A DNA stretch of 64,000 bases from Christensenellales bacterium. Lineage in GTDB: Bacteria > Bacillota > Clostridia > Christensenellales > SZUA-584. The notes beneath the pieces are model-generated. The model worked only from the letters and a program-made list of their open reading frames with translations, was not told where the DNA came from and searched no databases. The first letter of the stretch is position 1. The number at the start of each line of letters is the position of its first letter. Location of the stretch: the NCBI GenBank assembly GCA_050943215.1, contig JBMNOU010000001.1, positions 9,618-73,617 of the forward strand, in the 5' to 3' direction. The position numbers were made by a program, and so were the translations under genes. Of this stretch, positions 1 through 64,000 are shown one piece after another.

Positions 1-64
1 AACTTTTTAAACTGATATTTGGAGAATAATGTTTGTCCCGTCAATAAACTATTGGAGAGACGTA

Positions 65-730
65 ATGAAAGGACAAAGAATAAAAAGGCTGTTGGCAATT
101 ATAATTATTTTGCTTACGGTCTTATTTTATGGATGCAGTGTTATACCGGCAGCGGCATATAAGTTTGGTTCAAGCGGAGATCAGGTAAGTGAAATACAAA
201 AAAGGCTTAAGGACTGGGGATATTATAGCGGCGATGTTGACGGTAAGTATGGCAAGGCCACCGAAGACGCCGTTATCGCTTTCCAAATAAAACATAAAAT
301 CACGATAGACGGTATCGTGGGTGCCGAGACAGCTGAAAAACTGGGAGTGGCTTTATCGAGCGGCAATTCAAGATCAGGCAATAGCGATGTCTATCTTTTG
401 GCAAGGCTTGTTTATGGGGAGGCAAGAGGCGAGTCGTATACAGGCAAGGTTGCTGTTGCGGCTGTAGTGCTAAATAGGGTTGAAAGTTCGCTTTTCCCCA
501 ATACATTGGCTAAAGTCATTTATCAGAAAGGCGCATTTTCTGTCGTCGATGACGGACAGATCAACCTCTCGCCGGATTCGGACGCTCTCAAAGCGGCAAG
601 GGATGCAATCAATGGGTGGGATCCTTCAGGCGGTGCGCTATTTTATTACAACCCAAATAAAACCTCTAATGTGTATATCCGATCGAGGCCTGTCATTTGT
701 ACAATAGGCGATCATATTTTTTGTAAATAA
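65..730 (+). CDS. sleB: Spore cortex-lytic enzyme SleB-like (PG_binding_1 + cell-wall hydrolase domain)
   Basis: ORF 29..730. The likely start is ATG 65 (MKGQRIKRLL signal/anchor) after a GGAGAG RBS. It has a peptidoglycan-binding repeat (GDQVSEIQKRLKDWGYYSGDVDGKYG) and an SleB/CwlJ hydrolase core (LLARLVYGEARGE...AVAAVVLNR). ypeB follows. Confidence 0.8.
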   Translation: MKGQRIKRLLAIIIILLTVLFYGCSVIPAAAYKFGSSGDQVSEIQKRLKDWGYYSGDVDGKYGKATEDAVIAFQIKHKITIDGIVGAETAEKLGVALSSGNSRSGNSDVYLLARLVYGEARGESYTGKVAVAAVVLNRVESSLFPNTLAKVIYQKGAFSVVDDGQINLSPDSDALKAARDAINGWDPSGGALFYYNPNKTSNVYIRSRPVICTIGDHIFCK

Positions 731-738
731 GGAGAGTT

Positions 739-2067
739 ATGCAGATGAAAAAAATTTATAAAATTTTTGCTGTCAGTATTGCCGGTGCGCTTATCGTTGC
801 ATTGTCAGTTTATTCTATAATATTGGATGATCAGAAAAAAGTGCTTAGCAATCAGATTGCAGCAACTTACCAAAAATCTTTTGAAGAGCTGGTGGTAGAT
901 CTGGACAGCCTTGAAACCAAGCTGTGCAAACTAGAAGCGGCTAGCGGACTTAATCAGTATTCGATGCTTTTGATGGACGTATGGCGGCAGACAGGAGATA
1001 CGGAAAGTTCGATCGCGGCGCTGCCTGTTGCGTATGACGGAACGTCCTCACTGACGCAGTTTATTAACAGGATGGGTGATTATTGCCGGTATCTGTCTAA
1101 AAAAATTGCACAGAATCAGGATATTTCTGAAGAGGATATGGGCCAGATCAGATTGCTTGCCGGTTCGTGCAGACAGATATCACAGCAACTTACAACCATG
1201 CAGCAGCAGGGATATCCAACGGAAGCGATTGCTTTAGGCGGCGCATTCTTGCCCGAAGAAAGGCTCGAGGGAAATCTTGATTTTTCTAATCAGGAATTTC
1301 CGAGGCTGATATATGACGGGCCATTTTCCGAGAGTACAGAGAATAAACAGCCAGAAGGGCTTAGCGGTCAGCAGATGACGCAAGATCAGGCGAAATCGAT
1401 AGCGGCAGCGTTCCTTGATGTGGATGTGAATACATTGTCAAGTGACGGAGAAATTAACGCTAATATCACTTGTTTTGCTTTTTCAGGTGAACAGGATAGA
1501 AAACCGTTTTCTATATATATCGCCAAACAGGGGGGAAATGTACTCTGGTATATGAGCCAGAGGGAAACGGGAATTTCGGCCGTGCCGACCGATGAGCGAT
1601 ATGAGCAGCTGACGGCAATCGCGCAGCAGTACCTGATTAATAAGGGATATGGTGAAACGGCAGCGAGTTACGCCCAGTTTTACGGCGGTATGGCAATCAT
1701 CAATCTTGCACCTGTCGAAAACGGGGTAGTACTCTATCCCGACCTCATTAAAGTATGGGTTGATATTTCGGCTAACGATGTGGCGGGTATCGATGCATAC
1801 AACTATCTGATGTCTCATAAGCAACGGCGGCTTAACCCCCCGGTTTTAACGGAGCTTCAGGCGAGAGAAAAGATCAACGGCAGCCTGACGATAACAAACG
1901 TGCGGCTTGCATTGATTCCGCTTGAAACAAACGAGGAAAAACTGTGTTATGAATTTACCGGTTCTATTAACGACCACGATTATATTATTTACGTAAATGC
2001 CGAAACGGGAATGGAAGAGGATATATTGATCATCCAGCATACCAACGAGGGAACATTGGTTATGTAA
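739..2067 (+). CDS. ypeB: Germination protein YpeB-like (PepSY-type C-terminal repeats)
   Basis: 442-aa ORF immediately downstream of sleB with an N-terminal TM anchor, matching the classical sleB-ypeB pair. The start may be ATG 745 (MKKIYK), which has better RBS spacing. Confidence 0.7.
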   Translation: MQMKKIYKIFAVSIAGALIVALSVYSIILDDQKKVLSNQIAATYQKSFEELVVDLDSLETKLCKLEAASGLNQYSMLLMDVWRQTGDTESSIAALPVAYDGTSSLTQFINRMGDYCRYLSKKIAQNQDISEEDMGQIRLLAGSCRQISQQLTTMQQQGYPTEAIALGGAFLPEERLEGNLDFSNQEFPRLIYDGPFSESTENKQPEGLSGQQMTQDQAKSIAAAFLDVDVNTLSSDGEINANITCFAFSGEQDRKPFSIYIAKQGGNVLWYMSQRETGISAVPTDERYEQLTAIAQQYLINKGYGETAASYAQFYGGMAIINLAPVENGVVLYPDLIKVWVDISANDVAGIDAYNYLMSHKQRRLNPPVLTELQAREKINGSLTITNVRLALIPLETNEEKLCYEFTGSINDHDYIIYVNAETGMEEDILIIQHTNEGTLVM

Positions 2068-2124
2068 AACAGATGCAAAAAAGAGAACAGTTCGTTCTCT
2101 TTTTTGGTTTTAAGTAAGATTTTG

Positions 2125-2766
2125 TTAACTTGTTTCTCTGGCTGCTATCATTTCTTTGGTTTTCATCAGCCGCGTTAGGTTGCCCCGTTCGTTTTCTTCC
2201 AGTTTCATTCTGATATATTTAATCGTCTCCTCAAGCTGGGGGACCATCACATATTCCAGTGCGTTAACGCGCCGGCGTGTTTTCTCAATCTCGTCTGCAA
2301 GCATGTTGCATGTTTTCTCAAGCTCCGCGAGAACGATCATCTGCGGCAGCACGCTGGCCAGCAGAGATGTCGCGCTGTCGAGTTCGGCAGAGGTTGTAAG
2401 CATACCATACGGAAAAAAGGACTGCTCGCGCTTTTTTTCTGTGTACGAGATCTTTGGAACATCGACGCTCATGATATTTTTTTTGGCAATGCTGATCTCT
2501 ACTTCCCTGACCGGAAACAACAAAGCCTCATCAAACGCTTCTTTTGTCATCGCGACACGCGCAAGAACAAAACCGGCCAGCGCAGATGACAATGCAGATT
2601 CAACCTCTTGCCTCATTGCTTTGTTCTTTTTTATCAGCAGCATAAACTGACGGACCATTTCGTCACGTTTATCCTTAAGCAGCTTATGTCCGCGTGTTGC
2701 AACGACAAGGCGCTTTTTCAGCCTGGTCAGCTCCATTCGCGTGGGGTTTACTCTAAGTAAAGCCAT
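2125..2766 (-). CDS. ntpD: V-type ATP synthase subunit D
   Basis: MALLRVNPTRMELTRLKKRL...GHKLLKDKRDEM N-terminus is typical of V/A-ATPase D. It is the last gene of the operon. Confidence 0.9.
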   Translation of the reverse strand: MALLRVNPTRMELTRLKKRLVVATRGHKLLKDKRDEMVRQFMLLIKKNKAMRQEVESALSSALAGFVLARVAMTKEAFDEALLFPVREVEISIAKKNIMSVDVPKISYTEKKREQSFFPYGMLTTSAELDSATSLLASVLPQMIVLAELEKTCNMLADEIEKTRRRVNALEYVMVPQLEETIKYIRMKLEENERGNLTRLMKTKEMIAARETS

Positions 2767-2769
2767 TTT

Positions 2770-4149
2770 TTATTCCTCATCAGCAGGCAGGTATTTTTCG
2801 ATGTATGCGTCTTTGATACGCTTGAGCTCTACTTTCGGTAATATCTTAAGCAGCTTCCAGCCAAGATTAAGCGTTTCCTCAACGCTCCTGTTTTTTTCAT
2901 ACCCCTGGGAAACATACTCTTTCTCAAACGAGTCGGAAAACTTTGCGTATAGTTTGTCGACATCACTTAAAGCCGCTTCTCCTAGGATCACCGAGAGCTC
3001 CTTGGCGTCTTTACCTCTTGCATAGGCCGAAAAGAGTTGGTTCATCGTATCCGCATGGTCTTCTCTGGTCTTATCCTTACCGATGCCCTTGTCTTTAAGG
3101 CGCGACAGTGAGGGCAGCACATCGATAGGGGGTATAATACCTTTTCTGTGCAATTCTCTCGAGAGGATGATTTGCCCTTCAGTGATATATCCGGTCAGAT
3201 CGGGTATCGGATGCGTTTTGTCGTCCTCGGGCATCGTTAGAATGGGTATCTGCGTGACGGATCCCTCTTTGCCTTTAATCCGCCCGGCGCGTTCATACAT
3301 CGTCGCAAGATCGGTATAAAGATATCCCGGATAGCCACGCCGGCCCGGTACTTCCTTTCTAGCCGCAGAAACTTCGCGCAGCGCTTCGGCATAGTTCGTG
3401 ATATCCGTGATGATCACCAGCACATGAAGGCCTTTTTCGTATGCCAGATATTCCGCTGCCGTCAACGCCATTCTCGGCGTCGAAATGCGCTCAATTGCAG
3501 GATCGTCTGCGAGGTTGATAAACAGCACGGTTCTTTCAATCGCGCCCGTTTTCTTAAAATCGCTGATGAAAAAATCCGCTTCCTCAAACGTAATGCCTAC
3601 TGCGGCGAATACGACGGCAAAATTGGATTCGCCGCCCAGTACTTTGGCCTGACGCGCTATCTGTGCGGCGAGATTTGCATGCGGGAGGCCTGAACCTGAA
3701 AATACAGGCAGCTTTTGTCCGCGGACGAGCGTATTAAGCCCGTCGATAGCCGAAATGCCTGTCTGTATAAATTCCTCCGGATAAGCCCTTGCCGCTGGGT
3801 TGATGGGCTGGCCGTTAATGTCCATGCGTTTTTCTGGAATAATGGCCGGGCCATCGTCGATTGGCTGTCCCATACCATCAAACACCCTCCCGAGCATGTC
3901 GTACGAGACGGACAGCTCGATGCTCTTTCCCAAAAACCGTGCCTTGGAAGTGGCGATCTTAAGGCCGCGGGAACTCTCGAAAAGCTGGACAAGTGCCTTA
4001 TCACCATTGACTTCGAGCACCTTGCCGCGCCGGATGTCTCCTCTCTGCTGCTCAATTTCGACTAGTTCGTCGTATTTGACGCCGCTGACGCCTTCCACCA
4101 GCATCAAAGGACCCACAACTTCTTTTATCGTGCGGTATTCCTTAAGCAA
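2770..4149 (-). CDS. ntpB: V-type ATP synthase subunit B
   Basis: 459 aa with a non-catalytic B-subunit signature ([38 protein letters not shown]). Confidence 0.95.
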
Positions 4150-5917
4150 TATCTATCCCACCTTCCTCATAAAGCGCTGACATCTGGTCATGGAGCTTTT
4201 TATCAATTGCCGCAAAACGTTCGGCAATGTCTTTTTCCTCTATATATTTAGCTCTGCCAATATCTTCGCGAACAGGCAGAGAGGATATCTTCGAGAACTC
4301 GGCACCGGCATCAAGCGCCTTTTCGCCTAGCTCACCCCATTTTAAAATTAGCTTTAGCATGCCGAACTGTTTTTCAAGCGATGTATACGTATCGATTTCA
4401 TGAAAAGCGTTCTGGTGAAGATAGTCTTCTCTAACAGACCGCGCTGTTTCCAGCTTGAGCCGGTCTTTAAGAGACAGCGCATCGAAGCCGACCAGCCGGA
4501 CGATCTCTTCGAGTTCAGCCTCTTCCTGCAGAAGCTGCATCGTCTTTTGCCGAAGGATGACCCATTCGTCCGAAACGTTAGCGTCAAACCAATCCGAAAG
4601 CCGCTCTACATACAACGAATACGACGTCAGCCAATCGATCGCCGGAAAATGCCTTTTATATGCGAGTTGTGCGGAAAGCCCCCAGAACACCTTGACAATC
4701 CGAAGTGTCGCCTGGGATACCGGCTCGGATATATCGCCCCCCGGCGGTGAGACCGCCCCTATTGCTGAAATAGCGCCGATACGCCCGTTGCCGCCTATCG
4801 TCCTCACCATACCCGCACGTTCATAAAAACCGGCAAGCCGGGATGACAGGTATGCGGGGTATCCTTCTTCGCCAGGCATTTCCTCGAGACGGCCCGACAT
4901 CTCGCGCAGCGCTTCCGCCCAACGTGAAGTTGAGTCGGCCATAATAGCAACTTTATATCCCATATCGCGGAAATATTCCGCAATAGTAATACCTGTATAT
5001 ATCGATGCCTCACGCGCCGCAACAGGCATGTCCGATGTGTTTGCAATAAGCACAGTCCGTTTCATTAAAGGCTCGCCCGTACGCGGATCTTTAAGCTCGG
5101 GGAACTCCATAAGAACGTCTGTCATCTCGTTTCCGCGTTCGCCGCAGCCAACATATACAATGATTTCGGCGTCTGCCCATTTCGCAAGCTGGTGCTGAAC
5201 AACTGTTTTGCCGCTGCCGAAAGGTCCGGGAACGGCCGCAACGCCGCCTTTGGCAACAGGAAAAAGCGTATCGATAACCCGCTGTCCGGTTATCATTGGT
5301 TCGTTTGGCGCGAGTTTCTCAGCGTATGGACGCCCTTGCCGGACAGGCCATCTTTGAAGCATCTGTATATCTATAACTTCACCGGATGCGCTTTTTAGCT
5401 TTGCCACCGGTTCAACGATGGTAGCTTCGCCGTCGGCAATCCATTCGATTGTTCCCGAAACGCCGTGTGGTACCATAATGGAATGCCTGACCAGCGTTGT
5501 TTCATCGACATACCCTAAAAAGTCACCTGATGAAACAGCGTCGCCGGCTTTGGCCGTTGGTATAAACACCCACTTTTTATCATGATCAAGTGCGCTTATC
5601 GAAACGCCGCGGCTAATCCGATCACCTGTCTGTTTTTTGATCTTATCGAGCGGACGCTGGATGCCGTCGAAGATCGATTCAATCAGCCCGGGTGCCAGCT
5701 CGACCGAAAGAGGGCTGCCCGTAGAATATACCGGTTCATCCGGGCCAAGACCGCTTGTTTCTTCATATACCTGAATGGAGGCCATATCGCCTCTAAGTTC
5801 TATGATCTCTCCTATCAGCCGCTGTTCGCTAACCATGACAACATCATACATCTCACATTGTCCTAAGCCCTTAGCCACAATCAGAGGACCGGAAACCTTG
5901 ACTATTTTGCCTTCCAT
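4142..5917 (-). CDS. ntpA: V-type ATP synthase catalytic subunit A
   Basis: Walker [10 protein letters not shown] and [10 protein letters not shown] motifs. The start is trimmed to ATG 5917 ([12 protein letters not shown]) on RBS spacing. Confidence 0.95.
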
Positions 5918-5971
5918 ATACATAACCTTTCTATCAATAATCCTCAAATCTATACCGCGCGCAACCGTAGA

Positions 5972-6286
5972 TTAGTCGTCTCCCAGAATGTTAATGCCAA
6001 TCGCTTTCTCGACATTGGCATTAATACCCCGCATCCCGAGTCCGGTTGTGCCCCTGTTTCCGGGTATGGGAATGATGGCGGGAAATGGCAACGTCTTATA
6101 TCTGTCAATCGTTTCTGCGGCTATTTCTGCAGCCTGCTCCGTCACAAAGATGATAGCGTAGCCGCTTTGCGCCAGACGGTTGATCGTCTTTATTACTTCT
6201 CCGTCCGTTGCGGGATACACATCGATGCCAAGCGATTTAAAACCAATTACGCTATCAGAATCTCCCACAACACCAATCTTGTTCAT
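5972..6286 (-). CDS. ntpG: V-type ATP synthase subunit F
   Basis: The ORF track gives 146 aa. The conserved part begins at MNKIGVVGDSDSVIGFKSLG (ATG 6286), about 104 aa, typical of V-ATPase F. Confidence 0.85.
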   Translation of the reverse strand: MNKIGVVGDSDSVIGFKSLGIDVYPATDGEVIKTINRLAQSGYAIIFVTEQAAEIAAETIDRYKTLPFPAIIPIPGNRGTTGLGMRGINANVEKAIGINILGDD

Positions 6287-6297
6287 ATACTTCCTCG

Positions 6298-7293
6298 CTA
6301 AAAAAGTTCTTTCATTCTCTCTGAGACCACATCGGCATTGATACCGCCCAGCTTTGCCGTCATCACCATACGCACGGCTGCGGCCTCCCGCTGCTTTGCG
6401 ATGTAATAGCACATAAGAGGTCCTATACCAAACATGTCATGCCACTTTGCCCGAAGCATCTGCAACAGGTAATCATCCCTTGCCTTTTCCAACATATACA
6501 GGTTTTTGCTTTTTTGATATTCGGCGAATGCGGATGAGAAAGCGCGGGAGAAGTCTCCTTTAAATAGGGAATTATATATGTTCTCATCTGAAAGATCAAA
6601 CGCATTGATGAAAGTGTTCTTTTCTATATTGCCTCCTTCAAAAAAAGTTTTTTCAAAAACCTCTTTTCCATAACCAGATAAACGTATGCGCATAAAAGCA
6701 ATGATGTTGGACAAATCAAAATACGCCTGAAAATATGCGCTGACGAGCGGGTCATGCATATCATGGATCAATGTGTTAATTTCTTTCGCATATGCTTTGT
6801 CAAGGGTAATTCCGACGATGGATACGTCATTTACGGATGCGAACTGTTTATCAATATATACCAAGGCATCTGTCATTGTTTGCGGCAGTTCACGGTAATC
6901 ATTCTCGCTGATCGCCCGTTTTAATATTTCTACGCTGATATTGCCGGGTGTTAGCTCAATGCTGTCAAGATCCTGGTTGAGCATAGTGAGTTTGATTAAA
7001 ATTTTCAGGTTATGATAATCCTTCTGTGTGCGCATGATCTTAATAAAAACATCGCTTGGCGAAAGAAAAATCAAAAGATCGTCCGCTTCGCTTAATTCGT
7101 TATTTATTAATTGCTCAAAAGAATCCTTAGAGGCCACCGATTGCCCGTATCCTAGCTCCTGCAAAATACGCATTGCCGAATCAAAATCTTTCGATTCCAT
7201 TAGCCGGCCCAATTTATCTTTTGTTATCAGCCTTGACTCGATCGCTTTGACTCTAGCAGCGGCGAATGAGTAATTGCTATTTTTTTCTGACAT
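6298..7293 (-). CDS. ntpC: V-type ATP synthase subunit C (V0 d-like)
   Basis: 331-aa helical protein at the canonical position between E and F. Confidence 0.8.
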   Translation of the reverse strand: MSEKNSNYSFAAARVKAIESRLITKDKLGRLMESKDFDSAMRILQELGYGQSVASKDSFEQLINNELSEADDLLIFLSPSDVFIKIMRTQKDYHNLKILIKLTMLNQDLDSIELTPGNISVEILKRAISENDYRELPQTMTDALVYIDKQFASVNDVSIVGITLDKAYAKEINTLIHDMHDPLVSAYFQAYFDLSNIIAFMRIRLSGYGKEVFEKTFFEGGNIEKNTFINAFDLSDENIYNSLFKGDFSRAFSSAFAEYQKSKNLYMLEKARDDYLLQMLRAKWHDMFGIGPLMCYYIAKQREAAAVRMVMTAKLGGINADVVSERMKELF

Positions 7294-7310
7294 ATCCCAC
7301 CTGTATAATT

Positions 7311-7907
7311 TTATTCAAATAAAAGCTTTGCAACATCTGTTTCTGCGTTTTGCCAAGCTTCATTTAGCAGCGCTTCTAGTGATATGTTGATCTCCATTCC
7401 GCCATCAATAAAGATAAAACCGCCCAGGATGTCCCTCTTTTCAGGTAAAAATCTAATGTTTCCGTTGCCAAGGGTTTTTTCAAGGTACTGATTGACTTCC
7501 GATAAAAATGTTTCTGTGAGCCGTGTTTCGTTTTTGGAAACCGCAATACCGCCTTCGCCGGTTTTGGTGCATCTTAACAGCCTGTTTTTCATCAAAGAGA
7601 TGTATTCAGCATCACTTAGCGCGCAAAGCTTTTGCAGTGCTAAAGACTTGACTTGCTGCATTATCTCTTGTTTTGCGGAAAGAAGCTTTTTTCTATATTC
7701 CAAATCATATATGGCAGCTAAGCGTTTCTTGTTTTCCTCTGCGGTTTCATGAGCTGCATTTTCCATTTCTTTTTTTAGAATATCAATTTCCTGCAGCAAT
7801 GCATCGCGCATTTGTTGTTTATTTTCTTCGGCATCATGCCAGTATTGTTCTGCGTCGTGTTGCGCATCGCTTTTAATTTTTTCTATTAGTTTTTCAGCCT
7901 CGGCCAA
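7311..7907 (-). CDS. ntpE: V-type ATP synthase subunit E
   Basis: 198 aa with a long charged N-terminal coiled coil and a globular C-terminus, in the expected operon position. Confidence 0.8.
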   Translation of the reverse strand: MAEAEKLIEKIKSDAQHDAEQYWHDAEENKQQMRDALLQEIDILKKEMENAAHETAEENKKRLAAIYDLEYRKKLLSAKQEIMQQVKSLALQKLCALSDAEYISLMKNRLLRCTKTGEGGIAVSKNETRLTETFLSEVNQYLEKTLGNGNIRFLPEKRDILGGFIFIDGGMEINISLEALLNEAWQNAETDVAKLLFE

Positions 7908-7922
7908 AATTCATCACATCCT

Positions 7923-8414
7923 TTATGCCGCTTTACCGAGCAGAATAATCAGCATGGATACTAGCAGTGCAAAAACGGCATATGTTTCTACCATCAAGGG
8001 CATCATCATGGCTTTGCCTTGTTCATCCGGGCGTTTGCACAAAAGGTTTACCCCGGCAACGGCAGCTTTACCCTGATAAATTGCCGAGAAGAGACCTACA
8101 AACCCTGCTGGCATAGCGCCGAAAAAGTATATCCATCCCTGGGCGCCCGAAATTAATTGGCCGCCCCCTATAACCCCGTTGTTTATCAATATCAGGAAGG
8201 CAACAAGCAATCCGTATACGCCCTGCGTTCCGGGCAGCAGCTGAAGCACAAGCGCCTGTCCGAATCTGTCCGGCTCCTCAGAGACGAAACCAGCCGCCGC
8301 CTGAGCTACAAAATTCATACCTCTTGCCGATCCGATACCAGCAAGCAAAGCTGCAATCACGGCACCCAAAGTCGATATTACCATTCCTGTATATTCACCC
8401 AAAAAATCAGCCAT
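7923..8414 (-). CDS. ntpK: V-type ATP synthase proteolipid subunit K
   Basis: 163 aa, glycine-rich four-TM c-ring type sequence. Confidence 0.85.
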   Translation of the reverse strand: MADFLGEYTGMVISTLGAVIAALLAGIGSARGMNFVAQAAAGFVSEEPDRFGQALVLQLLPGTQGVYGLLVAFLILINNGVIGGGQLISGAQGWIYFFGAMPAGFVGLFSAIYQGKAAVAGVNLLCKRPDEQGKAMMMPLMVETYAVFALLVSMLIILLGKAA

Positions 8415-8472
8415 GTTCTATCCTCCTGTTATATAAACATATCCTTTTATATTCTTTCGAACTCAACGATCT

Positions 8473-10377
8473 TTATCGCTCTTCCAGCCTAAAGTTTTTT
8501 GCCTTTATGTCAAGCGGAGAAAACGCACGCCCGCCGCCTTCATAAAATCTCGAGTAAAACTCAATAAACTGCAGCCTTGCTGTATGAACAAAAGCGCCTA
8601 GCGTGTTAATCGAAATATTAAACACATGTCCTACAGTGAGTATTACTGCAGAAACAATGTATCCGATTACATTGCCGAAAAACAGGCTCGCGATTGTGTT
8701 GAATACCATTGAGATGACCGATGTCGCAAGTCCCATACCGAATAAACGGCAGTAAGAGAGAATATCGCTGATATACCCGGTTACCCCGTATACACCTGCA
8801 AACCCTCCGATAAACTTCCGGAAGATACCTTTTTTACTACGTCCCTGTGTAAAGAATAATACCGCAATGCCTACGATGGCCATATACGTCCCGATTGTAC
8901 CGACTGTTCCACCAAGTGCCAGCAGGATACCTCCGATTAGCACCGCTATCCATGATATCTTGTCAAATACCGCCTCCCAGAAGTGGCCGCGTTTTATACA
9001 AATGTATGCACCGATACCAAGGCCGACCATAATATGCAGTATTCCAATCGCAAGACAGAGCACCAGAAGTGTCATTGCGTCATTAATCGGATTGATAACG
9101 GCGGGTATGCCTTCGATGCTGAATATTGTTCCAAAAAACAACCCCCAAAGTGCTGTGGATATTCCGCAGGTCATGACGATAGTTGTGACCTTTCGAAACA
9201 TACCGGTGGGTTTTTTTAGCTTTAGAACGACATAAGCGCCTATCGTTAATATGATACCGTAAGCGAAGTCTCCGACCATCATGCCAAACAACAAGAAATA
9301 AAAAACCGACATGATTACGCTTGGGTCAAATCCTTTTGAAGAAGGAAGAGAATACATTTCCGTAATCGCTTCAAAGGGTTCAACGAGCTTTGAATTTTTC
9401 ATCGCCGTAGGCGGTATTTCATCTGCCTTCGGTTCTCTAAAAGCAATATACGATTCGGGCGCCGCACTGAGCAGGGCTTTCTCTATTTTATCCTGGTCGT
9501 CAGCTACTATCCAACCTTCAAGCATGAACGTCATGCTAGTTTCGCCGAGTTTTTCGATGCATCGCTCTCTTTCGATTACGTTAACGAGATAATCCTCATA
9601 AGTTTTTAAAATCAGTTTATCGTCAACAAACTTCTTTGCAGCGGCTTCAAACTCTTTTGTTTCTTTTTCTAGCAATTGGTATTCGTTTTGGTATTTGAGA
9701 ATATTATCGTTTGGCGTGCCATACAAATTCTTCGTATAGGCTTCGGAAAGACCGATATATTTTAGCTCGCTGGTCAGTTTCCCGTGTATCTGATTGAGCA
9801 TAATGGTATATAAGACCAAAAAATCTTTATGTTCGTCTATTGTCTCAAAGTACGCACTTTCGCCGTAATCTTTTACGATTTGTTGAAATTTTTCCAGATT
9901 CTCTGAAGGGATCGTTCCAAGAAGACATGTTGTATACAGCCCAGTATTCATTCTTTCAAGCGGCACGTCAAACTTTTCATACGGTGCAAGCTGGGCTATT
10001 TTGTTTTTTAGTCGCTGTTTTTTTATTTTCAGAGCGTTGATGTCATCTGAAAATTGTTTGGTTTTATTAATAATCTCATCAGCATCAGAAAACTTTTCGG
10101 AACCACTCATAAGCTCGGATATAGATATCAGGGGTTTTGGCGTCAAAAAGGATGTTTTGCTATCATCGTATCTTCTGATCAGTTCAAGCGCTTGTAGAAT
10201 ATCCGCCAGTTTTGCTTCAAGGCTGCCAAGCGAGCGGGATACTTGCGCCGAGTTTATTTCTTCTAAACGTGTAGCGACGACTTCTATTGCGCCTATATTT
10301 TGTATCTCTTTGAGCAAAGTTTTTTTTCTGTCAGCATGAGCGATTAGCGTTATTTTTTTCATACTTAACAGCGCCAT
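8473..10377 (-). CDS. ntpI: V-type ATP synthase subunit I (a-subunit)
   Basis: 634 aa with a soluble coiled-coil N-terminal half and a polytopic C-terminal half. Confidence 0.9.
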   Translation of the reverse strand: MALLSMKKITLIAHADRKKTLLKEIQNIGAIEVVATRLEEINSAQVSRSLGSLEAKLADILQALELIRRYDDSKTSFLTPKPLISISELMSGSEKFSDADEIINKTKQFSDDINALKIKKQRLKNKIAQLAPYEKFDVPLERMNTGLYTTCLLGTIPSENLEKFQQIVKDYGESAYFETIDEHKDFLVLYTIMLNQIHGKLTSELKYIGLSEAYTKNLYGTPNDNILKYQNEYQLLEKETKEFEAAAKKFVDDKLILKTYEDYLVNVIERERCIEKLGETSMTFMLEGWIVADDQDKIEKALLSAAPESYIAFREPKADEIPPTAMKNSKLVEPFEAITEMYSLPSSKGFDPSVIMSVFYFLLFGMMVGDFAYGIILTIGAYVVLKLKKPTGMFRKVTTIVMTCGISTALWGLFFGTIFSIEGIPAVINPINDAMTLLVLCLAIGILHIMVGLGIGAYICIKRGHFWEAVFDKISWIAVLIGGILLALGGTVGTIGTYMAIVGIAVLFFTQGRSKKGIFRKFIGGFAGVYGVTGYISDILSYCRLFGMGLATSVISMVFNTIASLFFGNVIGYIVSAVILTVGHVFNISINTLGAFVHTARLQFIEFYSRFYEGGGRAFSPLDIKAKNFRLEER

Positions 10378-10378
10378 G

Positions 10379-10690
10379 TTATTTGAGTATCCTCTCTAAA
10401 CAAACAGTTGCTGCATACGCAAGTTTCTTTTGTGCATTCTGTTTGAGTACTTCACAAGATCTAAGCCTTTGCTCTTGCAATGTATCAAGCTTTGTTTTAG
10501 CTTCTTTTTCGGCGGCTTCTATGGCAGCGGCGTACCAGTTGCGCGCATCCGAGAGAGCCTGCTCTTTGATCGCGTTATTTTCCTGCTTTACCAGCTTGAT
10601 CGCGTCTTTGGCGGCAGCGGACGCAACCCTCCGTATCTCAAGCGCCTGTTCTTCTGCTGCTTTTATTTGGGTTAAAACATCAATCGCCAA
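10379..10690 (-). CDS. V-type ATP synthase small peripheral-stalk subunit (G/H type)
   Basis: 103-aa Ala/Glu/Lys-rich coiled coil. It is the first gene of the operon, abutting subunit I with a 1-nt gap. Confidence 0.6.
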   Translation of the reverse strand: MAIDVLTQIKAAEEQALEIRRVASAAAKDAIKLVKQENNAIKEQALSDARNWYAAAIEAAEKEAKTKLDTLQEQRLRSCEVLKQNAQKKLAYAATVCLERILK

Positions 10691-10705
10691 AACACACCAC
10701 CCCTT

Positions 10706-11335
10706 TTACTTTGTGCCAAATAGCCTATCCCCCGCATCGCCGAGTCCGGGAATGATATATCCATGATCATTTAGCCGCTCGTCTACGGCACAGACAAAAA
10801 TATCGACATCGTCATGCTCATTTTGCACGGCTTGAATTCCTTCGGGCGCAGCAATTAGGCATACTAGCTTAATACTTTTTGCACCTCGGTCTTTAATTAG
10901 CTGTATCGCACCGTTTGCGCTTCCGCCAGTTGCAAGCATTGGATCAACAACGATCAGATCCCTTTCTGCCGCATCCGTGGGAAGTTTGCAATAATATTCT
11001 ACCGGTTTTAAAGTTTCAGGATCACGGTAAAGGCCAATATGCCCGACCTTTGCAGCAGGAACTAATGAGAGCATGCCATCGACCATGCCAAGACCTGCCC
11101 GCAGTATAGGCACGATTCCGATCGTTTTCCCGGATATGACTTTTGTCTTTGCCTTGGCAATCGGTGTTTCGATCTCTACTTCTTTAAGCGGCATGTCGCG
11201 CGTTACCTCGTAAGCCATTAGCATCGCTAACTCTTCAACAAGATGGCGAAAATCCCGTGTACCCGTCTGTTTGTCTCTGATCAGCGATATCTTGTGCTGT
11301 ATCAGAGGGTGATCCATAATTATTAGCTTGCCCAT
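10706..11335 (-). CDS. upp: Uracil phosphoribosyltransferase
   Basis: 209 aa with the PRPP-binding loop [11 protein letters not shown] and the C-terminal [16 protein letters not shown]. Confidence 0.95.
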
Positions 11336-11387
11336 TACTGCCCTCGCGATTATAATAATTTAGCAATATTAAAAAAGGAAAAACAGA

Positions 11388-11831
11388 TTACTGCTTTTCC
11401 AGGCCCATCACTTTATCGATTCGCCTTAAATGCCTGGACTCATTCGAAAATTTCGTTCCCAGAAACGCATCGACAATCTCAATCGCGAGCCCTGGCCCTG
11501 TTACTCTTTCTCCAAGCGCCATCACGTTGGCGTCATTGTGCTCTCTGGTAGCTTTTGCCGAGAACACGTCGCCAAGAAGCGCGCATCGTATGCCTTTCAT
11601 TTTATTGGCCGTAATGGACATTCCAATGCCCGTTCCGCAGACCAGAATGCCAAAATCCGCTTTACCTGAAACAATCGCGTCGCATACGGGAACCGCAAAA
11701 TCCGAATAGTCACAGGAGCTTTTATCACATGTTCCAAAATCGATTGTCTCAAACCCTTTCTTTTTTAAATGATCAACAATGGTATTTTTCAGTTCAAATC
11801 CGCCGTGATCAGATCCAAGTGCAATTTTCAT
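11388..11831 (-). CDS. rpiB: Ribose-5-phosphate isomerase B
   Basis: MKIALGSDHGGFELK and ILVCGTGIGMSI motifs. The start is trimmed to ATG 11831. Confidence 0.9.
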   Translation of the reverse strand: MKIALGSDHGGFELKNTIVDHLKKKGFETIDFGTCDKSSCDYSDFAVPVCDAIVSGKADFGILVCGTGIGMSITANKMKGIRCALLGDVFSAKATREHNDANVMALGERVTGPGLAIEIVDAFLGTKFSNESRHLRRIDKVMGLEKQ

Positions 11832-11975
11832 GATGTTTCCTTTCATTCACGGGTTTCTATCCAAAGGCTGCATTATTTATAAATTTTTCCTTTGTCCCAT
11901 ATAACACGATATCAAAAAAAATAAAAAAAATCAACCAGAGAATACTTTAAAAAGACCCATAAGGGATTGTATGGT

Positions 11976-12004
11976 TTGATATGACACAAACGATGGTGTA
12001 TAAT
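11976..12004 (+). promoter_or_regulatory. Sigma-A type promoter for the 12037 gene
   Basis: TTGATA (11976-11981), a 17-nt spacer, then TATAAT (11999-12004), about 30 nt upstream of the TTG start at 12037. Confidence 0.5.
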
Positions 12005-12036
12005 GTACTCGAATATCACTTTGGGAGAATTGAATT

Positions 12037-12861
12037 TTGGAAAGTGTATACGATATCGTCATAAAAATAGGGTCTATGGCCTTAATACGCCGCGAGGACG
12101 GCGACCTTGATTACAATATTTTTTCAAGACTGGGCAGCGCGCTAAGGCCGGGAATGCTTCTTGTCAGCTCCGGAGCAACCGAAATCGGGCGTATTGATTA
12201 TATAAAAAGATGCGGAACCGAGCTTTTAGGCGATGAAGAAGATATCAAGACGGACTATTCCGCTCAGGGACAGTCAATATTGATGCAGAACTATCGGCAG
12301 TTTATCAGCCCAGGCTATTCGGTCAGGCAAGTGCTTGTTGAGCATAGTCACTTTAACGATGCGGAAAAGAGAGAGCATATATTAAGATTGCTGCTTCGGG
12401 CACCGTTGCAAAACGCGATACCGATCATTAATTATAACGATCCGGTCTCGAGCGAAGAAAACCGCAAAATGGAGCTTAAGAAGATAGGTAACGGCGGCCG
12501 AGAGGTTGTTGAATGCGTGGATAACGATGAAACTGCTGCGGTCGTGGCGATGCTTGTTAGGGCAAAGACGCTTGTAATACTGACATCCGTTGACGGGATA
12601 TATAGAAACTGCGATGATAAGTCGACACTGATCCGGGAAATTTCAGGGGATACACCCGAAGAGCTTGAGCAAAACATAAGTTCGGCGACCGCATTCTGCA
12701 GGGGTGCTTCAAGAGCAGGCGCAAACGGTGCAGGTGCTAAGCTAAAGTATTCTTTAGGGCCTGCCAAGCTTGGTACGCATGTTTATATTGCGAGCGCCGG
12801 TAATCGGATTAATGACATCATTTCCGGAAAAGCGGATAGTACGCATATTTATGTTAAATAA
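12037..12861 (+). CDS. Amino-acid kinase family protein (glutamate-5-kinase/uridylate-kinase fold)
   Basis: 274 aa with a TTG start after GGGAGA. It shows the N-terminal IVIKIGSMAL nucleotide loop and the DNDETAAVVA and ILTSVDGIY motifs typical of the AAK superfamily. Confidence 0.6.
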   Translation: MESVYDIVIKIGSMALIRREDGDLDYNIFSRLGSALRPGMLLVSSGATEIGRIDYIKRCGTELLGDEEDIKTDYSAQGQSILMQNYRQFISPGYSVRQVLVEHSHFNDAEKREHILRLLLRAPLQNAIPIINYNDPVSSEENRKMELKKIGNGGREVVECVDNDETAAVVAMLVRAKTLVILTSVDGIYRNCDDKSTLIREISGDTPEELEQNISSATAFCRGASRAGANGAGAKLKYSLGPAKLGTHVYIASAGNRINDIISGKADSTHIYVK

Positions 12862-12933
12862 ACCATACCTATTGGGCCGGGGGATTTAAGGCAGCTTGTT
12901 CTTGATTGGCTGGCATGATAAAATACTGGCGTT

Positions 12934-14142
12934 ATGAGCAGCAGAGAAAGATATACGATCCACTTTTTTATAGCGGCTACGATGATTGCTGTTGCCTATA
13001 TCATGCTTTATAAAGCGATTGGGCAGGGTATTTTTTCGCATTGCGATTACGATTCTTATACCCGGCAGGCCGAGGCCTGGTGGCGCGGCAGCGCAAGCCT
13101 GCCTGAGAACATATCATGGCTGGAGCTTGCGGAATATCGCGGCGGATACTATGTCAGTTTTCCGCCTTTTCCAAGCGCGGTGCAGTTTCTTTTCTATCCA
13201 ATATTCGGTATTAAAACGCCGGACAATCTTATCAACACACTGTTCGCACTTGGCGCTTTTGTGTTGATCTACCGGTTTTTAATGCGCCGCGGATACAGCG
13301 GGTTTGCCGCAAGTGTATTTGCACTTTTGCTGACGCTGGGCACAAACTTGTTTTACCTTTCGGTTACAGGCTGGGTATGGTTTAGTGCCCAGACGCAAGG
13401 GTTTTTTTTGTCGGTGCTTAGCGTTTATCTGATATATAGCCAAAAAAAGACCGCATGGTATTTTTCTTTTTTGTGCCTCGGGCTCGCGGTAGCATGCCGG
13501 CCGTTCCAGATCATTTATGCACCGCTTCTATTTTACGTGCTTTTTGAAAACACCGAAGGAAAAGGTTTTTTGCATGCGTTTGGATGCCTCAAATACGTAC
13601 TTCCGATGATTTTTGCAGGGATATGCATCGGTGCATATAATTATATCCGATTTGGGTACGTGCTGGAATTCGGACACAACTATTTGCCTGAATTTGAGAA
13701 TACTCAGCAGTTTTCGATATCGTATATCCCGGGAAATTTTATTGAGATACTTAAATTGCCTGGCATAAAAAACGGCAGTATTGTTTGGCCAACGTTTAAC
13801 GGAACGCTGTTTTTTCTTGTGAACCCGGTTTATGTGATGCTGGGGATCAGCTTTATTAAAAATCAGTTCGGCAAAAAGCAGTTTATCTATATGCTGTGTG
13901 TTATCGCTCATTTTTTGGCCACCCTTTCACATAAAACAATGGGCGGATGGCAATTTGGCAGCCGATATCTTGTTGACATGATACCGTTTATGCTTGTGAT
14001 ATTTGCGCAAGATAAAAGCTACAAGACGGGCCATTCGATAAAAATGATGGTACTGCCCGCCGCGTTGTGTGCGTTTGGAATTGCTGTAAACATTAGCGGT
14101 GCGGCATGGTATTATTCATGGTATACCACCATGTTAATCTGA
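12934..14142 (+). CDS. Polytopic membrane protein, possibly GT-C type glycosyltransferase
   Basis: 402 aa with more than 10 predicted hydrophobic segments and an aromatic-rich first loop. The functional call is weak. Confidence 0.4.
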   Translation: MSSRERYTIHFFIAATMIAVAYIMLYKAIGQGIFSHCDYDSYTRQAEAWWRGSASLPENISWLELAEYRGGYYVSFPPFPSAVQFLFYPIFGIKTPDNLINTLFALGAFVLIYRFLMRRGYSGFAASVFALLLTLGTNLFYLSVTGWVWFSAQTQGFFLSVLSVYLIYSQKKTAWYFSFLCLGLAVACRPFQIIYAPLLFYVLFENTEGKGFLHAFGCLKYVLPMIFAGICIGAYNYIRFGYVLEFGHNYLPEFENTQQFSISYIPGNFIEILKLPGIKNGSIVWPTFNGTLFFLVNPVYVMLGISFIKNQFGKKQFIYMLCVIAHFLATLSHKTMGGWQFGSRYLVDMIPFMLVIFAQDKSYKTGHSIKMMVLPAALCAFGIAVNISGAAWYYSWYTTMLI

Positions 14143-14154
14143 CAGGAGACACCC

Positions 14155-15225
14155 ATGCATCTTAACAGCCTTATACTGAGAAATTACAGGAGTTATAAAA
14201 GCCTTGGCGTAAGCTTTACCAACGGTATCAATATTTTACTGGGTCAAAACGCTGCTGGAAAAACCAATATTCTTGAAGCTATCGGGTTTTTGTGTTTTGG
14301 TAGATCGTTCAGAACGCAGAAAGATGCCGATTGTATCCGGGAAGGTGAGGAAAACGCATATATCAAGGGAAATATACTGCGTACCAGAGGAGAACTTAGC
14401 CTGGAAGCACTGTTATCGATCCAAGATAAAAAAAGTCTAAAGGTAAACGGCGAACCTGTCAGGAAGATGGGGGAACTTTTCGGTAATTTTATTGCGGTTG
14501 TGTTTTCTCCCGAAGACTTGAAAATGCTAAAAGAATCTCCGTCGCTTCGGCGTCGGTTTATGGATATGGAGATATCCAAGCTTCGACCTTCTTATTTTTA
14601 TGTTCTGCAAGAATATCAAAAAGTATTGGCGCAAAAAAACGCTCTGTTAAAATCGCGGATTAAAGAGGCTCAGCTTAGAAAACTTGTTTCAATATACAAC
14701 GAACAACTGGCAAAGCATGGAGAAAAAATTATTCTAGCAAGGCAGGCTTTTTTGCAGCGAATCGATGAGATTAGCCGCGAAATCCATAAGAGTTTGTCAG
14801 GAGGGGAATTGCTATCGGTTAAATACAAAAGCAGCGTGGTTTCGGACAACTTGATGAAGGCGCTTTTTGAAAAAATGGAGAAATCTTTAGCTTCTGAAAT
14901 TGAACAGGGGTTTTCCCTGTACGGACCGCACAGGGAAGATATTTCTGTATCATTGGGCGGCAGCGAGATCAAGGCATATTCTTCTCAGGGACAGATCCGC
15001 ACGGCGATGCTGTCGATGAAGCTTGCGACTCTTCACGTTGCGAATACGGAATTTAAAGAAAATGCCGTACTGCTTCTTGATGATGTCTTCTCTGAATTGG
15101 ATGAAACAAGGCAGGCAGCCCTTTTGCAGCATATCAGAGGCACCCAATGTTTTATCACCACTGCGGTACCAATTAAAAACGCACCCGGAAGGGTGTATGC
15201 TGTCGCAGACGGCGCTGTCAAATAA
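14155..15225 (+). CDS. recF: DNA replication and repair protein RecF
   Basis: N-terminal LILRNYRSY...GQNAAGKTNILEAI Walker A, and an SMC-like signature plus Walker B (SQGQIRTAMLSMKLA...LLLDDVFSELD). Confidence 0.9.
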   Translation: MHLNSLILRNYRSYKSLGVSFTNGINILLGQNAAGKTNILEAIGFLCFGRSFRTQKDADCIREGEENAYIKGNILRTRGELSLEALLSIQDKKSLKVNGEPVRKMGELFGNFIAVVFSPEDLKMLKESPSLRRRFMDMEISKLRPSYFYVLQEYQKVLAQKNALLKSRIKEAQLRKLVSIYNEQLAKHGEKIILARQAFLQRIDEISREIHKSLSGGELLSVKYKSSVVSDNLMKALFEKMEKSLASEIEQGFSLYGPHREDISVSLGGSEIKAYSSQGQIRTAMLSMKLATLHVANTEFKENAVLLLDDVFSELDETRQAALLQHIRGTQCFITTAVPIKNAPGRVYAVADGAVK

Positions 15226-15916
15226 ATGTTGTCATGATAAAACCGGCTCCCAATCCGAGAAGCGCGTAAAGCATTCTGTTTTTTTTGCCGGCTGCCGGGA
15301 TAAGCTCTTTTAATGATATATAAAGCATCGCACCTCCTGCAAAGGAGATGCATAGCGCGATCATTTCCTGGGAAATCGTTCCGACAGCCGTTCCGAGTAC
15401 TGAACCCAAAGCGGTGGGCATGCCTGTCAAAAAAGCAAGCCACAGCATTTTTGAAAAGGACATACCCGAAAGCCGAAAAGGCAGGCATACGGCGACGCCT
15501 TCCGGTATATCATGAACAAGCATCAGCAGCGAAAGCGAAAAAGCACGGTGCTCGCTTTCGACCAGTGCAGACCCGATAGCCAGCCCTTCAGGAAGATTGT
15601 GAAATGCTATACCGATCAGTACCAACATACCTGTCGAATAAAGCGTGTGCTCTTCTTTGTGTGAAAAAAAGGGGGATAGCATTGCAAATAATACGCCGCC
15701 TATTACCGTGCCGCCCGCCATAACAACGATGCCTCCGAGCTCTACGCTTTCGATCAGCATATCGAAAAACACAACGGCCACCATCATACCGCCGGCAAAA
15801 GCCAAAAACGGGCGCGGTGCCATTACCTTTTTACCGATCAGCATTGCGAGTATACCGCCCAACAAGGTGCCTGATGCGCCGACAATACACCCGATGATTG
15901 TGCTTTTCAGATACAT
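15218..15916 (-). CDS. ZIP family metal (zinc) transporter
   Basis: 232 aa with HNLPEGLAIG and HDIPEGVAV motifs. Confidence 0.85.
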   Translation of the reverse strand: MYLKSTIIGCIVGASGTLLGGILAMLIGKKVMAPRPFLAFAGGMMVAVVFFDMLIESVELGGIVVMAGGTVIGGVLFAMLSPFFSHKEEHTLYSTGMLVLIGIAFHNLPEGLAIGSALVESEHRAFSLSLLMLVHDIPEGVAVCLPFRLSGMSFSKMLWLAFLTGMPTALGSVLGTAVGTISQEMIALCISFAGGAMLYISLKELIPAAGKKNRMLYALLGLGAGFIMTTFI

Positions 15917-16279
15917 AGCTTTACCTCATAAACGATTGTCTGTTATGTATACGCTAAAGTCAGCACGGGTTATGCTATAAGACTAAATTTCAAATTTACG
16001 GGTTAGATAATAATGTAACAAGTAGTATTATAAATATTCAAGGCAAGATTTTAGATTATAAGTTTTGTATGATCTTTTACAATTGTTATACGTTCAGGAT
16101 ATAAAGAATATATTTGATAAAATTGGATTTTACTTGTTAAATCACTTTATAAGTATATTAAAAAAAGAGGAATTTTATGAAATTTAGTATAGAATATTTG
16201 GAGAACTCTTAAGAGAAAAAATAAGATAATACAATGTAAACAAACGGGCGAAGATATAAAATTAGAGTTTAAAATATAG

Positions 16280-16762
16280 TTATATTTTTCTAAATAGCCT
16301 TACCTTATGTTTATTCAGCAAAAAAAACAATGGCATTCCGAGCGCATAACATGCAATGGCTTGCCCAAAGCCGACGTAAAGTACGGATATTAAGAAAGGC
16401 AGCTTTGCGAGATAATAAAGCAATGCGCCCACTACAAATGCGTTGACGACGACAGAGGGCAGCGGAAGCAGCCATTTGTATTTAAGTTTGTATGTGATGA
16501 TGGCGGCAATCAGCGTGGCAAGAGATCCGAATACGATGTCGAATATACCAAGAAAGCTTAAGATGTTCGCAAGAAGGCAGCCAATAAACAGCCCGGGGAT
16601 GGCTGCCGCCGTAAAAAAAGGGAGTACGCACAATGCTTCGGAAACGCGGATCTGAAGCTGTCCGTAGCTGATGGGGGCAACGGCGACGGTTAATGCAAAA
16701 TACAGCGCCGCAATTATACCGGCCTCTACTATGAACCGAATACGCAAAGACATTTTTCGCAT
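16280..16762 (-). CDS. queT: QueT-like queuosine-precursor transporter
   Basis: 160-aa membrane protein (VAPISYGQLQIRVSEALCVLPFF). Its ATG overlaps the leuS TGA by 1 nt. Confidence 0.7.
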   Translation of the reverse strand: MRKMSLRIRFIVEAGIIAALYFALTVAVAPISYGQLQIRVSEALCVLPFFTAAAIPGLFIGCLLANILSFLGIFDIVFGSLATLIAAIITYKLKYKWLLPLPSVVVNAFVVGALLYYLAKLPFLISVLYVGFGQAIACYALGMPLFFLLNKHKVRLFRKI

Positions 16763-19179
16763 CAGCCCACCACGATGTTCGCAATACGCCCCGGTACGAT
16801 TATCACCTTTCGTACCAGCTTGCCTTCAAACAGCGATTTTAGGCTGTCCGTATTCATGATTATACTTTCGATGTCTTCTTTTGAAGCATTTGCCGGAACA
16901 GAGAATTTTGCCCGCAGTCTGCCATTGATCTGAAGCGGCATTTCGACTGTATCAAGCAGCAGCGCGCTTTCGTCGCATACGGGATATTCCATATTAAAAA
17001 CCGAATATTTACCGCCGATGGCTTCCCAGAGCTCTTCTGCAAAATGCGGCGCGAACGGAGCGATCAGCAGAATGATCGTTTTTGCTGCCATCGCTGATGT
17101 TTCTTTATCAGGGGCTTTATCGATATATTTATTAAGCGCATTCGCAAACTCCATCAGCCGAGCGATTGCTGTATTGAACTGAAAAATTTCAATATCTGCG
17201 GTCATATGCTTAATACAGTAATTCATTGCGTATAATATTTCTTTTTTGTCCTCTTTAGAGGTCTCATTTACAGAAACAAGGCGCATTACAATGCGCTCAA
17301 CGCGCTCTAAAAATCGGTGCACCGCTTTTAAGCCGTCCTCGTTCCACGGACCGCCTTCGATATACGAAAATCCAAAGCCTAAGTATGTACGGAAAACATC
17401 GCTGCCGTATTTTTGTATATACGTGTCAGGAGAGATTACGTTACCGCGCGATTTGCTCATGCGTTGTCCATCCGGCCCTAATATCAACCCCTGGTGCACA
17501 AGAGAGCTGAACGGCTCGTCAAAATCGATATATCCCATGTCGTGTAGCGCCATCGTAAAAAACCTGGCGTATAGCAGGTGCATACAGGCGTGTTCGACAC
17601 CCCCGATGTACTTATCAACAGGCAGTATTTTATTGATCCAACTAGGATCCCAGGCTTTCTGAGAGTTATTATTATCAGGGTACCGTAAAAAATACCACGA
17701 CGAGCAGACAAACGTATCCATTGTGTCGGCATCACGCATAGCTTTGCCACCGCATTTAGGGCATACAGTATTGATGAAGGATTCGCATTTAAGCAGCGGC
17801 GATGTGCCATCCGGCGTAAAGTCAACATCATATGGAAGATTGACCGGTAAGTCGCTCTCGGGAACCGGCACCTCACCGCATTTTTCGCAGTAAACGATGG
17901 GTATCGGCGCGCCCCAATACCGCTGACGTGAAATAAGCCAGTCACGTAAACGATAGTTGACTTTTAAGTCCCCTTTTCCTGCCGACTTTAATTTTTTGAT
18001 GACGGCTTTTTTGCCATCTTCAACAGAAAGTCCGTTAAACTCCTCGCTGTTTATCATAATACCGTACCCTGTATACGGCAAATCATCATTTTCATCACCA
18101 GCGGCTTCGATCACGCGTTTAATCGGCAGGCCGTACTTTTGTGCAAACGCAAAATCTCTTTCGTCATGCGCTGGCACCGCCATAACCGCGCCTGTGCCAT
18201 AGCTGTAAAGCACATAATCTGCGACATAGACGGGAATGCGCCGCCCGTTGATCGGATTGATTGCGTATGCTCCCGTAAAAACGCCTGTTTTTTCGCGTGC
18301 TGTGGAAAGCCGGTCGATTTCGCTTGCCCGTGTGGCGTAGTCTATATATTCCTCAACAACCTTTCTCTGTTTGTCCGTTGTTATTTTTTGGGTCAAGGGA
18401 TGCTCGGGAGAGAGTACCGCGTATGTACAGCCGTAAAGTGTATCTGCCCGCGTGGTAAATACGGTGAATGTATCGCCGGATTCCAATTCAAATGTGATCT
18501 CTCCGCCAATGGATTTCCCAATCCAGTTCCTTTGCATCATCTTAGTTTTTTCGGGCCAGTCGATTTTCTCCAGATTTTGCAGCAGACGTTCTGCATAATC
18601 GGTAATCTTGAAAAACCACTGAGTCAAGTTTTTGTGGATAACCGGTGTTTCGCAGCGCTCGCAGCATCCGTCAATGACCTGCTCGTTGGCCAGTACCGTA
18701 TTGCAGCTTTCACACCAATTGACCGGCGCTTCTTTTCTATACGCAAGCCCATGCTCATAAAGCTTTAAAAAGCACCATTGCGTCCACCGGTAGTAATCGG
18801 GCATGCATGTTTTGATCTCATAATTCCAATCGAACATGGCGCCCATCGCACGCAGCTGCTTCTCCATTGTGTCAATGTTGGCAAGTGTAGAATCTTCAGG
18901 ATGGATGCCTGTTTTAATCGCATAGTTCTCTGCTGGCAGGCCGAATGCATCAAATCCCATCGGCTGAAAAACCTCGAAACCCTTCATACGCATAAAGCGC
19001 GCGTACGAATCCGAAAGGCCGTAATTATACCAATGCCCTATATGCAGCTTGGCGCCGGATGGATATGAAAACATCTCAAGGATGTATTTTTTCTTGTCTG
19101 CGCGTGATTTATTGAAACTGTAAAGGCCGGTTTCATCCCATTTTTTCTGCCACTTTTTCTCTATCTGCAAAAAATCCAT
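16762..19179 (-). CDS. leuS: Leucine--tRNA ligase
   Basis: 805 aa with HIGH-type (LHIGH) and KMSKS motifs, class I LeuRS architecture. Confidence 0.97.
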
Positions 19180-19244
19180 AAGTTTTCTCCTGTAATTTAA
19201 CTCCGTACATTATTATATATAACCGCAAAAAAATCAAGCATAAT

Positions 19245-20381
19245 CTAACGGGTGAGAGAAGCCACCGCCATCGCCGAGACACCCTTGAGTTCTCCTTCAA
19301 ACCCAAGGCCTTCCGTTGTTGTCGCTTTTACGCTAACGGCGTCTGTCTCTATCTTAAGCGTATATGATATATTCTTTATCATTGTTTTAAGATATGCAGC
19401 CAAACGGGGCTGCTCGATCACTACCGTCGCGTCAATATTGACAATGCCATACCCCTGACCCGACACAATATCCCGCGTTCGCTCGAGCAAAGTGATACTG
19501 CTGATACCGCAAAACTCCTCCGTGCAAGGGAAATGCTCTCCGATGTCCCCGGCGGCTGCCGCACCAAGCAATGCATCGATAATTGCATGCAGCAAAACGT
19601 CTGCATCGCTATGACCTAAAGGTCCGTGAGTATGTGGGATATTCACGCCGCCAAGGATCAGCGGCCGTCCCTGCCCGAGCCTATGGGCGTCATACCCGAT
19701 ACCTGTTCGTATCTGTTCTCCCACGATAAACCTCCCATGCAAGATGTCTTCTTTGGTGGTGATCTTTATATTGTCATAATGCGCTTCCACAAAGCTAACG
19801 GGTGTCCCTATCCTTTCAAGCAAACTGCATTCATCCGTACCCACAAACTGATCGGAGCTAGCTTTGGTGTAGGCATCCATTAGTATGCCATATCGGAATG
19901 CCTGAGGTGTTTGTATATTGATCAGATCTGCTCTGTCTACAGTGCCCGTAATCATATCGCCTTCAATCCGCTTAATCGTATCTTTCGTTCTGACGCCCGC
20001 GGCGGCCGCGCCTGTTTCATAGGCTTTTTTGACACATGCACTGACAATGCCGGGCCTGACAAAGCATCTGGCACCATCGTGCACAACAATAACATCCGCG
20101 ATATCGATAGACTTTAGCGCGTTGCCAACGGAAAATTGCCGTTCGCTTCCGCCCTCAACGATGGTGTAAGGGATGGTAAGAGCATGTTCGGCAATCGCGT
20201 CTGCTTTCAGCGCATCTTTTTTTTGGCAGACGATTATAATATGATCAAGACACTGGCTGTTCTCAAAAGCGTCAAGGGATCGCTCAAGTACGCTTTTATT
20301 ACCTATACGCATAAACATTTTGTTTTTGCCCATGCGCCTCGCGTTACCGGCAGCAAGCAAAATGCCTACCGTTCTACCCAT
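19245..20381 (-). CDS. ispDF: Bifunctional IspD/IspF (MEP cytidylyltransferase / MEcPP synthase)
   Basis: IspD N-terminal half ([13 protein letters not shown]) fused to an IspF half (GIGYDAHRL...[10 protein letters not shown]). The start is trimmed to ATG 20381. Confidence 0.9.
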
Positions 20382-20631
20382 TATTATTTTCCTCCAAAAC
20401 CTCGTACATACCACCTGCATTTTCTTTACGCACGGTTTCCGATACTGTGAGGACTTTAACTTTAAGCGTATTTGCACCAAAGTGTATTTCAATAATATCG
20501 CCGACTTTTATGTCTTTACCCGCTTTTGCAAGATTGCCGTTGACCCATACGCGTTTTTTATCGCATGCTTCGCTGGCAACGGTGCGGCGCTTGATAATCC
20601 TGGATACTTTTAAAAACTTATCGAGTCTCAT
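20374..20631 (-). CDS. S4-domain RNA-binding protein
   Basis: 85 aa beginning [17 protein letters not shown], an S4 fold signature. It overlaps the ispDF start by 8 nt. Confidence 0.7.
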
Positions 20632-20846
20632 TCAGTTACCTCTTTTTTGTTCATTATATAACAAAAATATTTTGTGAAACAAGATGATTTATTGTGCAAA
20701 TTGAAAAGAGCACGGATATACCGAACGCCCTTTTCAAAAATATATATTAATGCTGGTTGCCTTCTCGCTTATAACAACTATCATATACCAATATTGTGAA
20801 TAAAGTGTAAACAGAATAGATATTATTTGTAAAATCTGGTTTCATA

Positions 20847-21308
20847 TTATAAATCTCTAACCATGATGAGCTTATCATCTCCTATACCGTATTCATCCTG
20901 GGAGTTGTCCGCAACGGCAAAACCTAGCTTTTCGCGATATGTCGATAAAGCGGCAAAGTTGGCCGGATCGACTGTAAGCTGCAGCCGCGCAATGCCGATC
21001 TCTTTAAGATCGGAAAACGCAAAGTTTAACAGCGCTGTTCCCACATCGTGTCCTTTAAAAACAGGAAGTGTTGCGACGCTCATCAGATAGGCTATACCGG
21101 CATCGTGCATATCCCGAATAAAATAGGCGCACGCAATGACAATGTCTTCTTCGTCTACCGCGATATATACTTTGCCATGCCGCAGCAGCGGAACGATTAC
21201 ATATTCAGAAAGCGCAGTGTCACCAAAAGCCTCCTGCTCAACGTACAGTATATGAGAAATGGTGATAGCATCAGGTTTATCTATCGCCTTGAACGTAATG
21301 GTCATCAC
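20847..21308 (-). CDS. GNAT family N-acetyltransferase
   Basis: 153 aa with an acetyl-CoA binding stretch (VATLPVFKGHDVGTALL). Confidence 0.7.
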   Translation of the reverse strand: MMTITFKAIDKPDAITISHILYVEQEAFGDTALSEYVIVPLLRHGKVYIAVDEEDIVIACAYFIRDMHDAGIAYLMSVATLPVFKGHDVGTALLNFAFSDLKEIGIARLQLTVDPANFAALSTYREKLGFAVADNSQDEYGIGDDKLIMVRDL

Positions 21309-21425
21309 ATTCCTCCATAAATATAAATAAAATATTTTTATGTATTATGCGAGCATATGCTGCTGTCATCATTATATGCCCGAAAAAAACGGTTTTATAC
21401 AAATCACAGACAAATTTTGCGCCCT

Positions 21426-22187
21426 TTAAGGATCTTCATCTGTCGTAAACGATACGATAAACTGTCTGACGCCTGAATATTCCGCCGCATACGCCTTCCT
21501 TTTCTCTAAAGATCGTTTTCCCATCAGGGAATCTGCCTGGAAACTAAAACATGTGTTTTCGCTGACGATGATATGGTCAAGGAGTTCAATGCCAAGAATA
21601 TTGAGCGCGCGAAGAATGTCTTGCGTTGTGTCAATGTCCGCCTTGGATGGCGTCACATTTCCACCCGGATGATTATGAGCGATCACGCCTTTGGCCGCAT
21701 GGTGCCTCAGTGCGGCTGCCGCGACTTTGTTCAAATAGACGGGAGATTCCGATATACCGCCTTCGGAGAGCCTCTCGTGATGTATTACTCTGTTCTGCGT
21801 ATCCAGCCATATCACGTAAAACTGCTCAAACGTTTTTCCAAACAGCAATGATTTTGCAAAATCACAAGCGTCTTTGATCGATTTAATAAAAGGACGTTTG
21901 CCAAGTTTGCTATGCTGATACGCTCTGAATATTTCGGGAAACATACAGATATACGCCGCTGTTTTCCTGCCGATACCTGCGACCTGTTCTAAGTCTTTTG
22001 CGTTGGCTTCAAGCACACCCGCAAGGCTACCGAAAGTTTTAATCAACCTATGGGCAATGGCGTTAGTATCAACCCGTGGTAGTGCATAAAATAATATGTA
22101 CTCAAGTATTTCGTGCTCTTCAAAACTTTCGAGCCCCTCGCTTAAGAACCTGTTGGTCAGCCGTTGCCTATGGCCCTCATGCATCAA
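21426..22187 (-). CDS. radC: RadC-like JAB-domain protein
   Basis: MHEGHRQRL...HEILEYIL N-terminus, an HhH region, and the HNHPGG JAMM motif. Confidence 0.85.
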   Translation of the reverse strand: MMHEGHRQRLTNRFLSEGLESFEEHEILEYILFYALPRVDTNAIAHRLIKTFGSLAGVLEANAKDLEQVAGIGRKTAAYICMFPEIFRAYQHSKLGKRPFIKSIKDACDFAKSLLFGKTFEQFYVIWLDTQNRVIHHERLSEGGISESPVYLNKVAAAALRHHAAKGVIAHNHPGGNVTPSKADIDTTQDILRALNILGIELLDHIIVSENTCFSFQADSLMGKRSLEKRKAYAAEYSGVRQFIVSFTTDEDP

Positions 22188-22204
22188 CCCTGCCCCCCAT
22201 TACG

Positions 22205-22405
22205 TTAACCTGAGCATCCTTTGCAGCAACTGCAGTTACCCCCGCTGCAGCCGCTGCTTTTACCTCCGCCGAAATAACATTTTCCCTGATAATACCGCTT
22301 GATAGTATCTGACCCGCACTTGGGGCAGACCGGCTTCTTATCACCGAAAATCAGCTCTTCAAACACATGACCGCAGCTTTCACAGATGTATTTTAATAAT
22401 GGCAT
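22205..22405 (-). CDS. FmdB-family zinc-ribbon protein
   Basis: The conserved start MPLLKYICESCGHVFE...CPKCGS carries two CxxC pairs. The start is trimmed to ATG 22405. Confidence 0.7.
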   Translation of the reverse strand: MPLLKYICESCGHVFEELIFGDKKPVCPKCGSDTIKRYYQGKCYFGGGKSSGCSGGNCSCCKGCSG

Positions 22406-22502
22406 AAACTCCTCCCGGCCGTTTCTCTTGCGACACATGCCAGGGAACATTGGCTGTGCGCCTTCGGTTTTGACCATTAATTAGTTTTTACTAACCCGTC
22501 TA

Positions 22503-23435
22503 CTAAAGCAGCTTTTTCTTCCAAAGAACCAACGCGACTACGGCGGTTGTGATAAGCGAAATACCGGAGACGATTAAAAAACCACCCGGCATATGCTCGA
22601 AGGGTACATCAACATTCATACCCCACAGGCTGGCAAGTAGCGTCGGTATCGTGAGAATGATCGTGACCGATGTTAAAAACTTCATTACGATATTCAAGTT
22701 GTTGGAAATAACGGATGCAAACGCGTCCATCGTTCCCGTGAGAATCTCTCTGTATATCGTACACATTTCTATCGCCTGTTTATTCTCGATGATGACGTCT
22801 TCGAGCAACTCATCGTCATCTGGATAGCGCTTGATAAGGTTGGTTTTCAGCATTTTTTCTAAAACTAATTCGTTTGCTTTAAGAGACGTTGCAAAATATA
22901 CCAGAGATTTTTCCAGTTTGAGCATCTGGATAAGCTCCCGGTTTTTTAGGGATTTATGCAATGCGTTTTCTACCTGTGTGCTGGCTTTCTCGATCTGCCG
23001 CAAATATTGCAGGTAACGTGAGGAGTTTTTATACAACAGATGATAGACAAAACGCGTTTTTTTTGTACAATCAAACCCCTTTACACGTCCCTTATAGAAA
23101 TCCTCGATGATTGTTGATTCCTCGAGACAGACAGTAATGATATTATTCTCCGTAATAATAATGCCCAAAGGCATTGTATTGTATAGAAATGAGGTTCCTT
23201 CCGGTTCAATAACGGGGATATCAACAAGGATCAGCGTCTGTTCGTCTTCTTTATCTATTCGGGGTGTTTCTTCTTCGTCCAGCGCCGCTTGTAGTATATC
23301 AAGCTCTACTGCACATTCTTTGGATACAATGTCCAATTCTTCTTTGGTTGGATCCAATAGGTGTATCCATGAACCTGGGCAGGCAGCAGTCTGGTTTACT
23401 AGTAAACCGTCGTTTGTATTATAATAATTGATCAT
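22503..23435 (-). CDS. corA: CorA-family magnesium/cobalt transporter
   Basis: GMN signature (LWGMNVDVPF) and two C-terminal TM helices. The start is trimmed to ATG 23435 (MINYYNT). Confidence 0.9.
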   Translation of the reverse strand: MINYYNTNDGLLVNQTAACPGSWIHLLDPTKEELDIVSKECAVELDILQAALDEEETPRIDKEDEQTLILVDIPVIEPEGTSFLYNTMPLGIIITENNIITVCLEESTIIEDFYKGRVKGFDCTKKTRFVYHLLYKNSSRYLQYLRQIEKASTQVENALHKSLKNRELIQMLKLEKSLVYFATSLKANELVLEKMLKTNLIKRYPDDDELLEDVIIENKQAIEMCTIYREILTGTMDAFASVISNNLNIVMKFLTSVTIILTIPTLLASLWGMNVDVPFEHMPGGFLIVSGISLITTAVVALVLWKKKLL

Positions 23436-23819
23436 GGCAAGCACCGCCTTTCTTTTTGGCGATGTGCATTTATGCTTGCTCTGTAATATGCGCGCCGCCA
23501 AGGTGTATTATTGGTTGTTGTCGAGGGTCTGCGTCCACGCATACCACCTCCTCATAATGTGTTTTGGTATAAAAATAAAAACGCACGAAAGATTACATGG
23601 TTTGGTTTTAGCAGTAATGAAAGGCAATGAAATAAATTCAAAAACTGGACGTACTTTTGCATCATCGCAAACAAACATCCCCGGCTTTGCCCCAAGCTAC
23701 CCCAAAAACAATACGTTTTGGCTGATTGTTCGTCGCTGCTAAACCATAATTATTATAACACGTCAGCAAAATAAATCAACAATTCGCCACCTAATCAAAA
23801 AAAACGTTGAAGTGTATAT

Positions 23820-23848
23820 TTGACATCGCTTTTGGCAAGATTTATAAT
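23820..23848 (+). promoter_or_regulatory. Consensus sigma-A promoter
   Basis: TTGACA (23820-23825), exactly 17 nt, then TATAAT (23843-23848). No ORF follows for about 400 nt. Confidence 0.7.
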
Positions 23849-23854
23849 CAATAA

Positions 23855-24074
23855 GGTGGCGGGTCTGTGGTTGAAAGTCGATGCCAGCCGCGGGCAAAAC
23901 GACCCACGTAACCCGATTGATGATCGGCGAGCATGGCGCGGTTTAGATGTTAGCCCGGCCGGATTTTATTTGTTCCGAGAGGCATAGTAGTGGGGAGGGA
24001 GATCCCTTAAGAGCGAAATGTCCAGCCGGCGGATGTGGGGCAAAAGACCAGGTCAGCCGCCGCCTTATTATTTT
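23855..24074 (+). ncRNA. Candidate structured small RNA, about 220 nt, class unresolved
   Basis: It starts about 7 nt after the consensus -10. The GC-rich body contrasts with AT-rich flanks. The 5' GGUGGCGG/GGUCU can pair with the 3' AGACC.../CCGCCGCC. There are local hairpins such as CCGAUugaugAUCGG. It ends in a GC stem followed by UUAUUAUUUU. Confidence 0.5.
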
Positions 24075-24249
24075 AAATATATGTTAAAATATTTTTATTT
24101 TTAATGCGTTATCAAGATATCTTAATTTTTTGTCCTTTATTGCAAAGATTTCGGCGTATTTTGTTATATTTTTTTGTTGCATTAAAAAATAATATTGTAT
24201 ATTATTGATGTTAAAATAGTCGGTCCCTAGTTAAAGGAGGGAAAATCAG

Positions 24250-25383
24250 ATGTATGAAGTAAAAGTTCTTGATAAAAAATCGAGACATATTAAAAAATTT
24301 ATTAAGCTTGAATTTAAGATGTACAAAGATGATGAGAACTGGGTTGCTCCCCTTAAATCAGATACAAAAAAGTTACTTAAGGGGAAAGAGAATCCTCTTT
24401 TTGAAAACGGAGACCAGGCTTTTTTTATGGTTTATAAAGGCAAAAGGCCGGTTGGACGTATTCTTGTTGGAATAGACGAAGAGCTTAACCGTGTGCGCGG
24501 ATTTAAACAGGGTTTTTTTTCTATGTTTGAATGCATTGACGATGCCGAGGCCTGCAAAGTACTACTCGACGCTTCATGCAACTGGCTTTCGGAAAAAGGA
24601 ATGGACAGGATCATCGGTCCGCTTTCGCCTTCGAATGGTGATGACAGGAAAGGTTTTGTCGTTATGGGAGAAGGGCCTCCTGTGCTTTTGAACGCCCATA
24701 CTAAAAAATATTATCCGAAGCTCATTGAAAAATATGGTTTTACCAAAAACGATGATCATTACGCGTATCTCTTTATACCGAAAGAAATTGACATAGAGCG
24801 CCATAGGAAAGCCGTTGAATTCGCAAAAAGGAAAGGCGGTTTTAGGGTCGATAAGATTAACATAAAAGACATGATGGGCGAAGCAAAAGCGATAAAGCAA
24901 GTTCTTGACAATAGCATACCTGAGGAATGGGATTATCTTGTCGCACCGTCTCTTGATGCAGTCATCAAAGAATTCAAAAGTCTCGCACAGTTTTATGACG
25001 GCAACTTTTGTTATATTGCAAGAAAAGGTGATATTCCGATCGGTTTTATGATCGCACTTCCGGATTACAACCAGGTATTAAAACGCATGAATGGAAAGAT
25101 ACTGCCAATTGGATGGGCGAAATTCCTTTATTACAGACGCAAGATTACAGGCGCGCGCGCATTAGTACAGATGGTTGACCGGAATTACCACAACCTGGGA
25201 GTCAATTATGCGATGTATTTTGAAGCATATCAGGATTGGCTGAAAACAAACGGAAGGCTTCAATATGTTGAGGCCTCATGCATCGATGAAGTGAACACAT
25301 CATCGAGAATAAGTGTTGAAAGGGTGGGCGGAAAACACTACCGGACATATAGGACCTATCGCTATGATCTGAATAATAAATAA
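24250..25383 (+). CDS. Hypothetical protein, possibly GNAT-fold acyltransferase
   Basis: 377-aa ORF with an AAAGGAGG RBS. No catalytic motif was recognised with certainty. Confidence 0.35.
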   Translation: MYEVKVLDKKSRHIKKFIKLEFKMYKDDENWVAPLKSDTKKLLKGKENPLFENGDQAFFMVYKGKRPVGRILVGIDEELNRVRGFKQGFFSMFECIDDAEACKVLLDASCNWLSEKGMDRIIGPLSPSNGDDRKGFVVMGEGPPVLLNAHTKKYYPKLIEKYGFTKNDDHYAYLFIPKEIDIERHRKAVEFAKRKGGFRVDKINIKDMMGEAKAIKQVLDNSIPEEWDYLVAPSLDAVIKEFKSLAQFYDGNFCYIARKGDIPIGFMIALPDYNQVLKRMNGKILPIGWAKFLYYRRKITGARALVQMVDRNYHNLGVNYAMYFEAYQDWLKTNGRLQYVEASCIDEVNTSSRISVERVGGKHYRTYRTYRYDLNNK

Positions 25384-25387
25384 AGGG

Positions 25388-26083
25388 TTAAAGCGGGGCC
25401 GATTTGATTTTTGCATACCTGCGCGGATATTTTTCCGGCGTGGGTTTTTGTTTTTCTATCAATATGATGGCACCCGGGCCGATTCTATGAAAGCTACGTA
25501 CCTTGCAGAAGAGTGCATTAAGCGCTGTATTAGCTGCATCCAGTTCTTGCATGAAGCTTTCTCCTTTCCACGCGGCAAAAACCCCGCCACAGCGCAGATA
25601 CGGTATGCAAAGCTCTAACAATATGGAGAGCGGCGCAACCGCGCGAGAGACGGCGGCATCAAACGTTTCGCGGAGAATCGTCCGGGCGGCCTCTTCTGCA
25701 CGCGCGATAAGCACAGTTACGTCAATATGCATGCGTTCGGCGGCATGCCTTACAAAGTCTGTTTTTTTATGGGCAGAATCGAGCAGCGTTATGTTAATAT
25801 CAGGCCGCAATAATTTAAGCGGTATGCCCGGAAAACCGGCGCCGGTGCCGATGTCGATAACGCGGCATCCAGTTGGCAGATCCAAAAAACCCAATAGATA
25901 GGCCGCATTTGCAAAATGCATATCGGCTGCCTGTTCTTCGTCTGTAATGCGCGTCAGATTTATATGTTTATTTGCATCGATCATTAGTCGATAGTATTTT
26001 TCGCATTGTTCAATTTGCCCCCTATCGTAACAGATGCCGGCTTCTATTAGGCATCGCTTAAGCGTTTCGTTAAACAGACCCAT
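25388..26083 (-). CDS. rsmG: 16S rRNA (guanine527-N7)-methyltransferase RsmG
   Basis: SAM-binding motif IDIGTGAGFPGIPLK, with GidB-like length and order. Confidence 0.9.
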   Translation of the reverse strand: MGLFNETLKRCLIEAGICYDRGQIEQCEKYYRLMIDANKHINLTRITDEEQAADMHFANAAYLLGFLDLPTGCRVIDIGTGAGFPGIPLKLLRPDINITLLDSAHKKTDFVRHAAERMHIDVTVLIARAEEAARTILRETFDAAVSRAVAPLSILLELCIPYLRCGGVFAAWKGESFMQELDAANTALNALFCKVRSFHRIGPGAIILIEKQKPTPEKYPRRYAKIKSAPL

Positions 26084-26939
26084 TAGTTTCCCCCATTATT
26101 TCGATTCCGTTATCTTTGGGGCAATAAGCCCCGCATAGCTCAAAATCGCCTTTTATACACTGTGCTGCAAGGCGCGCTTCTTCTTCCGTATCAAAAACAG
26201 CAAACATACTGCTTCCTGAGCCGGACATCAGCGCATTTTTTGCACCCGCGGACATCAGCGCCTGTGCTGCCTTTAGAATATCAGGGGCGATACTAAGCGC
26301 GGCCAGTCCTAGTGCATTGGCGGCATACCGGCAATAAAGATCGATATCGCCCTTCTGCACCGCATATTCAACAGTATCCATACTGATATAACTGGATTGC
26401 CGGTATCTGCCGAAAGCTTCTGCGGTGGATACGCCCTGATAGGGCTTAATCACTACATAATACATTTGTTTTTGAAGAGAGAGGCGCTTGAGCCTTTCGC
26501 CGATGCCTTTAGCCCTTGCGGTGCCGCCGAAAAGTGCAAACGGAACATCCGCTCCAATGCCTTTGGCCAGTTCTAATAGTGTTTCTATGCTAAGGTTTGT
26601 GTCGTATAGCTTATCAAGACCGGCAAGAACGGCGGCGGCGTCCGCGCTAGATCCGCCGAGCCCTGCCATACGCGGAATGCGTTTTTCTATAAAGATGTCT
26701 GCACCATGTAAGCCTGTATACTGTGCAAAGGTTTCTGCCGCTGCATAGGCCGTATTGTATTTTTCGTTTACGCTATCAATATTCATGCGTACTCGAGTGC
26801 CCGGCGCTTTATTAACTGTGACAGTATCAAAGAGCGATATGCTCTGCATTATGGTATCGAGTTCATGATACCCATCTGCTCTTTTACCTATGATTGCAAG
26901 CGATAGGTTAAGCTTCGCGTAAGCCTTTAGCGTGATCAT
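26070..26939 (-). CDS. ispE: 4-diphosphocytidyl-2-C-methyl-D-erythritol kinase
   Basis: AKLNLSL N-terminus and GHMP kinase motif PRMAGLGGSSADAAA. The start is trimmed to ATG 26939. Confidence 0.9.
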   Translation of the reverse strand: MITLKAYAKLNLSLAIIGKRADGYHELDTIMQSISLFDTVTVNKAPGTRVRMNIDSVNEKYNTAYAAAETFAQYTGLHGADIFIEKRIPRMAGLGGSSADAAAVLAGLDKLYDTNLSIETLLELAKGIGADVPFALFGGTARAKGIGERLKRLSLQKQMYYVVIKPYQGVSTAEAFGRYRQSSYISMDTVEYAVQKGDIDLYCRYAANALGLAALSIAPDILKAAQALMSAGAKNALMSGSGSSMFAVFDTEEEARLAAQCIKGDFELCGAYCPKDNGIEIMGETNGSV

Positions 26940-27814
26940 GTCTGATCCTTCCCAGTAAGTTTTTTGAATGCCCAGCGTGCATGTGTACATAAAGGCTCAT
27001 CGGCGTGCTCAGAGATCTCTTTAATATGGCCTGTCAAATGATTTGCACCTGTGTTTGCCGCCAAAATCACCGCCTGGGAGAGCAGTCTGGCGGCGCTAAC
27101 CATATTGGTGCCGGCAAGAGCTTTGATCTCGTTTGTCAGCGTTCCTTTAATAAGGTCATCCAAAAAAAACGTGCTTGGCTCGCTTTGATCGCGGCTGTTT
27201 AAGGGACACGCACTTTGGCATTTTTCGCAGCCGAACAGCTGGTATACATCTTTTCGCAGCGCTTCGGGTATCAGTGTGTTGATATAATACCGAAGGCAGT
27301 TGTGTATATTCCCAACGGCTTTGGATGGGCATTCCCGGCTGCACGCACCGCAATGCAAACATGCGGCATCGCTGTCTGCATTATCAACCGGCAGATCTAC
27401 ATCTGTCAATACCGTCTGTATACAGACGAAGGATCCAAGACGATCATGGTAATAAAAACCGTTATCCCCGATAAAGCCGCCTGCTTTTTTTGCTGCATCT
27501 TTTGCCGAAAGAGTTACGGTATGCACCGCCTTCATACCGCAATCCTGCAGATAGCGAACAAACTTTTTTGTTGCGTGATAAGAATAATTGGATGCGACGT
27601 AGTATGATGACAGCGCGACTTTTCCGTACGGGGCCTGTTTGGCTGGCAGATACCCGGTAAAAAGAACGATGAGGCATCGGGCATCTTTTAAAACCGATTG
27701 AAAAGAGATCATGTCGCCTGCGGTATTTTTTATGTAACCGTCTGCGCTTGCAAAACGAATATCGCTAAAACCAAGATCGCGAGCGTATTGAGTTATTTCC
27801 TCTTGTATTACCAT
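26936..27814 (-). CDS. Epoxyqueuosine reductase-like 4Fe-4S protein
   Basis: Two ferredoxin-type clusters (CLHCGACSRECP, CEKCQSACP). The 79-aa N-terminal extension in the ORF track looks non-coding, so the start is trimmed to ATG 27814 (MVIQEEITQYA). Confidence 0.55.
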   Translation of the reverse strand: MVIQEEITQYARDLGFSDIRFASADGYIKNTAGDMISFQSVLKDARCLIVLFTGYLPAKQAPYGKVALSSYYVASNYSYHATKKFVRYLQDCGMKAVHTVTLSAKDAAKKAGGFIGDNGFYYHDRLGSFVCIQTVLTDVDLPVDNADSDAACLHCGACSRECPSKAVGNIHNCLRYYINTLIPEALRKDVYQLFGCEKCQSACPLNSRDQSEPSTFFLDDLIKGTLTNEIKALAGTNMVSAARLLSQAVILAANTGANHLTGHIKEISEHADEPLCTHARWAFKKLTGKDQT

Positions 27815-27940
27815 AGAGAAATTATTACATAAACATGTAAAAATAACAACGTGACAGACAAAATTTGTTGCATAGCACATAGCGCTGATATATAATTGAT
27901 CGTAAGTGATGAAAAAACAAAAAGGATATATATATCGGCT

Positions 27941-28342
27941 ATGAAAAAGAATGTGTTGTTGGTGTTGGCATTGTGCATCGTTATGTTGTTTTGTGCCTGC
28001 GAAAAGCCTCAGACGATTTCGATTGCTCTTGGGGAGTTTGAATACGAACAAAAGATTGATTCAAGCTTAGGAGATGCGGTCGCTTCTGAGGGGAATACGT
28101 TTTTGGTCGTCTACTTAACGCCTGTTAAGGGTAATGATGTCACCATGGATGATGCGCATCATTATTTTTACAGCGGAACGAGCGCTGTTATAGACAATCA
28201 GACTTATGATTTGTATTGTCTTGCTTACGAAAAGGTCGATTCTCAGACTGTCCGTTATGGTCTTGTATTTGAAATTGCGGACAACGTATATACCGACTCA
28301 AACAAACCGCCGGTTGTTAGTCTCGTTTTGCCCGAGGTTTAA
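27941..28342 (+). CDS. Putative lipoprotein
   Basis: MKKNVLLVLALCIVMLFCAC is a signal peptide with a lipobox Cys. The start is trimmed to ATG 27941. Confidence 0.6.
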   Translation: MKKNVLLVLALCIVMLFCACEKPQTISIALGEFEYEQKIDSSLGDAVASEGNTFLVVYLTPVKGNDVTMDDAHHYFYSGTSAVIDNQTYDLYCLAYEKVDSQTVRYGLVFEIADNVYTDSNKPPVVSLVLPEV

Positions 28343-29043
28343 TTCCACAGAGAGTATTGCGCTGTGTTTTTTAGCGCAGTTAGCATCATATCACGCGCTT
28401 TTGGGCTGATTGCACAAATATGTGCAATCAGCTGTTTTGTTTCCTGCCGTTTGGTATTGCCTGAAACGGGGCAGGGGTTTTCCACGACCGGAAGGTTATG
28501 CCTTTTAACGGCGGATATGATCTCTTTTTCGGCCAGATACACAAATGGACGGATCAGCGTGATGTTTTTTCTGTCAAGAAAAGTAACGGGCTGGAATGTC
28601 CTAAGACGCCCTTCATAAAGCATACTCATCAAAAGCGTCTCGAGGCAGTCGTCGCGGTGATGTGCAAAGGCACACTTTCCAATGCCCTGTCTGATGATCT
28701 CCGCAAAAAGCACGCCTTTGCGAATCCTCGAACAGAGTGAACAAGGATTGTTTTGTTCAAAAATAACGGTTTTTGAGATTTTAGTGGGGATGCAGATATG
28801 CCTTATATCAAGTGATGCACACAAATCGGCAATGCAGCCCGTATCAAAACCATCAAAACCAAGATCGACTGTGACTGAGCATAAGTCAAAATGGGTACGC
28901 GAAAATTTCCGGTACAAATAGAGCGCATAAAGAAGAGCGATTGAGTCTTTGCCTCCCGATACGCCGACAGCAATAGTGTCGTTTTCTTGTATCATGTTGT
29001 AATCTTTATCTGCACGTCTTAAATAACCGAGAACGCGTTTCAT
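28339..29043 (-). CDS. PP-loop ATPase, TtcA-like tRNA thiolase
   Basis: SGGKDS PP-loop and conserved Cys pairs (CSLCSR, NPCP). Confidence 0.8.
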   Translation of the reverse strand: MKRVLGYLRRADKDYNMIQENDTIAVGVSGGKDSIALLYALYLYRKFSRTHFDLCSVTVDLGFDGFDTGCIADLCASLDIRHICIPTKISKTVIFEQNNPCSLCSRIRKGVLFAEIIRQGIGKCAFAHHRDDCLETLLMSMLYEGRLRTFQPVTFLDRKNITLIRPFVYLAEKEIISAVKRHNLPVVENPCPVSGNTKRQETKQLIAHICAISPKARDMMLTALKNTAQYSLWN

Positions 29044-29138
29044 GGTCTCTCCTTTTTTTGAATTATATCAACAAAACTATTGAAAACACAATGGGTTATA
29101 AGATAGAATAACGAGAATGCATTGAAGGTGGTAAACTT

Positions 29139-29594
29139 GTGATTACATTTTGGAGTTATCTAACAGTATTCGGTATGTCAGCGCTGCCTATTATCGAGCT
29201 AAAAGGCTCGATTCCTGTAGGTATGAGCATGGGGATACCCGAACTTCAATGTTTTATTGTTGCCATTTTCGGTTCAATGATTCTTTCACCTTTTATCATC
29301 GTCTTAACACGGCGTGTGCTCGATAAATTTATGAATAGCAAAATCAGCTGGCTTCAAAGGTTTGGAAAATGGCAGCATAAAAGACTACTAATAAAGGGCG
29401 GGAAGATAGAAAAATATCGTGTCTGGTTTTTATTTATCTTTGTTGCGATTCCGCTTCCTTCAACGGGTGTTTGGACAGGGTCTATGATCGCCGGGCTTTT
29501 TGATATCCGGCTGAGGAACGCGCTGCCTGCAATTTTTCTGGGAAATTGTGTCGCAGGGCTTTGTATTTGGTTAATTTGGGGCTTTGCAATGTAA
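29139..29594 (+). CDS. Small membrane protein (COG2426-type putative small multidrug export protein)
   Basis: 151 aa with a GTG start, four hydrophobic segments, and the LPIIELKGSIPVG motif. Confidence 0.55.
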   Translation: MITFWSYLTVFGMSALPIIELKGSIPVGMSMGIPELQCFIVAIFGSMILSPFIIVLTRRVLDKFMNSKISWLQRFGKWQHKRLLIKGGKIEKYRVWFLFIFVAIPLPSTGVWTGSMIAGLFDIRLRNALPAIFLGNCVAGLCIWLIWGFAM

Positions 29595-29629
29595 ATGCTT
29601 TGTGTTACTATTAAAACAATAAAAAAACC

Positions 29630-29750
29630 CCCCTTATCAAGAGAGGTGGAGGGACGGGCCCGATGAAACCCGGCAACCGGACGCAAGTCATGGTGCCAAT
29701 TCCCGAGAGATGAGGTAAAACTTTTCTGCCTCGCTGTCGCGGGGTTTTTA
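29630..29750 (+). promoter_or_regulatory. SAM-I (S-box) riboswitch with terminator
   Basis: CUUAUCAAGAGAGGUGGAGGGACGGGCCCGAUGAAACCCGGCAACC...GGUGCCAAUUCC...GAGAUGAGG matches the S-box core almost residue for residue. P1 is CCUUAUC/GAUGAGG. A downstream imperfect stem ends in GGGGUUUUU (29741-29749). It sits 23 nt before metK. Confidence 0.92.
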
Positions 29751-29772
29751 AAACCAGTAAAAGGAGAAAGGT

Positions 29773-30903
29773 ATGAAGAGGTTATTTACATCAGAATCGG
29801 TTACGGAAGGACATCCGGATAAGATCTGTGATCAGATTAGCGACAGTGTGCTTGATGCCATTTTGCAGGATGATAAAACCGCAAGGGTAGCATGCGAAAC
29901 GTCTGTCAACACCGGTCTTGTACTCATTATGGGAGAGATTACGACAGGCTGTTATGTCGATATTGCCAAGATTGCACGGAATACGATCAGGGATATTGGG
30001 TTTACGCGTGCGAAATATGGTTTTGACGCGGATACGTGCGGCATTATCTTAAGCATTGATGAACAGTCTCCTGATATTGCTATGGGTGTAAATCAGGCTG
30101 ACCAGGGAGCGGGGGATCAGGGTATGATGTTCGGATTTGCCTGCAGAGAGACGGAGGAGCTGATGCCGCTTCCGATTACGCTGGCACACCGGTTGACAAA
30201 GCGACTTGCAGCGGTGCGCAAAGACGGCACGCTTTCTTACCTTCGTCCAGATGGGAAAGCGCAGGTAACCGTGGAATATGACGGCAACACACCGGTCAGG
30301 GTAGATACCATTGTAGTTGCGGCGCAGCATTCGGATGACGTTACGCAGCAGCAGATCAGGGAGGATATCATTACGCATGTCATTTATGAAACCATACCGG
30401 CAGGGCTGCTTGATACGGATACAAAATATTTGGTGAACCCGACGGGACGGTTTGTCATTGGCGGACCTGCGGGCGATTCGGGCCTTACGGGCAGGAAGAT
30501 TATTGTCGATACATACGGCGGATATGCGCGCCATGGCGGCGGTGCTTTTTCCGGTAAAGATCCGTCGAAAGTGGATAGAAGCGCCTCATATGCCACCCGC
30601 CATATTGCGAAAAATCTGGTTGCTGCGGGCCTTGCCGAAAGATGCGAGATAGAGGTTGCATATGCGATAGGTGTGGCGCATCCTGTTTCGATATATGTCG
30701 ATACGTTCGGTACGGGCATTACGGATGATGATAAACTCGCAAAGAGAATTCGCAGCGTGTTTGACCTGAGGCCAGCGGCTATCATAGAGCGGCTCGGATT
30801 GCGTAGTCCGATTTACAAACAGGTTGCCTCATATGGGCATTTCGGCAGACCGGAGCTTGATTTGCCTTGGGAGAGGCTAGATATGGTAGATAGGCTTATA
30901 TAG
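29773..30903 (+). CDS. metK: S-adenosylmethionine synthase
   Basis: [20 protein letters not shown] and [12 protein letters not shown] motifs. Confidence 0.97.
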
Positions 30904-31061
30904 CAAGAACGATGCAGGCGTACGTTTGTGCGTCTGCTTTTTTATTTGTGAAAATAGATGTCACAAGATGGGTAATAACGTTTTGTCTCGGTTTTTTTAA
31001 CACAATGCACCTACCGTATGATACAATAATAAAAGAATCAACAAATAAACCCGAGGTGTTT

Positions 31062-33296
31062 ATGACCAGTATCGAGGGTACGGTATTAGAAATCAATTTT
31101 AGAAACGACGAAAACGGTTGGACAGTGCTGGCTCTAGATTTTCGCGGTGAGCTTACGACTGCAGTTGGGTTAATGCCGCATATCCATGAAGGAGAGTATG
31201 TCCGGTTGTTCGGTGCCTGGACGGAGCATCGTATTTACGGCAGACAGTTTGCGGCAACTTCGATGGAAACGCATCTGCCGAATACCGCGGAGTCGATTCG
31301 ATTATTTCTGGCGAGCGGGCTGCTCAAAGGCGTCGGTGATGTGCTTGCAGGACGTATCGTAGATAAATTCGGTGAAGATACGTTTGATATTATCGAAAAT
31401 GCTCCGGAGCTTTTGGCAGAGATCAAAGGCATCAGCAAAAGGCTTGCTAAGAGTATTGCAGAGAGCTTTATGGAACATGTAGGCATCAAACAGATCGTCA
31501 TCGATCTGCAAAGCCTCGGCCTATCAGTAAGGCAAGCGTTCCGCGCTTTTGAGAGATACGGCGCGGCCGCAGCGGTGTTGATACAGGAAAACCCTTATAG
31601 GATGATTGATGACATTACCGGAATCGGTTTTGAACGTGCGGATAGGATTGCCGGCAATATCGGCATCGATAAAACGTCTGAGTACAGAATCGATATGGGG
31701 ATTAAACACGTACTGGTTTGCGCAATGAACGACGGGCATACATGCTTGCCGAGGGCAGAGCTTTTATGGCGTGCTTCAAAAATTTTAGATGTGGGCGAGC
31801 CGCTTATCGAGCCAAGAATAAGCGCGCTGACGCTTTCGGGCGATATCGTACAAAAGTATGTAAACAGCACTCCGGCTATTTTTCTCATAACCGCATATAT
31901 AGCTGAAACAGATGTGGCAAGACGGCTTTTCATATTGTCAAGAACTTCACCAAGGATATCGATTGACGATGCCGCAGCGGCTTATTCGCGTTATATAGGC
32001 GGTGCTCCCATATCCGAGGAGCAGGAGCGTGCCGTGTTGGCGGCGCTTTCCGGACAGGTCGTAGTGATAACGGGCGGCCCAGGAACGGGCAAAACAACGA
32101 TCATCAAGGCAATATTATCAATTTTTGAGATGAACGGGATTACTACAGCGCTATGTGCGCCCACTGGCAGAGCGGCTAAACGCATTGAGCAATCGTCCGG
32201 CCGTGAAGCCAAGACGATTCACCGGCTGCTTGAATACGGTATCGGCGATGATGAAGAATTTGGCAACGGCACAAGGTTTATCCGAAACGAGGAAAATCCG
32301 CTTGATGCCGAGGCGGTTGTTGTCGACGAAGCATCGATGGTGGATATATTTTTGATGCGATCGCTGCTTTGTGCACTTTCTGATGGGACGCGCCTTATCA
32401 TCGTCGGGGACGCTGACCAGCTGCCGTCGGTGGGGCCGGGCAATGTGCTCCGGGATATCATTAACAGCGCTTTATTTCCTATTTTGAAGCTCACGAAGTT
32501 TTACCGCCAGAAAGAAGGCGGTAGTATTGTGGAAAACGCACACCGCGTTAATAACGGACAAAACCCTGAGCTTTATATTACGGGCGATTTTATATTTCTG
32601 CCCGAAAACGAGCCCGAACGTGTGATCGATACCATTAAAAAGCTTCTCACCCAAGGGGAGTTGCCCGGGAAATACGATATACTCGAACAGACGCAGATAC
32701 TTTGTCCGGTAAAAAAGGGTTTACTTGGTGTGCATAATATCAACTCCGAGATCCGCGAGCTATTAAACCCCCGTCTCGCCTCAAGACCCGAAGTCAACGT
32801 GCGCGACACGACATATCGAATGGGCGATAAGATCATGCAGACAAAAAATAATTACAGTATGGAATGGTATTATACGGACGATACGCATTTTTACAATAAA
32901 GGGTATGGCGTTTTTAATGGAGACCTAGGGCGGATCGTCTGCATCGATAACGATGCAAAAGAAGCGACGATACGCTTTGATAGCAACCGTGAAGCAGTAT
33001 ATTCTTTTCATGAGCTAGAGCAGATTGAGCACGCGTACGCAGTCACAGTGCACAAATCACAGGGAAGTGAATTTCCTGTGGTCATACTGCCTTTGTTCTC
33101 GGGTGGCGGACGGTTCTTATCCCGTAATCTTTTGTATACCGCTCTGACGCGGGCGATGGAAAAGGTCATCATCATCGGGCAAAAGAACACCGTAGAATAT
33201 ATGGTTGCAAACAACCGCATACTCGGACGGTATACTACGCTGGATTACGAGATTAAAGAAATCGGTGAAATTATGGGTGGGGTCGGATGTCTTTAA
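31062..33296 (+). CDS. recD2: RecD2-type ATP-dependent helicase (RecD/TraA family)
   Basis: Walker A ITGGPGTGKTT, DEASMVD, and the C-terminal AVTVHKSQGSEF. The start is trimmed to ATG 31062. Confidence 0.9.
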   Translation: MTSIEGTVLEINFRNDENGWTVLALDFRGELTTAVGLMPHIHEGEYVRLFGAWTEHRIYGRQFAATSMETHLPNTAESIRLFLASGLLKGVGDVLAGRIVDKFGEDTFDIIENAPELLAEIKGISKRLAKSIAESFMEHVGIKQIVIDLQSLGLSVRQAFRAFERYGAAAAVLIQENPYRMIDDITGIGFERADRIAGNIGIDKTSEYRIDMGIKHVLVCAMNDGHTCLPRAELLWRASKILDVGEPLIEPRISALTLSGDIVQKYVNSTPAIFLITAYIAETDVARRLFILSRTSPRISIDDAAAAYSRYIGGAPISEEQERAVLAALSGQVVVITGGPGTGKTTIIKAILSIFEMNGITTALCAPTGRAAKRIEQSSGREAKTIHRLLEYGIGDDEEFGNGTRFIRNEENPLDAEAVVVDEASMVDIFLMRSLLCALSDGTRLIIVGDADQLPSVGPGNVLRDIINSALFPILKLTKFYRQKEGGSIVENAHRVNNGQNPELYITGDFIFLPENEPERVIDTIKKLLTQGELPGKYDILEQTQILCPVKKGLLGVHNINSEIRELLNPRLASRPEVNVRDTTYRMGDKIMQTKNNYSMEWYYTDDTHFYNKGYGVFNGDLGRIVCIDNDAKEATIRFDSNREAVYSFHELEQIEHAYAVTVHKSQGSEFPVVILPLFSGGGRFLSRNLLYTALTRAMEKVIIIGQKNTVEYMVANNRILGRYTTLDYEIKEIGEIMGGVGCL

Positions 33297-34090
33297 AGGA
33301 TGTTCTCAAACGGGCGGTGCAAACCGTCTTTCCATACGTTCCCTCATGCGTTTGCTGCGGTATAGAAAAAGGCGTTAACGGTTATGTCTGCAAAAACTGC
33401 GCGGATAAGCTGAGCGAATTAAAAGCCGATGGGATGCGTTTGGGCGGATTATATACTAGCGCAGGGTATTCGTACCAAGGCATTGCGGCAGGTATTGTCA
33501 AAGGGTACAAATATAGCGACAAGAAGTGGCTGAGTGCGTTTATGAGTAACGAGATCTGTAAAGCGGTATTCGGCACGATAGACGAAAACGGCCTTTTAGA
33601 TGCTAAGACAGGGATTTCTGATGTCCAAAGTACACAAAGCAAAGTAAATAAAACAATATCGGATAACAATCGAGCAGGTGCGGGGCAATCAAAAGTGCTT
33701 TCTGTCGATGATTTTGATTACATATGCTACGTGCCGCTGCACAAAAAGCGCCGGGCTATCCGGGGATTTGATCAGGCGGAAGAGCTCGCGAAACGCATAT
33801 CCGAATTGACGGGCATTCGTTTTATCAGCGCACTCAAAAGAATCAGAAACACCAAGACGCAGACCAAGCTTAGCGATAAGGAACGTAGGGAAAATATCCA
33901 CGGCGCATTTGAAAAAGCGAAGGATGTCTGCGGAAACGTTTTGCTGGTTGACGATGTGCTGACCACCGGTGCAACGGCGGCGGAATGTGCGGCCGTACTG
34001 CTTAAAGCGGGTGCAAAAAGCGTTTATGTCGCGACGTTCGCGCGTGTGGCATATGGGAAAACTGGCCACAACGAAAGGCCAGGCAATTAG
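33287..34090 (+). CDS. comFC: ComF-family phosphoribosyltransferase-like protein
   Basis: N-terminal Cys4 (CVCCG...CKNC) and PRTase loop LLVDDVLTTGAT. It overlaps the recD2 stop by 10 nt. Confidence 0.8.
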   Translation: MSLKDVLKRAVQTVFPYVPSCVCCGIEKGVNGYVCKNCADKLSELKADGMRLGGLYTSAGYSYQGIAAGIVKGYKYSDKKWLSAFMSNEICKAVFGTIDENGLLDAKTGISDVQSTQSKVNKTISDNNRAGAGQSKVLSVDDFDYICYVPLHKKRRAIRGFDQAEELAKRISELTGIRFISALKRIRNTKTQTKLSDKERRENIHGAFEKAKDVCGNVLLVDDVLTTGATAAECAAVLLKAGAKSVYVATFARVAYGKTGHNERPGN

Positions 34091-34138
34091 CGCAAAATAA
34101 GATTAACATATAAAAACAAACGGTAAAGGAAAATTACA

Positions 34139-35308
34139 ATGGAATTTGCAAAGAGACTAAACAACGTAACGGGCAGTGCGATCAGGGAAATATTTTCACT
34201 GCTGGCACAGCCGGGCATGATATCGTTCGCAGGTGGAAACCCTTCTCCGGATAGTTTCCCTACAGAGGACTTGGCGGCTATAGCCAATACTCTGATACGA
34301 GAGAAGGGGACGCACGTGCTGCAATACGGCGGCACTCCGGGTATCGTATCCCTTAAAGAAACGGTGATCGGCATGGCTGTCAAGCGTGGCATAAAAGCGT
34401 TGCCCGAAGAGGTCATTATCACATCCGGCTCTACCCAGGGCATCGGGCTTGCAGCAAAAACGCTTATTAATCCGGGCGATGTAGTTCTTGTCGAATCGCC
34501 GACTTTTATAGGTGCGCTGCAGACGTTCCTGACTTTTGAGGCTAACGTGAAAGGCGTCGCGATGGACGATAATGGAATGATCATTGAAGATCTTGAAGAG
34601 AAGATCATCAAATACCGCCCTAAATTTGTATACACGATACCCACGTTTCAAAACCCAACCGGCAGAACGATGCCAGCGGACAGGAGAAGACGCATGATTG
34701 ACGTCTGCGAGAAATACGGCGTATTGATACTGGAAGACGATCCGTACTGCGACCTTAAGTATTCAGGAGACAGCGTATTACCTGTTAAAAGCGAAGATAA
34801 GAGCAACTGCGTGATATATCTGATGAGCTTTTCTAAAATAATTTCCCCGGGGCTGCGGGTGGGCGCTGCGGTGGCGGACAAGCGTATTGTCGAAAAATAC
34901 AATATTGCAAAACAGGGGGAAGACCTGCATACATCTAACCTTTCCCAAGAAATCGTTGATGCGTATGTTCTTTCCGGAAAGCTTAAACCGCATATTGAAA
35001 GCATATGCTTAAGCTACAGGGAAAAACGCGATGCCATGCTAAAGAAGTTTGAAACGTTCCCCGAAGGCATTAACTATACACGGCCAGACGGCGGTCTGTT
35101 CATATGGGTTTGTCTTCCCAAAGGAATGGATGCGGTTAACCTTTTTAAGCTATGTGTTAAGGAAGGCGTGGCTTTTGTACCCGGTACGCATTTTTTTCCG
35201 GAAGGCGGGAATATGAACACGATGCGGCTTAATTTTTCGATGCCATCGCTTGATCAGATTGACAAGGGTATGGATACGCTAAAGAACGTGATCGTAAAAA
35301 ATATATAA
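34139..35308 (+). CDS. PLP-dependent aminotransferase (class I/II)
   Basis: 389 aa with a PLP-lysine context (SFSKIISPGLRVG) and an ITSGSTQG motif. Confidence 0.85.
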   Translation: MEFAKRLNNVTGSAIREIFSLLAQPGMISFAGGNPSPDSFPTEDLAAIANTLIREKGTHVLQYGGTPGIVSLKETVIGMAVKRGIKALPEEVIITSGSTQGIGLAAKTLINPGDVVLVESPTFIGALQTFLTFEANVKGVAMDDNGMIIEDLEEKIIKYRPKFVYTIPTFQNPTGRTMPADRRRRMIDVCEKYGVLILEDDPYCDLKYSGDSVLPVKSEDKSNCVIYLMSFSKIISPGLRVGAAVADKRIVEKYNIAKQGEDLHTSNLSQEIVDAYVLSGKLKPHIESICLSYREKRDAMLKKFETFPEGINYTRPDGGLFIWVCLPKGMDAVNLFKLCVKEGVAFVPGTHFFPEGGNMNTMRLNFSMPSLDQIDKGMDTLKNVIVKNI

Positions 35309-35426
35309 CCCAACGCTTTAAAGGGAAACTTTAAGTATTGACCGCTGACCGTAAAGGCAGAATCCGAAATCACTTCTTTTATTAACTCTACTGTCTTATT
35401 TCAAAAGCAAACATTTATGGAAATAT

Positions 35427-35457
35427 AAAACGCGGCTACAGTTCTGTAGACGCGTTT
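35427..35457. terminator. Bidirectional hairpin terminator between convergent genes
   Basis: AAACGCGgCTACAGttCTGTAGaCGCGTTT, flanked by A/T runs, between the aminotransferase (+) and the CDF gene (-). Confidence 0.55.
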
Positions 35458-35517
35458 AAGGCTTATCTCGTCCTTTATCTATGTTTAAAATTCTCGGCTC
35501 TTTCAAAACGGCAAGGC

Positions 35518-36429
35518 TTAATAGGCTTTCTCATTTACTATACGTTCGGGTTCTACATGAACGATAACCTCGTATACGTCATCAATGAAATCAAGGATTT
35601 TTTTTCGGACTTGAGCTGCGATATCGTGCCCGGCTTCAACAGTAATATCCGGTTTTACTTCAATCTCTATATCGACAAAAAGATGCTGCCCTACGTATCG
35701 TCCTTTTATCTGCGGAACCGAAATGATTCCCTTTGTAGATAGCGCGATATCCTTGATGGATTGAATTTTTTCATCCCGGGGCGAAGCGTCCATCAGGCTT
35801 TTGATAGAATCTCTGAGAATGTCATAGGCAATCTTGAAAATGAGGCAGGCGACAACCGCTCCTGCGATGGGATCGAGATAAGAAAGAAAACTAATATTTA
35901 GCCATTTGCCAATCATGCTGCCTAATATCCCTAAAAAACTGCCTATCGAAGAAAATGCATCTGAACGGTGATGCCAAGCGTCCGCGATCATTGATTTACT
36001 GCTGATTTTCTTGCCGGCGGCGTAGGTTACCCGATACATGGCTTCTTTTACAACGATTGATAAGATCGCAGCGATAAGCGCGAGAAAGGTTGGTGTTGAA
36101 AAAGAGTGTGTGATAGCAGATTCAACAATTCCTTTTATAATCATTAATGCTACAATAACAAGCGTAACGCCGACGAAAGATGCGGCAATGGGCTCGACTC
36201 TGCCATGCCCATAAGGGTGCTCTTTGTCCACCGGTTTTCTTGCAATCCTGATTCCTATTAGTACGACTGATGTCGCAATGATATCTGAGGCAGAATGAAG
36301 GGCGTCTGATATCATTGCTTGACTGTTTCCAAATACGCCAGCCGCAAACTTAAGCAGACTAAGTACGATATTTCCGAGGATACAAGTGATTGTTATTTTT
36401 TCCCCGTGACGGTAATCGATTGTTTTCAT
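35518..36429 (-). CDS. Cation diffusion facilitator family transporter
   Basis: Six TM segments plus a cytoplasmic domain, with HSASDIIA and HHRSDAFSS metal-site motifs. The start is trimmed to ATG 36429. Confidence 0.9.
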   Translation of the reverse strand: MKTIDYRHGEKITITCILGNIVLSLLKFAAGVFGNSQAMISDALHSASDIIATSVVLIGIRIARKPVDKEHPYGHGRVEPIAASFVGVTLVIVALMIIKGIVESAITHSFSTPTFLALIAAILSIVVKEAMYRVTYAAGKKISSKSMIADAWHHRSDAFSSIGSFLGILGSMIGKWLNISFLSYLDPIAGAVVACLIFKIAYDILRDSIKSLMDASPRDEKIQSIKDIALSTKGIISVPQIKGRYVGQHLFVDIEIEVKPDITVEAGHDIAAQVRKKILDFIDDVYEVIVHVEPERIVNEKAY

Positions 36430-36499
36430 GATGGATACCTCCCCAAACCCGAAGAATTTAGCTTGCATGCAGGTATTCATCAGTAATATCCCTAAAGGT

Positions 36500-36614
36500 A
36501 TAAAAAAACACCTGCAGAACATTACTGTCCCACAGATGTGCTGATCTCAGATCTGCTGCCGCTTTCGCAGCCCGGCCCCATGAACCAAATCTGGCTCATC
36601 GCCTGCTCAGTTTG
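36500..36614 (-). promoter_or_regulatory. Candidate czcD (NiCo) riboswitch leader
   Basis: Read on the minus strand, ACUG...CAGU closes three hairpins: AUGAGCCAgauuUGGUUCAU, GCUGCgaaaGCGGC, and GCAGAUCugaGAUCAGC. A UGGGACAG junction and a U7 run follow. It lies in the roughly 215-nt leader of a CDF transporter. Confidence 0.45.
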
Positions 36615-36651
36615 TACTGTCGTTTACATGCAGTGCAAAAAGATAAGATTA

Positions 36652-36680
36652 ATAATAATATATGCATTGGTTTTTGTCAA
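36652..36680 (-). promoter_or_regulatory. Sigma-A type promoter of the CDF leader
   Basis: On the minus strand: TTGACA (36680-36675), a 17-nt spacer, then TATTAT (36657-36652). Confidence 0.55.
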
Positions 36681-36967
36681 GTGTTACTGTTATAGGCAAA
36701 TAAAACCTCTTTGGCTCCTTTTTTAGCTATAGGGTATGATATGCTGTTTATATTCGGTCATCATTGCTTATTCTCAGCATTTAGTCATCAAAAAATCTTA
36801 CCGATAACACCTGCACGTTATGAATAATGTTACTGAAAAGGCGTTACTAATAATGGGTCTATTTATATAGCAAATTTATTTAGTATGAGTTAAGATAAAA
36901 AGATTAGCAATAATAGTTATTATTAAACAAATGCTAAAAGTTGCTATTTTTATGAGGGTATTAAGCT

Positions 36968-37501
36968 ATGCGTTTATTTGTCGGGATTAAAACCGGGTGT
37001 GAAAATCACCTTGTTTCACTGCAGAATGAACTTAAAAAAATAGGGAAAGGGCATTTTACACAAAAAAACAATCTGCATATTACGCTAAAATTTTTGGGTG
37101 AGGTCCCGTCCTTTAAACTTAAAAGTATCACCGAAGCTATCTCCGAGCCAAAAGACAACCCCTTTTTGCTTGAATGCCAAGGAGTTAGTATTTTTAATAA
37201 AAACGGGATCATATCGGTCAAAGTAGCAGGAGAATTGGGTAAGCTTACCACACTTTACTCAACGCTTGAAATTGCGCTTGAAAAAAGAGGCTTTGAAAAG
37301 GAAAAAAGAGAATTTAGACCCCATATTACACTCGCGCGGAATTTCCGTATTACAGACGGATGTAATGTAGAAACAATACCGTACCGCTGCTATGGATTTA
37401 AAGTGGAAGAACTAATACTCTTTGAAAGCAGGCGGGATGCTGGTAAACTTGTATATGCGCCTTTGTTTATTCATAAACTTGCGGAACAAAAAAACAAATG
37501 A
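36968..37501 (+). CDS. thpR: RNA 2',3'-cyclic phosphodiesterase (2H family, ThpR/LigT)
   Basis: Two HxTx motifs (HITLKF, HITLAR) at the expected spacing. Confidence 0.85.
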   Translation: MRLFVGIKTGCENHLVSLQNELKKIGKGHFTQKNNLHITLKFLGEVPSFKLKSITEAISEPKDNPFLLECQGVSIFNKNGIISVKVAGELGKLTTLYSTLEIALEKRGFEKEKREFRPHITLARNFRITDGCNVETIPYRCYGFKVEELILFESRRDAGKLVYAPLFIHKLAEQKNK

Positions 37502-37528
37502 GGCAAAAAGCATTGCTTTTGGGATTGC

Positions 37529-37576
37529 TGGCGTTCCCGGCGCGGCTCGAACGCGCGGCCTTTCGCTTAGGAGTAG
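37529..37576 (-). tRNA. Truncated tRNA-Arg(CCU): 3' half only (probable att remnant)
   Basis: The minus strand reads CUCCUAA (anticodon loop, CCU) GCGAA AGGCC GCGCG-UUCGAGC-CGCGC CGGGAAC G CCA. The T-arm, 3' acceptor strand and encoded CCA are intact. There is no matching 5' acceptor (GTTCCCG), D-arm or 5' anticodon-stem strand. Confidence 0.7.
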
Positions 37577-37907
37577 AACACAGGGGATATCGTGGAATAT
37601 TACGCAGTACCATGCATTACCGCCAAACCCGCATAAATACTGGATTTTCGGACACTTCCATTCTTTTGTAGTACGGCGTCGTACCACTGAATATTATCGG
37701 GTTCTGCCATATTTCTTAGCAAATTCTTAGCGCCATAATGAAAAATGCAAAATCGGGTGGACGGTCCAGCCACTGCGCCATAATCAGAATCGAACGCTCT
37801 TAGGCCGTTTGTTCGTAGACTGAGAGCAGACGAATTTTATATTTATTCGCACCTTTGCTTTCTTATTTTTCTTTCCTCTATAATGAAGGTACAAGGAGGT
37901 ATTCAGT

Positions 37908-38078
37908 ATGAAAAAGAAAAAGCATATGGTTACATACGACGAGTGGAGACTCATCATCCACGCCCTAAACGGTCTTAGAAACAGCTTAATTGCAGAACGA
38001 AAACATACCGATACCGTGGATGACGCGCTGCTTGCGTTTATGAACGCCAAGACCAGGCGCGTGAAGATTATTGGGTGA
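37908..38078 (+). CDS. Small conserved ICE protein (56 aa), paralogue of 58056..58241
   Basis: Not in the ORF track because it is under 60 aa. AAGGAGG RBS 7 nt before ATG 37908. The sequence MKKKKHMVTYDEWRLIIHALNGLRN...KTRRVKIIG aligns with the 58056 product. Confidence 0.5.
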   Translation: MKKKKHMVTYDEWRLIIHALNGLRNSLIAERKHTDTVDDALLAFMNAKTRRVKIIG

Positions 38079-38082
38079 CGGT

Positions 38083-38280
38083 ATGGGAAAACAAGATTTT
38101 GAAAAAGCCTTTTCAGACTTTATTGATGGCAACGAATATGACGAAGCACAGAGCTCAATGTTTAAGATGGTACGCATATCGTGTCAGGCGGGTTGGGAAT
38201 CCGCAGGCGGTAATCGCCCATCCCCGCAACCCGTCACCCACCTTGCATTAAAAAGGTCTCCTAAAGAACCATCCAAATAA
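38083..38280 (+). CDS. Small hypothetical ICE protein
   Basis: MGKQDFEKAFSDFIDGNEYDEAQ... starting at ATG 38083, following the previous ORF within 5 nt. Confidence 0.45.
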   Translation: MGKQDFEKAFSDFIDGNEYDEAQSSMFKMVRISCQAGWESAGGNRPSPQPVTHLALKRSPKEPSK

Positions 38281-38356
38281 CCGCATACATAGCGTAAAGC
38301 CATTTGTTCTTACTCCAGTTAAGAGCAGACGGCTTTTGTATTTTCTCCAGTTTTGT

Positions 38357-38401
38357 GTACATAGCCGCTGCTATTTATAAAGCAAAGCGGCTAAATCTAT
38401 T
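38357..38401 (+). repeat. Leader-hairpin repeat, copy 1 (orphan)
   Basis: TACATAGCCGCTGCT-[hairpin]-GGCTAAATCTATTT. Compare the copies at 39416 and 53464. Confidence 0.6.
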
Positions 38402-39311
38402 TTAGAATTTCAAGATAACGTGCCAACCGTTCCTCTAAATACTCCGAGATCATCTCCACCATAGGTGCGGCGTCCCTGTCCCTATAATAATTGTCAAAGC
38501 AAGCGTAGTAACGTTTTCTGTCGGAAAACTTGACGTCAATCGGCGGATAGCCTTGCTGCATCAACATTAAGTTAAGAACCAGCCTGCCCGTGCGCCCGTT
38601 GCCGTCTATGAAAGGATGGACGCCTTCAAATTCCAAATGGAACAAAGCGGCGTTATCAATAGGATGACGCTTTGTTTCTTTTTGTCCGGCAATAAGCTGC
38701 TCCATCTGCACTGGCACCAGATAAGGCTGTGGCGGCTCATGGTATGCGCCCATGATCGTAACTGGAATGCGGCGATATACCCCTTTGTCCTCCGGTCTGT
38801 CCATTAAAACAAGGGAATGGATGTCTTTGATTACCGATTCGGTTATCGCTGCTTTTTCTGATACTAAACGTTCCACATATAGAAAAGCGTCTCGATGGCC
38901 TACCGCCTCCAAGTGGTCTTTGAGTGGTTTTTGATCAATCGTTACACCCTCCAGCACCAAAGCCGTTTCCCGCAGAGTGAGGATGTTGCCTTCAATGGCG
39001 TTGGAGTTATAAGTAAACTCTACAAGAAATTCCTCTTGCAACCGCTTTAGTTCCCCTTGCGTCAGAGGGCGGCGTTTACTCAGTTCCGCTTTTAGGGCAT
39101 CCACACGGGTAAATATCGTGGCATATTCTTTCGGAACGATTTTACCACGCAAACTGCGCCCGTCAGCAGGCTTTATAGCATCAGCCGGTATGCGATAGGA
39201 ACGCCCCTCTTTGACTGCACCTTCAATTTTCCCTTGTTCACAAAGCAGCCGCACGCGCCGGTCTGATAGGTTCCATTGTTCCGCTGCTTGATTTACACTG
39301 ATATATTCCAT
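38397..39311 (-). CDS. HTH (MerR/excisionase-type) + Fic domain protein
   Basis: N-terminal ISVNQAAEQWNLSDRRVRLLCEQGKI HTH, the SNAIEGN inhibitory-helix motif, and the Fic core HPFIDGNGRTGR. Confidence 0.85.
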   Translation of the reverse strand: MEYISVNQAAEQWNLSDRRVRLLCEQGKIEGAVKEGRSYRIPADAIKPADGRSLRGKIVPKEYATIFTRVDALKAELSKRRPLTQGELKRLQEEFLVEFTYNSNAIEGNILTLRETALVLEGVTIDQKPLKDHLEAVGHRDAFLYVERLVSEKAAITESVIKDIHSLVLMDRPEDKGVYRRIPVTIMGAYHEPPQPYLVPVQMEQLIAGQKETKRHPIDNAALFHLEFEGVHPFIDGNGRTGRLVLNLMLMQQGYPPIDVKFSDRKRYYACFDNYYRDRDAAPMVEMISEYLEERLARYLEILK

Positions 39312-39415
39312 GAAATCACCTCAATTCTACATAAACAGTATAGTCCAAATCCGGAATGTTATCAACTTAAAATCGGGTTCATGCAACCAATTATTCCGTT
39401 TGTTGTTGTTTGCTA

Positions 39416-39461
39416 TACATAGCCGCTGCTGTCTTTAAGACAGAAGGGGCTAAATTTATTT
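39416..39461 (+). repeat. Leader-hairpin repeat, copy 2 (upstream of parA)
   Basis: TACATAGCCGCTGCT-[CTGTCTTtAAGACAG hairpin]-GGCTAAATTTATTT, then GGAAGGAGG and ATG 39479. Confidence 0.6.
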
Positions 39462-39478
39462 GGAAGGAGGAAGTAGCA

Positions 39479-40300
39479 ATGTCAATTGGCAAAGTCATTG
39501 CGATATGCAACCAAAAGGGCGGCGTTACCAAGACCACGACAACGGCGAATTTGGGCATTGGATTAGCTATGCAGGGGAAAAAGGTGCTGCTTGTGGATGC
39601 AGACCCGCAGGGCGATTTAACCACCGCGCTTGGTTGGCCGGACAATGAAAGCCTGCCCGTCACACTTTCCACCATCATGGATAAAATCATCCGTGACGAG
39701 GACTTTGAGCATTACGAGGGCATCTTGCACCACGATGAAGGCGTTGACCTGATACCGTCCAGTATTGAACTTTCCGGCATGGAAATGACACTTGTAACCG
39801 CCATGAGCAGGGAGTTTACCCTGCGCGAATATCTTGGCCGCATCAAACATGAGTATGATTATGTGATTATCGACTGTATGCCGAATTTGGGCATGATTAC
39901 GATCAACGCGCTTGCGGCGGCTGATTCGGTCATTGTACCTGTTCAGGCACAATATCTGCCTGCAAAGGGCATGACGCAGTTGATGAAAACCATCGGCAAG
40001 GTGAAAAAGCAGATTAACCCCGCTTTAAAAGTGGACGGAGTTTTATTGACCCTTGCTGATATGCGTACCAACCTTGCAAAAGCGACGGAACAAACCCTGC
40101 GTAAGCAGTACGGCAATGTCCTGAAAATCTACAAAACGCAGATTCCCGTAGCGGTTAAAGCCGCTGAAACCAGCGCAATGGGACAGAGTATTTACACCTA
40201 TGACAAAGGGAGTAAGGTTGCGCAGGCATATGCCGAGTTCACAAAGGAGGTGCTTGGCTGTGGCGAAAGAAATAAAGCTAAACCTGCCATCAGCAGATAG
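39479..40300 (+). CDS. parA: ParA-family partition ATPase
   Basis: Deviant Walker A NQKGGVTKTTT. The start is trimmed to ATG 39479. Confidence 0.9.
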   Translation: MSIGKVIAICNQKGGVTKTTTTANLGIGLAMQGKKVLLVDADPQGDLTTALGWPDNESLPVTLSTIMDKIIRDEDFEHYEGILHHDEGVDLIPSSIELSGMEMTLVTAMSREFTLREYLGRIKHEYDYVIIDCMPNLGMITINALAAADSVIVPVQAQYLPAKGMTQLMKTIGKVKKQINPALKVDGVLLTLADMRTNLAKATEQTLRKQYGNVLKIYKTQIPVAVKAAETSAMGQSIYTYDKGSKVAQAYAEFTKEVLGCGERNKAKPAISR

Positions 40301-41312
40301 TCTCTTTACCACACAGGAGGAACGGGACGACGCGAAGCTGGAACGGGTAATGGATTTGCCATTATCTGAAATCAGCGATTTTCCCGATCACCCGTTCAAG
40401 GTACGGATGGACGCTGAAATGCAGGAAATGGCCGAGAGCGTCAAGCAATACGGCGTGTTAGTTCCCGGCCTTGTGCGCCCCAAAGATGGCAGCGGATATG
40501 AGATGGTTGCCGGGCACCGACGCAAAACGGCAAGCAAATTGGCGCAGCGCGAAACCATGCCCTGCATTATCCGCAATTTAACGGACGATGAAGCGACCAT
40601 AATCATGGTGGACAGTAATTTGCAGCGTGAAAAAATCCTGCCATCTGAAAAGGCGTTCGCGTATAAGATGAAGCTGGATGCCATGAAGCGGCAAGCAGGT
40701 AGACCGAGTAAAGATAATTCTGCCCCAGTGGGGCAGGATTTCGAGGGAAAAACTTCGAGAGAATTATTAGCGGAAAAATCGCCTGACAGTCACTCTCAAA
40801 TCCAACGATATATCCGCTTAACCGAGTTAATCCCGGAACTACTGGAAATGGTGGATAATGCGGCGTTGGGCGAAAAACCGCAAGTTTCTATCGCCATGCG
40901 CCCCGCTGTGGAACTTTCCTACCTGCCGAAAGAACAACAGCAGTTTGTATTAAGCGCAATCCAAAGTGAAATCTGTACGCCATCCCATGACCAAACGCTT
41001 AGAATGCGGGAAAAATCAAAAGAAGGATTGTTGGATGAAGATGCGGTTTTATCCATCATGCAGGAGGAAAAGCCCAACCAGGCAGAGCAGTTCAAGCTGC
41101 CAAAGGAAAAACTCAGCAAGTTCTTTGCACCGGGGACGCCCGCGCAGAAAATAGAGGACACCATCATCAAAGCATTGGAGCTTTACCGCCAGCGCGAACG
41201 CAACCGGGACGCAAGGCAACGCACGTCAAGGGAGGACTCTGTTCTTTTACCCCGCCGCTATGGTTTGCCGCATTTCCCCTCTCCCAGACCCTCACCCCCT
41301 AAAACCAGCTAA
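40260..41312 (+). CDS. parB: ParB/Spo0J-like nuclease-domain protein
   Basis: ParB N-terminal domain (PFKVRMD...LVRP...YEMVAGHRRKTASKLA). The probable GTG start at 40260 (VAKEIKLNLP) overlaps the parA end. Confidence 0.8.
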   Translation: MAKEIKLNLPSADSLFTTQEERDDAKLERVMDLPLSEISDFPDHPFKVRMDAEMQEMAESVKQYGVLVPGLVRPKDGSGYEMVAGHRRKTASKLAQRETMPCIIRNLTDDEATIIMVDSNLQREKILPSEKAFAYKMKLDAMKRQAGRPSKDNSAPVGQDFEGKTSRELLAEKSPDSHSQIQRYIRLTELIPELLEMVDNAALGEKPQVSIAMRPAVELSYLPKEQQQFVLSAIQSEICTPSHDQTLRMREKSKEGLLDEDAVLSIMQEEKPNQAEQFKLPKEKLSKFFAPGTPAQKIEDTIIKALELYRQRERNRDARQRTSREDSVLLPRRYGLPHFPSPRPSPPKTS

Positions 41313-41546
41313 CCAGCCGAAAAAGAAAATAGTATGCTGTTCTTTCTTTAATAGTAATCCCATGCTTTTATGCAATAGGGCCGCAGCAATCCATAGGCGG
41401 CTTTTCTGCTTGGCGGATGCGCGTGGGAAACGGCTTCTTTTTTCGGCTGGTAAGATCAAGAGTTCAAGCAACAAATCATCAACGTAACGAAAATACCGGG
41501 CAATGCGTCCGGCATTTTTTTATGCGAAAAATCAAGGAGGCAGTCC

Positions 41547-44500
41547 ATGAAAAAGAAATTGAACCATGTGAGCAGGCGCATGTTGGCTATGCTGTTGTGC
41601 GTCCTCTCACTTCTTGCGCTCATCCCTTCCACTGCATTTACCGCGTCGCAGGTACAGGTGGAATCGCGCAATGTCACTAATTATTTTGAATATATCAGCG
41701 GTTCGGGGACATGGGAGGAATTGAAAACCCCAGAACACTATATTGTTGGGACAAATGAAATGGCCTACTGCTTGCAACACAAAAAGAGCAGCCCCCATGT
41801 AGGCAACAACTTTAACAAAGTGGAGCTATCCGACTTCTATTCTTCCCGCGTTGTTACCGGGCTTCAAATCATATTAGAACGCGGTTATCCGGCTGAAACG
41901 CCGTCCAATTTAACGGCGGTACAGGCGCGGTATGCTACAGCCAATGCCATCCGGTTTTGGTTGTCGGAAAACGGCGATGCCGATCAATACAATTTCACCA
42001 ACCGGCAGAGCAATCCGGGTAGCATCCGCGCCGAGAGCGGACAGCAGGCGGTACTGGATTACGCCGACCAGCTATTGGCGTATGCTCGCAGCCAGCAAAG
42101 GCTGGAGCATAGGGTCGCGTTCTCTCCTGCCAGCCTCAGCATGGCGCTATCGGGAGATTACTTTGTTGGCACGACTACCGTATCGCTGACCAACTGCAAC
42201 GGCGGGTATACCCTCGACCAAAGCAGCCTGCCGTCCGGCTCACAGGTAAGCGGATATACGTGCAGGAACGGCGATGTGCTGACCATCAGAATTCCTGCTG
42301 AGTATGGCAACAGAAGCATCACGCTGCAGGCAAATGGCCTGGATGACCGTGTGGCGGCGAATATCTTCATGTACGCCAGCACTTCGAGCAGCATTCAGAA
42401 CGTAATCACCATCGGCATGGGCAGCTATCGCGCTGCAGGCGAAGGTTCGATTCTGCTCAACACCCCGGCGTATGGCAGCATCGATATTGTCAAAACCACC
42501 AAGAACAACGGCGGCAGCGTATCGGGCTTTCAATTCCGTGTCACAAAGCAGGACGGTACGCTCATTGGAACGTATGTGAGCGGCAGCAACGGCAAAATAA
42601 ATGTCCCCAATCTTCTTGCCGGATGGTATAAGGTTGAAGAAATCAACCTTTCGGACGAGTTTGTAAAGCCGTCCCCCAACCCCGTAGATATTGAGGTAAA
42701 GAGTGGACAGACGGCAACGGCCAGCTTCGACAATGTGAAGAAAATGGGCGTGATTACCGTGCAAAAGAGCAACCCCAATCCCGTCATGGGCAATTATTCT
42801 CTTGCGGGCGCGGAGTTCACCGTCAAAGACGCGGGCGGCGCGGTGGTGAATACCATCGTAACGGGCGCGAACGGAAAGGGACAATCCAAGGCGTTGCCGC
42901 TCGGATCGTACAGCGTTTTTGAATCCAAAGCGCCCTGGGGCTTTGTTGTGGCTAAGACCGTTCACTCCCGTACCCTAACGGGTGCGCAAAGCACGGCGGC
43001 GATCATCTACGCTCCCGAAATTGGTATGCCGGAAAAGCCGCAGGTCGGCAGGATCAAAATCACTAAACAGGACGCCGAGACAGGCAGCGCCGCACAGGGA
43101 GACGCCACGCTTTCGGGCGCGGTGTTCGATTTGTTTGACAGTAAGGGCAATTTGGTGGAACGCCTCTATTGCGGCGATAACACCACGGTAACATCCAAAG
43201 ATGTGCCTTTGGGCAAGGGGTATGTGGTAAAAGAAGTCACGCCGCCAAAGGGGTATACCCTTTCCGGGAAGGAATATACCGTCAACATCGATTACGCCGG
43301 ACAGGATGTGGAGGTCACCCTTGCTTCCACGGAGGTTAAAAACACCGTTATCAAGGGCCGCATACAGATCGTGAAGCACAGTGACGACCCCGACCCACAG
43401 GTTGACCCGGAGAACGAACAAGTGCAGGCCCCGCTTGCAGGCGTGGTGTTCGACGTCTATCTAAAAGCGGCAGGCAGTTACGACAATGCCAAGCCTACAG
43501 AGCGTGACCGCATCACCACTGACGAACACGGCTATGCGCGCACAAAGGATTTGCCTTACGGCTTGTATGTGGTGAAAGAAGTGCAGGGCGTGGACGAACA
43601 TAAGGTTTGCGACCCGTTCGACGCTTTTATCAGCGATAATGACCGCACCTATTATTTCATCATCGAGAACCTCGCCTACTTCGGCAAGGTAAAGATCATC
43701 AAGGTGGACGAGGAAACGGGTAAAACCATTCCGCAGGCCAATATTGAGTTTAAGGTGAAAAACACCGATACGGGCGAATGGGTATCGCAGGAAATCCTCT
43801 ATCCCACGCCTGTCACCATCGACACCTATCTCACCAACACCGAGGGCTGGCTGGTGATGCCATCGCCGCTCAAACACGGCAATTATGAACTCCATGAGGT
43901 GCAAAGTCCTTACGGATATCTGCTTTCGGAGAAAGCCATCCCGTTCAAGGTGACGAGCGACGATCCGCAGGAGTTTCTTGAGGTGAAGATGCCCGATAAA
44001 CCCGCTATGGGCAGAGTGAGCATAGAGAAAACAGGCGAAATGCTTGCAGGCGCGGATGAAATCGAAGGCAAGGTGATGAACATCTATGTTCCCCGCTATG
44101 AGATGCGATCCCTGCCTGACGCGGTTTTTGACATCATCGCCCGAACCGACATCGTTACCCCGGACGGCACAGTACGGGTAAAAGCCGGGACGGTGGTGGA
44201 CACGCTGACCACGGATGAAAACGGCAAAGCGGAATCCAAGCTGCTGTATTTGGGCGACTATTACGCCGTCGAGCGCGAAGCGTCCTTTGGTATGACGCTG
44301 GATGAAACAGAGCATGACTTCTCTTTGGTCTACGAAGATCAGAACACGCCCGTTGTCATTTCACAGGTGGGCGTATTCGATGAGCGGCAAAAGGCAGGCG
44401 TTACGCTTAAAAAGCATTGCGAATTCCCCGAAAACGCCGCCGAGGACTTTAACCCTTACGCCAGTATCGTATTCGGCCTGTTCGCCCGCGAGGATATTCT

Positions 44501-45740
44501 GACAGCAAGCGGCGAGGTCGGCATCCCCAAGAACGGGCTGCTGGAGTATGTTACGCCGGATAGGGACGGCAAAGGCGCTGTGCAAACGAACTTGCCCTTT
44601 GGCAGCTATTATTTCAAAGAACTGCAAACGGGTGCGGGCTATCTCTTGGACGACGCAGAGTACGATATTGCGTTTGAGTACGCCGGACAGGATGTTGCGA
44701 CGGTAGAAATCGCCGTAAACGATGGAAAAGCGATTGAAAACCGCTTGCAGCGCGGCAGCTTAAAGCTCATTAAGACCTTTGAGGGCAAGGAAACGCCGAT
44801 CAAAGGCGTACCGTTTACCATTGTCGGCCCAACGAGCGTGGGTACTGCCGTTACGATCAACGCCGTAACGGATGAGAACGGCGCAATCGTACTCGACAAT
44901 CTGCTGGTTGGGTATTACACCATAAAAGAATTGGACAGCGAACTCACGGCGGGAAATGTGTTGTCCAATGAAGTCACCATTCATGTCGCGCACAACGCCG
45001 TAGCCGATCTGACCATCCACAACAAGCTCATGCACGGCGATCTCAAAATCATCAAGGTGTTTGAGGGCAAGGAAAAACCGATAGCGGGCGTAAAATTCAC
45101 CACCACGGGCAAGACCCTGACCGGCAAGGAGTATTCCGCTGAGTTTGCAACCGATGAAAACGGCTGCATTACCGTGGAGGGCCTGCTTGTGGGTGATTAT
45201 ACCGTAAAGGAAATCGGTTCCGAGTTGACGGTTGGGTATGTGCTGTCTAAAGAACAGACCGCCACCATCGCCCATGAACGGCTTACCGAGATGAAAATCG
45301 AGAACAAGCTGATTCGCGGCGATGTAAAGCTCACCAAGATCGACAAAGAAGGCGGCACGAAGCTGGCCGGAGCGGTGTTTGACCTCTATGGCATGGATGG
45401 CAAGCAGATGGGCGTTTATGTCACCGATAAAAACGGTGAATTGCTCATCAAAGACTTACCTTACGGTACGGGTTACCGACTGATAGAGTCCAAAGCGCCG
45501 GAGGGCTACAAGCTGGATAAGGTGGAGTTTACCTTTGATATTAAAGAAAATGGCGCAACGCTGGAATATGCGGCAGTCAATGAGAAACTTCCCACACCGA
45601 CAAACCCCAAAACGGGCGACGACAGGAACCCGGCATTGTGGGCTATCCTGCTTGGTCTGAGCGCGGCGGGCGGCGTGGTGATGGTGATCTTGGCGTTGCG
45701 TAAAAAAACGGATTTCAACGCCAAGCGGAATGGGGACTAA
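41547..45740 (+). CDS. Cell-wall-anchored adhesin with many Cna-B/SpaA-type repeats
   Basis: 1397 aa. It has a signal peptide and more than 10 repeats of the G.(V/A)F.L...G....T(D/G).(N/D)G......L..G.Y...E...P.GY type. The C-terminal sorting signal is NPKTG followed by a hydrophobic helix and RKK. Confidence 0.85.
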   Translation: MKKKLNHVSRRMLAMLLCVLSLLALIPSTAFTASQVQVESRNVTNYFEYISGSGTWEELKTPEHYIVGTNEMAYCLQHKKSSPHVGNNFNKVELSDFYSSRVVTGLQIILERGYPAETPSNLTAVQARYATANAIRFWLSENGDADQYNFTNRQSNPGSIRAESGQQAVLDYADQLLAYARSQQRLEHRVAFSPASLSMALSGDYFVGTTTVSLTNCNGGYTLDQSSLPSGSQVSGYTCRNGDVLTIRIPAEYGNRSITLQANGLDDRVAANIFMYASTSSSIQNVITIGMGSYRAAGEGSILLNTPAYGSIDIVKTTKNNGGSVSGFQFRVTKQDGTLIGTYVSGSNGKINVPNLLAGWYKVEEINLSDEFVKPSPNPVDIEVKSGQTATASFDNVKKMGVITVQKSNPNPVMGNYSLAGAEFTVKDAGGAVVNTIVTGANGKGQSKALPLGSYSVFESKAPWGFVVAKTVHSRTLTGAQSTAAIIYAPEIGMPEKPQVGRIKITKQDAETGSAAQGDATLSGAVFDLFDSKGNLVERLYCGDNTTVTSKDVPLGKGYVVKEVTPPKGYTLSGKEYTVNIDYAGQDVEVTLASTEVKNTVIKGRIQIVKHSDDPDPQVDPENEQVQAPLAGVVFDVYLKAAGSYDNAKPTERDRITTDEHGYARTKDLPYGLYVVKEVQGVDEHKVCDPFDAFISDNDRTYYFIIENLAYFGKVKIIKVDEETGKTIPQANIEFKVKNTDTGEWVSQEILYPTPVTIDTYLTNTEGWLVMPSPLKHGNYELHEVQSPYGYLLSEKAIPFKVTSDDPQEFLEVKMPDKPAMGRVSIEKTGEMLAGADEIEGKVMNIYVPRYEMRSLPDAVFDIIARTDIVTPDGTVRVKAGTVVDTLTTDENGKAESKLLYLGDYYAVEREASFGMTLDETEHDFSLVYEDQNTPVVISQVGVFDERQKAGVTLKKHCEFPENAAEDFNPYASIVFGLFAREDILTASGEVGIPKNGLLEYVTPDRDGKGAVQTNLPFGSYYFKELQTGAGYLLDDAEYDIAFEYAGQDVATVEIAVNDGKAIENRLQRGSLKLIKTFEGKETPIKGVPFTIVGPTSVGTAVTINAVTDENGAIVLDNLLVGYYTIKELDSELTAGNVLSNEVTIHVAHNAVADLTIHNKLMHGDLKIIKVFEGKEKPIAGVKFTTTGKTLTGKEYSAEFATDENGCITVEGLLVGDYTVKEIGSELTVGYVLSKEQTATIAHERLTEMKIENKLIRGDVKLTKIDKEGGTKLAGAVFDLYGMDGKQMGVYVTDKNGELLIKDLPYGTGYRLIESKAPEGYKLDKVEFTFDIKENGATLEYAAVNEKLPTPTNPKTGDDRNPALWAILLGLSAAGGVVMVILALRKKTDFNAKRNGD

Positions 45741-45755
45741 AAGCAGGAGGTTTCT

Positions 45756-45863
45756 ATGAACGCATTGATAAGATGCCTATTGTTTGCGCTGGTTGTCACA
45801 TGCGCCAGAGCCTATGACGCACTATGCAGCAAGGTACGGAAAGGAGCAGGCTATGGAGCTTAA
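45756..45863 (+). CDS. Possible 35-aa hydrophobic peptide
   Basis: GCAGGAGG RBS 6 nt before ATG 45756. The product is MNALIRCLLFALVVTCARAY.... It is below the ORF-track cut-off. Confidence 0.3.
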   Translation: MNALIRCLLFALVVTCARAYDALCSKVRKGAGYGA

Positions 45864-45945
45864 AACCATTGTAGCAATCGTGCTGGTTGTCTTTATTGTG
45901 GGTGCGGCCGTATGGCTGCACATCCAAAAAAAGAATAAGAAATAA
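45853..45945 (+). CDS. Possible 30-aa single-TM peptide
   Basis: AAAGGAGCAGG before ATG 45853. The product is MELKTIVAIVLVVFIVGAAVWLHIQKKNKK. A terminator follows. Confidence 0.4.
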   Translation: MELKTIVAIVLVVFIVGAAVWLHIQKKNKK

Positions 45946-45961
45946 TCCTGTTTTACTGTAA

Positions 45962-45991
45962 GGGCAGTTTCCAAAAGGGACTGCTCTTTTT
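45962..45991 (+). terminator. Rho-independent terminator
   Basis: GGGCAGTttccaaaaggGACTGCTC followed by TTTTTAT. Confidence 0.6.
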
Positions 45992-46027
45992 ATGTAGTAA
46001 AGGGCATGATGAAAGGAGTAGTAACAC

Positions 46028-46370
46028 ATGAAAGTTTTAATGGTGGAGCCGAATAAATCATCTTATATGATGAAGCAGTAGCGATTGTTTGTAATGAAGA
46101 AGGTAAACTCGATGGATTGCCGCTTAACCGTGCGCTACGGGATGCCGCAGGCAATATTTATGATATCATCGCAGGAATATTCTTCATCTGCGGTCTAAGC
46201 GAAGATAATTTCACTTCCCTTTCACCGGAGCATATGGAAAAATTCAAAGCCAGTTTAAAGACCCAGAAATGTTTAAACGCATTAACGGTAGAATTATAGC
46301 CGTCAAGGTTTCTGAGCAATACGCTGAAATGCGTAACCGTCCGAAGTCACATGATAACCGTGAACGATAA
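46028..46370 (+). pseudogene. Degraded DUF3846-like gene
   Basis: MKVLMVEPNKSSY in one frame stops at 46079. DEAVAIVCNEEGKLDGLPLNRALRD...IAGIFFICGL continues in a second frame. FKDPEMFKRINGRIIAVKV continues in a third frame to TAA 46368-46370. Confidence 0.6.
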
Positions 46371-46395
46371 ACAATAATTGATGCTTGAATTTGTA

Positions 46396-46421
46396 GGCAG
46401 TCTCCGAATGGGACTGCCTTT
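46396..46421 (+). terminator. Hairpin terminator, sequence-related to the one at 45962
   Basis: GGCAGTCtccgaatggGACTGCC followed by TTT. Confidence 0.5.
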
Positions 46422-46488
46422 ACATATAACAGGAAAGAAAGGATGAACGAGTATGAATAAGCTTATGAAATATCGCTTTACATGAGAG

Positions 46489-46719
46489 TTGATAATCACC
46501 GTCTCCTGCAAATTGCTCTATCTATTGCTGCTGGATATTGCAGACATAAAAGGAGAAATTATTATTCCGCAGCGGCATATTAGTGAGGCTTTGGGGGTTA
46601 GCCGTAGCATGGTTAGTTGTAATTTCCGTAGACTGCATAAGCGCGGATACATCGACATTATGCCACAATACAACGAATATGGAGGTAGGATACCCAACAA
46701 GATTATTTTACTGGATTAG
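46489..46719 (+). CDS. Winged-HTH protein (MarR/replication-initiator-like)
   Basis: ISEALGVSRSMVSCNFRRLHKRGYI is a recognition-helix-type segment. The track start is TTG 46489. An in-frame ATG 46453 with an RBS is separated from it by TGA 46483 (see findings). Confidence 0.5.
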   Translation: MIITVSCKLLYLLLLDIADIKGEIIIPQRHISEALGVSRSMVSCNFRRLHKRGYIDIMPQYNEYGGRIPNKIILLD

Positions 46720-46720
46720 G

Positions 46721-46885
46721 ATGGTGAGCGGCGATATGAATAACCGAATCATTAAGATAAGCGATGGTCGCATCTATCATTGTGCTGAGTGTCCTTACCG
46801 CAACCGCGAAACAGGGTTTTGCGGTTTTTGTATGCGGAAGGTTATAGTCGATTTGAAGGAAACAAAAATAAAAAGGAGTCATTGA
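46721..46885 (+). CDS. Small cysteine-rich protein (CxxC...CxxC)
   Basis: YHCAECPYRNRETGFCGFCMRK. The start is ATG 46721 or 46736. It is directly followed by ardA. Confidence 0.5.
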   Translation: MVSGDMNNRIIKISDGRIYHCAECPYRNRETGFCGFCMRKVIVDLKETKIKRSH

Positions 46886-46886
46886 A

Positions 46887-47561
46887 ATGGCATTGATAAG
46901 TGCATTTATCACCAATTTAGGCAAATACAACGAAGGCGAACTTGTAGGAAAGTGGCATGGCTTTCCTACCACAAAGGAAGCTATCATGCAGACATTTCGG
47001 AAAATCGGCATTGACGGTGTCCGTTACGAAGAATTTTTCATTACTGATTATGATTGTGAGATCGATGGGATTTACGACTGCTTGGGTGAACATGCCAATA
47101 TCGATGAATTAAACTATCTTGCTTCTAAACTGGACGATATGGCAAGCTATGAGATCGAGCATTATGAGTCAGCAATAGAGACAGGCGAATATAGCAGCAG
47201 CGTTAAAGATCTGATTAACCTTACCGACAACCTCCACTGCTTTGATTATTTGGAAGGCGTCACTAATGATTACGATCTCGGCTATTATTGGGTTGAAGAA
47301 AGCGGTTGCCACGATACCAAGAGCATGGGCAGCTTGACTAACTATATCGACTATGAGGGGTTTGGAAGGGATATTCGTCTTGAAGAAAGCGGTATATTTG
47401 CCGGCAAGGGCTATATCCGCAACAATGGTGATACGTTCAGCGAAGATTACGACGGAATGAACGTGCCGGATGAATACAAAGTATTTGCTTTACCAAAACC
47501 TAAACTCCTATCACGAAACGCCCCTAAACTAAAAGCAAAACATGATAGGGATGCAAGATAA
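46887..47561 (+). CDS. ardA: Antirestriction protein ArdA
   Basis: The N-terminus ISAFITNLGKYNEGELVGKWHGFPTT, the acidic overall composition and the roughly 220-aa length are typical of ArdA. Confidence 0.85.
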   Translation: MALISAFITNLGKYNEGELVGKWHGFPTTKEAIMQTFRKIGIDGVRYEEFFITDYDCEIDGIYDCLGEHANIDELNYLASKLDDMASYEIEHYESAIETGEYSSSVKDLINLTDNLHCFDYLEGVTNDYDLGYYWVEESGCHDTKSMGSLTNYIDYEGFGRDIRLEESGIFAGKGYIRNNGDTFSEDYDGMNVPDEYKVFALPKPKLLSRNAPKLKAKHDRDAR

Positions 47562-47593
47562 CGCCATCATGCGGATTCTTAATGATAAAGAGA

Positions 47594-48980
47594 ACATATC
47601 AAGCAGCGTTGATCTGGGTAGTGTCAAATCAAGTTTGCAAAATCACTCCGATAAGAATGAATCAAGCGGCAGATAAAAAGGCGTCCTGAATGGACTGTGC
47701 ACTCAAATATGCCCTTGCGGACGACCAGTCTTCTGAATATTCCATGAGGTACGTGGCGACCAGCCGCAGGTAGGATGCAGGGTTCGGGAAGATACCGACC
47801 ACTCTGGTACGCCGCCGGATTTCTTTATTGAGTCTTTCCAGCATATTGGAACTGGAAGTCTTTCGAAAATCCAAAGCCGGGAAACAAAAGAACGCGAGGG
47901 AGTCTTCCAGTCCGTCTTCCAGTATTCGAATGGCCTGCGGAAACCGCTTCTCAAATTCTTCGACCAGCGCGGCAGCCCTTCTTCGGGCGGTCTCCATGTC
48001 CGGAGCAAGCCATATCTGTTTGAGCTTCCCTGCAAAAACCTGCTTGTCCCTATGCGGAACATGAACCAAAATGTTGCGCATAAAATGCACTTTGCAACGC
48101 TGCCAGCAAGCGCCGGGGAAGCTTTCGCGTATGGCGGCGACCAATCCGGCGTGGGCGTCCGAAATGACCAGGGACGGGGCGATAAGCCCTCGGCCTTTCA
48201 GCCTTTCAAAGAGCTGGGCATAGCTTTCACGGGATTCATCCAGCATAGGCTCGACGGCCAGCACCTCCCTTGATCCGGCTTCATTGACTCCACAGACAAG
48301 CAGGATCGCCATGCTAACAACACGCCCGTCGTAACGTACCTTTTCATACAGAGCATCCACCCAAAGCACGGGGTAACGGTTGCCTTCAAGCGACCGGTTG
48401 CAGAACGCCTCCACCTGCCCGTCCATTTCTTTGGCCGTGTTGCTTACCTGAGAGCGTGACAGGTTTTCAATTCCCAAACGCTTTGCCAGACGCTCCATTT
48501 TGCGGGTAGAAACGCCGTTTATGAAAGCCTCCTGAACCACCTGGATGAGCGCCGCTTCGCTTCGTTTTCGGTCACTCACAAAGAACGGAACATACCCGCC
48601 TTGCCGCATCTTGGGAACCATCAGATAGATCGTCCCCATCCTGGTGTCAAATCGTCTGGGGCGGTAGCCTGAACGATAGCCTTGACGGTCGGTGGTGTGC
48701 TGTGATTTTTCCGCTCCGATTCTTGTCGAAATCTCCGCTTCCATCAATTGATCGCATAGCCACTCCAGCATCGACAGCATCGGATCAGGTTCGCTCATGC
48801 ATTGCAGTAGTAATTCAGCCAGGTTTGTGGTAGTCTTTTTTTGAGCCATCGGTTTTTCTCCTTTTGAATGATTTGCTCGCACCATTCATTCTATCGGAGT
48901 GTCCGGTGGCTTTCCATATCCACATATAAATTGCAAACACTTTTGTACTCTATCTTGATCTGTAACGCTGCTTGATATGT
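47594..48980. mobile_element. IS256-family insertion sequence
   Basis: 17-bp perfect terminal inverted repeats, ACATATCAAGCAGCGTT (47594-47610) and its reverse complement (48964-48980). Imperfect similarity continues about 45 bp inward, including GTTTGCAA. A single mutator-type transposase lies inside. Total length is 1387 bp. Confidence 0.8.
47662..48849 (-). CDS. IS256-family (mutator-type) transposase
   Basis: About 395 aa with a typical N-terminus (AELLLQ...DPMLSMLEWLCDQLMEAE) and a DDE region (WVDALY..., VISDAHAGL..., CKVHFMRN). The start is trimmed to ATG 48849. Confidence 0.9.
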   Translation of the reverse strand: MAQKKTTTNLAELLLQCMSEPDPMLSMLEWLCDQLMEAEISTRIGAEKSQHTTDRQGYRSGYRPRRFDTRMGTIYLMVPKMRQGGYVPFFVSDRKRSEAALIQVVQEAFINGVSTRKMERLAKRLGIENLSRSQVSNTAKEMDGQVEAFCNRSLEGNRYPVLWVDALYEKVRYDGRVVSMAILLVCGVNEAGSREVLAVEPMLDESRESYAQLFERLKGRGLIAPSLVISDAHAGLVAAIRESFPGACWQRCKVHFMRNILVHVPHRDKQVFAGKLKQIWLAPDMETARRRAAALVEEFEKRFPQAIRILEDGLEDSLAFFCFPALDFRKTSSSNMLERLNKEIRRRTRVVGIFPNPASYLRLVATYLMEYSEDWSSARAYLSAQSIQDAFLSAA

Positions 48981-49034
48981 GGGTAAAATGTCATAATCAG
49001 CGATATAATTTAAAAGCATCGGGAGCTAATATTT

Positions 49035-50162
49035 TTATTCCTTACAACTCAAATCAAAGGCGAGGCGGAACCCTTTGTTATTGTTGTTCTGGTCGTATAA
49101 AACTAATCGGGCGTCGGCTTTTGGCATATATGCTCTACCAAACTCCACAGCGGCTGAAACAGGGCATGCGGGAAAAACATGAACAACCGCGTCTTGTCCG
49201 TGATACTCTCTTATCAAACGAAAAAGTTCGCGGTACTTTCCACGCAATGTTGCAAGGTGCTCACGGTTTTTTATGTAATCGTTGCTTGGGTTTTGATGCG
49301 TGATGTTCCAGATTGAAATGTCGTTACCAAGAACATTTTGAATACGGTCGTCTGTAATATTGTCACTGAGTGAAAGCTTGACCGCTACCGCTGAGGATTT
49401 TGTAGTCGGTGTGGTTATCTCATATCTAATCTGCGAATCATCATCAAGCCATGCCCAAGTATCTGGTTCCCTATGCTTCTGGAACACATCCACCTCGGTG
49501 ATATCACCAAACAGCATTCCAAGCCTAATCAAAAGCGGTATCGGAGCAATCGCAAACAGCAAAATTTTTTCACTTCTGCTCTGCTCTTTCAAAATATTTA
49601 TTTCTTGCCTGAATTTTTCCTGCAATTGAGCCCATTCACTTGACCAAAATTGACTTATGTCATCATAGAAAGCGGTATTATTGGGGTTAAGGTCAATTGG
49701 ATAGCGTGGTGCGATAAGTTTTGCCGCCCTGACAGCTTCATTGATTTTTTCGTTCGTTATCGTCGGCTGATTATCGCCAATTTTTGAGGTGTACTTTACC
49801 ACCAAGGCGTGTTCGTTTTGAAGGGCCAATAATTGCTCCCGGACTTTTTGCTCATGATTATTCTTTATACTGTGCAACCTCTCAACTGTGTAAAATTCTG
49901 GAATCTTATCTTTATCAACCTTGGTATGGCAAGTCGGGCAAAGCAGAATGATGTTATCAATATCTCCAGCATATTTTTTTGATTCGACAGAACCCCGTGT
50001 TCCGTCCTCACTGTCGGCGATGATATGGGCATACTCTTTAACATTTATTTCTGAACGCGAGAATTTATCGTAATCAAGAGGCTCACAGCACAAGGAGCAT
50101 AACCCTCCGCACTTAAAATACAGTTCCCATTTATCTTGTGTCTTCAGGTTTGTTTTTGACAT
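49035..50162 (-). CDS. HNH endonuclease fused to SAVED-like sensor domain (Cap5-like CBASS effector)
   Basis: N-terminal Cys-rich HNH (CSLCCEPL...EYAHIIADSEDGTRG...NIILLCPTCHTKVD). The roughly 250-aa C-terminus has an LLFAIAPIPLLIRLGMLFGD-type segment consistent with SAVED. It is the last gene of the operon. Confidence 0.75.
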   Translation of the reverse strand: MSKTNLKTQDKWELYFKCGGLCSLCCEPLDYDKFSRSEINVKEYAHIIADSEDGTRGSVESKKYAGDIDNIILLCPTCHTKVDKDKIPEFYTVERLHSIKNNHEQKVREQLLALQNEHALVVKYTSKIGDNQPTITNEKINEAVRAAKLIAPRYPIDLNPNNTAFYDDISQFWSSEWAQLQEKFRQEINILKEQSRSEKILLFAIAPIPLLIRLGMLFGDITEVDVFQKHREPDTWAWLDDDSQIRYEITTPTTKSSAVAVKLSLSDNITDDRIQNVLGNDISIWNITHQNPSNDYIKNREHLATLRGKYRELFRLIREYHGQDAVVHVFPACPVSAAVEFGRAYMPKADARLVLYDQNNNNKGFRLAFDLSCKE

Positions 50163-50168
50163 CGCTAT

Positions 50169-50828
50169 TCACCTCTTATCCAATTCAGCTATGATTGATT
50201 CAAAGTCATCCTTGTATCGTTCATAGAGTGAACTTACCTTAAGCTCGTTGATTTTCTCTCTATGGCAATCTCTGTAGCGCTTGCCAGATTGACAGGGGCA
50301 TTGAAAATGTCCTTTCAGGTTTTCTCTGAACAGACAAACCAATAAAGCGTATGCAACTTTGATATCAGTGGTTTCAAACAATTCACAGTAATAATCCAAC
50401 AGCCCCTCGACTCCGTGCTTGTGTTCTCCGAACGGCAAGTATTTGTGCTTTCGGTAAAATAAGAAACCGCAGAGATAGGTATCCAAGTACTTGGCCAAAA
50501 AAGCAAGCAAGCTTGGATGTTCCTGCAAAAACGCAGCTATTGCCGTATCAACTTCCAAACAGAGCTGACCGTTTGCGTATACATGTCCCTTGTAATTGTT
50601 AGCCCGGATTTTACCGTCTGTGTTTTTTGCTGTTGGGATATCTTCAGGGAAGCCATTGGGAACAAAAATTTCAAGCGAAAAGTAGTTTTCAAATATTTCA
50701 TTTTCAAACTGATTGCAGATTTTATATTTGCCGATAAATTTCAAACCGCCATCAATCTCGGTTTTTGTCAACAGCGGCTGTTGTACTAACAGTATTTCAA
50801 CCTCCTCCAGTACCGCAGCTCGCAACAT
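50169..50828 (-). CDS. E2 (UBC)-like protein with C-terminal SEC-C zinc motif
   Basis: SLEIFVPNGFPEDIP followed by GHVYANGQLCLE mirrors the UBC (f.fp..YP..pP ... HPN...G.iCL) active-site layout. The C-terminal CPCQSGKRYRDCH is a SEC-C motif. Confidence 0.65.
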   Translation of the reverse strand: MLRAAVLEEVEILLVQQPLLTKTEIDGGLKFIGKYKICNQFENEIFENYFSLEIFVPNGFPEDIPTAKNTDGKIRANNYKGHVYANGQLCLEVDTAIAAFLQEHPSLLAFLAKYLDTYLCGFLFYRKHKYLPFGEHKHGVEGLLDYYCELFETTDIKVAYALLVCLFRENLKGHFQCPCQSGKRYRDCHREKINELKVSSLYERYKDDFESIIAELDKR

Positions 50829-50829
50829 A

Positions 50830-52065
50830 TCACCGCCTATATGGTTTGGGCTGATTGACTCCTGTGATTATTGTGGGAACAGATTTCGTTGCATTAAGGT
50901 TTAGGTTAGCATATATGCGTTTAGTAGCCTCTTCGCCAAAGCTCTTTTGAAGTGATGTGAATTTGTCCGCTGAATCCGCTCGGTCAAATCCAAAATCGCT
51001 TTTTATCCATTCGACCCATTTGAAAAACGCCTTTGCGCGTGCGTTTCCATCTTCAGTCCAACGCTCCGCAAAATTTTCATATGGGTTGACAGGATTGCAT
51101 AGGTGCCAGCCATCACTGTCGCGTTTGATAATCACAGCATTTCTTTGTGCCAGCCTTTCCGCTGAATAAGCATAGAAGTCTTGGTTTAGAGAGGAATATT
51201 GACTCAATTCTTCGACAACTGCTTGGAGCAGCTCTTTAACAGAGGCATTATACAACTTTTTCTCGGCAGCGATTTGTGCCACAAGAACTGTAATTATAAT
51301 TGAAATTGGTCTGTAAGCGTAATCGGGCTGTCTGTCGAAACGAACATCACGATGCCGCTTGAAAAGCTGAATCACTCGTTGTAACGAGGATTTTAAAAGT
51401 GGTTCAGGAACGGCCTCAATGGAAGCATAAGCTTTCTTTTCAACAAGTATCCGCCGCTGATATTCCGAAACGGCTTGGAGGTAAGGGGTGTTAATATTTT
51501 TGAACCAGTCAACCAAACCGTGCGAATTGCCTGTCGACCAGTCATATGTATCTCCGTCTTTGTCAAAGTCCGTTATTGCTATTGCTTTTTTTGCAATTGA
51601 AAGGGGAATATTTTTGAACACGATTTTGTTGATTATTTCATTCTCCTCGTGTACACATGGTAGAACATCCATATGAAAGCCTACGCCGTCCGTCGGCGCA
51701 TAATTCAATGTCCAACAACGCCGCCCTTCGTTTGGGTCAAGCAAGTTTTTATGATATTGACTTTTGTCAAGGCATTTCCCAACCGACTTTTTTAATACTC
51801 GGGGTTTGAGGATAAGCTTATCGTCCGAAGATTGCGCTACAAGATCAATATCAAAGTCGGCATCTCTCCCCTCCCGATAAGGACGTATGACCGTGCCGAA
51901 CGCAAACGACCCTTGTGTGTAAACATCTGTTGCTACACCATCCTCGGTTAAGCATTTTGCTACCGCCTCATAGTGAGATTTCGCCAAATCATATTGTGTT
52001 GGTGTGATGTCTATCTGCTTATACAATTCCTCAGTCACGGAATCGAAGTTCAAAATTTTTTCCAT
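50830..52065 (-). CDS. CD-NTase/SMODS-like nucleotidyltransferase
   Basis: Pol-beta NTase triad context: YTQGSFAFGTVIRP, DADFDIDLV, and GFHMDVLP. The 411-aa length and the genomic context with E2 and HNH-SAVED also fit. Confidence 0.75.
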   Translation of the reverse strand: MEKILNFDSVTEELYKQIDITPTQYDLAKSHYEAVAKCLTEDGVATDVYTQGSFAFGTVIRPYREGRDADFDIDLVAQSSDDKLILKPRVLKKSVGKCLDKSQYHKNLLDPNEGRRCWTLNYAPTDGVGFHMDVLPCVHEENEIINKIVFKNIPLSIAKKAIAITDFDKDGDTYDWSTGNSHGLVDWFKNINTPYLQAVSEYQRRILVEKKAYASIEAVPEPLLKSSLQRVIQLFKRHRDVRFDRQPDYAYRPISIIITVLVAQIAAEKKLYNASVKELLQAVVEELSQYSSLNQDFYAYSAERLAQRNAVIIKRDSDGWHLCNPVNPYENFAERWTEDGNARAKAFFKWVEWIKSDFGFDRADSADKFTSLQKSFGEEATKRIYANLNLNATKSVPTIITGVNQPKPYRR

Positions 52066-52075
52066 CGGTATCTCC

Positions 52076-53176
52076 TTAATCTCTTATGATGTTTAATAAG
52101 TCGTAGTAGAAAAAAGTTCTGTTACGGCTCTTGTTGTCGGTGTAAAGTATCTGAGCTTGGACTAATGCGTTCAAATATCGGTTAATCGTCGCCGGAGGGA
52201 TTTGCGTTTCTTTTGCAATCGTGTTTGCGTTAATGATTGGGAAACGGAATAGTAAATCAATAATCTCCGTCATTTGATTACTACGAACAAGGCCTGATGC
52301 TTTGCTCAAGTGCTCATTATAGAGTTTGTTAATATCAGAAATGATTCTAATATATTTTTTGCATTGACTCGTAACTATCTGTAAAAAGAAGTTTATCCAT
52401 TCAGACCATTGCCCCTTTTCTCTGATATTGTTCAGGAGCGTATAATACTTCATTTTATCGCGCTCCAGAGCCTCACTGATGAAAAAGCAAGGCATATCAA
52501 TTTGTTCGGAAGCGTAAAGGTAAAGCGGGATTAGGATTCGTCCAACACGGCCATTGCCATCTAAAAAAGGATGTATAGTTTCAAACTGAGCATGAACAAT
52601 GGCGGTGCGAACAAGTGGACGTAGGATGTCTTTAGGTTCGAGTATATAATTGATGAGATTGTCCATTAACTCAGGCACTTTTTCAAATATAGGAGGGGTA
52701 TAGGTTATCTCATGTGGGCTACCTACTTTTCCAATGTAATTCTGCTGTGTTCTGAATATGCCAACTTCTTGGTTTTGTCGCCGTACTTTGCCTTTCATAA
52801 GAATTTTGTGAATTTCAAGGATGAAATCCTTGCTCATTTTGTCACGCTTGAGGAAATTATACCCCATTATAGCGGCAGTATTGTAATTGATAATCTCGAC
52901 AAGGTTCGCATCTTTATCATCGGGAACGACCTGATTGATTAGCACGCCATCAAGTGTCGCTTGTGTTCCCTCTAACATAGATGAAGCAAGAGCTTCTTTT
53001 TGCTGTAATGTTGGCAAGAACCAGTGCTGGCTAAGCTTGCTATCCTTAATTTTCTCTTTATAAACTTCAAGCTGAGCTGTAGCATCTATAAGTGAATCGA
53101 AAAATAGTTTCGGCTTTATATAATCTGCACCAAGTGGCAACACCATTGGTTCAAAAGCAATTTTCTGGCTTTTCAT
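52076..53176 (-). CDS. Fic-domain protein (Fic_N inhibitory helix + Fic core + C-terminal wHTH-like region)
   Basis: HPFLDGNGRVGR core and SSMLEGT ((S/T)xxxE(G/N)) motif. The C-terminal IAKETQIPPATINRYLNALVQAQIL is HTH-like. The probable start is ATG 53176 after GAGGAG; the track begins at TTG 53182. Confidence 0.85.
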   Translation of the reverse strand: MKSQKIAFEPMVLPLGADYIKPKLFFDSLIDATAQLEVYKEKIKDSKLSQHWFLPTLQQKEALASSMLEGTQATLDGVLINQVVPDDKDANLVEIINYNTAAIMGYNFLKRDKMSKDFILEIHKILMKGKVRRQNQEVGIFRTQQNYIGKVGSPHEITYTPPIFEKVPELMDNLINYILEPKDILRPLVRTAIVHAQFETIHPFLDGNGRVGRILIPLYLYASEQIDMPCFFISEALERDKMKYYTLLNNIREKGQWSEWINFFLQIVTSQCKKYIRIISDINKLYNEHLSKASGLVRSNQMTEIIDLLFRFPIINANTIAKETQIPPATINRYLNALVQAQILYTDNKSRNRTFFYYDLLNIIRD

Positions 53177-53205
53177 AAACAACTCCTCTTTTCAAAGCAT
53201 GATTT

Positions 53206-53248
53206 ATTGTAGCATATATAGAATCAAAATTCAACTATTTTGATTCTA
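53206..53248 (-). promoter_or_regulatory. Promoter of the fic-CBASS operon with overlapping palindromic operator
   Basis: On the minus strand: TTGAAT (53234-53229), 17 nt, then TACAAT (53211-53206). A perfect palindrome, TAGAATCAAAAT-tcaact-ATTTTGATTCTA (53219-53248), covers the -35 and the spacer. Confidence 0.55.
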
Positions 53249-53463
53249 ATTTATAATTTTTATGCTCTATAGCCTCACAAAACAAAAAATATGAGGATAG
53301 CTACACCTTCATAATAGTACTTGGATTAGTTGTGGGTTAAGGAGTATGGGGAGTGCAGCAATCAGCATCTATGTATTTTACTTTGCATTTTATAAATTCC
53401 ACCGTGGTATTATCGTAAAAATCCAGTCTTATATTGTAACTACAAATTATTTTCAGCTTTTTC

Positions 53464-53505
53464 TACATAGCCATCCGGCGAAACCTGGGTGGCATAATTT
53501 TATTT
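53464..53505 (+). repeat. Leader-hairpin repeat, copy 3 (upstream of Toprim gene)
   Basis: TACATAGCC-[hairpin]-GGCATAATTTTATTT, then AGGAGG and ATG 53518. Confidence 0.5.
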
Positions 53506-53517
53506 AGGAGGTTTTTT

Positions 53518-54480
53518 ATGCCATATATTATCCCGGAGTTGATAGCCGAAGCCAAGAAAATGGACTTGCTCACCTATTTGCAATCATACGAGCCGCAGGA
53601 ACTTGTACGCTTCTCCGGCAGCGTCTACACGACCCGCACCCACGACAGTCTGAAAATCAGCAACGGGAAATGGTGCTGGCATAGCCGTGGGATCGGTGGG
53701 CGCAGCGCGCTGGACTATCTTATCAAGGTGCGGGGCGTGGGCTTCACGGATGCGGTGGAACAGATTGTTGGGCAGGCGGCAGTACAGCCGCCTGTTTTCA
53801 CATCCGATACGGAGCCGAAAGAAACCGCTCCGTTTATTTTGCCGCAAATGGATAGCAGCATGGACGCAGTGGAGTGCTATCTTATGGGACGCGGAATCAG
53901 CCATAGTCTGATCCGCTATTGCGCTGATTTGCGGATTTTGTACCAAACCCGCAACGGCAAATATGCCAACGTCGTTTTTGTGGGACTGGATACGGACAAA
54001 ATCCCGCGCTATGCCACCGTCAGGGGAATACGTGGGAACTTTAAGGGAGATATAACGAGCAGTGACAAAAAGTATTCCTTTGCCCTGCCCAACGGCAGCG
54101 GCAATCTGCATCTGTTTGAATCGGCAGTAGATCTGCTTTCCTTTGCTACTTTGCAGGACATCCAAGTACCGAACTATTTTGATGGCGACCTGCTTTCCCT
54201 CTCCGGCGTTTATAAACCGCGAAAAAATATAGCGGAAAGCACATTGCCGTCCGCCCTCACGCAGTATTTGGCCGACTACCCGGACATTTGGCGTGTTCAC
54301 CTTCATCTTGACAACGACCTTGCTGGACGGCTTGCGACCAAAGCCATTATAACCGCCCTGCCGAAGCATTACGAGGTGCTGGATGCGCCGCCGCCCACGG
54401 GCAAGGATTACAACGATACCCTTTGTGACCGGTTGGGGATGACCCGTTATCAAACGAGAGAAAGGAGTTTAGCAAGATGA
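53518..54480 (+). CDS. DUF3991 + Toprim domain protein (conjugative primase-like)
   Basis: N-terminal DLLTYL...SLKISNGKWCWHSRGIGGRSALDYLI, and the C-terminal LHLFESAVDLLS...HLHLDNDLAGR Toprim acidic motif. Confidence 0.8.
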   Translation: MPYIIPELIAEAKKMDLLTYLQSYEPQELVRFSGSVYTTRTHDSLKISNGKWCWHSRGIGGRSALDYLIKVRGVGFTDAVEQIVGQAAVQPPVFTSDTEPKETAPFILPQMDSSMDAVECYLMGRGISHSLIRYCADLRILYQTRNGKYANVVFVGLDTDKIPRYATVRGIRGNFKGDITSSDKKYSFALPNGSGNLHLFESAVDLLSFATLQDIQVPNYFDGDLLSLSGVYKPRKNIAESTLPSALTQYLADYPDIWRVHLHLDNDLAGRLATKAIITALPKHYEVLDAPPPTGKDYNDTLCDRLGMTRYQTRERSLAR

Positions 54481-54665
54481 AAGAGTTTAAGGTCGAAATC
54501 AAAGAAACCCTCGTCATGACCGTGGCTGTGGAAGCCGAGAGCGCGGCGCAGGCGCGGGAAATTTCCGAACGCAATTGGAAAAACAGCGAGTATATTTTGG
54601 ACGCTGACTACTTTCAGGGCGTGAGCTTTACCGTCCCTCCCCGAAATAGAGATTTGGAAAGGTAG
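54477..54665 (+). CDS. Small DpnD/PcfM-like protein
   Basis: 62 aa, MKEFKVEIKETLVMTVAVEAESAAQA.... Its start overlaps the previous stop (ATGA). Confidence 0.5.
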   Translation: MKEFKVEIKETLVMTVAVEAESAAQAREISERNWKNSEYILDADYFQGVSFTVPPRNRDLER

Positions 54666-54844
54666 GGATTCGCATAAAATGCAGAGCGGCAGCTTAAACG
54701 CTGACCGTTTTCTTTTCGGCGTGTGAACCTTTGAAAGTCGAGCTTTCGGGAATGCACTATACCAGCAAGCATCGCCTTTGTACTCCCACAAAGGCACTTT
54801 TTAGGGGAAAATCCCCTAATACCCCTCTTAGAAAGGATGAGTTT
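54666..54844 (+). promoter_or_regulatory. Candidate oriT region
   Basis: The intergenic region just upstream of mobC-relaxase contains three inverted repeats: GAAAGtcgagCTTTC, GCCTTTGTactcccACAAAGGC (54773-54794), and AGGGGAaaaTCCCCT. Confidence 0.35.
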
Positions 54845-55174
54845 ATGAGAAAACGAAATGTTCGTATCCAATTCTGGCTTGATAAAAAAGAGGCCGAAGC
54901 CTTCAATAAAATAGTAAAGCGCAGCGGCCAATCCCGCGAGGTGTATCTGCGCCATATCATAAGCGGCCTTGTTCCCACTGACGTACCGCCCCCCGATTAC
55001 TACACCATGATGAGGGAACTCCACGCCATCGGCACGAACCTGAATCAGATCGCGCAAAAAGCCCATGTGCTAAACGCGATTGACGTCAACCGCTACGACG
55101 AGAACGCCGCCCTGCTGAAAAAAGCAATCGTAGGAATTACCAATGCCGTCATGCTGCCGAGAAAAATCGGATAG
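54845..55174 (+). CDS. mobC: MobC-type relaxosome accessory protein
   Basis: RNVRIQFWLDKKEAEAFNKIVKRSG (RHH-like) and GTNLNQIAQKAH motifs. The start is trimmed to ATG 54845. Confidence 0.8.
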   Translation: MRKRNVRIQFWLDKKEAEAFNKIVKRSGQSREVYLRHIISGLVPTDVPPPDYYTMMRELHAIGTNLNQIAQKAHVLNAIDVNRYDENAALLKKAIVGITNAVMLPRKIG

Positions 55175-56601
55175 TGGCTGTCACTTCCATTTGGAGCGTC
55201 AAGGGCTGGCTTGGTAAGGTGCTTGTCTATACAGAGAACCCCGACAAGACCGAGAACCCCGCCTATTATGAAAAGCAAGGCATGACGGCTGCGCAGGCGC
55301 AGGGGCTTTCGGACGTCATAGACTACGCTTCCCAAACCCGCAAGACACAGCTTACCGATGAAAACGCCGAAATCCTCCGGCATTACGTCACCGGGCTGAA
55401 CTGCGCTCCCGAGACTGCCCGCGACGAGATGATTGCCGCAAAGAAAAAATTCGGCAAAGAAAATGGCGTCGTCGTTTATCACGGCATACAGTCCTTTTCC
55501 TCCAAAGATTTGCAGGCGGGATTGACCCCCGACATGGCGCATGAAATCGGCGTAAAGTTAGCCAAGAGGCTTTGGGGCGATCAATACCAAGTCGTTGTCA
55601 CCACACATTTGGATAAAGCCAACCACCTTCATTCTCATTTTGTAGTCAACACGGTTTCGTGGGTAGACGGCATTCGCTACCATCGCACTGAGCGGGATTA
55701 CTACAATATGCAAATCGAGTCCGACAAGCTATGCCGTGAATATGGCCTGTCCGTCATCGAAGAACCCAAGCGCGGCAAATCCAAACATTACGGTGAATGG
55801 CGGTCCGAAAAAGACAGCCAACCCACCTACCGTAGTTTGGTCAAAGCCGACGTCGATCAGGCCATATTGGAATCCATGACCGAGCGGCAGCTTTGGGACA
55901 ATCTTTATAAAAAAGGCTATCATATCAAATTCGGTAAAGACATCACCCTGCGCCCTCCGGGTAAAGACAGGGGTTTGAAGCTATATCGCAACTTTGGCGA
56001 GGATTATTCGATTGAGAGCATCCGAAATCGCATATTGGCAAATATGCGTCCGCAGCGGATCGTCCTCCCGGCAGAGAGACCGCCCAAGCGGATATACCTT
56101 ATTGGCAAACTAAATACCGCCCGTAAGATTACAGGGCTTCGCGCCCTGTATTTTTCTTATCTCTACAAAATGGGTGTTCTCCCGAAAAAGCGGAAGCAAT
56201 CACCAAACCGCATATATTTTTTGTTCCGCGAGGATATTCGCTTTATTCAAAATATCTCAAAAGAAACCCGTTTGTTGGTGACGCATGGCATCGACACCGC
56301 CGAGCAGCTTACCGACCATAAGGACAACTTAACGACTGAAATCATTTCCCTGTACGACGAACGGAAGTGTTTGCGGTATCAAATGCGAAATATCCATGAC
56401 GATGAAAAGCTGGCGGCAATCAAAACCGACATTGCCGCTCTATCCGCTAAAATCGGTGAACTGCGAAAGGATGTGAGGTTATGTGAGGATATTGAAAAGC
56501 GCTCTATAGATATGAAAGAGAAAATCCGCAGAGCCGCCGAGGACGAAAAAAACAAGGGAAAGGAGATGAGCCGACATGAATCATTCAGGGGACGCCGCTG
56601 A
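55174..56601 (+). CDS. Relaxase/mobilisation nuclease (MobA/VirD2 family)
   Basis: His-triad THLDKANHLHSHFVVN, an N-terminal relaxase fold and a C-terminal coiled coil. The GTG start overlaps the mobC stop. Confidence 0.9.
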   Translation: MAVTSIWSVKGWLGKVLVYTENPDKTENPAYYEKQGMTAAQAQGLSDVIDYASQTRKTQLTDENAEILRHYVTGLNCAPETARDEMIAAKKKFGKENGVVVYHGIQSFSSKDLQAGLTPDMAHEIGVKLAKRLWGDQYQVVVTTHLDKANHLHSHFVVNTVSWVDGIRYHRTERDYYNMQIESDKLCREYGLSVIEEPKRGKSKHYGEWRSEKDSQPTYRSLVKADVDQAILESMTERQLWDNLYKKGYHIKFGKDITLRPPGKDRGLKLYRNFGEDYSIESIRNRILANMRPQRIVLPAERPPKRIYLIGKLNTARKITGLRALYFSYLYKMGVLPKKRKQSPNRIYFLFREDIRFIQNISKETRLLVTHGIDTAEQLTDHKDNLTTEIISLYDERKCLRYQMRNIHDDEKLAAIKTDIAALSAKIGELRKDVRLCEDIEKRSIDMKEKIRRAAEDEKNKGKEMSRHESFRGRR

Positions 56602-57439
56602 ACAAATTGTACGATTGAGTTTGGAGGGCGTCGAGGTCGCTGCCAGAATCACAGGCGCGGCGGCAAAGGAGATCGCAACCTTCATTGTAGCTGCGCTCAA
56701 ATCCAAAAACAGCACCCTCAAACTCAAGGGCAAGGCGCGAATGACCTCCATGCTCAAGTCTGGTAAGGCGTTAGAGATTTTTTCAGTCAAGGACAGTGAT
56801 TTACAGAAATTTGCCCAGGGTGCGAAACAGTACGGTATTGTCTACTGCGTTTTGCGAAACAGGAAAAATACCCCGGACGGATTATGCGACATCATGGTAA
56901 AGGCCGATGATGCACCGAAAATCAGCAGGGTTATAGAACGCTTCCAGTTCGCCACGGTGGATAAGGCGAAGATCGAGAGCGAAATCGTGCAGACAAGAGC
57001 CGAGAAAGCGCAGGGCGTACAGCCCGCTGCCCCGGATAGAGATGATCCCGGCGACAAGCTGCTGGACGATTTTCTTGGCACGGACGAGGGCAAGGCCGCG
57101 CCGGAGAATCAACCTGAAACAGATAAACCGGACGTTGCGAAAACCGCCCCGGTAAAGGAAACGCCCGTAAACCCCGCAAAGGCAAAGACAGAGAAATCCC
57201 TTCCGTCCGAGCCTACCTTCAAGAGCAAAAGCAACTCCGCAAAGGGTACTTCGAGTAAGTCGTCCGTAAGAGAAGAACTACAGGAAATTAAAGCGGCGCG
57301 GCAGACGGAGAAAGAAACGGACACGCCGACGCCGGGAGATCGGGTGACTTCAAATAAGCCGAGAGCCGACAAGACCACCACCCATAAACAGCCGCAGAAC
57401 AACCGCAAACCTAAATCCAAAAAACCAAAGGAGCGATAA
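56576..57439 (+). CDS. PcfB-like (DUF3801) protein with Pro/Lys-rich tail
   Basis: N-terminal AAEQIVRLSLEGVEVAARITGAAAKEIATFIVAALK is typical of PcfB/DUF3801. Confidence 0.7.
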   Translation: MNHSGDAAEQIVRLSLEGVEVAARITGAAAKEIATFIVAALKSKNSTLKLKGKARMTSMLKSGKALEIFSVKDSDLQKFAQGAKQYGIVYCVLRNRKNTPDGLCDIMVKADDAPKISRVIERFQFATVDKAKIESEIVQTRAEKAQGVQPAAPDRDDPGDKLLDDFLGTDEGKAAPENQPETDKPDVAKTAPVKETPVNPAKAKTEKSLPSEPTFKSKSNSAKGTSSKSSVREELQEIKAARQTEKETDTPTPGDRVTSNKPRADKTTTHKQPQNNRKPKSKKPKER

Positions 57440-57537
57440 CTGATGACAAATTACGATGATTTATTGAGCAACGCACCCGCAGAGGAACAAAGCGCAAAGA
57501 AGATGGTACGCCGGGAACGGGCTACAATGCAAAAAAG

Positions 57538-58050
57538 GTGTTCGACATCTCACAGGTGGATACCCGCAAGCTGCGTATTACACCACCGCCTCATTACGGT
57601 GAACGGCAGCTATTATCCGCGCTGATCAGCAAAGCGCCCGTAAAAATAATCGGCGTTGATACTATGCCCAATTATATTCCTGACGAGATAGGAGCCACTT
57701 ATGATTTAGTGGACAAACAGATTCTTGTCCGCAAAGGGATGGGATTTTTCGACACGTTCAAAAGCGTAGCGCAGGAACTTTGCTTTGTCGATCTGTCCAC
57801 CGGCCCCGATACGCAGGCCGATCCGCGTTTCTCCGCATACTGCGCTTCGTATCTGCTTTGCAAAAAGTATGGAGTGGACGTACAGGATTTCTTCTTTGAG
57901 GACGCCCCCGGTATATTTGACGGTATGGACGCGCAGGAGATCAAAGGCGAGCTTTCACAAATCCGCGATGCCGCTGAAAACATCTCCGGGCGCATGGCAC
58001 GGCAGCTTGAAGCACAGCAAAGGGCGGCGAAATCGCAGGAAGTGAGATAG
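57538..58050 (+). CDS. Conserved ICE protein of unknown function (N-terminus apparently in another frame)
   Basis: 170-aa body from GTG 57538. A well-placed RBS plus ATG 57443 lies in the +1 neighbouring frame, and the frames meet at an A6 run (57531-57536). Confidence 0.5.
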   Translation: MFDISQVDTRKLRITPPPHYGERQLLSALISKAPVKIIGVDTMPNYIPDEIGATYDLVDKQILVRKGMGFFDTFKSVAQELCFVDLSTGPDTQADPRFSAYCASYLLCKKYGVDVQDFFFEDAPGIFDGMDAQEIKGELSQIRDAAENISGRMARQLEAQQRAAKSQEVR

Positions 58051-58055
58051 CAGCG

Positions 58056-58241
58056 ATGAAAGAAGAACAGAAAATGATCACGCTTGACGAATACGAGGAA
58101 GGCGCGGTAATCGAAGGGCTGAACAAAGTCCGCACCGAACAGCTTGAAAAAGACGGAAAAGCTGATTTTGTCAGTGACCTTATGCTGAAAATTCTGCATA
58201 CACCGCAGAAGAAAGTAAAGGTGCGGGATGAAGCGCGATAA
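58056..58241 (+). CDS. Small conserved ICE protein (61 aa), paralogue of 37908..38078
   Basis: MITLDEYEEGAVIEGLNKVRT...QKKVKV aligns with the 37908 product. Confidence 0.5.
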   Translation: MKEEQKMITLDEYEEGAVIEGLNKVRTEQLEKDGKADFVSDLMLKILHTPQKKVKVRDEAR

Positions 58242-60090
58242 CCCGAAGCAAACCCTTCTCCTGTTTGCTTTCGGCATTATTCCGGTGGTATGGGCGGCCT
58301 TATTGACCGCCCCCGCCATCGCCGGAGGACTTCCCGAAATTCTGCAAAACCTGACGGCGGCATTAAATAACCCATTGCAAATTGAGTGGTGTGAGGACAG
58401 TTTAAAAACTGTCCTTCTTTTTATTATCGCTTACGGTTTGGGGATCGGGATATATTTTTCAACCCGGCGTAACACAAGACCGGGGGAAGAACACGGAAGC
58501 GCCAAATGGGGCGACGTCCGTGCCATCAACCGTAAATATGCGGACAAGCGGTTTTGCGAAAACAAGATTCTTACGAAACATGTACGCATTGGTTTTGACA
58601 CGCACAAGCACAGGCGCAATATGAACGTTTTGGTGTGTGGGGGCAGTGGCTCAGGCAAAACTCGATTTTATTGCAAGGTAAACGCCATGAATTGCAACAC
58701 CTCAATGGTGATTTTAGACCCCAAAGGGGAAATCGCCCGCGACACAGGACTGTTGCTTAAAAAGAGCGGCATGGAGGTAAAGGTGCTTGATCTTATCAAT
58801 ATGTGGCGCAGCCATTGTTACAATCCGTTTGTGTATTTAGAAAATGACAACGATGTGCAGCGTTTGGTGACAAACCTATTCAAAAGCACTACACCCAAGG
58901 GAGCGCAAAGCCAAGATCCGTTTTGGGATACCGCAGCCAGCATGTTGCTTCTGGCACTCGTTTTCTATTTGAAATACGAAGCGCCGCCGAACGAACAGAA
59001 TTTTTCGATGGTCATGGAAATGCTTCGGGCGGGCGACGTGCGCGAGGATGACGACAGCTATCAATCACCTCTTGACGAACTCTTTGATCGTTTGGAAATG
59101 CGAAACTCCGACCATATCGCGGTGAAATATTACCGCGACTATCGAAGCGGTTCGGGCAAGACCCTCAAAAGCATTCAGATCACGCTGGCCGCAAAATTGG
59201 AAAAATTTAATTTAAAAAGTCTTGCCGCCCTCACCGTTACCGACGAACTGGACCTTATGAGCATTGGCGAGAAAAAGACCGCGCTGTTTATCATCATTCC
59301 CGATAACGACAGCTCGTTCAACTTTCTCGTATCCATCCTCTACACCCAACTATTTCAGCAGCTTTTTTACAGTGCCGATCATAAACACGGCGGTTCGCTG
59401 CCGGTACACGTCCATTTCTTAATGGACGAATTTGCGAACGTCAGTCTGCCAGACGACTTTGACAAGATACTCTCCGTTATGCGCTCACGCGGCGTATCGG
59501 TCAGCATCATCCTGCAAAATATTGCCCAGCTCAGAGCATTATTTGAAAAGCAGTGGGAATCAATCATGGGTAACTGCGATGAATTTCTCTACTTGGGGGG
59601 CAACGAAACTTCAAGTCACAAGCTGGTCAGCGAATCCCTTTTAGGTAAGTCAACTTTGGATATAAACACATACGGAAAATCCACAGGGCGGAACGGAAAT
59701 TATAGCACCAACTATCAGCTATCGGGGCGGGAGCTTATGACCCCGGATGAAGTGCGGATGCTGGACAACCGTTACGCCTTATTATTCATACGCGGCGAGC
59801 GTCCCATCATGGACGAAAAATTTGACATCCTGCGTCACCCGCACGTAGGAGATACAGCAGACGGCAAGGCCGGACGGTTTATCCACGGTGAAGTCACGAA
59901 CTCCGTCGCCTCCCTTGTCTTTGACGAGGACATTGACCCGGCGGGTCTGCCGGAACCGGATATCACGGACGCAGACATTGAACTGCTGTCCGAGGAAGAT
60001 TTGGAAGAACTATTTAACAAGGAGGAACCATCCAATGAAGAAAAACATGAAACCGGCCCAAAGGCAACCCGTGACAAACGGCGGCCGTAA
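58228..60090 (+). CDS. Type IV coupling protein (VirD4/TraG family)
   Basis: Two N-terminal TM helices, Walker A VCGGSGSGKT and Walker B FLMDEFAN. Confidence 0.9.
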   Translation: MKRDNPKQTLLLFAFGIIPVVWAALLTAPAIAGGLPEILQNLTAALNNPLQIEWCEDSLKTVLLFIIAYGLGIGIYFSTRRNTRPGEEHGSAKWGDVRAINRKYADKRFCENKILTKHVRIGFDTHKHRRNMNVLVCGGSGSGKTRFYCKVNAMNCNTSMVILDPKGEIARDTGLLLKKSGMEVKVLDLINMWRSHCYNPFVYLENDNDVQRLVTNLFKSTTPKGAQSQDPFWDTAASMLLLALVFYLKYEAPPNEQNFSMVMEMLRAGDVREDDDSYQSPLDELFDRLEMRNSDHIAVKYYRDYRSGSGKTLKSIQITLAAKLEKFNLKSLAALTVTDELDLMSIGEKKTALFIIIPDNDSSFNFLVSILYTQLFQQLFYSADHKHGGSLPVHVHFLMDEFANVSLPDDFDKILSVMRSRGVSVSIILQNIAQLRALFEKQWESIMGNCDEFLYLGGNETSSHKLVSESLLGKSTLDINTYGKSTGRNGNYSTNYQLSGRELMTPDEVRMLDNRYALLFIRGERPIMDEKFDILRHPHVGDTADGKAGRFIHGEVTNSVASLVFDEDIDPAGLPEPDITDADIELLSEEDLEELFNKEEPSNEEKHETGPKATRDKRRP

Positions 60091-60382
60091 AGGGTTTCGT
60101 ATCTATGTCGCTGTAGTACTTGCTCTCACACTGGTGATGGGCTTTGGCACAACCGCGTTTGCAGCGAACGACCCGGTGACGGTTGTAAACAATTTGAGCG
60201 AGTTTATTTTCGGGATTATTCGGGCAATCGGCCTGATTTTGCTCGGCTTTGGCATCGTCCAGATTGGCCTTTCTTTGAAAAGCCACGACCCGTCACAACG
60301 TGCAAATGGTTTTCTCACCTTGGCGGGTGGCGTGATTATTACCTTTTCTAAAGAGATTTTGAACCTAATTACGGGAGGTTGA
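60035..60382 (+). CDS. Small membrane protein, Maff2/pilin-like
   Basis: Signal/TM segment with AFA cleavage context, plus two more hydrophobic helices. The start is trimmed to ATG 60035. Confidence 0.55.
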   Translation: MKKNMKPAQRQPVTNGGRKGFRIYVAVVLALTLVMGFGTTAFAANDPVTVVNNLSEFIFGIIRAIGLILLGFGIVQIGLSLKSHDPSQRANGFLTLAGGVIITFSKEILNLITGG

Positions 60383-60618
60383 GTGTCATGCAGGACTATA
60401 TGGACAAATGCCCCTGCTATATCCACTCACTGAAAAAGCCGGATGGAACGAACGTATTGGCCGAAGCCAGCATCCTGAAAAAGTTAGGCAATAACGATTA
60501 TCTGGCCGACTACAACGGCGTAAAATGCCACGCTATCTACAACCCCTTTGCGGAACGCTACTATGTGGATGATAAATACGGCGTGATTCGCGAACCAGCA
60601 GGGCGTGAAACAAGGTAG
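60379..60618 (+). CDS. Hypothetical small protein
   Basis: 79-aa ORF whose start overlaps the upstream stop. No motif was recognised. Confidence 0.4.
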   Translation: MSVMQDYMDKCPCYIHSLKKPDGTNVLAEASILKKLGNNDYLADYNGVKCHAIYNPFAERYYVDDKYGVIREPAGRETR

Positions 60619-60683
60619 CCACATAACGGGAGCAGGCCAAAACAACGGTTTGCTCCCGTAAATCTTGTGAAGGAGGTGGTCAC

Positions 60684-61514
60684 TTGAATTGGATTATAGA
60701 AAATCTTGAAAACGCTCTGAACACATGGAACCAGAAGATGGCTGAAATTTTTCAGCTTTTAACCCAAAGCCCCGAAACCTTTAAGGGCGGCGGGATATGG
60801 TCGGTTATAAAGGACATTCATGGCGCAGTTCAAGCCGTAGGATTTGGTCTGTTAGTGTTGTTCTTCGTGATCGGCGTGATGAAAACATGCGGTTCGTTTG
60901 CCGAAATAAAACGCCCCGAAGTGGCGGTCAAGGTGTTTATCCGTTTCGCCTGCGCGAAAGCGGCGGTCACTTACGGCTTAGAGTTAATGATGGCACTCTT
61001 TTCCATCGTGCAGGGCTTGGTTGCCCGGATTATGGGAGCGGCGGGTTTCTCCGGCGCTGAAAACACCATATTGCCGGAGAGCATTAAGACCGCAATAAAC
61101 AACACGGGATTTTTCGACAGCATTCCATTATGGGCGGTGACATTGCTTGGCGGCCTGTTCATTACGGTACTCAGCTTCATTATGATTATGAGCGTATATG
61201 GCCGCTTTTTTAAGCTCTATATGTATTCAGCTATTGCCCCCGTCCCGCTTGCCTCGTTTGCCGGAGAACCATCGCAGAGTATGGGAAAATCGTTCATTAA
61301 ATCTTATGCGGCGGTTTGCTTAGAGGGTGCGATTGTGGTGCTGGCCTGCATTATCTTTTCCCTGTTCGCCTCCGCGCCCCCTGCCATTGACCCCAGTGCG
61401 GCGGCGGTGACACAGGTGTGGGCTTATGTGGGTGAGTTGATCTTTAACATGCTCGTCCTGGTCGGAGCCGTGAAAATGGCGGATAGGCTGGTGCGCGAGA
61501 TGCTCGGATTATAA
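60684..61514 (+). CDS. Polytopic T4SS membrane protein (VirB6/TrbL-like)
   Basis: 276 aa with a TTG start after GAAGGAGG and 5-6 TM segments, positioned ahead of PrgI/VirB4. Confidence 0.6.
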   Translation: MNWIIENLENALNTWNQKMAEIFQLLTQSPETFKGGGIWSVIKDIHGAVQAVGFGLLVLFFVIGVMKTCGSFAEIKRPEVAVKVFIRFACAKAAVTYGLELMMALFSIVQGLVARIMGAAGFSGAENTILPESIKTAINNTGFFDSIPLWAVTLLGGLFITVLSFIMIMSVYGRFFKLYMYSAIAPVPLASFAGEPSQSMGKSFIKSYAAVCLEGAIVVLACIIFSLFASAPPAIDPSAAAVTQVWAYVGELIFNMLVLVGAVKMADRLVREMLGL

Positions 61515-61542
61515 TAAAAAATCTGATGGGAGGAAAATTATA

Positions 61543-62121
61543 ATGTCTTATTACAACGTAAAAAAGCAGAACCGCGAATTGCCATCTGCGGAAAAGCTGA
61601 CCGAAGAACTGAACAAATGCATGGGATTACAAGAAACCATGAAAGCGGTAAATGCTTACTGGCGCAAAACCGGGACGTGCGTGGGTGCGCCGGGTATTAC
61701 GGAAGTACAAGCTAAAAAGCTGGATGAAAAAATCGCTGCTACGCACTACTCATGGGAAAAGCAGCCCTTTTCAAGTTACGACCTCACGAACAACAACAGC
61801 AAAATTAAGCGGCTGGAAAGCAAGCTCAAGGAAGTCAGCAAAGGCTTTGCAGGATGGGAGTTTGAAGGTGGCCACGCCGAAGCAAATACCGAGTTGAATA
61901 GGCTTCAGCTTTTCTTTGATGAACGCACAAGCAAAGAAAAGCATAATGCCCTGCGCCATGCGGGGTTTGTGTTTTCCCATGCCAACAGCGCATATCAGCG
62001 GCAGCTTACCGACAACGCTATTTACGCGGCGGGGCGGCTTGATTTCTTGAAGCCGTCTGACGGACGCACTGTGCGAGAACATCAGCCCAAATCCCCGAAG
62101 CGCCATGACGGAGCGAGGTGA
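61543..62121 (+). CDS. Hypothetical conserved ICE protein
   Basis: 192-aa soluble protein with a GGGAGG RBS. No motif was recognised. Confidence 0.45.
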   Translation: MSYYNVKKQNRELPSAEKLTEELNKCMGLQETMKAVNAYWRKTGTCVGAPGITEVQAKKLDEKIAATHYSWEKQPFSSYDLTNNNSKIKRLESKLKEVSKGFAGWEFEGGHAEANTELNRLQLFFDERTSKEKHNALRHAGFVFSHANSAYQRQLTDNAIYAAGRLDFLKPSDGRTVREHQPKSPKRHDGAR

Positions 62122-62486
62122 TCGGTATGGAAGTAAAAATCAATAGGGAAATCCGCAACTATACTGAATCCATGTTTTTCGGTCTTTCATTGCGCCAATG
62201 TATCTTTTCTGTTCTTGCTCTTGGTGTAGCCGTGGGCATTTACTTTGGATTGCGTGACCAGCTTGGTACGGAAACCGTATCCTGGGTGTGCATCCTTGGC
62301 GCGGCCCCATTTGCGGCAATGGGCTTTATCACCTATCACGGTATGACCGCCGAACAATTCGCATGGGTGTGGCTAAAATCAGAGTTTCTTATGCCCAAAC
62401 GCCTGACATTCAAGAATGAAAATATCTATTACGAAGCGGTCCGCCCGCTTATTGAAAACGCAAGGGGAGGTGCGAAACGTGCTTAA
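62118..62486 (+). CDS. PrgI-family (VirB3-like) membrane protein
   Basis: EIRNYTESMFFGLSLRQCIFSVLALGVAVGIYF is typical of PrgI/TcpE-like proteins. It immediately precedes the VirB4 ATPase. Confidence 0.7.
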   Translation: MIGMEVKINREIRNYTESMFFGLSLRQCIFSVLALGVAVGIYFGLRDQLGTETVSWVCILGAAPFAAMGFITYHGMTAEQFAWVWLKSEFLMPKRLTFKNENIYYEAVRPLIENARGGAKRA

Positions 62487-64000
62487 AACTCTACAAACGT
62501 GGTTTAGAGAGAACAAAGAACGCTTCAAAGTGCCAAAAGGCGTACAAGATGTCATTCCCGTCCACGCGATATACGAGGACGGGATTTTTCTTGTTGGCAA
62601 AGGCAATCTGTTTATGAGCGGTAACAAGTACAGCAAGACATTCAAATTTATGGATATAAACTATGCCGTAGCCAGCCGCACGGACAAAGAAGCCATGTTT
62701 CTGGATTACTCTGAACTCCTGAACTCTCTTGATTCCGGCGCGACGGCGAAGATCACCATCCGAGCGCGGCGGTTTTCTAAAGCCGACTATGAAGCCAACA
62801 TTTTAATCCCTATGGCAAACGATGGGTTAGACAAATACCGCAAAGAACTCAATGATATGCTGCTGAAAAAGGTCATGGAGAGCAACGCGATTGTTCTCGA
62901 CAAGATGATTACCGTCACCGTGTGCAAGAAAAACATTGAGGAAGCGCGGGCATATTTTATTCGCGTGGGCGCGGACTTGATCTCTCACTTTGCACAGCTT
63001 GGTTCTAAATGTACGGAATTGGATGTTAATGAGCGATTAAAACTGTTCCATGACTTCTATCGCCCTGGTGAAGAATCATCTTTCCACTTTGACATGAGCG
63101 CGGCCATGCGGCGCGGCCATAGCTTTAAGGATTATATCTGCCCCGACAGCATGGAATTTGACAAAAACTATTTCAAGGTGGGCGAACGCTTCGGGCGCAC
63201 CCTGTTTCTCAAGGAGTACGCTTCCTATATCAAAGACACTATGATAACCGAGCTTACCGAACTCAACCAAAACATGACACTCTCCATCGACATCCGGCCT
63301 GTCACGATGGACGAAGCGGTGCGTGAAGTGGAAAAGCGTGTTCTGGGAGTGGAGACGAATATAACGCAGTGGCAAAGGCGGCAGAACAGTAACAACAACT
63401 TTTCGGCCATTGTGCCTTACGATCTGGAGCAGCAAAGGAAGGAAAGCCGCGAGTTTTTGGATGACATCACCAGCCGTGACCAGCGCATGATTTTTGCCAC
63501 GGTGACTATCGTGCATACCGCCGCCACCAAAGAGCAGCTTGACGCTGATACCGAATCCCTGCTTTCCACAGCGCGTAAGCACCTGTGCCAGATCGCACCG
63601 CTGACCTTCCAACAACTTGACGGCCTAAACACCGTTTTGCCTTTCGGTCATACAAAGATTATGGCGGTACGAACGCTCACCACGGAGAGCCTTGCCGTCC
63701 TCATGCCCTTTAAGGTGCAAGAAGTGATGGACAGGGGCGGTATCTATTTCGGACAAAACGCCATATCCAACAACCTGATTATGTGCCTGAAAGAAAATCT
63801 GCTCAACTACTCAGCGTTTCGCCTGGGCGTTCCGGGTAGCGGCAAATCTTTTGGCGCGAAAATGGAACTGGTGTTAATTGCGCTGATGTTCCCGAACGAT
63901 GATATTTTGACCTGCGATCCAGAAAATGAATTCGCGGCGCTCATCAAAGCACTTGGCGGCGAAGTGATCCGCATTGCGGCGGGCAGTGACGATCACATCA
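62479..64000 (+). CDS. VirB4-family conjugative ATPase (5' part; open at window end)
   Basis: Absent from the ORF track because there is no stop in the window. The frame is open from GTG 62479 for 507 codons. It reads VLKTLQTWFRENKERFKVPKGVQDVIPV...FMDINYA... and carries Walker A GVPGSGKSF near 63835. Confidence 0.85.
   Translation, partial: MLKTLQTWFRENKERFKVPKGVQDVIPVHAIYEDGIFLVGKGNLFMSGNKYSKTFKFMDINYAVASRTDKEAMFLDYSELLNSLDSGATAKITIRARRFSKADYEANILIPMANDGLDKYRKELNDMLLKKVMESNAIVLDKMITVTVCKKNIEEARAYFIRVGADLISHFAQLGSKCTELDVNERLKLFHDFYRPGEESSFHFDMSAAMRRGHSFKDYICPDSMEFDKNYFKVGERFGRTLFLKEYASYIKDTMITELTELNQNMTLSIDIRPVTMDEAVREVEKRVLGVETNITQWQRRQNSNNNFSAIVPYDLEQQRKESREFLDDITSRDQRMIFATVTIVHTAATKEQLDADTESLLSTARKHLCQIAPLTFQQLDGLNTVLPFGHTKIMAVRTLTTESLAVLMPFKVQEVMDRGGIYFGQNAISNNLIMCLKENLLNYSAFRLGVPGSGKSFGAKMELVLIALMFPNDDILTCDPENEFAALIKALGGEVIRIAAGSDDHI

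Follow-up and report, generated by a model that had tools for sequence, protein, structure and literature searches.

A perfect sigma-70-type promoter in an AT-rich intergenic region, followed by a GC-rich block and then by a gene on the same strand, raises two questions: what kind of RNA is made at this locus, and does that RNA act on its own or as the leader of the gene that starts at 24250? The locus lies within a 64-kb stretch of DNA from a Christensenellales bacterium, the whole of which was analyzed and is referred to here as the window. A preliminary description of the locus, made from the sequence, had proposed a roughly 220-nt GC-rich structured RNA of unrecognised class, and had named 6S RNA, the raiA motif, a novel small RNA and a riboswitch for the 24250 gene as possibilities. 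Our results leave us almost certain that positions 23854-24065 on the + strand are a single-copy gene of the known raiA motif RNA (ModT), which would be independently transcribed and act in trans, and is not the leader of the GNAT-like gene downstream. The raiA motif RNA (Weinberg et al. 2017, PMC5737381; Soares et al. 2024, PMC10861870) is an abundant noncoding RNA known from more than 2,500 Gram-positive species. The main features of the locus are as follows.

23820-23848, + strand: sigma-A promoter (sigma-70 type) serving the raiA RNA gene, TTGACA, 17-nt spacer, TATAAT, 12/12 in the consensus scan
23854-24065, + strand: 212-nt gene of a raiA motif RNA (ModT), subtype with P7/P8 but no P2, assigned by RF03072 and covariation
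24066-24075, + strand: U-rich tail UAUUAUUUUA directly after helix P1a, read from the sequence and presumed to be the 3' end region
24250-25383, + strand: gene for a 377-aa GNAT-like protein, starting 185 nt downstream of the RNA on the same strand

Family membership and fold

When the entire window was scanned against Rfam 15, the covariance model of the raiA RNA (RF03072) matched 23854-24065 on the + strand with 184.8 bits, compared to a gathering score of 101.3 (E 4e-47). The match was full-length, spanning model positions 1-209 of 209. The element is thus already known: it is an ordinary full-length member of a described family, and no new class of RNA. What stands of the preliminary description is a structured noncoding RNA, roughly 215-220 nt long, behind a strong promoter of its own; the class does not, although the raiA motif was among the possibilities listed, and that suggestion proved to be the right one. 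The Rfam scan that had been proposed as a check gave a confident match, and with it the case for novelty falls. The view of the region as a GC-rich block in AT-rich DNA agrees with a G+C content of 55-57% over 23850-24049 and of 22-30% in the flanking spacers. The earlier remark that no credible ORF follows the promoter also fits our results, since the ORFs overlapping the block are all short (44-55 aa), and the differences in loop length between aligned relatives are not divisible by three, which argues against coding and against a conserved reading frame.

The RNA is widely retained among relatives. A search of the organism's own 2.07-Mb, 136-contig assembly revealed one copy, with a score identical to that of the window scan, and matches above the cut-off were found in 25 of 31 genomes (the organism's own and 30 relatives); every one of the 18 genomes sampled from the organism's own taxonomic family has one copy. 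We aligned this RNA with 19 matches from relatives, giving 20 sequences, and counted standard pairs across the helices. Under the Rfam structure, 89.5% of the cells were standard pairs and 23 pairs had changed on both sides, while under the helices derived from cryo-EM, together with PK1, these values rose to 97.5% and 27; in neither case did any of 500 shuffles reach the observed result. Sliding the partners of the helices derived from cryo-EM by 1-3 columns, as a control, reduced pairing to 28-47%. The nested Rfam structure was weak in one helix only, in the P4/P5 area (51% of cells paired), and it was the exchange of this helix for the P3a/P3b/P4/P5 pairs derived from cryo-EM that brought pairing to 97.5%. 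Judged by this alignment, the published fold (P1a/b/c, P3a/b, P4-P8 and PK1) holds across the 20 relatives. Minimum-free-energy folding of the single sequence, by comparison, gave z = -0.92 and a fold that was partly wrong; because thermodynamic folding of one sequence neither recognises nor refutes this RNA, we relied on the family model and on covariation instead.

When the RNA was fitted to the secondary and tertiary structures in the literature (PMC10861870; cryo-EM, PMC12968392), the following parts were assigned.

23854-23862 with 24057-24065, + strand: P1a, GGUGGCGG/CCGCCGCC, with eight covarying pairs
23863-23864, + strand: conserved GU bulge in the 5' strand, as in PMC12968392
23865-23867, + strand: P1b, 5' strand CUG (CUG/CAG), pairs invariant or covarying
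23868-23872, + strand: P1c, 5' strand UGGUU (UGGUU/GACCA), pairs invariant or covarying
23873-23907, + strand: core of the RNA, architecture according to the cryo-EM paper (PMC12968392)
23873-23876, + strand: GAA(A) tetraloop-like turn, here GAAA
within 23873-23907, + strand: P3a (GUCG/CGAC), A-rich asymmetric internal loop (AU/AAAA) and P3b (GCC/GGC)
23886-23892 with 23937-23943, + strand: PK1, between the P3b apical loop AGCCGCG and CGCGGUU in the P5-P6 linker
23904-23907 with 24035-24038, + strand: P4, CCAC with GUGG
23913-23927, + strand: P5 hairpin, CCGAU-UGAUG-AUCGG, with 4/4 tested pairs 100% paired and each changed on both sides
23943-23952, + strand: exposed single-stranded linker UUAGAUGUUA between PK1 and P6, read from the sequence
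23955-24029, + strand: P6-P7-P8 domain, with a loop-E-like AGUA/GAA motif in P8, from the Rfam alignment
24046-24065, + strand: 3' strands of P1, the partners of 23854-23872
24051-24053, + strand: conserved GGU bulge in the 3' strand, as in PMC12968392

The three-part P1 with its GU and GGU bulges has been defined as a raiA feature (PMC12968392), and it accounts for the complementary ends that had been noticed at the outset: the pairing of GGUGGCGG with CCGCCGCC is helix P1a, in which eight pairs covary. The adjoining pairing proposed between GGUCU and AGACC, however, is not in the register of the family, in which UGGUU and GACCA form P1c, CUG and CAG form P1b, and the GU and GGU remain as conserved bulges. 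The internal hairpin CCGAU...AUCGG was correctly recognised and corresponds to P5, where all four tested pairs are compensatory. Both of the related modules that had been pointed out are present and fall within highly conserved segments of the family, the first covering P3b, the PK1 loop, the 3' strand of P3a and the 5' strand of P4, and the second covering the 3' strands of P6 and P4, the linker and the 3' strand of P1c. The conserved segments 23884-23904 and 24023-24049 have the words CCAGCCG and GGGCAAAA(C)GACC in common, a similarity that belongs to the family consensus.

Within the core, pairs are standard in 20 of 20 relatives, with the exception of the outermost PK1 pair (16/20); 97-100% of the P3a-P3b, P4 and PK1 pair cells are standard, and covariation occurs in P3a and PK1. 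The pairs of P6, P7 and P8 are 96-100% paired and include 10 that covary; the present RNA has U-U at one P7 pair. PK2 of the family joins the 5' portion of the P5-P6 linker to the P4-to-P1c linker, and the candidates for its two strands here are AUG (23933-23935) and GGCAAAAG (24039-24046). Its two Watson-Crick pairs could not be placed unambiguously, because the P4-to-P1c linker varies in this lineage: it is GGCAAAAG here, its commonest form among the aligned relatives is GGGCAAAG (9/19), and several relatives carry GGGCAAAG, GGGAAAAG or GGUAAAAG. PK2 was left out of the pair counts.

Taken part by part, the RNA resembles the RF03072 family in that the consensus helices P1 and P3-P8 and PK1 are all present, as are the GU/GGU bulges, the GAA(A) turn, the loop-E-like motif of P8 and the conserved linker. 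It also shares with the family its single copy, its GC-rich composition within an AT-rich intergenic region and its occurrence in the Bacillota or Actinomycetota. The linker differs slightly, UUAGAUGUUA agreeing with the published UUAGA(C/A)GUAA at 8 of 10 positions; the two differing positions also vary among the 20 relatives. The alignment shows conservation of UUAG, of the G at 23949 and of the last A. The absence of P2 places this RNA in the C. acetobutylicum subtype. Like Ca-raiA, the C. acetobutylicum RNA solved by cryo-EM (PMC12968392), it has P7 and P8, and the P1a/P1b/P1c arrangement and the three-way junction with GAA(A) are directly apparent from its sequence. At 212 nt it compares with 204 nt for Ca-raiA, and differences from the latter lie in the peripheral loop sequences at the tips of P5, P7 and P8; the U-U pair in P7 and GGCAAAAG as the P4-to-P1c linker are features of the present RNA.

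Promoter and gene neighbourhood

The perfect TTGACA-17-TATAAT at 23820-23848 that drew attention to the locus was confirmed, and is the sole exact match on either strand of the window, where shuffles predict 0.01. The -10 hexamer ends 5 nt short of the RNA, whose first base is also the first model position, and we therefore predict that the RNA starts at 23854-23856, coinciding with the 5' end of P1a. The promoter is conserved in the family along with the RNA: 15 of the 16 same-family loci fetched (the present one included) have a perfect TTGACA-N16-18-TATAAT 5-8 nt before the RNA, and the sixteenth has a promoter that agrees with the consensus at 11 of 12 positions. Such conservation fits what has been published for ModT of C. 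difficile, which is transcribed from one intergenic start site with a canonical SigA promoter and comes close to rRNA in abundance and stability (PMC11706538). In C. difficile 630, as here, the single intergenic promoter is located at the 5' end of P1 and the RNA is without P2 (Lence et al. 2024, PMC11706538).

The surroundings of the gene differ from those usually seen. The typical raiA RNA site is between comFC and raiA/hpf (74% and 66% of published cases), although this arrangement is not obligatory. Here the RNA is found instead between a divergent upstream corA (PF01544) and the GNAT-like gene, which is followed by a convergent rsmG/gidB. The upstream, divergent corA adjoins the RNA in 12 of 20 loci (11 of the 19 fetched relatives and the present one). 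The hpf gene of the organism is located away from the RNA, on contig C106, downstream of purA and the SRP RNA, the latter being identified as follows.

Contig C106 (L021), 1681-1946, - strand: large bacterial SRP RNA (RF01854, 172.7 bits), in the order purA/SRP RNA before hpf

Four other families of the same order retain the classic arrangement in part. In these families a comFC-like gene (Pribosyltran) precedes the RNA, with a double zinc ribbon in two of the three scanned, and a small, similarly starting reading frame follows the RNA in 4/4; this frame encodes a zf_Tbcl protein in the two cases scanned, and hpf comes next in one. In the organism's own family, by comparison, the RNA gene and its promoter occupy a different site, corA-rsmG, from the classic comFC-hpf. 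The contexts of raiA RNA genes have been reported to be variable (PMC10861870), and the shift is within the variability already described for the RNA family.

Several further observations were made on these neighbourhoods. In the other families of the order, the small frame starts 35-40 nt after the raiA RNA; at L020 1750-2022 and L013 1836-2114 its product is a zinc-finger protein of the double treble-clef type, about 90 aa long (PF13451 and PF23477), whose gene at L020 is ahead of hpf, and at L002 and L019 the frame downstream of the RNA opens with the same residues, MYEDKTLV, as seen from the sequence start. In the window, corA is the ORF 22503-23501 on the - strand, with a leader of about 250-300 nt in the region 23436-23780 (- strand) and a divergent leader promoter, TTGATT-16-TATAAT, at 23779-23752 with an upstream TG; a permissive scan of the corA leader found no known Rfam family, and no M-box. 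The window also contains a NiCo riboswitch at 36523-36620 (- strand, 82.4 bits) and a SAM-I riboswitch at 29631-29716 (+ strand, 72.7 bits), both above their gathering scores, the P4 hairpin of the latter being missing in the alignment.

The 377-aa protein encoded downstream of the RNA has no Pfam or NCBIfam match of its own. Its homologues of equal length number in the hundreds, and some are named GNAT-family N-acetyltransferase; the nearest named relatives are in Bacillota and Christensenellales MAGs, and others, at 28-35% identity, in Myxococcota and Sphingomonadales. The protein offers no functional clue that would connect it with the RNA.

Rival readings and the 3' end

The block could in principle belong to another RNA class (6S RNA, tmRNA, SRP RNA or RNase P), or be a functionless GC-rich island that arose by chance. 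We consider this exceedingly improbable, as nothing speaks for it beyond the initial uncertainty of the preliminary description. In a permissive scan of 23300-24400, no rival Rfam family appeared at E <= 1 apart from a chance snoRNA match (21.7 bits, E 0.57), so that raiA alone scores and neither the 6S RNA nor the novel small RNA considered at the outset is supported, the RNA being a member of RF03072. The SRP RNA of this genome is located elsewhere, on contig C106, and a chance island is excluded by the strong conservation and covariation in the 20 relatives. A more specific rival takes the raiA-type element for a leader at the 5' end of the GNAT-like gene 24250-25383, a ligand-sensing riboswitch or cis-regulator that controls read-through across the 185-nt AT-rich spacer. 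The arrangement itself invites this reading, in that the RNA lies upstream of the gene on the same strand with no canonical terminator hairpin in between, the order of RNA and then GNAT-like gene recurs in five relatives (four in genus g3, plus the Bacillota MAG OH_CDB_36, a further close relative), and the Rfam type label of RF03072 is 'Cis-reg; riboswitch'. However, the GNAT-like gene follows the RNA in only 5 of the 20 sampled loci, all of them in the organism's own genus or genus g3, and in the other 15 the next gene is DUF975, an isochorismatase on the opposite strand, or unknown. These varied downstream genes indicate that the RNA has no fixed cis partner. Conversely, no raiA RNA was found near 19 more distant homologues of the 377-aa protein, from Proteobacteria and Myxococcota. 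The spacer is not conserved, save that several aligned loci have, some 50 nt upstream of the ATG, a weak element resembling TGTATAnT, which may be the -10 of the GNAT-like gene and would suggest that the gene has a separate promoter; we found no conserved expression platform, terminator or anti-terminator between the RNA and 24250. In addition, a copy on a plasmid or elsewhere in the chromosome rescued the deletions made in C. acetobutylicum and C. difficile, and the authors of both studies reject a riboswitch role (PMC10861870, PMC11706538), a conclusion also reached in a published analysis of 887 genomes from distance and orientation. Because the context is variable and the deletions are rescued in trans, we regard the Rfam label as historical. 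The riboswitch for the 24250 gene that had been suggested is accordingly not supported, and we judge a leader function to be very improbable.

For an independent raiA RNA, the way in which transcription ends becomes of interest. The run UUAUUAUUUU, which had been noted as a 3' tail, is indeed present directly 3' of P1a, but it is not conserved, the first 12 nt after the RNA containing 0-8 T among relatives, and no canonical hairpin terminator was found in a scan of the + strand from 24066 to 24249. A downstream hairpin terminator is present in only a few relatives. The local 3' hairpin CGGCGG/CCGCCG (24028-24063) was considered as a classical terminator and rejected, as it was no better than shuffled sequences (z = -0.20). 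For ModT, the literature describes a short form of about 215 nt that ends right after P1, and a long read-through form where an intrinsic terminator is nearby (PMC11706538). C. difficile 630 has both, its 260-nt isoform ending at a downstream intrinsic terminator for which there is no counterpart hairpin here, whereas C. acetobutylicum, without an extra terminator, makes one short form. Because this locus also lacks a downstream hairpin terminator, a single RNA of about 215-220 nt, corresponding to the C. difficile short form, would be expected.

It is conceivable, if rather unlikely, that the helix P1a and the U-tail would themselves act as the terminator, with the 190-nt folded RNA as the 'loop', or that the 3' end would be formed by processing, in a raiA gene that, in this family of uncultured, Christensenellales-like Clostridia, has moved from the ancestral comFC-hpf site to corA, with its perfect promoter kept in nearly all genomes. 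If this is true, the lineage would provide a natural minimal transcription unit for the study of raiA 3'-end formation and of the relevance of the link to hpf and comFC. Less probable still, in our judgment, is that an independent, trans-acting raiA RNA also contributes to its neighbour, partial read-through past a weak 3' end adding to the expression of the GNAT-like gene, with a long isoform that is in effect an accidental mRNA leader. In keeping with such read-through, the U-tail is the only termination signal, no hairpin terminator following P1a in this genome, and long ModT isoforms produced by read-through have been described for C. difficile, C. perfringens and P. sordellii. In those species, however, read-through stops at a nearby intrinsic terminator and not in a gene, and C. 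acetobutylicum, which is likewise without an extra terminator, yields the single short form.

Proposed action and significance

As an independent raiA RNA, the product of this locus would be made from the sigma-A promoter (23820-23848), with its 5' end at about 23854-23856 and its 3' end near 24066-24075, just past P1a, and would be a stable RNA of about 215-220 nt. It is predicted to fold into the published pyramidal architecture, in which the P1a/b/c arm closes a compact core (P3a-P3b, P4, PK1 and PK2), and P5, P6-P7 and P8 form peripheral arms. By homology, it would act in trans, as a very abundant RNA of the housekeeping type, on the transition from growth to stationary phase. It is not the leader of the GNAT-like gene at 24250. 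In the clostridia studied, the effects of the RNA include sporulation, aggregation and the level of c-di-GMP: spore formation and aggregation were affected in C. acetobutylicum (PMC10861870), and for C. difficile the published phenotypes are a delay of the transition and effects on sporulation and the level of c-di-GMP (PMC11706538). The roles of ModT in c-di-GMP, sporulation and toxin are those of C. difficile; for the present RNA, trans action, abundance, physiological role and protein partners are suggested by the literature on its homologues.

The RNA probably works within a ribonucleoprotein, possibly with KhpA-KhpB bound at the exposed linker. These proteins bind raiA RNAs in vitro with a Kd of about 2 uM, and the linker UUAGA(C/A)GUAA has been proposed as their binding site (PMC12968392). 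Binding by KhpB is disputed, since ModT was not among the KhpB ligands in an earlier in vivo analysis (PMC11706538), in contrast to the micromolar binding in vitro (PMC12968392). The genome of this organism encodes KhpA (contig C111), KhpB/Jag (contig C117) and two Spo0A-type proteins, indicating that the presumed partners and pathway exist in it.

The main consequence of our analysis is that the annotation is settled: the intergenic region should be labelled as a raiA/ModT noncoding RNA gene, and neither as a new class of RNA nor as the leader of the GNAT-like gene. The raiA family is of interest because it ranks among the most widespread structured RNAs of bacteria that have no known biochemical function, a matter to which this copy adds nothing new. 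The perfect sigma-A promoter found family-wide fits the rRNA-like abundance published for ModT, and the move away from comFC and hpf shows once again that the RNA is independent of those neighbours.

Follow-up and report, generated by a model that had tools for sequence, protein, structure and literature searches.

The four minus-strand genes described here lie in a window of 64,000 nucleotides, and they probably form a composite defence operon in which two known, separable modules share one common promoter. The first module is a Fic protein of the SoFic family, and the second is a type II-short CBASS. What the sequences show directly is which genes are present, how the operon is laid out, that the cassette is mobile, where the modules meet and how well the operator is conserved; the biochemistry is predicted. 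The features are as follows.

49022..53260, minus strand: conserved 4.2-kb cassette (operator-promoter plus four genes), delimited by blastn, which relocates as a unit
53221..53246, minus strand: palindromic operator GAATCAAAAT-AGTTGA-ATTTTGATTC, proposed from conservation and covariation
53206..53234, minus strand: sigma-70-like promoter, predicted from a consensus match in a promoter scan
52076..53176, minus strand: SoFic-family Fic, 366 aa
50830..52065, minus strand: CD-NTase, 411 aa
50169..50828, minus strand: E2/SEC-C protein, 219 aa
49035..50162, minus strand: Cap5-type HNH-SAVED effector, 375 aa

The tight packing reported in the preliminary description was reproduced by the ORF listing and the DNA, with the same count of four minus-strand ORFs and gaps of 10, 1 and 6 nt. 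The stop codon TAA of fic (52078-52076) is followed after 10 nt by the ATG of the cyclase gene at 52065 (TAAGGAGATACCGATG). The TGA of the cyclase gene (50832-50830) is followed after 1 nt by the ATG of the E2 gene at 50828 (GGCGGTGATATG), and the E2 stop (50171-50169) after 6 nt by the ATG of the effector gene at 50162 (AAGAGGTGAATAGCGATG). SD-like sites are located 5' of all four starts, and that of the cyclase overlaps the fic stop codon. A consensus scan of the coding strand found no terminator-like site at the three junctions. The gaps, the SD-like sites and the lack of terminator-like sites at the junctions suggest a single transcription unit, as had been proposed, and we infer co-transcription of the four genes. 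The ATG at 53176, 6 nt past AGAGGAG, is a likelier start for Fic than the TTG at 53182. The upper limit given earlier for the operon (53260) is noncoding, and it matches the 5', promoter-side edge of the conserved cassette, promoter included.

It is very unlikely that Fic and CBASS are just defence-island neighbours that are transcribed separately, with a CBASS promoter in the 3' part of fic and a spacing that is meaningless for regulation. In its favour, SoFic and CBASS each rank with the most abundant systems, and clustering is common for defence genes; at one locus (L130), CBASS, Fic and R-M are clustered incidentally, with CBASS nested in a type I R-M system. Promoter-like hexamer pairs are also present within the fic ORF, for example at 52893..52866 with 10/12 matches. 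However, promoter-like matches in this AT-rich region number 20 against a shuffled expectation of 13.4 +/- 3.1, which is not far above it. The 10-nt gap, the SD over the Fic stop and the missing terminator-like site also argue against separate transcription, and the conserved block starts at the Fic promoter, not within fic. Furthermore, the geometry is constant over 72-93% DNA identity.

The predicted promoter consists of a -35 box TTGAAT (53234-53229), a 17-nt spacer and an extended -10 TGcTACAAT (53214-53206). It scores 9/12 matches plus the TG, and the TTGA..TG.TA...T columns are invariant in alignment A3. The -35 box is located inside a 10+10-bp palindrome, 45-70 nt 5' of the Fic start codon. 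The palindrome is invariant across 10 Fic lineages, whereas the neighbouring DNA is unconserved (alignment A3). The strict operator motif has 33 matches in 1.79 Mb of loci, all 33 of them 67-75 nt 5' of a Fic start, and the window holds one match against 0.12 by chance. In sister clades, the operators carry the symmetric arm variants AACCA/TGGTT and GTTCA/TGAAC. The recognition helix correlates with the operator arms, although this correlation is confounded by phylogeny. The palindrome is the new element at this locus: it is invariant 5' of every Fic examined in the sub-clade, and is a probable binding site for the wHTH of a dimeric Fic. Operator conservation and the symmetric arm changes fit a report (bioRxiv 10.64898/2026.07.09.737422) in which dimeric SoFic binds the promoter of its own gene, no more than 100 bp from the start codon.

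Gene 1 is classed here, from profiles and motifs, as a full-length SoFic-family member of class II with intact catalytic and inhibitory motifs. It matches the PADLOC SoFic model at 1.6e-103, with residues 9-367 aligned to positions 8-359 of 361 in the profile. Pfam Fic (1e-18, 68.2 bits, cut-off 24) and Fic_N (9e-13) score above their cut-offs, and HTH_24 and SoFic-like_C score under theirs. Sequences of SoFic entries in the PDB match at 1e-25 to 4e-27. The core motif HxFx(D/E)GNGRxxR is present as HPFLDGNGRVGR at residues 202-213 and is invariant in alignment A1; His202 is the catalytic residue. The inhibitory motif (S/T)xxxE(G/N) is present as S65-S-M-L-E69-G70 (SSMLEG), of which S65, E69 and G70 are invariant in A1. 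In the AF2 model (pTM 0.77), residues 61-90, which include the predicted inhibitory helix, have low confidence. The model aligns with 3zcn/3eqx at TM 0.75-0.77 over ~371 columns (Foldseek), and residues ~300-366 are modelled as an H-E-H-H-E-H wHTH with pLDDT of ~85-90. The earlier prediction of a Fic that is intact by motif and carries a C-terminal HTH is supported. The NCBIfam SoFic equivalog NF046030 gives 154.8 bits and does not reach the curated cut-off of 550, and because of this, Fic and S. oneidensis SoFic may have different target specificities. SoFic of S. oneidensis is reported to AMPylate EF-Tu at switch-I (10.64898/2026.07.09.737422). As the window protein is a family member and not orthologue-grade, EF-Tu is therefore only a presumed target.

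The lead gene had been considered undescribed as a CBASS component. Its family, however, is a described stand-alone anti-phage gene, with defence experimentally shown (10.1101/2022.05.11.491447), and its nearest relatives head non-CBASS cassettes. Wild-type SoFic is also toxic on expression, and the E. coli version has a small downstream antitoxin (PMC12249575). Together with the position of the cassette in a conjugative-element cargo region, this would fit a Fic that is mainly a toxin/addiction module stabilising the cassette or the element, not an anti-phage effector. Such a role is highly improbable, given the demonstrated anti-phage activity of SoFic, the intact autoinhibitory Glu and the occurrence of the cassette both on mobile elements and in chromosomal settings. 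Moreover, the 10-nt gap between Fic and the cyclase leaves no room for a small antitoxin ORF.

Genes 2-4 have the textbook make-up of a type II-short (E2) CBASS, and their effector is of the Cap5 type. For all four proteins of the operon, the profile matches go far past what chance would give. PADLOC and Pfam bear out the earlier identification of the system and its HNH-SAVED effector, and all the motifs quoted at that time were found (GSFAFGT, DADFDID and GFHMDV in the cyclase, HVYANGQLCLE in the E2, and the two Fic motifs). The cyclase falls in SMODS and the effector C-terminus in SAVED, the two placements named beforehand. The cyclase matches the PADLOC cyclase model at 6.6e-93, with Pfam hits to DncV-like_NTFase (8e-8, 33.5 bits, cut-off 24.9) and SMODS (2.5e-6, 28.3 bits, cut-off 26.5). 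The pol-beta triad is intact (G52, S53, D70xD72 and D133, invariant in alignment A2). The closest structures are the bacterial cGAS of PDB 9woo (1.6e-32) and SmCdnG 8hsb (2.7e-16), a ranking by similarity and not a formal clade. The E2 matches PADLOC E2 models at 6.9e-48 to 8e-30, Pfam SEC-C above the gathering score and UQ_con weakly. Its H82 and C90 loop and the SEC-C zinc knuckle C177-P-C179...C188-H189 are invariant in 10 diverse members (alignment A4). Profile searches found no match to E1 (ThiF) or JAB among the four ORFs of the cassette. The effector has an N-terminal HNH nuclease (21.8 bits, cut-off 21.4) and a C-terminal SAVED sensor (5e-53). It matches the PADLOC endonuclease effector (3.9e-119) and SAVED_HNH (1.7e-109) models, and, over its full length, PDB chain 7rwk ("SAVED domain-containing protein", 5e-61), which is a Cap5 structure. 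In E2-CBASS, the cyclase is reported to be linked covalently through a conserved terminal Gly of an extended C-terminus that has an E2-binding motif (PMC12948482). The 411-aa cyclase would fit such an extension, and its tail is conserved as VPTII-x-N-PKPYRR (family form VPTII..N.PKP[YW]R[RK]).

The cassette moves as a unit. A single blastn HSP covers all of it, from 53252-53261 to 49022-49049 of the window, with DNA identities of 93% (L001/L101/L003), 77% (L102) and 72% (L104). The flanking DNA is dissimilar among the window, L001/L101, L102 and L104, and the cassette, with about 80 nt of promoter, is found in at least four unrelated contexts at 72-93% identity. Between the window and L001, each of the four genes is about 93% identical. 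Fic and cyclase identities co-vary (r = 0.99, 13 loci), and the gap of 10-11 nt is maintained while the cyclase diverges to 73% identity. By these comparisons, the Fic-CBASS linkage outlasts casual island adjacency. The preliminary description was to be given up if Fic homologues were never syntenic with CD-NTase genes elsewhere. In the neighbourhood survey, Fic lies directly upstream of the cyclase in 7/46 cyclase clusters, so the description withstands this comparison. These belong to two E2-CBASS lineages, one with HNH-SAVED and one with SLATT effectors, and cyclase identity between the lineages is only about 37%. As far as the sequence goes, the CBASS genes of the window lineage are without a separate promoter region. 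Given this shared promoter and the recurrence in these clusters and lineages, some functional synergy or dependence between Fic and CBASS may exist.

The two modules nevertheless come apart, and the boundary falls exactly between Fic and the cyclase. At L158/L160, a cyclase-E2-SLATT cassette 95% DNA-identical to that of the Fic-linked L143 has a type I R subunit upstream instead, and the homology begins immediately past the Fic stop. In cyclase cluster 27 (12 loci), AbiLii is upstream in 11/12, the AbiLi+AbiLii genes end 7-10 nt before the cyclase ATG, and homology to the Fic-linked cassette begins about 12 nt 5' of that ATG. L105 and L107 (cyclase identity 50-54%) have an equal CD-E2-HNH-SAVED cassette without Fic. 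Conversely, Fic relatives of 66-72% identity head DUF8370, PDC-M48/E1-E2-JAB or other cassettes, and those of 52-62% identity head a DUF4417 three-gene cassette. Among 80 SoFic-like loci from GTDB species representatives, not one lies within 7 kb of CBASS genes. The locus had been called a CBASS variant with a Fic component; Fic is, on these comparisons, facultative, with AbiLi/AbiLii or a type I R subunit in its place, and we read Fic-CBASS as a pair of modules that can be separated rather than as a novel CBASS type. Fic as an obligate Cap-type CBASS accessory was considered and rejected on the 7/46 clusters, the AbiL/HsdR in the slot, the non-CBASS Fic partners and the 0/80 GTDB loci. At a separate locus (L011), an E1-E2-JAB fusion is present in a third cassette type headed by the Fic sub-clade, which could hint at a Fic/E2 connection.

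A functional dependence was also weighed, in which Fic is a true CBASS partner in a four-gene integrated system. It would act either as a transcriptional gate that responds to infection and derepresses the genes for cyclase, E2 and Cap5, or post-translationally, by AMPylating the cyclase, E2 or effector. Such a role would resemble that of CapW or CapH/CapP. One promoter and operator for four genes, the gap held to 73% cyclase identity, tight Fic-cyclase co-divergence, recurrence with both E2-CBASS lineages and own-promoter binding by SoFic-type proteins all speak for it. We consider it unlikely, however, because near-identical CBASS cassettes occur without Fic behind R-M or AbiL, and operator and Fic are found unchanged ahead of unrelated cassettes. 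The SLATT-lineage cyclase keeps its own leader of ~200 nt with a TTGACA box whether Fic is upstream or not. In addition, CBASS-linked Fics are not one exclusive group in an NJ tree without bootstrap, and published E2-CBASS functions without Fic (PMC12948482).

In the preferred reading of a composite operon, the two immune modules are most likely mechanistically independent, and their coupling is transcriptional, via the Fic-controlled promoter. In module 1, the Fic dimer most likely uses its C-terminal wHTH to bind the operator, and so controls its own transcript; operator binding is inferred from the conserved and covarying operator arms and from the own-promoter binding published for SoFic. 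Infection would activate Fic, and AMPylation of a host target would arrest translation, by homology with SoFic. Module 2 would be a promoter-less E2-CBASS fused 10 nt downstream of Fic. Its E2 is expected, as in SmCdnG-SmE2, to attach covalently to the C-terminal tail of the cyclase and regulate it. The cyclase would make a cyclic oligonucleotide, SAVED of the Cap5-type effector would bind it, and the HNH DNase would be switched on, leading to abortive infection. In this lineage, CBASS expression would depend on the Fic-controlled promoter. Among the roles suggested for Fic in the preliminary description, the evidence favours second effector (as independent defence) and regulator (through its own operator); guard is not among these.

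A broader proposal, which we regard as tentative and rather doubtful, is that SoFic-type Fic-wHTH proteins of this Clostridia sub-clade are infection-responsive gatekeepers of a "plug-in" defence slot, in which the dimer represses a promoter through the AATCAAAA/TTTTGATT operator. A change of state upon infection (dimer loss, ATP-driven movement of the C-terminal domain or auto-AMPylation) would unleash AMPylation and derepress the downstream cargo, which could be E2-CBASS with Cap5 or SLATT, E1-E2-JAB systems or DUF4417 cassettes. If true, CBASS would have a new class of transcriptional regulator in Fic, which would be toxin and regulator in one and would stack two abortive-infection responses.

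Among known systems, type II-short CBASS with a Cap5 effector is closest to genes 2-4; examples are SmCdnG-SmE2 of Serratia marcescens and, for Cap5 HNH-SAVED, the structures 7RWK/8FM1. Both have a long cyclase (411 aa here) with the GS/DxD/D triad and, as predicted here, a C-terminal extension, an E2 that has a catalytic Cys and stands alone without E1/JAB, an HNH-SAVED effector, and the order cyclase-E2-effector with genes overlapping or nearly so. Unlike that system, the CBASS here lacks a separate promoter region and follows a SoFic gene after 10 nt, and no PDB entry matches its E2 by sequence. A terminal Gly is reported as the only conserved residue of the cyclase tail (PMC12948482), whereas the tail here (VPTIITGVNQPKPYRR) lacks a family-conserved Gly: Gly403 is Ala in L001 and absent from the SLATT lineage (alignment A2).

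The Fic resembles SoFic (SO_4266 / EcSofic) in its Fic_N/dimerisation region, in a Fic core preceded by a predicted class II inhibitory helix, in the wHTH at its C-terminus and in its modelled fold. Unlike SoFic, it is only about 23% identical and under the equivalog cut-off, it heads an operon with downstream defence cargo instead of standing alone, and it lacks a small antitoxin gene of the AS1 kind downstream. CccR, a Fic-wHTH autoregulator of Yersinia pseudotuberculosis, shares the DNA-binding head gene, the operator overlapping the promoter and the varied cargo. CapW/BrxR and CapH-CapP are regulators ahead of defence operons, a role similar to that of Fic here. In contrast to all of these, the candidate regulator is an apparently intact toxin/effector enzyme, and it has neither a WYL nor an XRE-plus-metallopeptidase architecture. 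Its control of the downstream cargo is deduced only from operon geometry. Defence-island clusters, such as AbiL+CBASS fusions and L130, likewise juxtapose complete systems on mobile elements and exchange the neighbour in the slot. Compared with typical islands, Fic-CBASS is a tighter, single-promoter unit that stays intact across 73-93% cyclase and 72-93% DNA identity.

The cassette consists of four minus-strand genes, called in the ORF listing as follows.

52076-53182, minus strand: Fic ORF as called
50830-52065, minus strand: cyclase
50169-50828, minus strand: E2
49035-50162, minus strand: HNH-SAVED effector

The close packing proposed in the preliminary description is real according to both the ORF listing and the junction DNA. 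The Fic-cyclase, cyclase-E2, and E2-effector gaps are 10, 1, and 6 nt, and SD-like sequences (TAAGGAGATACCGATG, GGCGGTGATATG, and AAGAGGTGAATAGCGATG, in the order of the junctions) lie at or overlap each preceding stop codon. A consensus scan of the coding strand found no terminator-like site at any junction. The Fic start is probably the ATG at 53176, 6 nt after AGAGGAG, and the TTG at 53182 is less favoured. Rfam gave no match at E ≤ 1 over the cassette (48800-53600), and the NCBI annotation of the four proteins of this Christensenellales MAG is generic only.

Genes 2-4 had been read as a type II-short (E2) CBASS with a Cap5-type effector, and this assignment holds. The cyclase exceeds the gathering scores of Pfam DncV-like_NTFase and SMODS and matches the PADLOC cyclase (6.6e-93), as well as bacterial cGAS (9woo, 1.6e-32) and SmCdnG (8hsb, 2.7e-16) in the PDB. 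The E2 protein matches PADLOC E2 (6.9e-48) and exceeds the Pfam SEC-C cut-off, with no match to PDB sequences at E ≤ 0.01. The cyclase residues G52/S53, D70/D72, and D133 are conserved in the family alignment, as are H82, C90, and the CPC...CH zinc knuckle of E2. The effector matches Pfam SAVED (5e-53) and, in PADLOC, the endonuclease effector (3.9e-119) and SAVED_HNH (1.7e-109). Its PDB match (5e-61) is chain 7rwk, deposited as "SAVED domain-containing protein", which is a Cap5 structure. Since the catalytic residues are conserved and E1 and JAB genes are absent from the four-gene cassette, genes 2-4 belong to type II-short CBASS with a Cap5-type effector, a class already described (PMC12948482).

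The leading gene had been presented as a novel CBASS component, which overstates the case. Fic matches PADLOC SoFic over its full length (1.6e-103) and SoFic chains in the PDB (1e-25 to 4e-27). Its AlphaFold2 model (pTM 0.77) superposes on Shewanella oneidensis SoFic (3zcn/3eqx) with a TM score of 0.75-0.77 over approximately 371 columns, and the C-terminal winged-helix region is confident and lies within this alignment. Both the core HPFLDGNGRVGR and the inhibitory motif S65xxxE69G70 are intact. The window Fic is therefore a member of the SoFic family, below equivalog level because its NCBIfam score of 154.8 bits falls short of the 550 required. Fic enzymes act on hydroxyl side chains. For this reason, and because E2-CBASS is reported to function without an E1 (PMC12948482), a role of Fic as an E1 substitute adenylating the cyclase C-terminus was set aside. 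SoFic is a stand-alone anti-phage gene (10.1101/2022.05.11.491447) and ranks among the most abundant defence systems. Its expression is toxic (PMC12249575), and it is reported to AMPylate switch-I of EF-Tu (2026 preprint 10.64898/2026.07.09.737422).

The four genes are found together elsewhere. Relatives are denoted by L-numbers, which stand for DNA loci compared with the window and carry their own coordinates. Between the window and L001, each of the four genes shows about 93% identity. A block of conserved DNA extends from 53252-53261 to 49022-49049, with 93% identity in L001/L101, 77% in L102, and 72% in L104. The upper limit of 53260 set earlier is non-coding and coincides with the 5' edge of this block. 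In at least four contexts the flanking DNA is unrelated, and Fic and cyclase identities are correlated across 13 Fic-positive loci (r = 0.99). The shared block, the unrelated flanks, and this correlation indicate that the cassette moves and diverges as one unit with one promoter. The window cassette is part of the cargo carried by a conjugative element (other parts at 46887-47561, 53518-56601, and 41547-45740) whose genes include ArdA anti-restriction, DUF3991-Toprim, NikA/MobC, MobA/VirD2 relaxase, DUF3801, and ParB. A 1397-aa protein of this element looks like a surface adhesin, being repeat-rich with a hydrophobic C-terminal segment. An IS256/Mutator-family transposase gene (47662-48885) abuts the 3' end of the cassette. 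Two 113-bp direct repeats, 92-93% identical, lie on either side of the cassette in L001, in its ParAB context (~6634-6746 and ~11292-11404), and may be the footprint of a cassette exchange. Some 1.6 kb further downstream, L001 also has a second Fic-like gene, a short one (12744-13409, 221 aa) that matches PDC-S04 weakly, as do L003, L004, and L005.

Aligned over the 160 nt preceding Fic, ten lineages share a sole conserved element, AATCAA..TTGA..TTTGATT..TG.TA...T. In the window, it contains a perfect palindrome, GAATCAAAAT-AGTTGA-ATTTTGATTC (53246-53221), which straddles the -35 hexamer, TTGAAT; downstream of it, at a spacing of 17 nt, comes an extended -10, TGcTACAAT. The strict operator motif occurs once in the window against 0.12 expected by chance. 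The sister clade of 52-62% identity keeps the palindrome at the same place with symmetric changes in its arms. L021, L025, and L027 have AACCA/TGGTT; L023 has GTTCA/TGAAC and arms of 12 nt. The putative recognition helix, A-T/S-I-N-R-Y-L, is replaced by T-T/S-V-N/S-R-Y/L-L where the arms read AACCA and by S-S-V-S-R-Y-L in L023, a parallel with the arms that phylogeny confounds. No gene other than Fic accompanies the element constantly, and the SoFic dimer is reported to bind its own promoter at most 100 bp from the start codon (2026 preprint 10.64898/2026.07.09.737422). The most economical inference is thus that Fic autoregulates its promoter through the predicted operator. The conserved operator, all 33 of whose occurrences in 1.79 Mb of loci lie 67-75 nt upstream of a Fic start and whose arms covary symmetrically, offers a concrete DNA target for the reported SoFic binding. 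The CBASS genes of the window have no promoter region of their own, so that their expression would fall under the Fic-controlled promoter.

The distribution of Fic was followed in three surveys, covering Fic-homologue neighbourhoods, 80 species-representative loci retrieved by Fic alignment, and 80 metagenomic loci retrieved by cyclase alignment. In the first, a 93% identical Fic has the same four-gene cassette, but adjoining ParA/ParB. Homologues of 66-67% identity lie upstream of cyclase, E2, and SLATT_4 genes in two further contexts, with a gap of 228-255 nt. Others, 66-72% identical, lead unrelated cassettes: DUF8370 (PDC-M36A-like), PDC-M48-like with an E1-E2-JAB fusion, and an MBL-like set. 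In the second survey, Fic of at least 52% identity was found in only 8 of the 80 loci, all Firmicutes-type MAGs (Oscillospiraceae, Christensenellaceae, Lachnospiraceae, Phascolarctobacterium, and others). A general association of SoFic with CBASS was rejected: phmmer and family HMMs found cyclase, E2, SAVED, or SLATT genes within 7 kb of a SoFic-like Fic in none of these 80 GTDB loci, the queries being clade-G-like cyclases, E2, HNH-SAVED, and SLATT, which very distant CBASS types could escape. The cyclase alignment gave 293 pattern matches on viral contigs, none confirmed by tblastn, and blastn of the cassette against annotated plasmids and phages found no cassette, only matches of ~45-90 nt at the Fic active-site motif.

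The third survey answers whether Fic homologues sit beside CD-NTase genes elsewhere. They do, with Fic directly upstream of the cyclase in 7 of 46 cyclase clusters at 90% identity: four of the HNH-SAVED lineage, with cyclases that share 73-93% identity with that of the window and gaps of 10-11 nt, and three of the SLATT lineage, a related E2-CBASS with a SLATT effector. Cyclases 50-54% identical to the window keep the CD-E2-HNH-SAVED cassette without Fic. Fic is not an obligate CBASS accessory gene. That Fic genuinely regulates the window CBASS, or works as its functional partner, we regard as unlikely. L130 was rejected as a second Fic-cyclase operon. Between its type I R-M S and R genes (3598-12612) lie a phospholipase effector, a 567-aa cyclase, a short PDC-S04 Fic/DOC, and a PDC-S05 protein; this patatin-type CBASS is a case of ordinary island clustering with no Fic-led operon.

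The junction between the modules can be seen where the leading gene differs. The cyclase-E2-SLATT cassette of L158/L160 is 95% identical in DNA to that of the Fic-linked L143, although its upstream neighbour is a type I R-M R subunit; the homology starts directly past the Fic stop codon. In cyclase cluster 27 (12 loci), AbiLii is upstream in 11; AbiLi and AbiLii end 7-10 nt from the cyclase ATG (PADLOC 1.3e-69 for L132), sometimes as tight as in the window. The gap is longer in L129 and in L175 (AbiLi, 5.4e-82). Homology of L132 to the Fic-linked cassettes begins ~12 nt before the cyclase ATG. These comparisons place the module boundary exactly between Fic and the cyclase. The exchange of Fic for R-M or AbiL genes at this boundary indicates that cyclase, E2, and effector are self-contained and dock behind various stand-alone defence genes. 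Conversely, the Fic gene and its promoter are found before differing cargo, and in an NJ tree (no bootstrap) the HNH-SAVED-linked Fics group with non-CBASS-leading Fics, apart from the SLATT-linked Fics. The AbiL-led SLATT CBASS is a second promoter-less CBASS placed behind a stand-alone defence system. The features of these relatives are as follows.

L132:4058-8363; also L141, L144, L147, L148, L151, L156, L177, L180; L129, L175: AbiLi+AbiLii (AAA_21 ATPase and TOPRIM/RloB-like protein) with cyclase-E2-SLATT
L143:5760-5964; L017:8130-8355; L158:5760-5964: SLATT cyclase leader, ~200 nt, TTGACA box and two inverted repeats
L022:1386-2734; L023:8258-9911; L026:7714-9209 and 3779-5291; L027:8351-9677; L021:8163-9637: Fic (clade 52-62%) and co-oriented DUF4417 three-gene cassette
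L011:3437-10711: 68%-identical Fic, PDC-M48A-like protein (183 aa), 354-aa protein (LmuA-N/MBL-like matches), E1-E2-JAB fusion (755 aa), 563-aa unknown

The SLATT leader, with its inverted repeats GGATTGAG..CTCAATCC and ATAGATGAT..ATCATCTAT, is kept under either upstream gene, Fic or R-M. It gave no Rfam match beyond sub-threshold miRNA/sRNA noise. Fic control of this leader is unsupported, because its hairpins do not resemble the Fic operator.

The DUF4417 cassette is led by Fic in five of the eight loci of at least 52% identity. Its three products are DUF4417 (Pfam 2e-65) of ~220 aa, a second protein of ~140 aa that is Gly-rich at the N-terminus (MGGRGTFAAGNP / MGAGYHGGFG), and a third of ~100-150 aa; the cassette has no match in PADLOC. 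Its position makes it a candidate for an uncharacterised defence or toxin cassette. Together with the DUF8370 set, it represents candidate new defence systems behind related Fic genes through guilt of position. In L011, a Fic of the window's sub-clade, with the same operator, leads a further E2-type system; its cassette has no cyclase.

We consider it probable that the window holds two mechanistically independent modules that are transcriptionally coupled. This reading starts from the observed gene identities, operon geometry, cassette mobility, module boundaries, and operator conservation; its further steps would be these. A single transcript would begin near 53200 and be repressed by a Fic dimer via the palindrome. 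Upon infection, Fic would AMPylate a host target, EF-Tu by analogy, causing translation arrest. In parallel, E2 would attach to the cyclase via its C-terminal tail and regulate it. The cyclase would then produce a cyclic oligonucleotide to be sensed by SAVED, and the HNH domain would degrade DNA. The alternatives other than Fic partnership are less likely still. If the coupling is real, it provides a simple, testable model for layering and co-regulating two abortive-infection systems, and a third type of regulator placed before CBASS.

No new immune mechanism is proposed, because all four proteins come from described families. The novelty lies in the organisation: a toxin-type SoFic "driver" next to the promoter, probably an autorepressor, with an exchangeable downstream defence slot, here occupied by a complete CBASS that has no promoter of its own and would now depend on the driver. 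No report of a Fic-led CBASS operon was found in the searchable literature, the coverage of which is incomplete and leaves absence unproven. SoFic is the closest known system for Fic, whose membership features are present at sub-equivalog similarity. E. coli SoFic, however, has the 47-aa AS1 antitoxin gene just downstream, whereas the window has no such ORF and a Fic-cyclase gap of only 10 nt. A 31-aa ORF (L007:1578-1673) lies directly 3' of a 72%-identical Fic, in the position of E. coli AS1. For genes 2-4, the closest known system is E2-CBASS/Cap5, whose membership features they carry, with the cyclase tail as a caveat. The cyclase tail (window 50830-50880) has the pattern VPTII-x-N-PKP[YW]R[RK], kept across lineages with cyclases only 37% identical in the cyclase family alignment; the window's Gly403 is replaced by Ala in L001 and has no counterpart in the SLATT lineage. 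In published E2-CBASS, by contrast, a terminal Gly is reported as the sole conserved residue of the tail (PMC12948482). Because no such Gly is conserved in the window clade, the ligation site of the cyclase tail may differ there from that of published E2-CBASS.

Follow-up and report, generated by a model that had tools for sequence, protein, structure and literature searches.

The window, meaning the whole 64,000-nucleotide stretch of DNA that was analysed, carries four tightly packed minus-strand ORFs that form one cassette (Table 1). The genes are arranged in the order Fic, cyclase, E2 and HNH-SAVED effector, with intergenic gaps of 10, 1 and 6 nt. The Fic gene stops 10 bp upstream of the cyclase start, the cyclase TGA is followed by a single base and then the E2 ATG, and the effector gene begins 6 nt past the E2 stop. 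AGGCGG lies just upstream of the E2 ATG, and translation of the E2 gene is coupled to that of the cyclase gene. The adjacent effector expected of a CBASS, with a sensor domain for cyclic oligonucleotides, was present as the HNH and SAVED protein. All four ORFs were intact and full length when compared with their family models. When the operon was scanned for promoters and terminators, the signal was at about the level of shuffled sequence. The same Fic-cyclase-E2-SAVED order was kept at a relative locus (L092). The Fic and cyclase genes of L092 were called in pieces.

Table 1. Features of the cassette, listed from its first gene to its last (positions are those of the window; aa, residues of the encoded protein).
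Feature	Position	Strand	Basis
SoFic-type Fic protein, 368 aa, with C-terminal wHTH; first gene of the cassette	52076..53182	-	PADLOC SoFic 1.6e-103; Pfam Fic and Fic_N
CdnG-like CD-NTase (cyclase), 411 aa	50830..52065	-	PADLOC Cyclase PDLC00780 6.6e-93; Pfam DncV-like NTFase and SMODS
Flexible cyclase C-terminal tail, aa 388-411, LNLNATKSVPTIITGVNQPKPYRR	50833..50904	-	AF2 pLDDT falling from 70 to 47, no secondary structure
Long E2 (UBC fold), 219 aa	50169..50828	-	PADLOC E2 PDLC00871 6.9e-48
Codon of the putative catalytic Cys90 (GQLCLE)	50559..50561	-	Cys90 invariant in 149 aligned family representatives
Internal SEC-C-type zinc knuckle CPCQSGKRYRDCH, aa 177-189	50262..50300	-	Pfam PF02810; family conservation
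Cap5-type effector, 375 aa: N-terminal HNH nuclease and C-terminal SAVED sensor	49035..50162	-	PADLOC Effector/Endonuclease 3.9e-119, SAVED_HNH 1.7e-109; Pfam SAVED 5e-53, HNH

No E1 or JAB domain was found by Pfam in the four operon proteins, in agreement with the sequence-only reading that preceded this analysis. When the search for Prok-JAB was extended to the whole genome, only one match was returned; it was sub-threshold and corresponded to a RadC-like gene at 21426-22187. The locus lacks the E1-E2 fusion and the JAB deconjugase of type II CBASS (Cap2/Cap3) and is an ordinary, intact member of the catalogued E2-only (type II-short) CBASS anti-phage branch. Being typical of a defence family that is already catalogued, it carries little weight alone. 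The neighbours of the cassette were ArdA, an IS256/Mutator transposase adjoining the operon, a DUF3991/Toprim primase and a relaxase-like ORF, and the surroundings were therefore read as a conjugative element. The cassette was AT-richer than its surroundings (GC about 0.40 versus about 0.50).

The cyclase contained the motifs QGSF (residues 51-54), DFDID (70-74) and FHMD (130-133), in which G52, S53, D72, D74 and D133 were invariant in the cyclase alignment, so that both the GS motif and the catalytic Asp triad of a CD-NTase were present. Its sequence matched 9woo (1.6e-32) and SmCdnG (8hsb) in the PDB. The AlphaFold2 model had a pLDDT of 92.9, and the best fold matches were BdCdnG (7ljn) and the SmCdnG of the CdnG-E2 complex (8yjy/8hsb). 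The C-terminus read NQPKPYRR, as first reported from the sequence, and close homologues of the identical 411-aa length shared this tail, showing that the cyclase end is no truncation or assembly artefact. Within this tail K407-P408-Y409 formed a family motif, after which came R410-R411. The model suggests that the last 24 residues are disordered in isolation, resembling the Serratia tail that threads into its E2. No conserved Gly (or tolerated Ala) that could be the conjugated residue, as in the Serratia system, was present near the C-terminus. The only nearby Gly, G402 (TIITG, followed by VNQPKPYRR), was considered as a hidden conjugation Gly and rejected, for the position is occupied by A, T, S or I in close homologues.

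The 219-aa protein, which contains LEIFVPNGFPEDIP, GHVYANGQLCLEVD and the knuckle sequence listed in Table 1, matched the PADLOC CBASS E2 models over its full length (PDLC00871, 00870, 00865 and 00872; the first was the best), with residues 8-216 aligned to model positions 9-215 of 241. An AlphaFold2 model built with 19 homologues (pLDDT 89, pTM 0.85) showed a layout of helix, four strands and helix. When this model was searched against the PDB with Foldseek, exclusively UBC/UEV folds were returned (UFC1, UEV domains, Cdc34, Ubc13), the best being 9ia8 (E 7.8e-4, probability 1.0). The E2 identity proposed from the sequence alone was thus borne out, and no fold other than UBC came up. PDB searches with the sequence and the family profile retrieved SecA zinc peptides and weak Ubc13-type matches (E about 0.3). 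The SmE2 chain was absent from these sequence matches even with the family profile at E<=10, and the top 50 fold matches of the model included the E2 chain of neither 8yjy nor 8hsb. H82, C90 and H138 were 100% conserved in an alignment of 149 sequences; no acceptor Lys appeared on the list of positions conserved at >=85% in the same alignment. The protein has the features of a type II-short E2, namely a UBC fold, a catalytic-type Cys and a gene beside the cyclase, with no E1 or JAB (the search for E1 covering the operon proteins).

The cyclase tail was surveyed in two sets of relatives, X denoting the residue that follows the aromatic residue. Among the 120 best cyclase homologues, 116 ended in [KRQS]-[P..]-[W/Y]-X plus 0-15 residues, and the commonest tail past the aromatic residue was 2 residues long. 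X was Gly in 53 and Arg in 42 of these 116 sequences, and it was Arg in 23 of the 29 members of the clade of the window cyclase. No sequence stopped at the aromatic residue. For the second set, species-representative genomes were searched with the cyclase alignment, giving 579 relatives, of which 80 loci were kept. The adjacent E2 was paired to each cyclase by HMM, which yielded 49 non-redundant operons of cyclase and long E2 from Bacillota, Proteobacteria, Planctomycetota, Spirochaetota, Desulfobacterota and others. A search of genome contigs with the E2 alignment gave 41 pattern matches and no confirmed relatives. All 49 paired cyclases ended in [KR]P[WY]-X plus 0-7 residues, with at least one residue always past W/Y. 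X was R in 22, G in 14, A, S and K in 3 each, and T, C, M and Q in 1 each, showing that non-Gly residues are the majority (35/49). The structure entry 9woo ends in DPKPWFK plus one more residue, with Phe as X.

Arg and Gly together made up 74-82% of the X states, and this strong bias indicates that X is not neutral. Nevertheless, a 50-tip cyclase tree from which the tail columns had been left out required at least 17 changes of X, and sister taxa often differed (Q/R, S/R, K/R, G/A/G). Such lability is as expected if X is not chemically critical. It agrees with a reading in which, in the non-Gly operons, the long E2 would be a non-covalent regulator that binds the KP[WY] tail and gates the cyclase without a thioester or isopeptide; we regard this as possible, though doubtful. 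When mutual information was calculated between the class of X (R/K versus G) and the E2 columns, no charge-complementary or clean column was found, and the top columns looked phylogenetic.

The counts also bear on whether the conjugation branch of this copy has decayed, with Gly changed to Arg as a loss of function while the system drifts as part of a mobile element. The IS256-family transposase next to the operon and the fragmented Fic and cyclase calls of the L092 relative would suit such a history. However, R is the commonest X in the paired operons and prevails in the cyclase's own clade, the four ORFs are complete and unbroken relative to their family models, and all family-invariant E2 residues are kept. 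Decay is therefore a very improbable explanation.

The SEC-C motif noted in the E2 from the sequence alone was real but not terminal. It scored 22.8 bits against a Pfam cut-off of 20.4 and fitted the CxC-x9-C[HC] signature of PF02810, by which metal binding itself is only predicted, and it aligned with the SecA zinc peptides in the PDB. Thirty residues, REKINELKVSSLYERYKDDFESIIAELDKR, trail the knuckle in the 219-aa protein, with two predicted helices (H185-197 and H202-218). The knuckle lies between helices of the C-terminal extension, in the region where confidence in the E2 model was lowest (pLDDT 70-81). C177, P178, C179 and C188 were invariant among close E2 homologues; in the 149-sequence alignment C177, C179 and C188 were conserved at 99-100% and H189 at 88%. 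When 1.84 billion representative proteins were searched with an E2 profile, 2,194 clusters passed a threshold of E<=1e-3 and 1,491 one of E<=1e-10, and the best 150 of the 2,194 clusters, each sequence representing one 50%-identity cluster, were used for a census of the knuckle. CxC...C was present in 149 of these 150 representatives. The CH ending was found in 127 of them (108 being CPC-x9-CH), and 22 were of the CPCGCGxxxGxC type.

The PADLOC reference E2 model also includes a SEC-C-like segment. When this model was run over 401 genomes of the phylum, 4 true E2 operons were found, too few for statistics, and the other matches were taken as SecA C-termini: model positions 165-193 matched the C-termini of 850-980-aa proteins. 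This cross-matching shows that the reference model contains SEC-C. Literature searches on SEC-C in CBASS E2s and SMODS proteins found only an unrelated lactococcal SEC-C protein. Judged from these sequence comparisons, the knuckle is an integral part of the long-E2 family and not a fusion peculiar to this locus. Compared with the SecA motif (PF02810; PDB 1ozb, 1sx0, 1tm6), the E2 shares the CPCxSGxK[YF][RK]xCH signature, above the Pfam cut-off. However, SEC-C lies at the extreme C-terminus of SecA, whereas in the E2 it is internal, with two helices after it, embedded in an E2 and without a SecB or ribosome context. On the simplest reading, the knuckle would be a zinc site of structural function that belongs to a lid or docking module.

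SecA SEC-C motifs mediate protein contacts. This, together with the SecA zinc peptides matched by the knuckle, could be taken to mean that the E2 targets another substrate, a host or phage protein recruited by the knuckle, and not the cyclase. In the sequence-only reading this option followed from the non-Gly tail, a link for which we found no support. Every paired E2 in the 49 operons had a knuckle-like CxC...C, with Gly-type and Arg-type partners alike, as in L001 (tail KPWG, E2 with CPCNSEKKLRNCH) and L015 (tail KPWRRLD, E2 with CPCGSGLMLRKCH). Further, cyclase and E2 are coupled in translation, the invariant KP[WY] tail accompanies the long E2s, and natural fusions of cyclase and E2 occur with a QPW motif at the junction. 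Recruitment of another substrate is accordingly unlikely. Both features that had been flagged as novel, the SEC-C tail and the non-Gly terminus, are common in the family. The sequence-only reading had itself made its novelty depend on their rarity, and by that measure the novelty falls.

The one studied E2-only CBASS found in the literature is that of Serratia marcescens, whose cyclase ends P400-K401...Y405-G406-E407 (Yan et al., bioRxiv 10.1101/2022.05.25.493364). The 162-aa SmE2 is a Cys101/His87 protease that removes what lies past G406, even fused MBP or GFP; it links G406 to Cys101 as a thioester and then to Lys159 as an isopeptide. His152 is its second conserved His, and the two His residues are conserved among E2-CBASS E2s. 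Linkage or immunity was abolished in G406V, G406L and G406R, while G406A was tolerated and Y405A had no effect (Yan et al., bioRxiv 10.1101/2022.05.25.493364). In the structural follow-up the Gly was described as highly conserved, and the E2 was expected to carry out both cleavage and ligation (Xiao et al., mLife 2026, PMC12948482). Zinc is mentioned in neither paper, and literature searches found no paper on the long-E2, zinc-knuckle, KP[WY] branch.

Against this background, the Gly or Ala cyclase end that had been expected turned out to be a premise taken from E1-E2/JAB systems, since the Serratia E2-only cyclase itself ends Tyr-Gly-Glu. The suggestion that the tail is processed fared better, being already known for E2-only CBASS through SmE2; however, an Arg in the G406 register falls outside that precedent. 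R410 is placed in this register by the motif and the distance to the C-terminus and not by alignment, the HMMER alignments of the cyclase to 8hsb stopping about 25-35 residues before the 8hsb end. By order and spacing only, H82, C90 and H138 appear equivalent to Serratia H87, C101 and H152. What remains of the original observation is that the essential-Gly position of the studied system appears to be naturally Arg here.

We consider it reasonably likely that the locus is an intact E2-only CBASS carried as cargo of a conjugative element, whose E2 regulates the cyclase by protease-ligase handling of its tail at Cys90. By analogy with CdnG-Cap5 systems, the cyclase would respond to phage infection by making a cyclic dinucleotide, probably 3',2'-cGAMP, a signal made plausible by the pairing of a CdnG-like cyclase with Cap5. 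The SAVED domain of Cap5 would bind this molecule, and the HNH nuclease would then destroy DNA. The E2 would act as a regulator of the cyclase, docking its disordered tail through the family-wide K-P-[W/Y] motif. As in SmE2, Cys90 with His82 and His138 could serve as a protease-ligase that removes the last cyclase residue or residues, and the cyclase would then stay bound in an adduct, by thioester or isopeptide, and be primed or activated by it. As the residue in the register of Serratia Gly406 is usually Arg in this branch (R410 here), the bond would be attached either at Arg410 or at Tyr409, the aromatic residue that is invariant. The helical extension common to long E2s would have the SEC-C-type knuckle as an integral zinc site, probably with a structural role.

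The family-wide invariance of the Cys/His/His set favours catalysis over mere binding. At least one residue lies past the aromatic residue in every case, which points the same way, for the bond thus available for cleavage would be the only source of energy without an E1. On the non-covalent reading, the retention of Cys90 and both His residues in the 149 representatives, whatever the partner tail, is hard to explain, and the extra residue(s) past W/Y fit a bond that must be cut. The lack of an acceptor Lys on the 85% conservation list is more easily accommodated by that reading, as is the finding that G406R kills linkage in the only tested system. Indeed, with G406R dead and Y405A harmless, a direct transfer of the Serratia mechanism would predict that an Arg tail is not conjugable, which argues against the catalytic reading that we favour.

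Within the catalytic reading, we propose tentatively that the long knuckle E2 is a K-P-[W/Y]-directed transpeptidase that joins the cyclase through a non-Gly residue, either the Arg at +1 or the aromatic residue after cleavage between KP[WY] and X. The register of an aromatic residue, X and one further residue, which is that of Serratia Y-G-E, argues for X (R410) as the bond carrier, whereas an invariant W/Y followed by a labile X argues for cleavage directly after the aromatic residue. If the transpeptidase proposal is true, this would be the first CBASS ubiquitin-like conjugation without a Gly/Ala carboxyl terminus, and the published rule of a conserved glycine would cover just a minority of E2-CBASS. 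The moderately interesting question is at the level of the family, namely how cyclases with Arg at the 'essential glycine' engage their E2s. It concerns at least 1,491 long-E2 clusters (50% identity, E<=1e-10), with cyclase tails that keep Lys-Pro-Trp/Tyr while Arg and Gly switch freely. Either outcome, non-Gly conjugation or regulation without conjugation, would revise the single-example model of E1-independent bacterial ubiquitin-like signalling.

When compared with known systems, the window E2 is a regular member of the PADLOC type II-short or 'E2' class with no structural difference; no mechanism is attached to this class in the catalogue. Type II CBASS with Cap2 (E1-E2) and Cap3 (JAB), such as Enterobacter cloacae Cap2-CdnD (PDB 7to3), share with it a UBC-like E2 module that regulates the CD-NTase via its C-terminus. 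However, those systems activate the terminal Gly or Ala of the cyclase with ATP, whereas the window locus is without an E1 adenylation domain and without JAB. The Serratia E2-CBASS (PDB 8hsb, 8yjy, 9kkb) is likewise E2-only, without E1 or JAB, and has a clade-G-like cyclase with a flexible tail, an aromatic residue in third-to-last position, and an E2 with one Cys and two family-invariant His residues. In both, the cyclase terminus is not the conjugated residue, so that trimming mediated by the E2 would be expected.

The two E2s differ in size and build. The 162-aa SmE2 is without a zinc knuckle and has a C-terminal loop that bears a Lys; in the 219-aa window E2, a helical extension with the CPC...CH knuckle takes the place of that loop. 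Sequence similarity between them was not detectable, which indicates that the long knuckle E2s are a separate branch. At the cyclase terminus, Serratia has Y-G-E, of which the Gly is essential, and the window cyclase has Y-R-R. The effectors also differ: Serratia has a 2TM-SAVED protein together with an exonuclease, and the window locus has Cap5 HNH-SAVED. The latter effector, together with a clade-G-like cyclase, is shared with the CdnG-Cap5 systems of Asticcacaulis and Lactococcus (bioRxiv 10.1101/2021.08.31.458341).

The cassette led by SoFic is recurrent, because a metagenomic relative (L092:3655-7785) has the same Fic-cyclase-E2-SAVED gene order as the window. The E2 proteins of the two cassettes were 85% identical. 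The Fic gene of L092 was called in pieces of 88, 197 and 36 aa and its cyclase gene in pieces of 143 and 205 aa, indicating either decay or sequencing frameshifts. In the window, an intact transposase lies directly downstream of Cap5 and separates the defence cassette from ArdA. The only JAB-like match in the genome, a RadC-like protein with HhH motifs, is not a Cap3.

Features of the window
Feature	Position	Strand	Remark
RadC-like JAB protein	21426-22187	(-)	Same contig as the CBASS operon
ArdA	46887-47561		
IS256/Mutator-family transposase	47662-48885	(-)	Pfam 2.5e-112
E2	50169-50828	(-)	
Cyclase	50830-52065	(-)	

E2 proteins of the window's clade have K(N/T)TDG(K/R)I at aa 69-73, a site at which Glu is present in 91% of the family (T-E-x-G-G-R-I-P). 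The loop of the window's clade looks two residues shorter than that of the family, and Asp71 of the window E2 may replace the family Glu. The PADLOC reference model for CBASS E2 (PDLC00871) also matched the last ~30 residues of 850-980-aa SecA-like proteins in other genomes of the phylum (L006-L010), with E-values of ~1e-5 to 1e-6. These matches arise purely via the SEC-C segment of the model, so that defence annotation with it may wrongly label some proteins as 'E2'.

P0178, a 616-aa protein from the representative library, is a natural fusion of a cyclase and an E2 bearing a zinc knuckle. At the junction, the cyclase tail motif (...TTQPW-S) is followed by a linker of ~8 residues (PYVKASQ) and then by the first E2 helix. 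In P0178, the cyclase tail could become a free C-terminus only through cleavage in cis by the E2.

Approximately 20 related cyclases (L025, L029-L036, L039, L040, L044, L048, L052, L053, L056, L063, L065, L071 and L075) were ~100-150 aa longer, with a conserved additional C-terminal domain ending ...C(V/I)ARSGEFVVRIV in place of the KP[WY] tail. No E2 adjoined the longer cyclase at any of these loci; at three of them (L029, L044 and L053), a long E2 of the CPCGCGxRLGxC type was found 2-3 kb downstream.

Clade-G cyclases were reported to carry a disordered, protease-sensing activation loop of ~30 aa at the position equivalent to aa 181-226 of the window cyclase (PMC12991175). In the AF2 model of the window cyclase, this region formed confident helices (pLDDT ~96), and the sole internal dip in pLDDT (77) was at aa 121-130. 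The model suggests that the window cyclase may lack the activation loop of clade G.

Follow-up and report, generated by a model that had tools for sequence, protein, structure and literature searches.

A SoFic-family Fic protein with a candidate operator heads an E2-CBASS cassette in a clostridial mobile element

Introduction

CapW (a WYL-wHTH protein), CapH/CapP (an XRE-HTH protein paired with a metallopeptidase) and the BrxR-type regulators are encoded by DNA-binding genes that head CBASS or other defence operons, with a palindromic operator lying over the promoter, and they precede varied defence cargoes. The protein described here, a Fic enzyme with a C-terminal winged helix-turn-helix (wHTH), has its nearest known match in SoFic of Shewanella oneidensis (SO_4266/MloA; PDB 3EQX, 3ZCN) and in EcSofic. 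SoFic has already been described as a one-gene system that protects against phages (bioRxiv 10.1101/2022.05.11.491447), and members of its family are toxic and confer defence by a single gene (PMC12249575). For one family member, both binding to its own promoter and AMPylation of EF-Tu are on record (bioRxiv 10.64898/2026.07.09.737422); SoFic binds, as a dimer, to the 100 bp that immediately precede its gene (10.64898/2026.07.09.737422). CccR of Yersinia pseudotuberculosis is a further Fic-wHTH protein, both toxin and transcription factor (PMC9755527), and the SoFic preprint counts it among transcriptional (auto-)regulators (10.64898/2026.07.09.737422). We liken it to the present protein on account of the shared fold, a Fic enzyme with a wHTH, although CccR is a T6SS-secreted effector of a Gram-negative species and has no defence-operon context.

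The CBASS genes of the present locus also have a described counterpart. The SmCdnG-SmE2 system of Serratia marcescens is an E2-CBASS that likewise combines a long clade-G-like CD-NTase, an E2-only protein and an HNH-SAVED Cap5 effector (PMC12948482). Described E2-CBASS operons have three genes; Fic as a fourth, promoter-proximal member was not found in the searchable literature, where searches for Fic together with CBASS, SMODS or AMPylation brought up no account of such a linkage. Here we analyse such an arrangement in a 64,000-nt stretch of a Christensenellales genome (contig JBMNOU010000001.1; hereafter the window). Under an ordinary reading it would be a routine SoFic annotation beside a known E2-CBASS.

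Results

The product of fic (52076..53176, minus strand) is a class II Fic AMP-transferase of 366 aa that belongs to the SoFic family and consists of Fic_N and Fic domains followed by a C-terminal winged helix. The start codon is the ATG at 53176, where the same MK(S/N/Q) residues begin the homologues; a start at the TTG at 53182 is unlikely. Pfam recognised the Fic (1.2e-18) and Fic_N (9e-13) domains, the PADLOC SoFic model matched end to end (344.6 bits, E=2e-103), and a sequence search of the PDB gave matches to SoFic entries. An AlphaFold2 (AF2) model (pLDDT 78.5, pTM 0.79) was superposed at full length by Foldseek on SoFic 3ZCN (TM 0.79, E=4.8e-14). The two proteins have in common a dimerisation helix with an N-terminal inhibitory helix, the Fic core and the C-terminal wHTH, as well as the catalytic and inhibitory motifs. 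The identity to SoFic is only ~23%, and the score against the NCBIfam SoFic equivalog model is 155 bits where the cut-off is 550 bits. The product is thus a member of an already known family and not an equivalog, and because it lies so far below the cut-off and shares so little identity with SoFic, its target may differ from EF-Tu. SoFic is a stand-alone gene and EcSofic is followed by an AS1-like small gene, whereas the window fic is the first gene of an E2-CBASS operon and has no AS1-like gene downstream.

The catalytic loop HPFLDGNGRVGR (aa 202-213; 52538..52573, minus strand) fits HxFx(D/E)GNGRxxR and is invariant in an alignment of 12 homologues with 62-93% identity, in agreement with the canonical loop reported in the original prediction. 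That prediction had also assigned the N-terminal motif to class II/III. The motif, SSMLEG (aa 65-70; 52967..52984, minus strand), fits (S/T)xxxE(G/N), and in the alignment with SoFic its E69 is matched to the SSEIEN motif, whose inhibitory glutamate is E73 (PDB 3ZEC is the E73G mutant). S65, E69 and G70 are invariant in the homologue alignment; the region is of low confidence in the AF2 model, which predicts an N-terminal helix at aa 26-44. Because the motif is N-terminal, the protein belongs to class II and not to class III. The conserved glutamate in turn predicts an enzyme that is auto-inhibited at rest, so that the earlier description of Fic as enzymatically competent holds for the intact catalytic loop and needs qualification for the resting state.

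The AF2 model also bore out the proposed C-terminal wHTH (aa 300-366; 52079..52279, minus strand). The segment has the H-strand-H-H-strand-strand topology of a winged helix, with elements at H300-311, E314-316, H317-323, H328-340 and E354-356, and the superposition on SoFic covers the domain. Pfam gave sub-threshold matches only in this region (HTH_24, TrmB and SoFic-like_C). As modelled, Fic joins an intact catalytic core to a winged helix of the DNA-binding type. No WYL, XRE or metallopeptidase domain was found by Pfam, unlike in CapW and CapH/CapP. A second Fic gene in the window (38397-39311, minus strand; HTH_17 plus Fic, loop HPFIDGNGRTGR) has only 24% identity to the first Fic in the core; the original prediction had called it unrelated.

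Upstream of fic, a GAGGAG ribosome-binding site (53183..53188, minus strand) lies 6 nt ahead of the ATG. A consensus scan predicted a sigma-70-type promoter (53206..53234, minus strand) with a -35 hexamer TTGAAT (53234-53229), a 17-nt spacer and an extended -10 TGCTACAAT (53214-53206), which is a match to the consensus only; homologous fic loci retain TTGAC(T/A) and TATAAT-like hexamers. The -35 hexamer is enclosed by a palindromic operator candidate, TAGAATCAAAA-N8-TTTTGATTCTA (53219..53248), with half-sites AATCAAAA/TTTTGATT. The palindrome occurs once in the window, and none of 100 shuffles gave one. A palindrome at -70 to -40 from the fic start codon, overlapping the -35, was present in 21/21 close Fic homologues; its two arms change together across these loci, and position and architecture are the same whatever the downstream cargo. 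Palindromes comparable to that of the window also lie upstream of distant SoFic-family genes, where the arm of the best inverted repeat upstream has a mean length of 9.8 nt, as against 6.8 nt in shuffled sequence (n=75). An A/T-rich, promoter-proximal operator is what would be expected from the binding of SoFic to its own promoter. The palindrome first pointed out by the original prediction therefore stands as a conserved operator-like element over the -35 of the only recognisable promoter ahead of fic-CdnG-E2-Cap5. No second regulator gene was found between 53177 and 53517. The consensus scan also returned promoter-like matches inside fic, and promoters there could add Fic-independent CBASS transcription.

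Downstream of fic and on the same minus strand lie a 411-aa CdnG-like CD-NTase (50830..52065; PADLOC Cyclase 6.6e-93; Pfam DncV-like_NTFase and SMODS), a 219-aa E2-only, Cap2-like protein (50169..50828; PADLOC E2 6.9e-48) and a 375-aa Cap5 effector with an HNH endonuclease and a SAVED sensor (49035..50162; PADLOC Effector/Endonuclease 3.9e-119; Pfam SAVED 5e-53 and HNH). No E1 or JAB ORF was found in 48886-53176. A CD-NTase, an E2-only protein and a cyclic-nucleotide-sensing effector, with neither E1 nor JAB, make this an E2-CBASS (type II short).

The junction between fic and CdnG is very tight. The fic stop TAA (52078-52076) is followed by 10 nt, GGAGATACCG, and then by the CdnG ATG at 52065, and the AAGGAGA ribosome-binding site of CdnG overlaps the stop (junction TAAGGAGATACCG, 52066..52078, minus strand, with the ATG directly after), just as had been noted earlier. 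The junction is arranged identically in three related loci (L001, L099 and L178), and no terminator-like site was found on the minus strand at the junction. When the window was compared with L001, DNA identity was 88-98% from ~-100 of fic through the Cap5 stop and ~35-40% outside. The fic-CdnG-E2-Cap5 block recurs in different flanking contexts, at least three by one count and at least 7 by another. The promoter, fic, CdnG, E2 and Cap5 thus form one discrete four-gene cassette in a mobile element. Searches of plasmids and phages for an annotated copy of the cassette returned nothing close, and a scan of viral contigs gave one 61% homologue, without CBASS.

Members of the same Fic subfamily immediately precede an E2-E1-JAB cassette and two CdnG-E2 clades that lie far from each other in phylogeny, which exceeds what would be expected of simple neighbourhood in a defence island and hints at a functional link. 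Other cargoes behind the same Fic and operator, likewise candidate defence cassettes, are PDC-M48, PDC-M36-like and DUF4417, and at four loci (L009, L018, L019 and L187) the cassette that accompanies the subfamily contains neither a CD-NTase nor an E2. In crude neighbour-joining, midpoint-rooted trees, the non-CBASS cargoes nest inside the Fic tree and the two Fic-linked CdnG clades lie far apart, leaving a co-diversification of Fic and CdnG from a single ancestor unsupported. Two broader associations were rejected: Fic is not a general E2-CBASS component, as ~70/80 CdnG relatives have E2 and an effector and no Fic, and CBASS is not a general neighbour of SoFic, as 0/80 distant SoFic genome loci have CBASS within 6 kb.

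Fic-less CBASS operons with upstream regions of their own (L180, L121, L116 and L119) are nested in both Fic-linked CdnG clades. In L180, homology to the window begins at the CdnG ribosome-binding site. In the sister (SLATT) clade, Fic and CdnG are separated by 230-255 nt; no second Fic operator was found before CdnG in this spacer, which holds a different and highly conserved leader of ~190 nt that is retained in the Fic-less L121. An Rfam search assigned this leader to no family, and RNAalifold gave a structure with almost no covariation. Homology of L112 and L124 to L115 spans the operator to the SLATT stop only. Fic is thus a facultative and not a dedicated CBASS component. Because the palindrome precedes every close Fic homologue examined, whatever the cargo, and is absent from the upstream region of sister-clade CBASS, the operator candidate belongs to Fic, not to CBASS.

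Discussion

We think it fairly probable that this SoFic-family Fic provides a second layer of defence, independent of CBASS, and in addition furnishes CBASS with a promoter and its control. In the mechanism that we envisage, a Fic dimer would place its C-terminal wHTH on the palindrome over the -35 and probably repress its own promoter, as suggested by family precedent and by the conservation of the operator. The N-terminal glutamate helix would keep the catalytic domain auto-inhibited; infection would relieve the inhibition, and Fic would then AMPylate a conserved host factor. Both steps are drawn by homology, EF-Tu being the target of SoFic. The fic gene and its promoter would, in this lineage, have become fused directly ahead of CdnG-E2-Cap5, giving one mobile four-gene cassette. 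CBASS probably shares a transcript with fic, made from the promoter that Fic controls, given the 10-nt junction, the absence of a terminator and the boundaries of the cassette. If Fic does bind the palindrome, it would set CBASS transcription, and since it likely represses its own promoter and is encoded first in the cassette, Fic probably sets the amount of CBASS that is made. As an independent layer of this kind, Fic would not be a CBASS-specific enzyme. The repeated placement of the subfamily ahead of E2-containing systems tells against this view, as it hints at a functional link for which the view has no need.

An alternative that we consider unlikely is that the Fic-wHTH protein is mainly a regulator in the manner of CapW or BrxR, serving regulation rather than killing: the Fic domain would serve as the sensor or the switch, through auto-AMPylation or an altered dimer state, for instance, and infection would free the operator and induce CBASS. 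The position of the operator over the -35 of the sole evident promoter of the four-gene block would suit such a role, as would the fact that the same Fic and operator head several co-directional defence-type cassettes, as BrxR/CapW-type regulators do; a Fic enzyme of Coxiella is reported to couple DNA binding with (de)AMPylation (PMC10628234). Against this, conservation of the catalytic motif is strict, as would be expected of an active enzyme that acts on a target in trans, and members of the family have proved toxic and protect on their own (PMC12249575; 10.1101/2022.05.11.491447). Both clades, moreover, include Fic-less CBASS members, and the leader of sister-clade CBASS, which carries no Fic operator, persists without Fic. 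The steady tie to CBASS by which a CapW-type regulator would be known is lacking, as Fic occurs in only two CdnG clades, is facultative in both, and takes the operator with it. The window fic also differs from CapW, CapH/CapP and BrxR in being co-directional and translationally adjacent to its cargo, not divergent, and in encoding a conserved toxin-type enzymatic domain.

It is quite improbable that fic and CBASS are expressed independently, as neighbouring defence genes in the cargo region of an ICE whose proximity has no functional meaning. Defence genes do cluster, CBASS clades without Fic exist, and the 80 other genomes show no CBASS near SoFic-family genes; however, the 10-nt junction with its ribosome-binding site over the stop leaves no space for a promoter or terminator. 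The cassette, too, is bounded exactly by the fic promoter at one end and by the Cap5 stop at the other, the homology between L112/L124 and L115 is likewise limited to the stretch from operator to SLATT stop, and the block recurs across flanking contexts (at least 7).

Fic enzymes modify hydroxyl side chains, and this counts against the idea that Fic stands in for E1. A replacement of the E1 adenylation missing from E2-only CBASS was rejected, as CdnG-E2 ligation is spontaneous (PMC12948482). That Fic controls CBASS post-translationally by AMPylating CdnG, E2 or Cap5 is highly improbable: the close translational proximity of fic to CdnG and the repeated pairing of Fic with E2-containing systems would speak for it, but nothing marks these three proteins as substrates, EF-Tu is the target known for the family, the ligation requires no adenylating partner (PMC12948482), most E2-CBASS relatives (~70/80) have no Fic, and the same subfamily also stands beside cassettes without CD-NTase or E2, a variability of cargo that argues against a CBASS-specific substrate.

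Every sequence feature that the original prediction listed was confirmed at its coordinates. The predicted AMPylating regulator of the defence operon survives in part: co-regulation in cis is likely, in view of the operator and the tight block, and AMPylation of CBASS proteins is unsupported, in view of the variable cargo. The architecture is not new, being that of SoFic.

In a wider reading, tentative and in our judgement doubtful, SoFic-like Fic-wHTH genes, spread across the Clostridia as one subfamily, would serve as a portable "leader module" that is self-repressed, induced by infection, and repeatedly fused to swappable immune cargo, with a preference for the E2 type. The module would comprise promoter, operator and fic; the E2-type cargoes seen behind it are the two unrelated CdnG-E2 clades and the E2-E1-JAB cassette. 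If this reading were true, activation of Fic would free the operator and co-induce the cargo, coupling an AMPylation-based abortive response to CBASS, and Fic-wHTH proteins would make up a novel class of regulators for defence operons, comparable to CapW and BrxR.

Natural pairs of loci with and without Fic (L115 and L121; the window and L180) are ready comparisons of what Fic contributes. If the Fic-wHTH protein controls the promoter of CdnG-E2-Cap5, it would represent a family of regulators with no earlier link to CBASS, and nature would offer an example of two layers of abortive infection, AMPylation and cyclic-nucleotide signalling, that share one promoter and travel together as a cassette on the conjugative elements of Clostridia in the gut.

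A SoFic-family protein heads the CBASS cassette

The fic gene (52076-53176, minus strand) encodes 366 residues from an ATG at 53176, a start position common to its close homologues. Two motifs were read from the sequence, the Fic loop HPFLDGNGRVGR (residues 202-213, nt 52538-52573, minus strand) and the inhibitory motif SSMLEG (residues 65-70, nt 52967-52984, minus strand), and neither varies across 12 aligned homologues (62-93% identity), in keeping with the original prediction of a canonical loop and an N-terminal inhibitory helix. E69 lines up with SSEIEN, where Shewanella oneidensis SoFic has its inhibitory glutamate, and since the motif is N-terminal, the protein falls into class II; its resting state would be expected to be auto-inhibited. 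Pfam places Fic and Fic_N above threshold, and HTH_24, TrmB and SoFic-like_C on the tail only at sub-threshold scores. In an AlphaFold2 model (pLDDT 78.5, pTM 0.79), residues 300-366 adopt the winged-helix topology that had been proposed for this tail.

The full model superposes on SoFic (PDB 3ZCN) with a TM score of 0.79, and the PADLOC SoFic model covers the whole protein (E=2e-103). Against the stricter NCBIfam SoFic equivalog model the protein scores 155 bits, below the 550-bit cut-off, and is hence a family member and not an orthologue. A 2022 defence-system screen identified SoFic as a single-gene anti-phage system (10.1101/2022.05.11.491447), and the defence member EcSofic is toxic and its targets are AMPylated during infection (PMC12249575). 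SoFic AMPylates EF-Tu in a dimer-dependent manner, and the dimer also binds the 100 bp directly upstream of its own gene (10.64898/2026.07.09.737422). CccR, a Fic-wHTH protein, is both toxin and transcription factor (PMC9755527), and is termed a transcriptional (auto-)regulator in the SoFic preprint (10.64898/2026.07.09.737422). Given these precedents, proteins that join a Fic enzyme to a DNA-binding tail are already well established and no novelty; the gene itself is a further member of the SoFic family.

Genomic setting

Downstream of fic, all on the minus strand, lie a CdnG-like CD-NTase (50830-52065), an E2-only protein (50169-50828) and an HNH-SAVED Cap5 (49035-50162), a trio that is an E2-CBASS (type II short; PMC12948482). 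As first described, 10 nt separate the fic stop from the CD-NTase ATG, and the ribosome-binding site AAGGAGA overlaps the stop. An identical CD-NTase is on record from a Christensenellales MAG.

The block sits within a conjugative element, flanked on one side by an IS256-type transposase, ArdA, a SpaA adhesin and ParA/ParB, and on the other by DUF3991-Toprim and two ORFs (55174-56601 and 58228-60090) whose sequences read as a putative relaxase and a putative coupling protein. The IS256/Mutator-family transposase (47662-48885, minus strand) directly follows Cap5 and adjoins the ArdA anti-restriction gene (46887-47561, plus strand), which makes the defence cassette an insert of cargo among the backbone genes of the element. 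A second class II Fic gene (38397-39311, minus strand; 304 aa), with an N-terminal HTH_17 and the canonical motifs SNAIEG and HPFIDGNGRTGR, differs from the first in architecture and has 24% core identity to it; it is divergent from ParA/ParB (39410-41312), and its site is probably the edge of the element. In L001, a homologous locus, and its relatives, the Fic-CBASS cassette likewise adjoins ParA/ParB, with one more weak Fic-domain ORF on the downstream side. We also note a LigT-like 2H phosphoesterase gene (36968-37501, plus strand; 177 aa) just outside the element, among apparently chromosomal neighbours (metK, a recD2-like helicase, an aminotransferase and a CDF transporter). Acb1, an anti-CBASS enzyme, is also a 2H phosphoesterase, but nothing here ties this gene to the CBASS.

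A conserved palindrome at the predicted fic promoter

The palindrome TAGAATCAAAA-N8-TTTTGATTCTA (53219-53248), present once in the window (0 of 100 shuffles), encloses the -35 of the predicted fic promoter (TTGAAT, with an extended -10 TGCTACAAT at 53214-53206, minus strand; here as elsewhere, promoters and terminators were called by consensus match). In 21 of 21 close loci in which the fic start was located (Fic 60-93% identical to the query), the same palindromic element occupies -70 to -40 with the -35 TTGAC at its center, whatever the downstream cargo. Its arms co-vary (ACAATCAAA/TTTGATTGT in L001, GAACCAAAA/GGTTC in L018, ATGTTCAAAA/TTTTGAACAT in L019), as those of an operator bound by a dimer should. 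In 75 remote loci of the SoFic family (30-40% identity, drawn from many phyla), the best upstream arm averages 9.8 nt, versus 6.8 nt in shuffles; in 37 of the 75, the arm reaches 9 nt or more and none of the locus's own 30 shuffles surpasses it, and many of these palindromes enclose TTGAC. On this evidence, the palindrome is best taken as a candidate auto-operator of Fic, a family trait and no CBASS element.

Exchangeable cargo behind the same Fic

Behind close Fic homologues that carry the same operator, the genes are mostly co-directional: PDC-M48 and PDC-M13 (L187), a PDC-M36-like gene (L009), a DUF4417 three-gene set (L018 and L019), PDC-M48A-like, MBL-fold and E2-E1-JAB genes (L192) and small ORFs (L190), with a type III restriction-modification system (L020) and an integrase (L193) in convergent orientation. 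In the Fic tree (all trees are neighbour-joining with midpoint rooting), the clade of the window groups with L187 and L009 and not with the other CBASS-linked clade. The cargo is therefore exchangeable, which is compatible alike with an independent defence gene and with a generic leader or regulator module; that Fic would be a signal-responsive regulator in the manner of CapW or BrxR seems rather unlikely to us. The sample, about 12 independent contexts, is small and selected by length of sequence, so what looks like a preference for E2-type cargo should be taken as a lead and no statistic.

In L192 (3437-8634; Fic 68% identical, same operator), a 755-aa E2-E1-JAB fusion comes last and the MBL-fold gene is PDC-M48B/LmuA-like; here the Fic leader may front a defence system based on ubiquitin-like conjugation. 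L187 has a related PDC-M48 cassette that lacks an E1/E2/JAB gene. The DUF4417 set (L018 7163-8637, L019 7258-8911; Fic 60-62% identical; from a Phascolarctobacterium MAG and an Oscillospiraceae MAG) consists of DUF4417 and two small unknown proteins directly downstream of Fic and co-directional with it. PADLOC gives no match for this conserved set, which may be a defence cassette not yet described.

Fic and CBASS travel together in two clades

Two surveys speak against a general link between Fic and CBASS. Across 80 reference-genome loci of the SoFic family, no CD-NTase, E2 or Cap5 gene lies closer than 6 kb, and in a set of 80 metagenomic loci collected by means of a CdnG alignment, Fic lies upstream of CdnG in only two clades. 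In that of the window, CdnG is 78-93% identical, the effector is Cap5 and the 10-nt junction is kept; in a human-gut clade, CdnG is only ~38% identical to the window's, SLATT replaces Cap5, and Fic is 66-67% identical. The two lie far apart in the CdnG tree and each has Fic-less members. L180 (CdnG 77% identical) has its own promoter-like sequence and leader in place of fic, its homology to the window starting at the ribosome-binding site; L121, with a type I restriction gene upstream instead, is 96% identical to the gut-clade locus L115 starting 40 nt past the fic-stop position; and L116 and L119 also lack fic. Fic is thus facultative in both clades.

Between about -100 of the fic ATG and the Cap5 stop, the DNA of the window and of L001 is 88-98% identical, falling to ~35-40% outside; L112 and L124 match L115 at 80%, and this match is confined to the stretch between the operator and the SLATT stop. 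From these sharp limits we conclude that promoter, fic and CBASS travel as one cassette, and its occurrence in at least seven flanking contexts makes it improbable that the adjacency is meaningless.

In L178 (3490-8041, compared with 49035-53300 of the window), DNA identity is 90-94% for fic and 86-94% for Cap5 and only 66-82% for CdnG-E2, a mosaic suggesting that the CdnG-E2 pair, as a unit, was replaced by recombination or has evolved faster. The gut clade carries a ~190-nt leader upstream of the CD-NTase that is far more conserved than coding DNA (L015 7216-7450; L115 4731-4967; Fic-less L121 4740-4967; also L112, L124, L125, L127 and L183), with near-invariant blocks GGATTGAGnGnCAACTCAATCC, TTGTTAATGACCAATAGATGATTAACAA, TATATCATCTATTAATCC and AAATAGGTCATTTTTGTTT. 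RNAalifold gives a three-way junction and a hairpin ending in a U-run, with almost no covariation; the leader has no Rfam family and could serve an E2-CBASS as cis-regulatory RNA or as operator cluster.

A probable self-repressed toxin that lends its promoter

The original prediction cast Fic as an AMPylating regulator of the defence operon. Fic-dependent transcriptional control in cis is plausible; the enzymatic part is unsupported, and AMPylation of the CBASS proteins is very improbable, as exchangeable cargo argues against a CBASS-specific substrate. A role as stand-in for the missing E1 was ruled out because CdnG and E2 ligate spontaneously.

We found no report of a fic-headed E2-CBASS in the searchable literature, and to our knowledge it is absent from published CBASS classifications. 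What appears new is the composite cassette, with a SoFic-type fic as promoter-proximal gene of an E2-CBASS, and the recruitment of one Fic subfamily to two unrelated CdnG-E2 clades and an E2-E1-JAB cassette, neither of which we found described. From sequence, comparison and family precedent, we infer with reasonable though not high confidence that this is a SoFic-type, self-repressed Fic toxin that here supplies the promoter of a co-transcribed E2-CBASS: Fic would repress its own promoter by binding DNA, the E2-CBASS would be transcribed together with fic from that promoter, and the target of Fic would probably be a conserved host factor such as EF-Tu.
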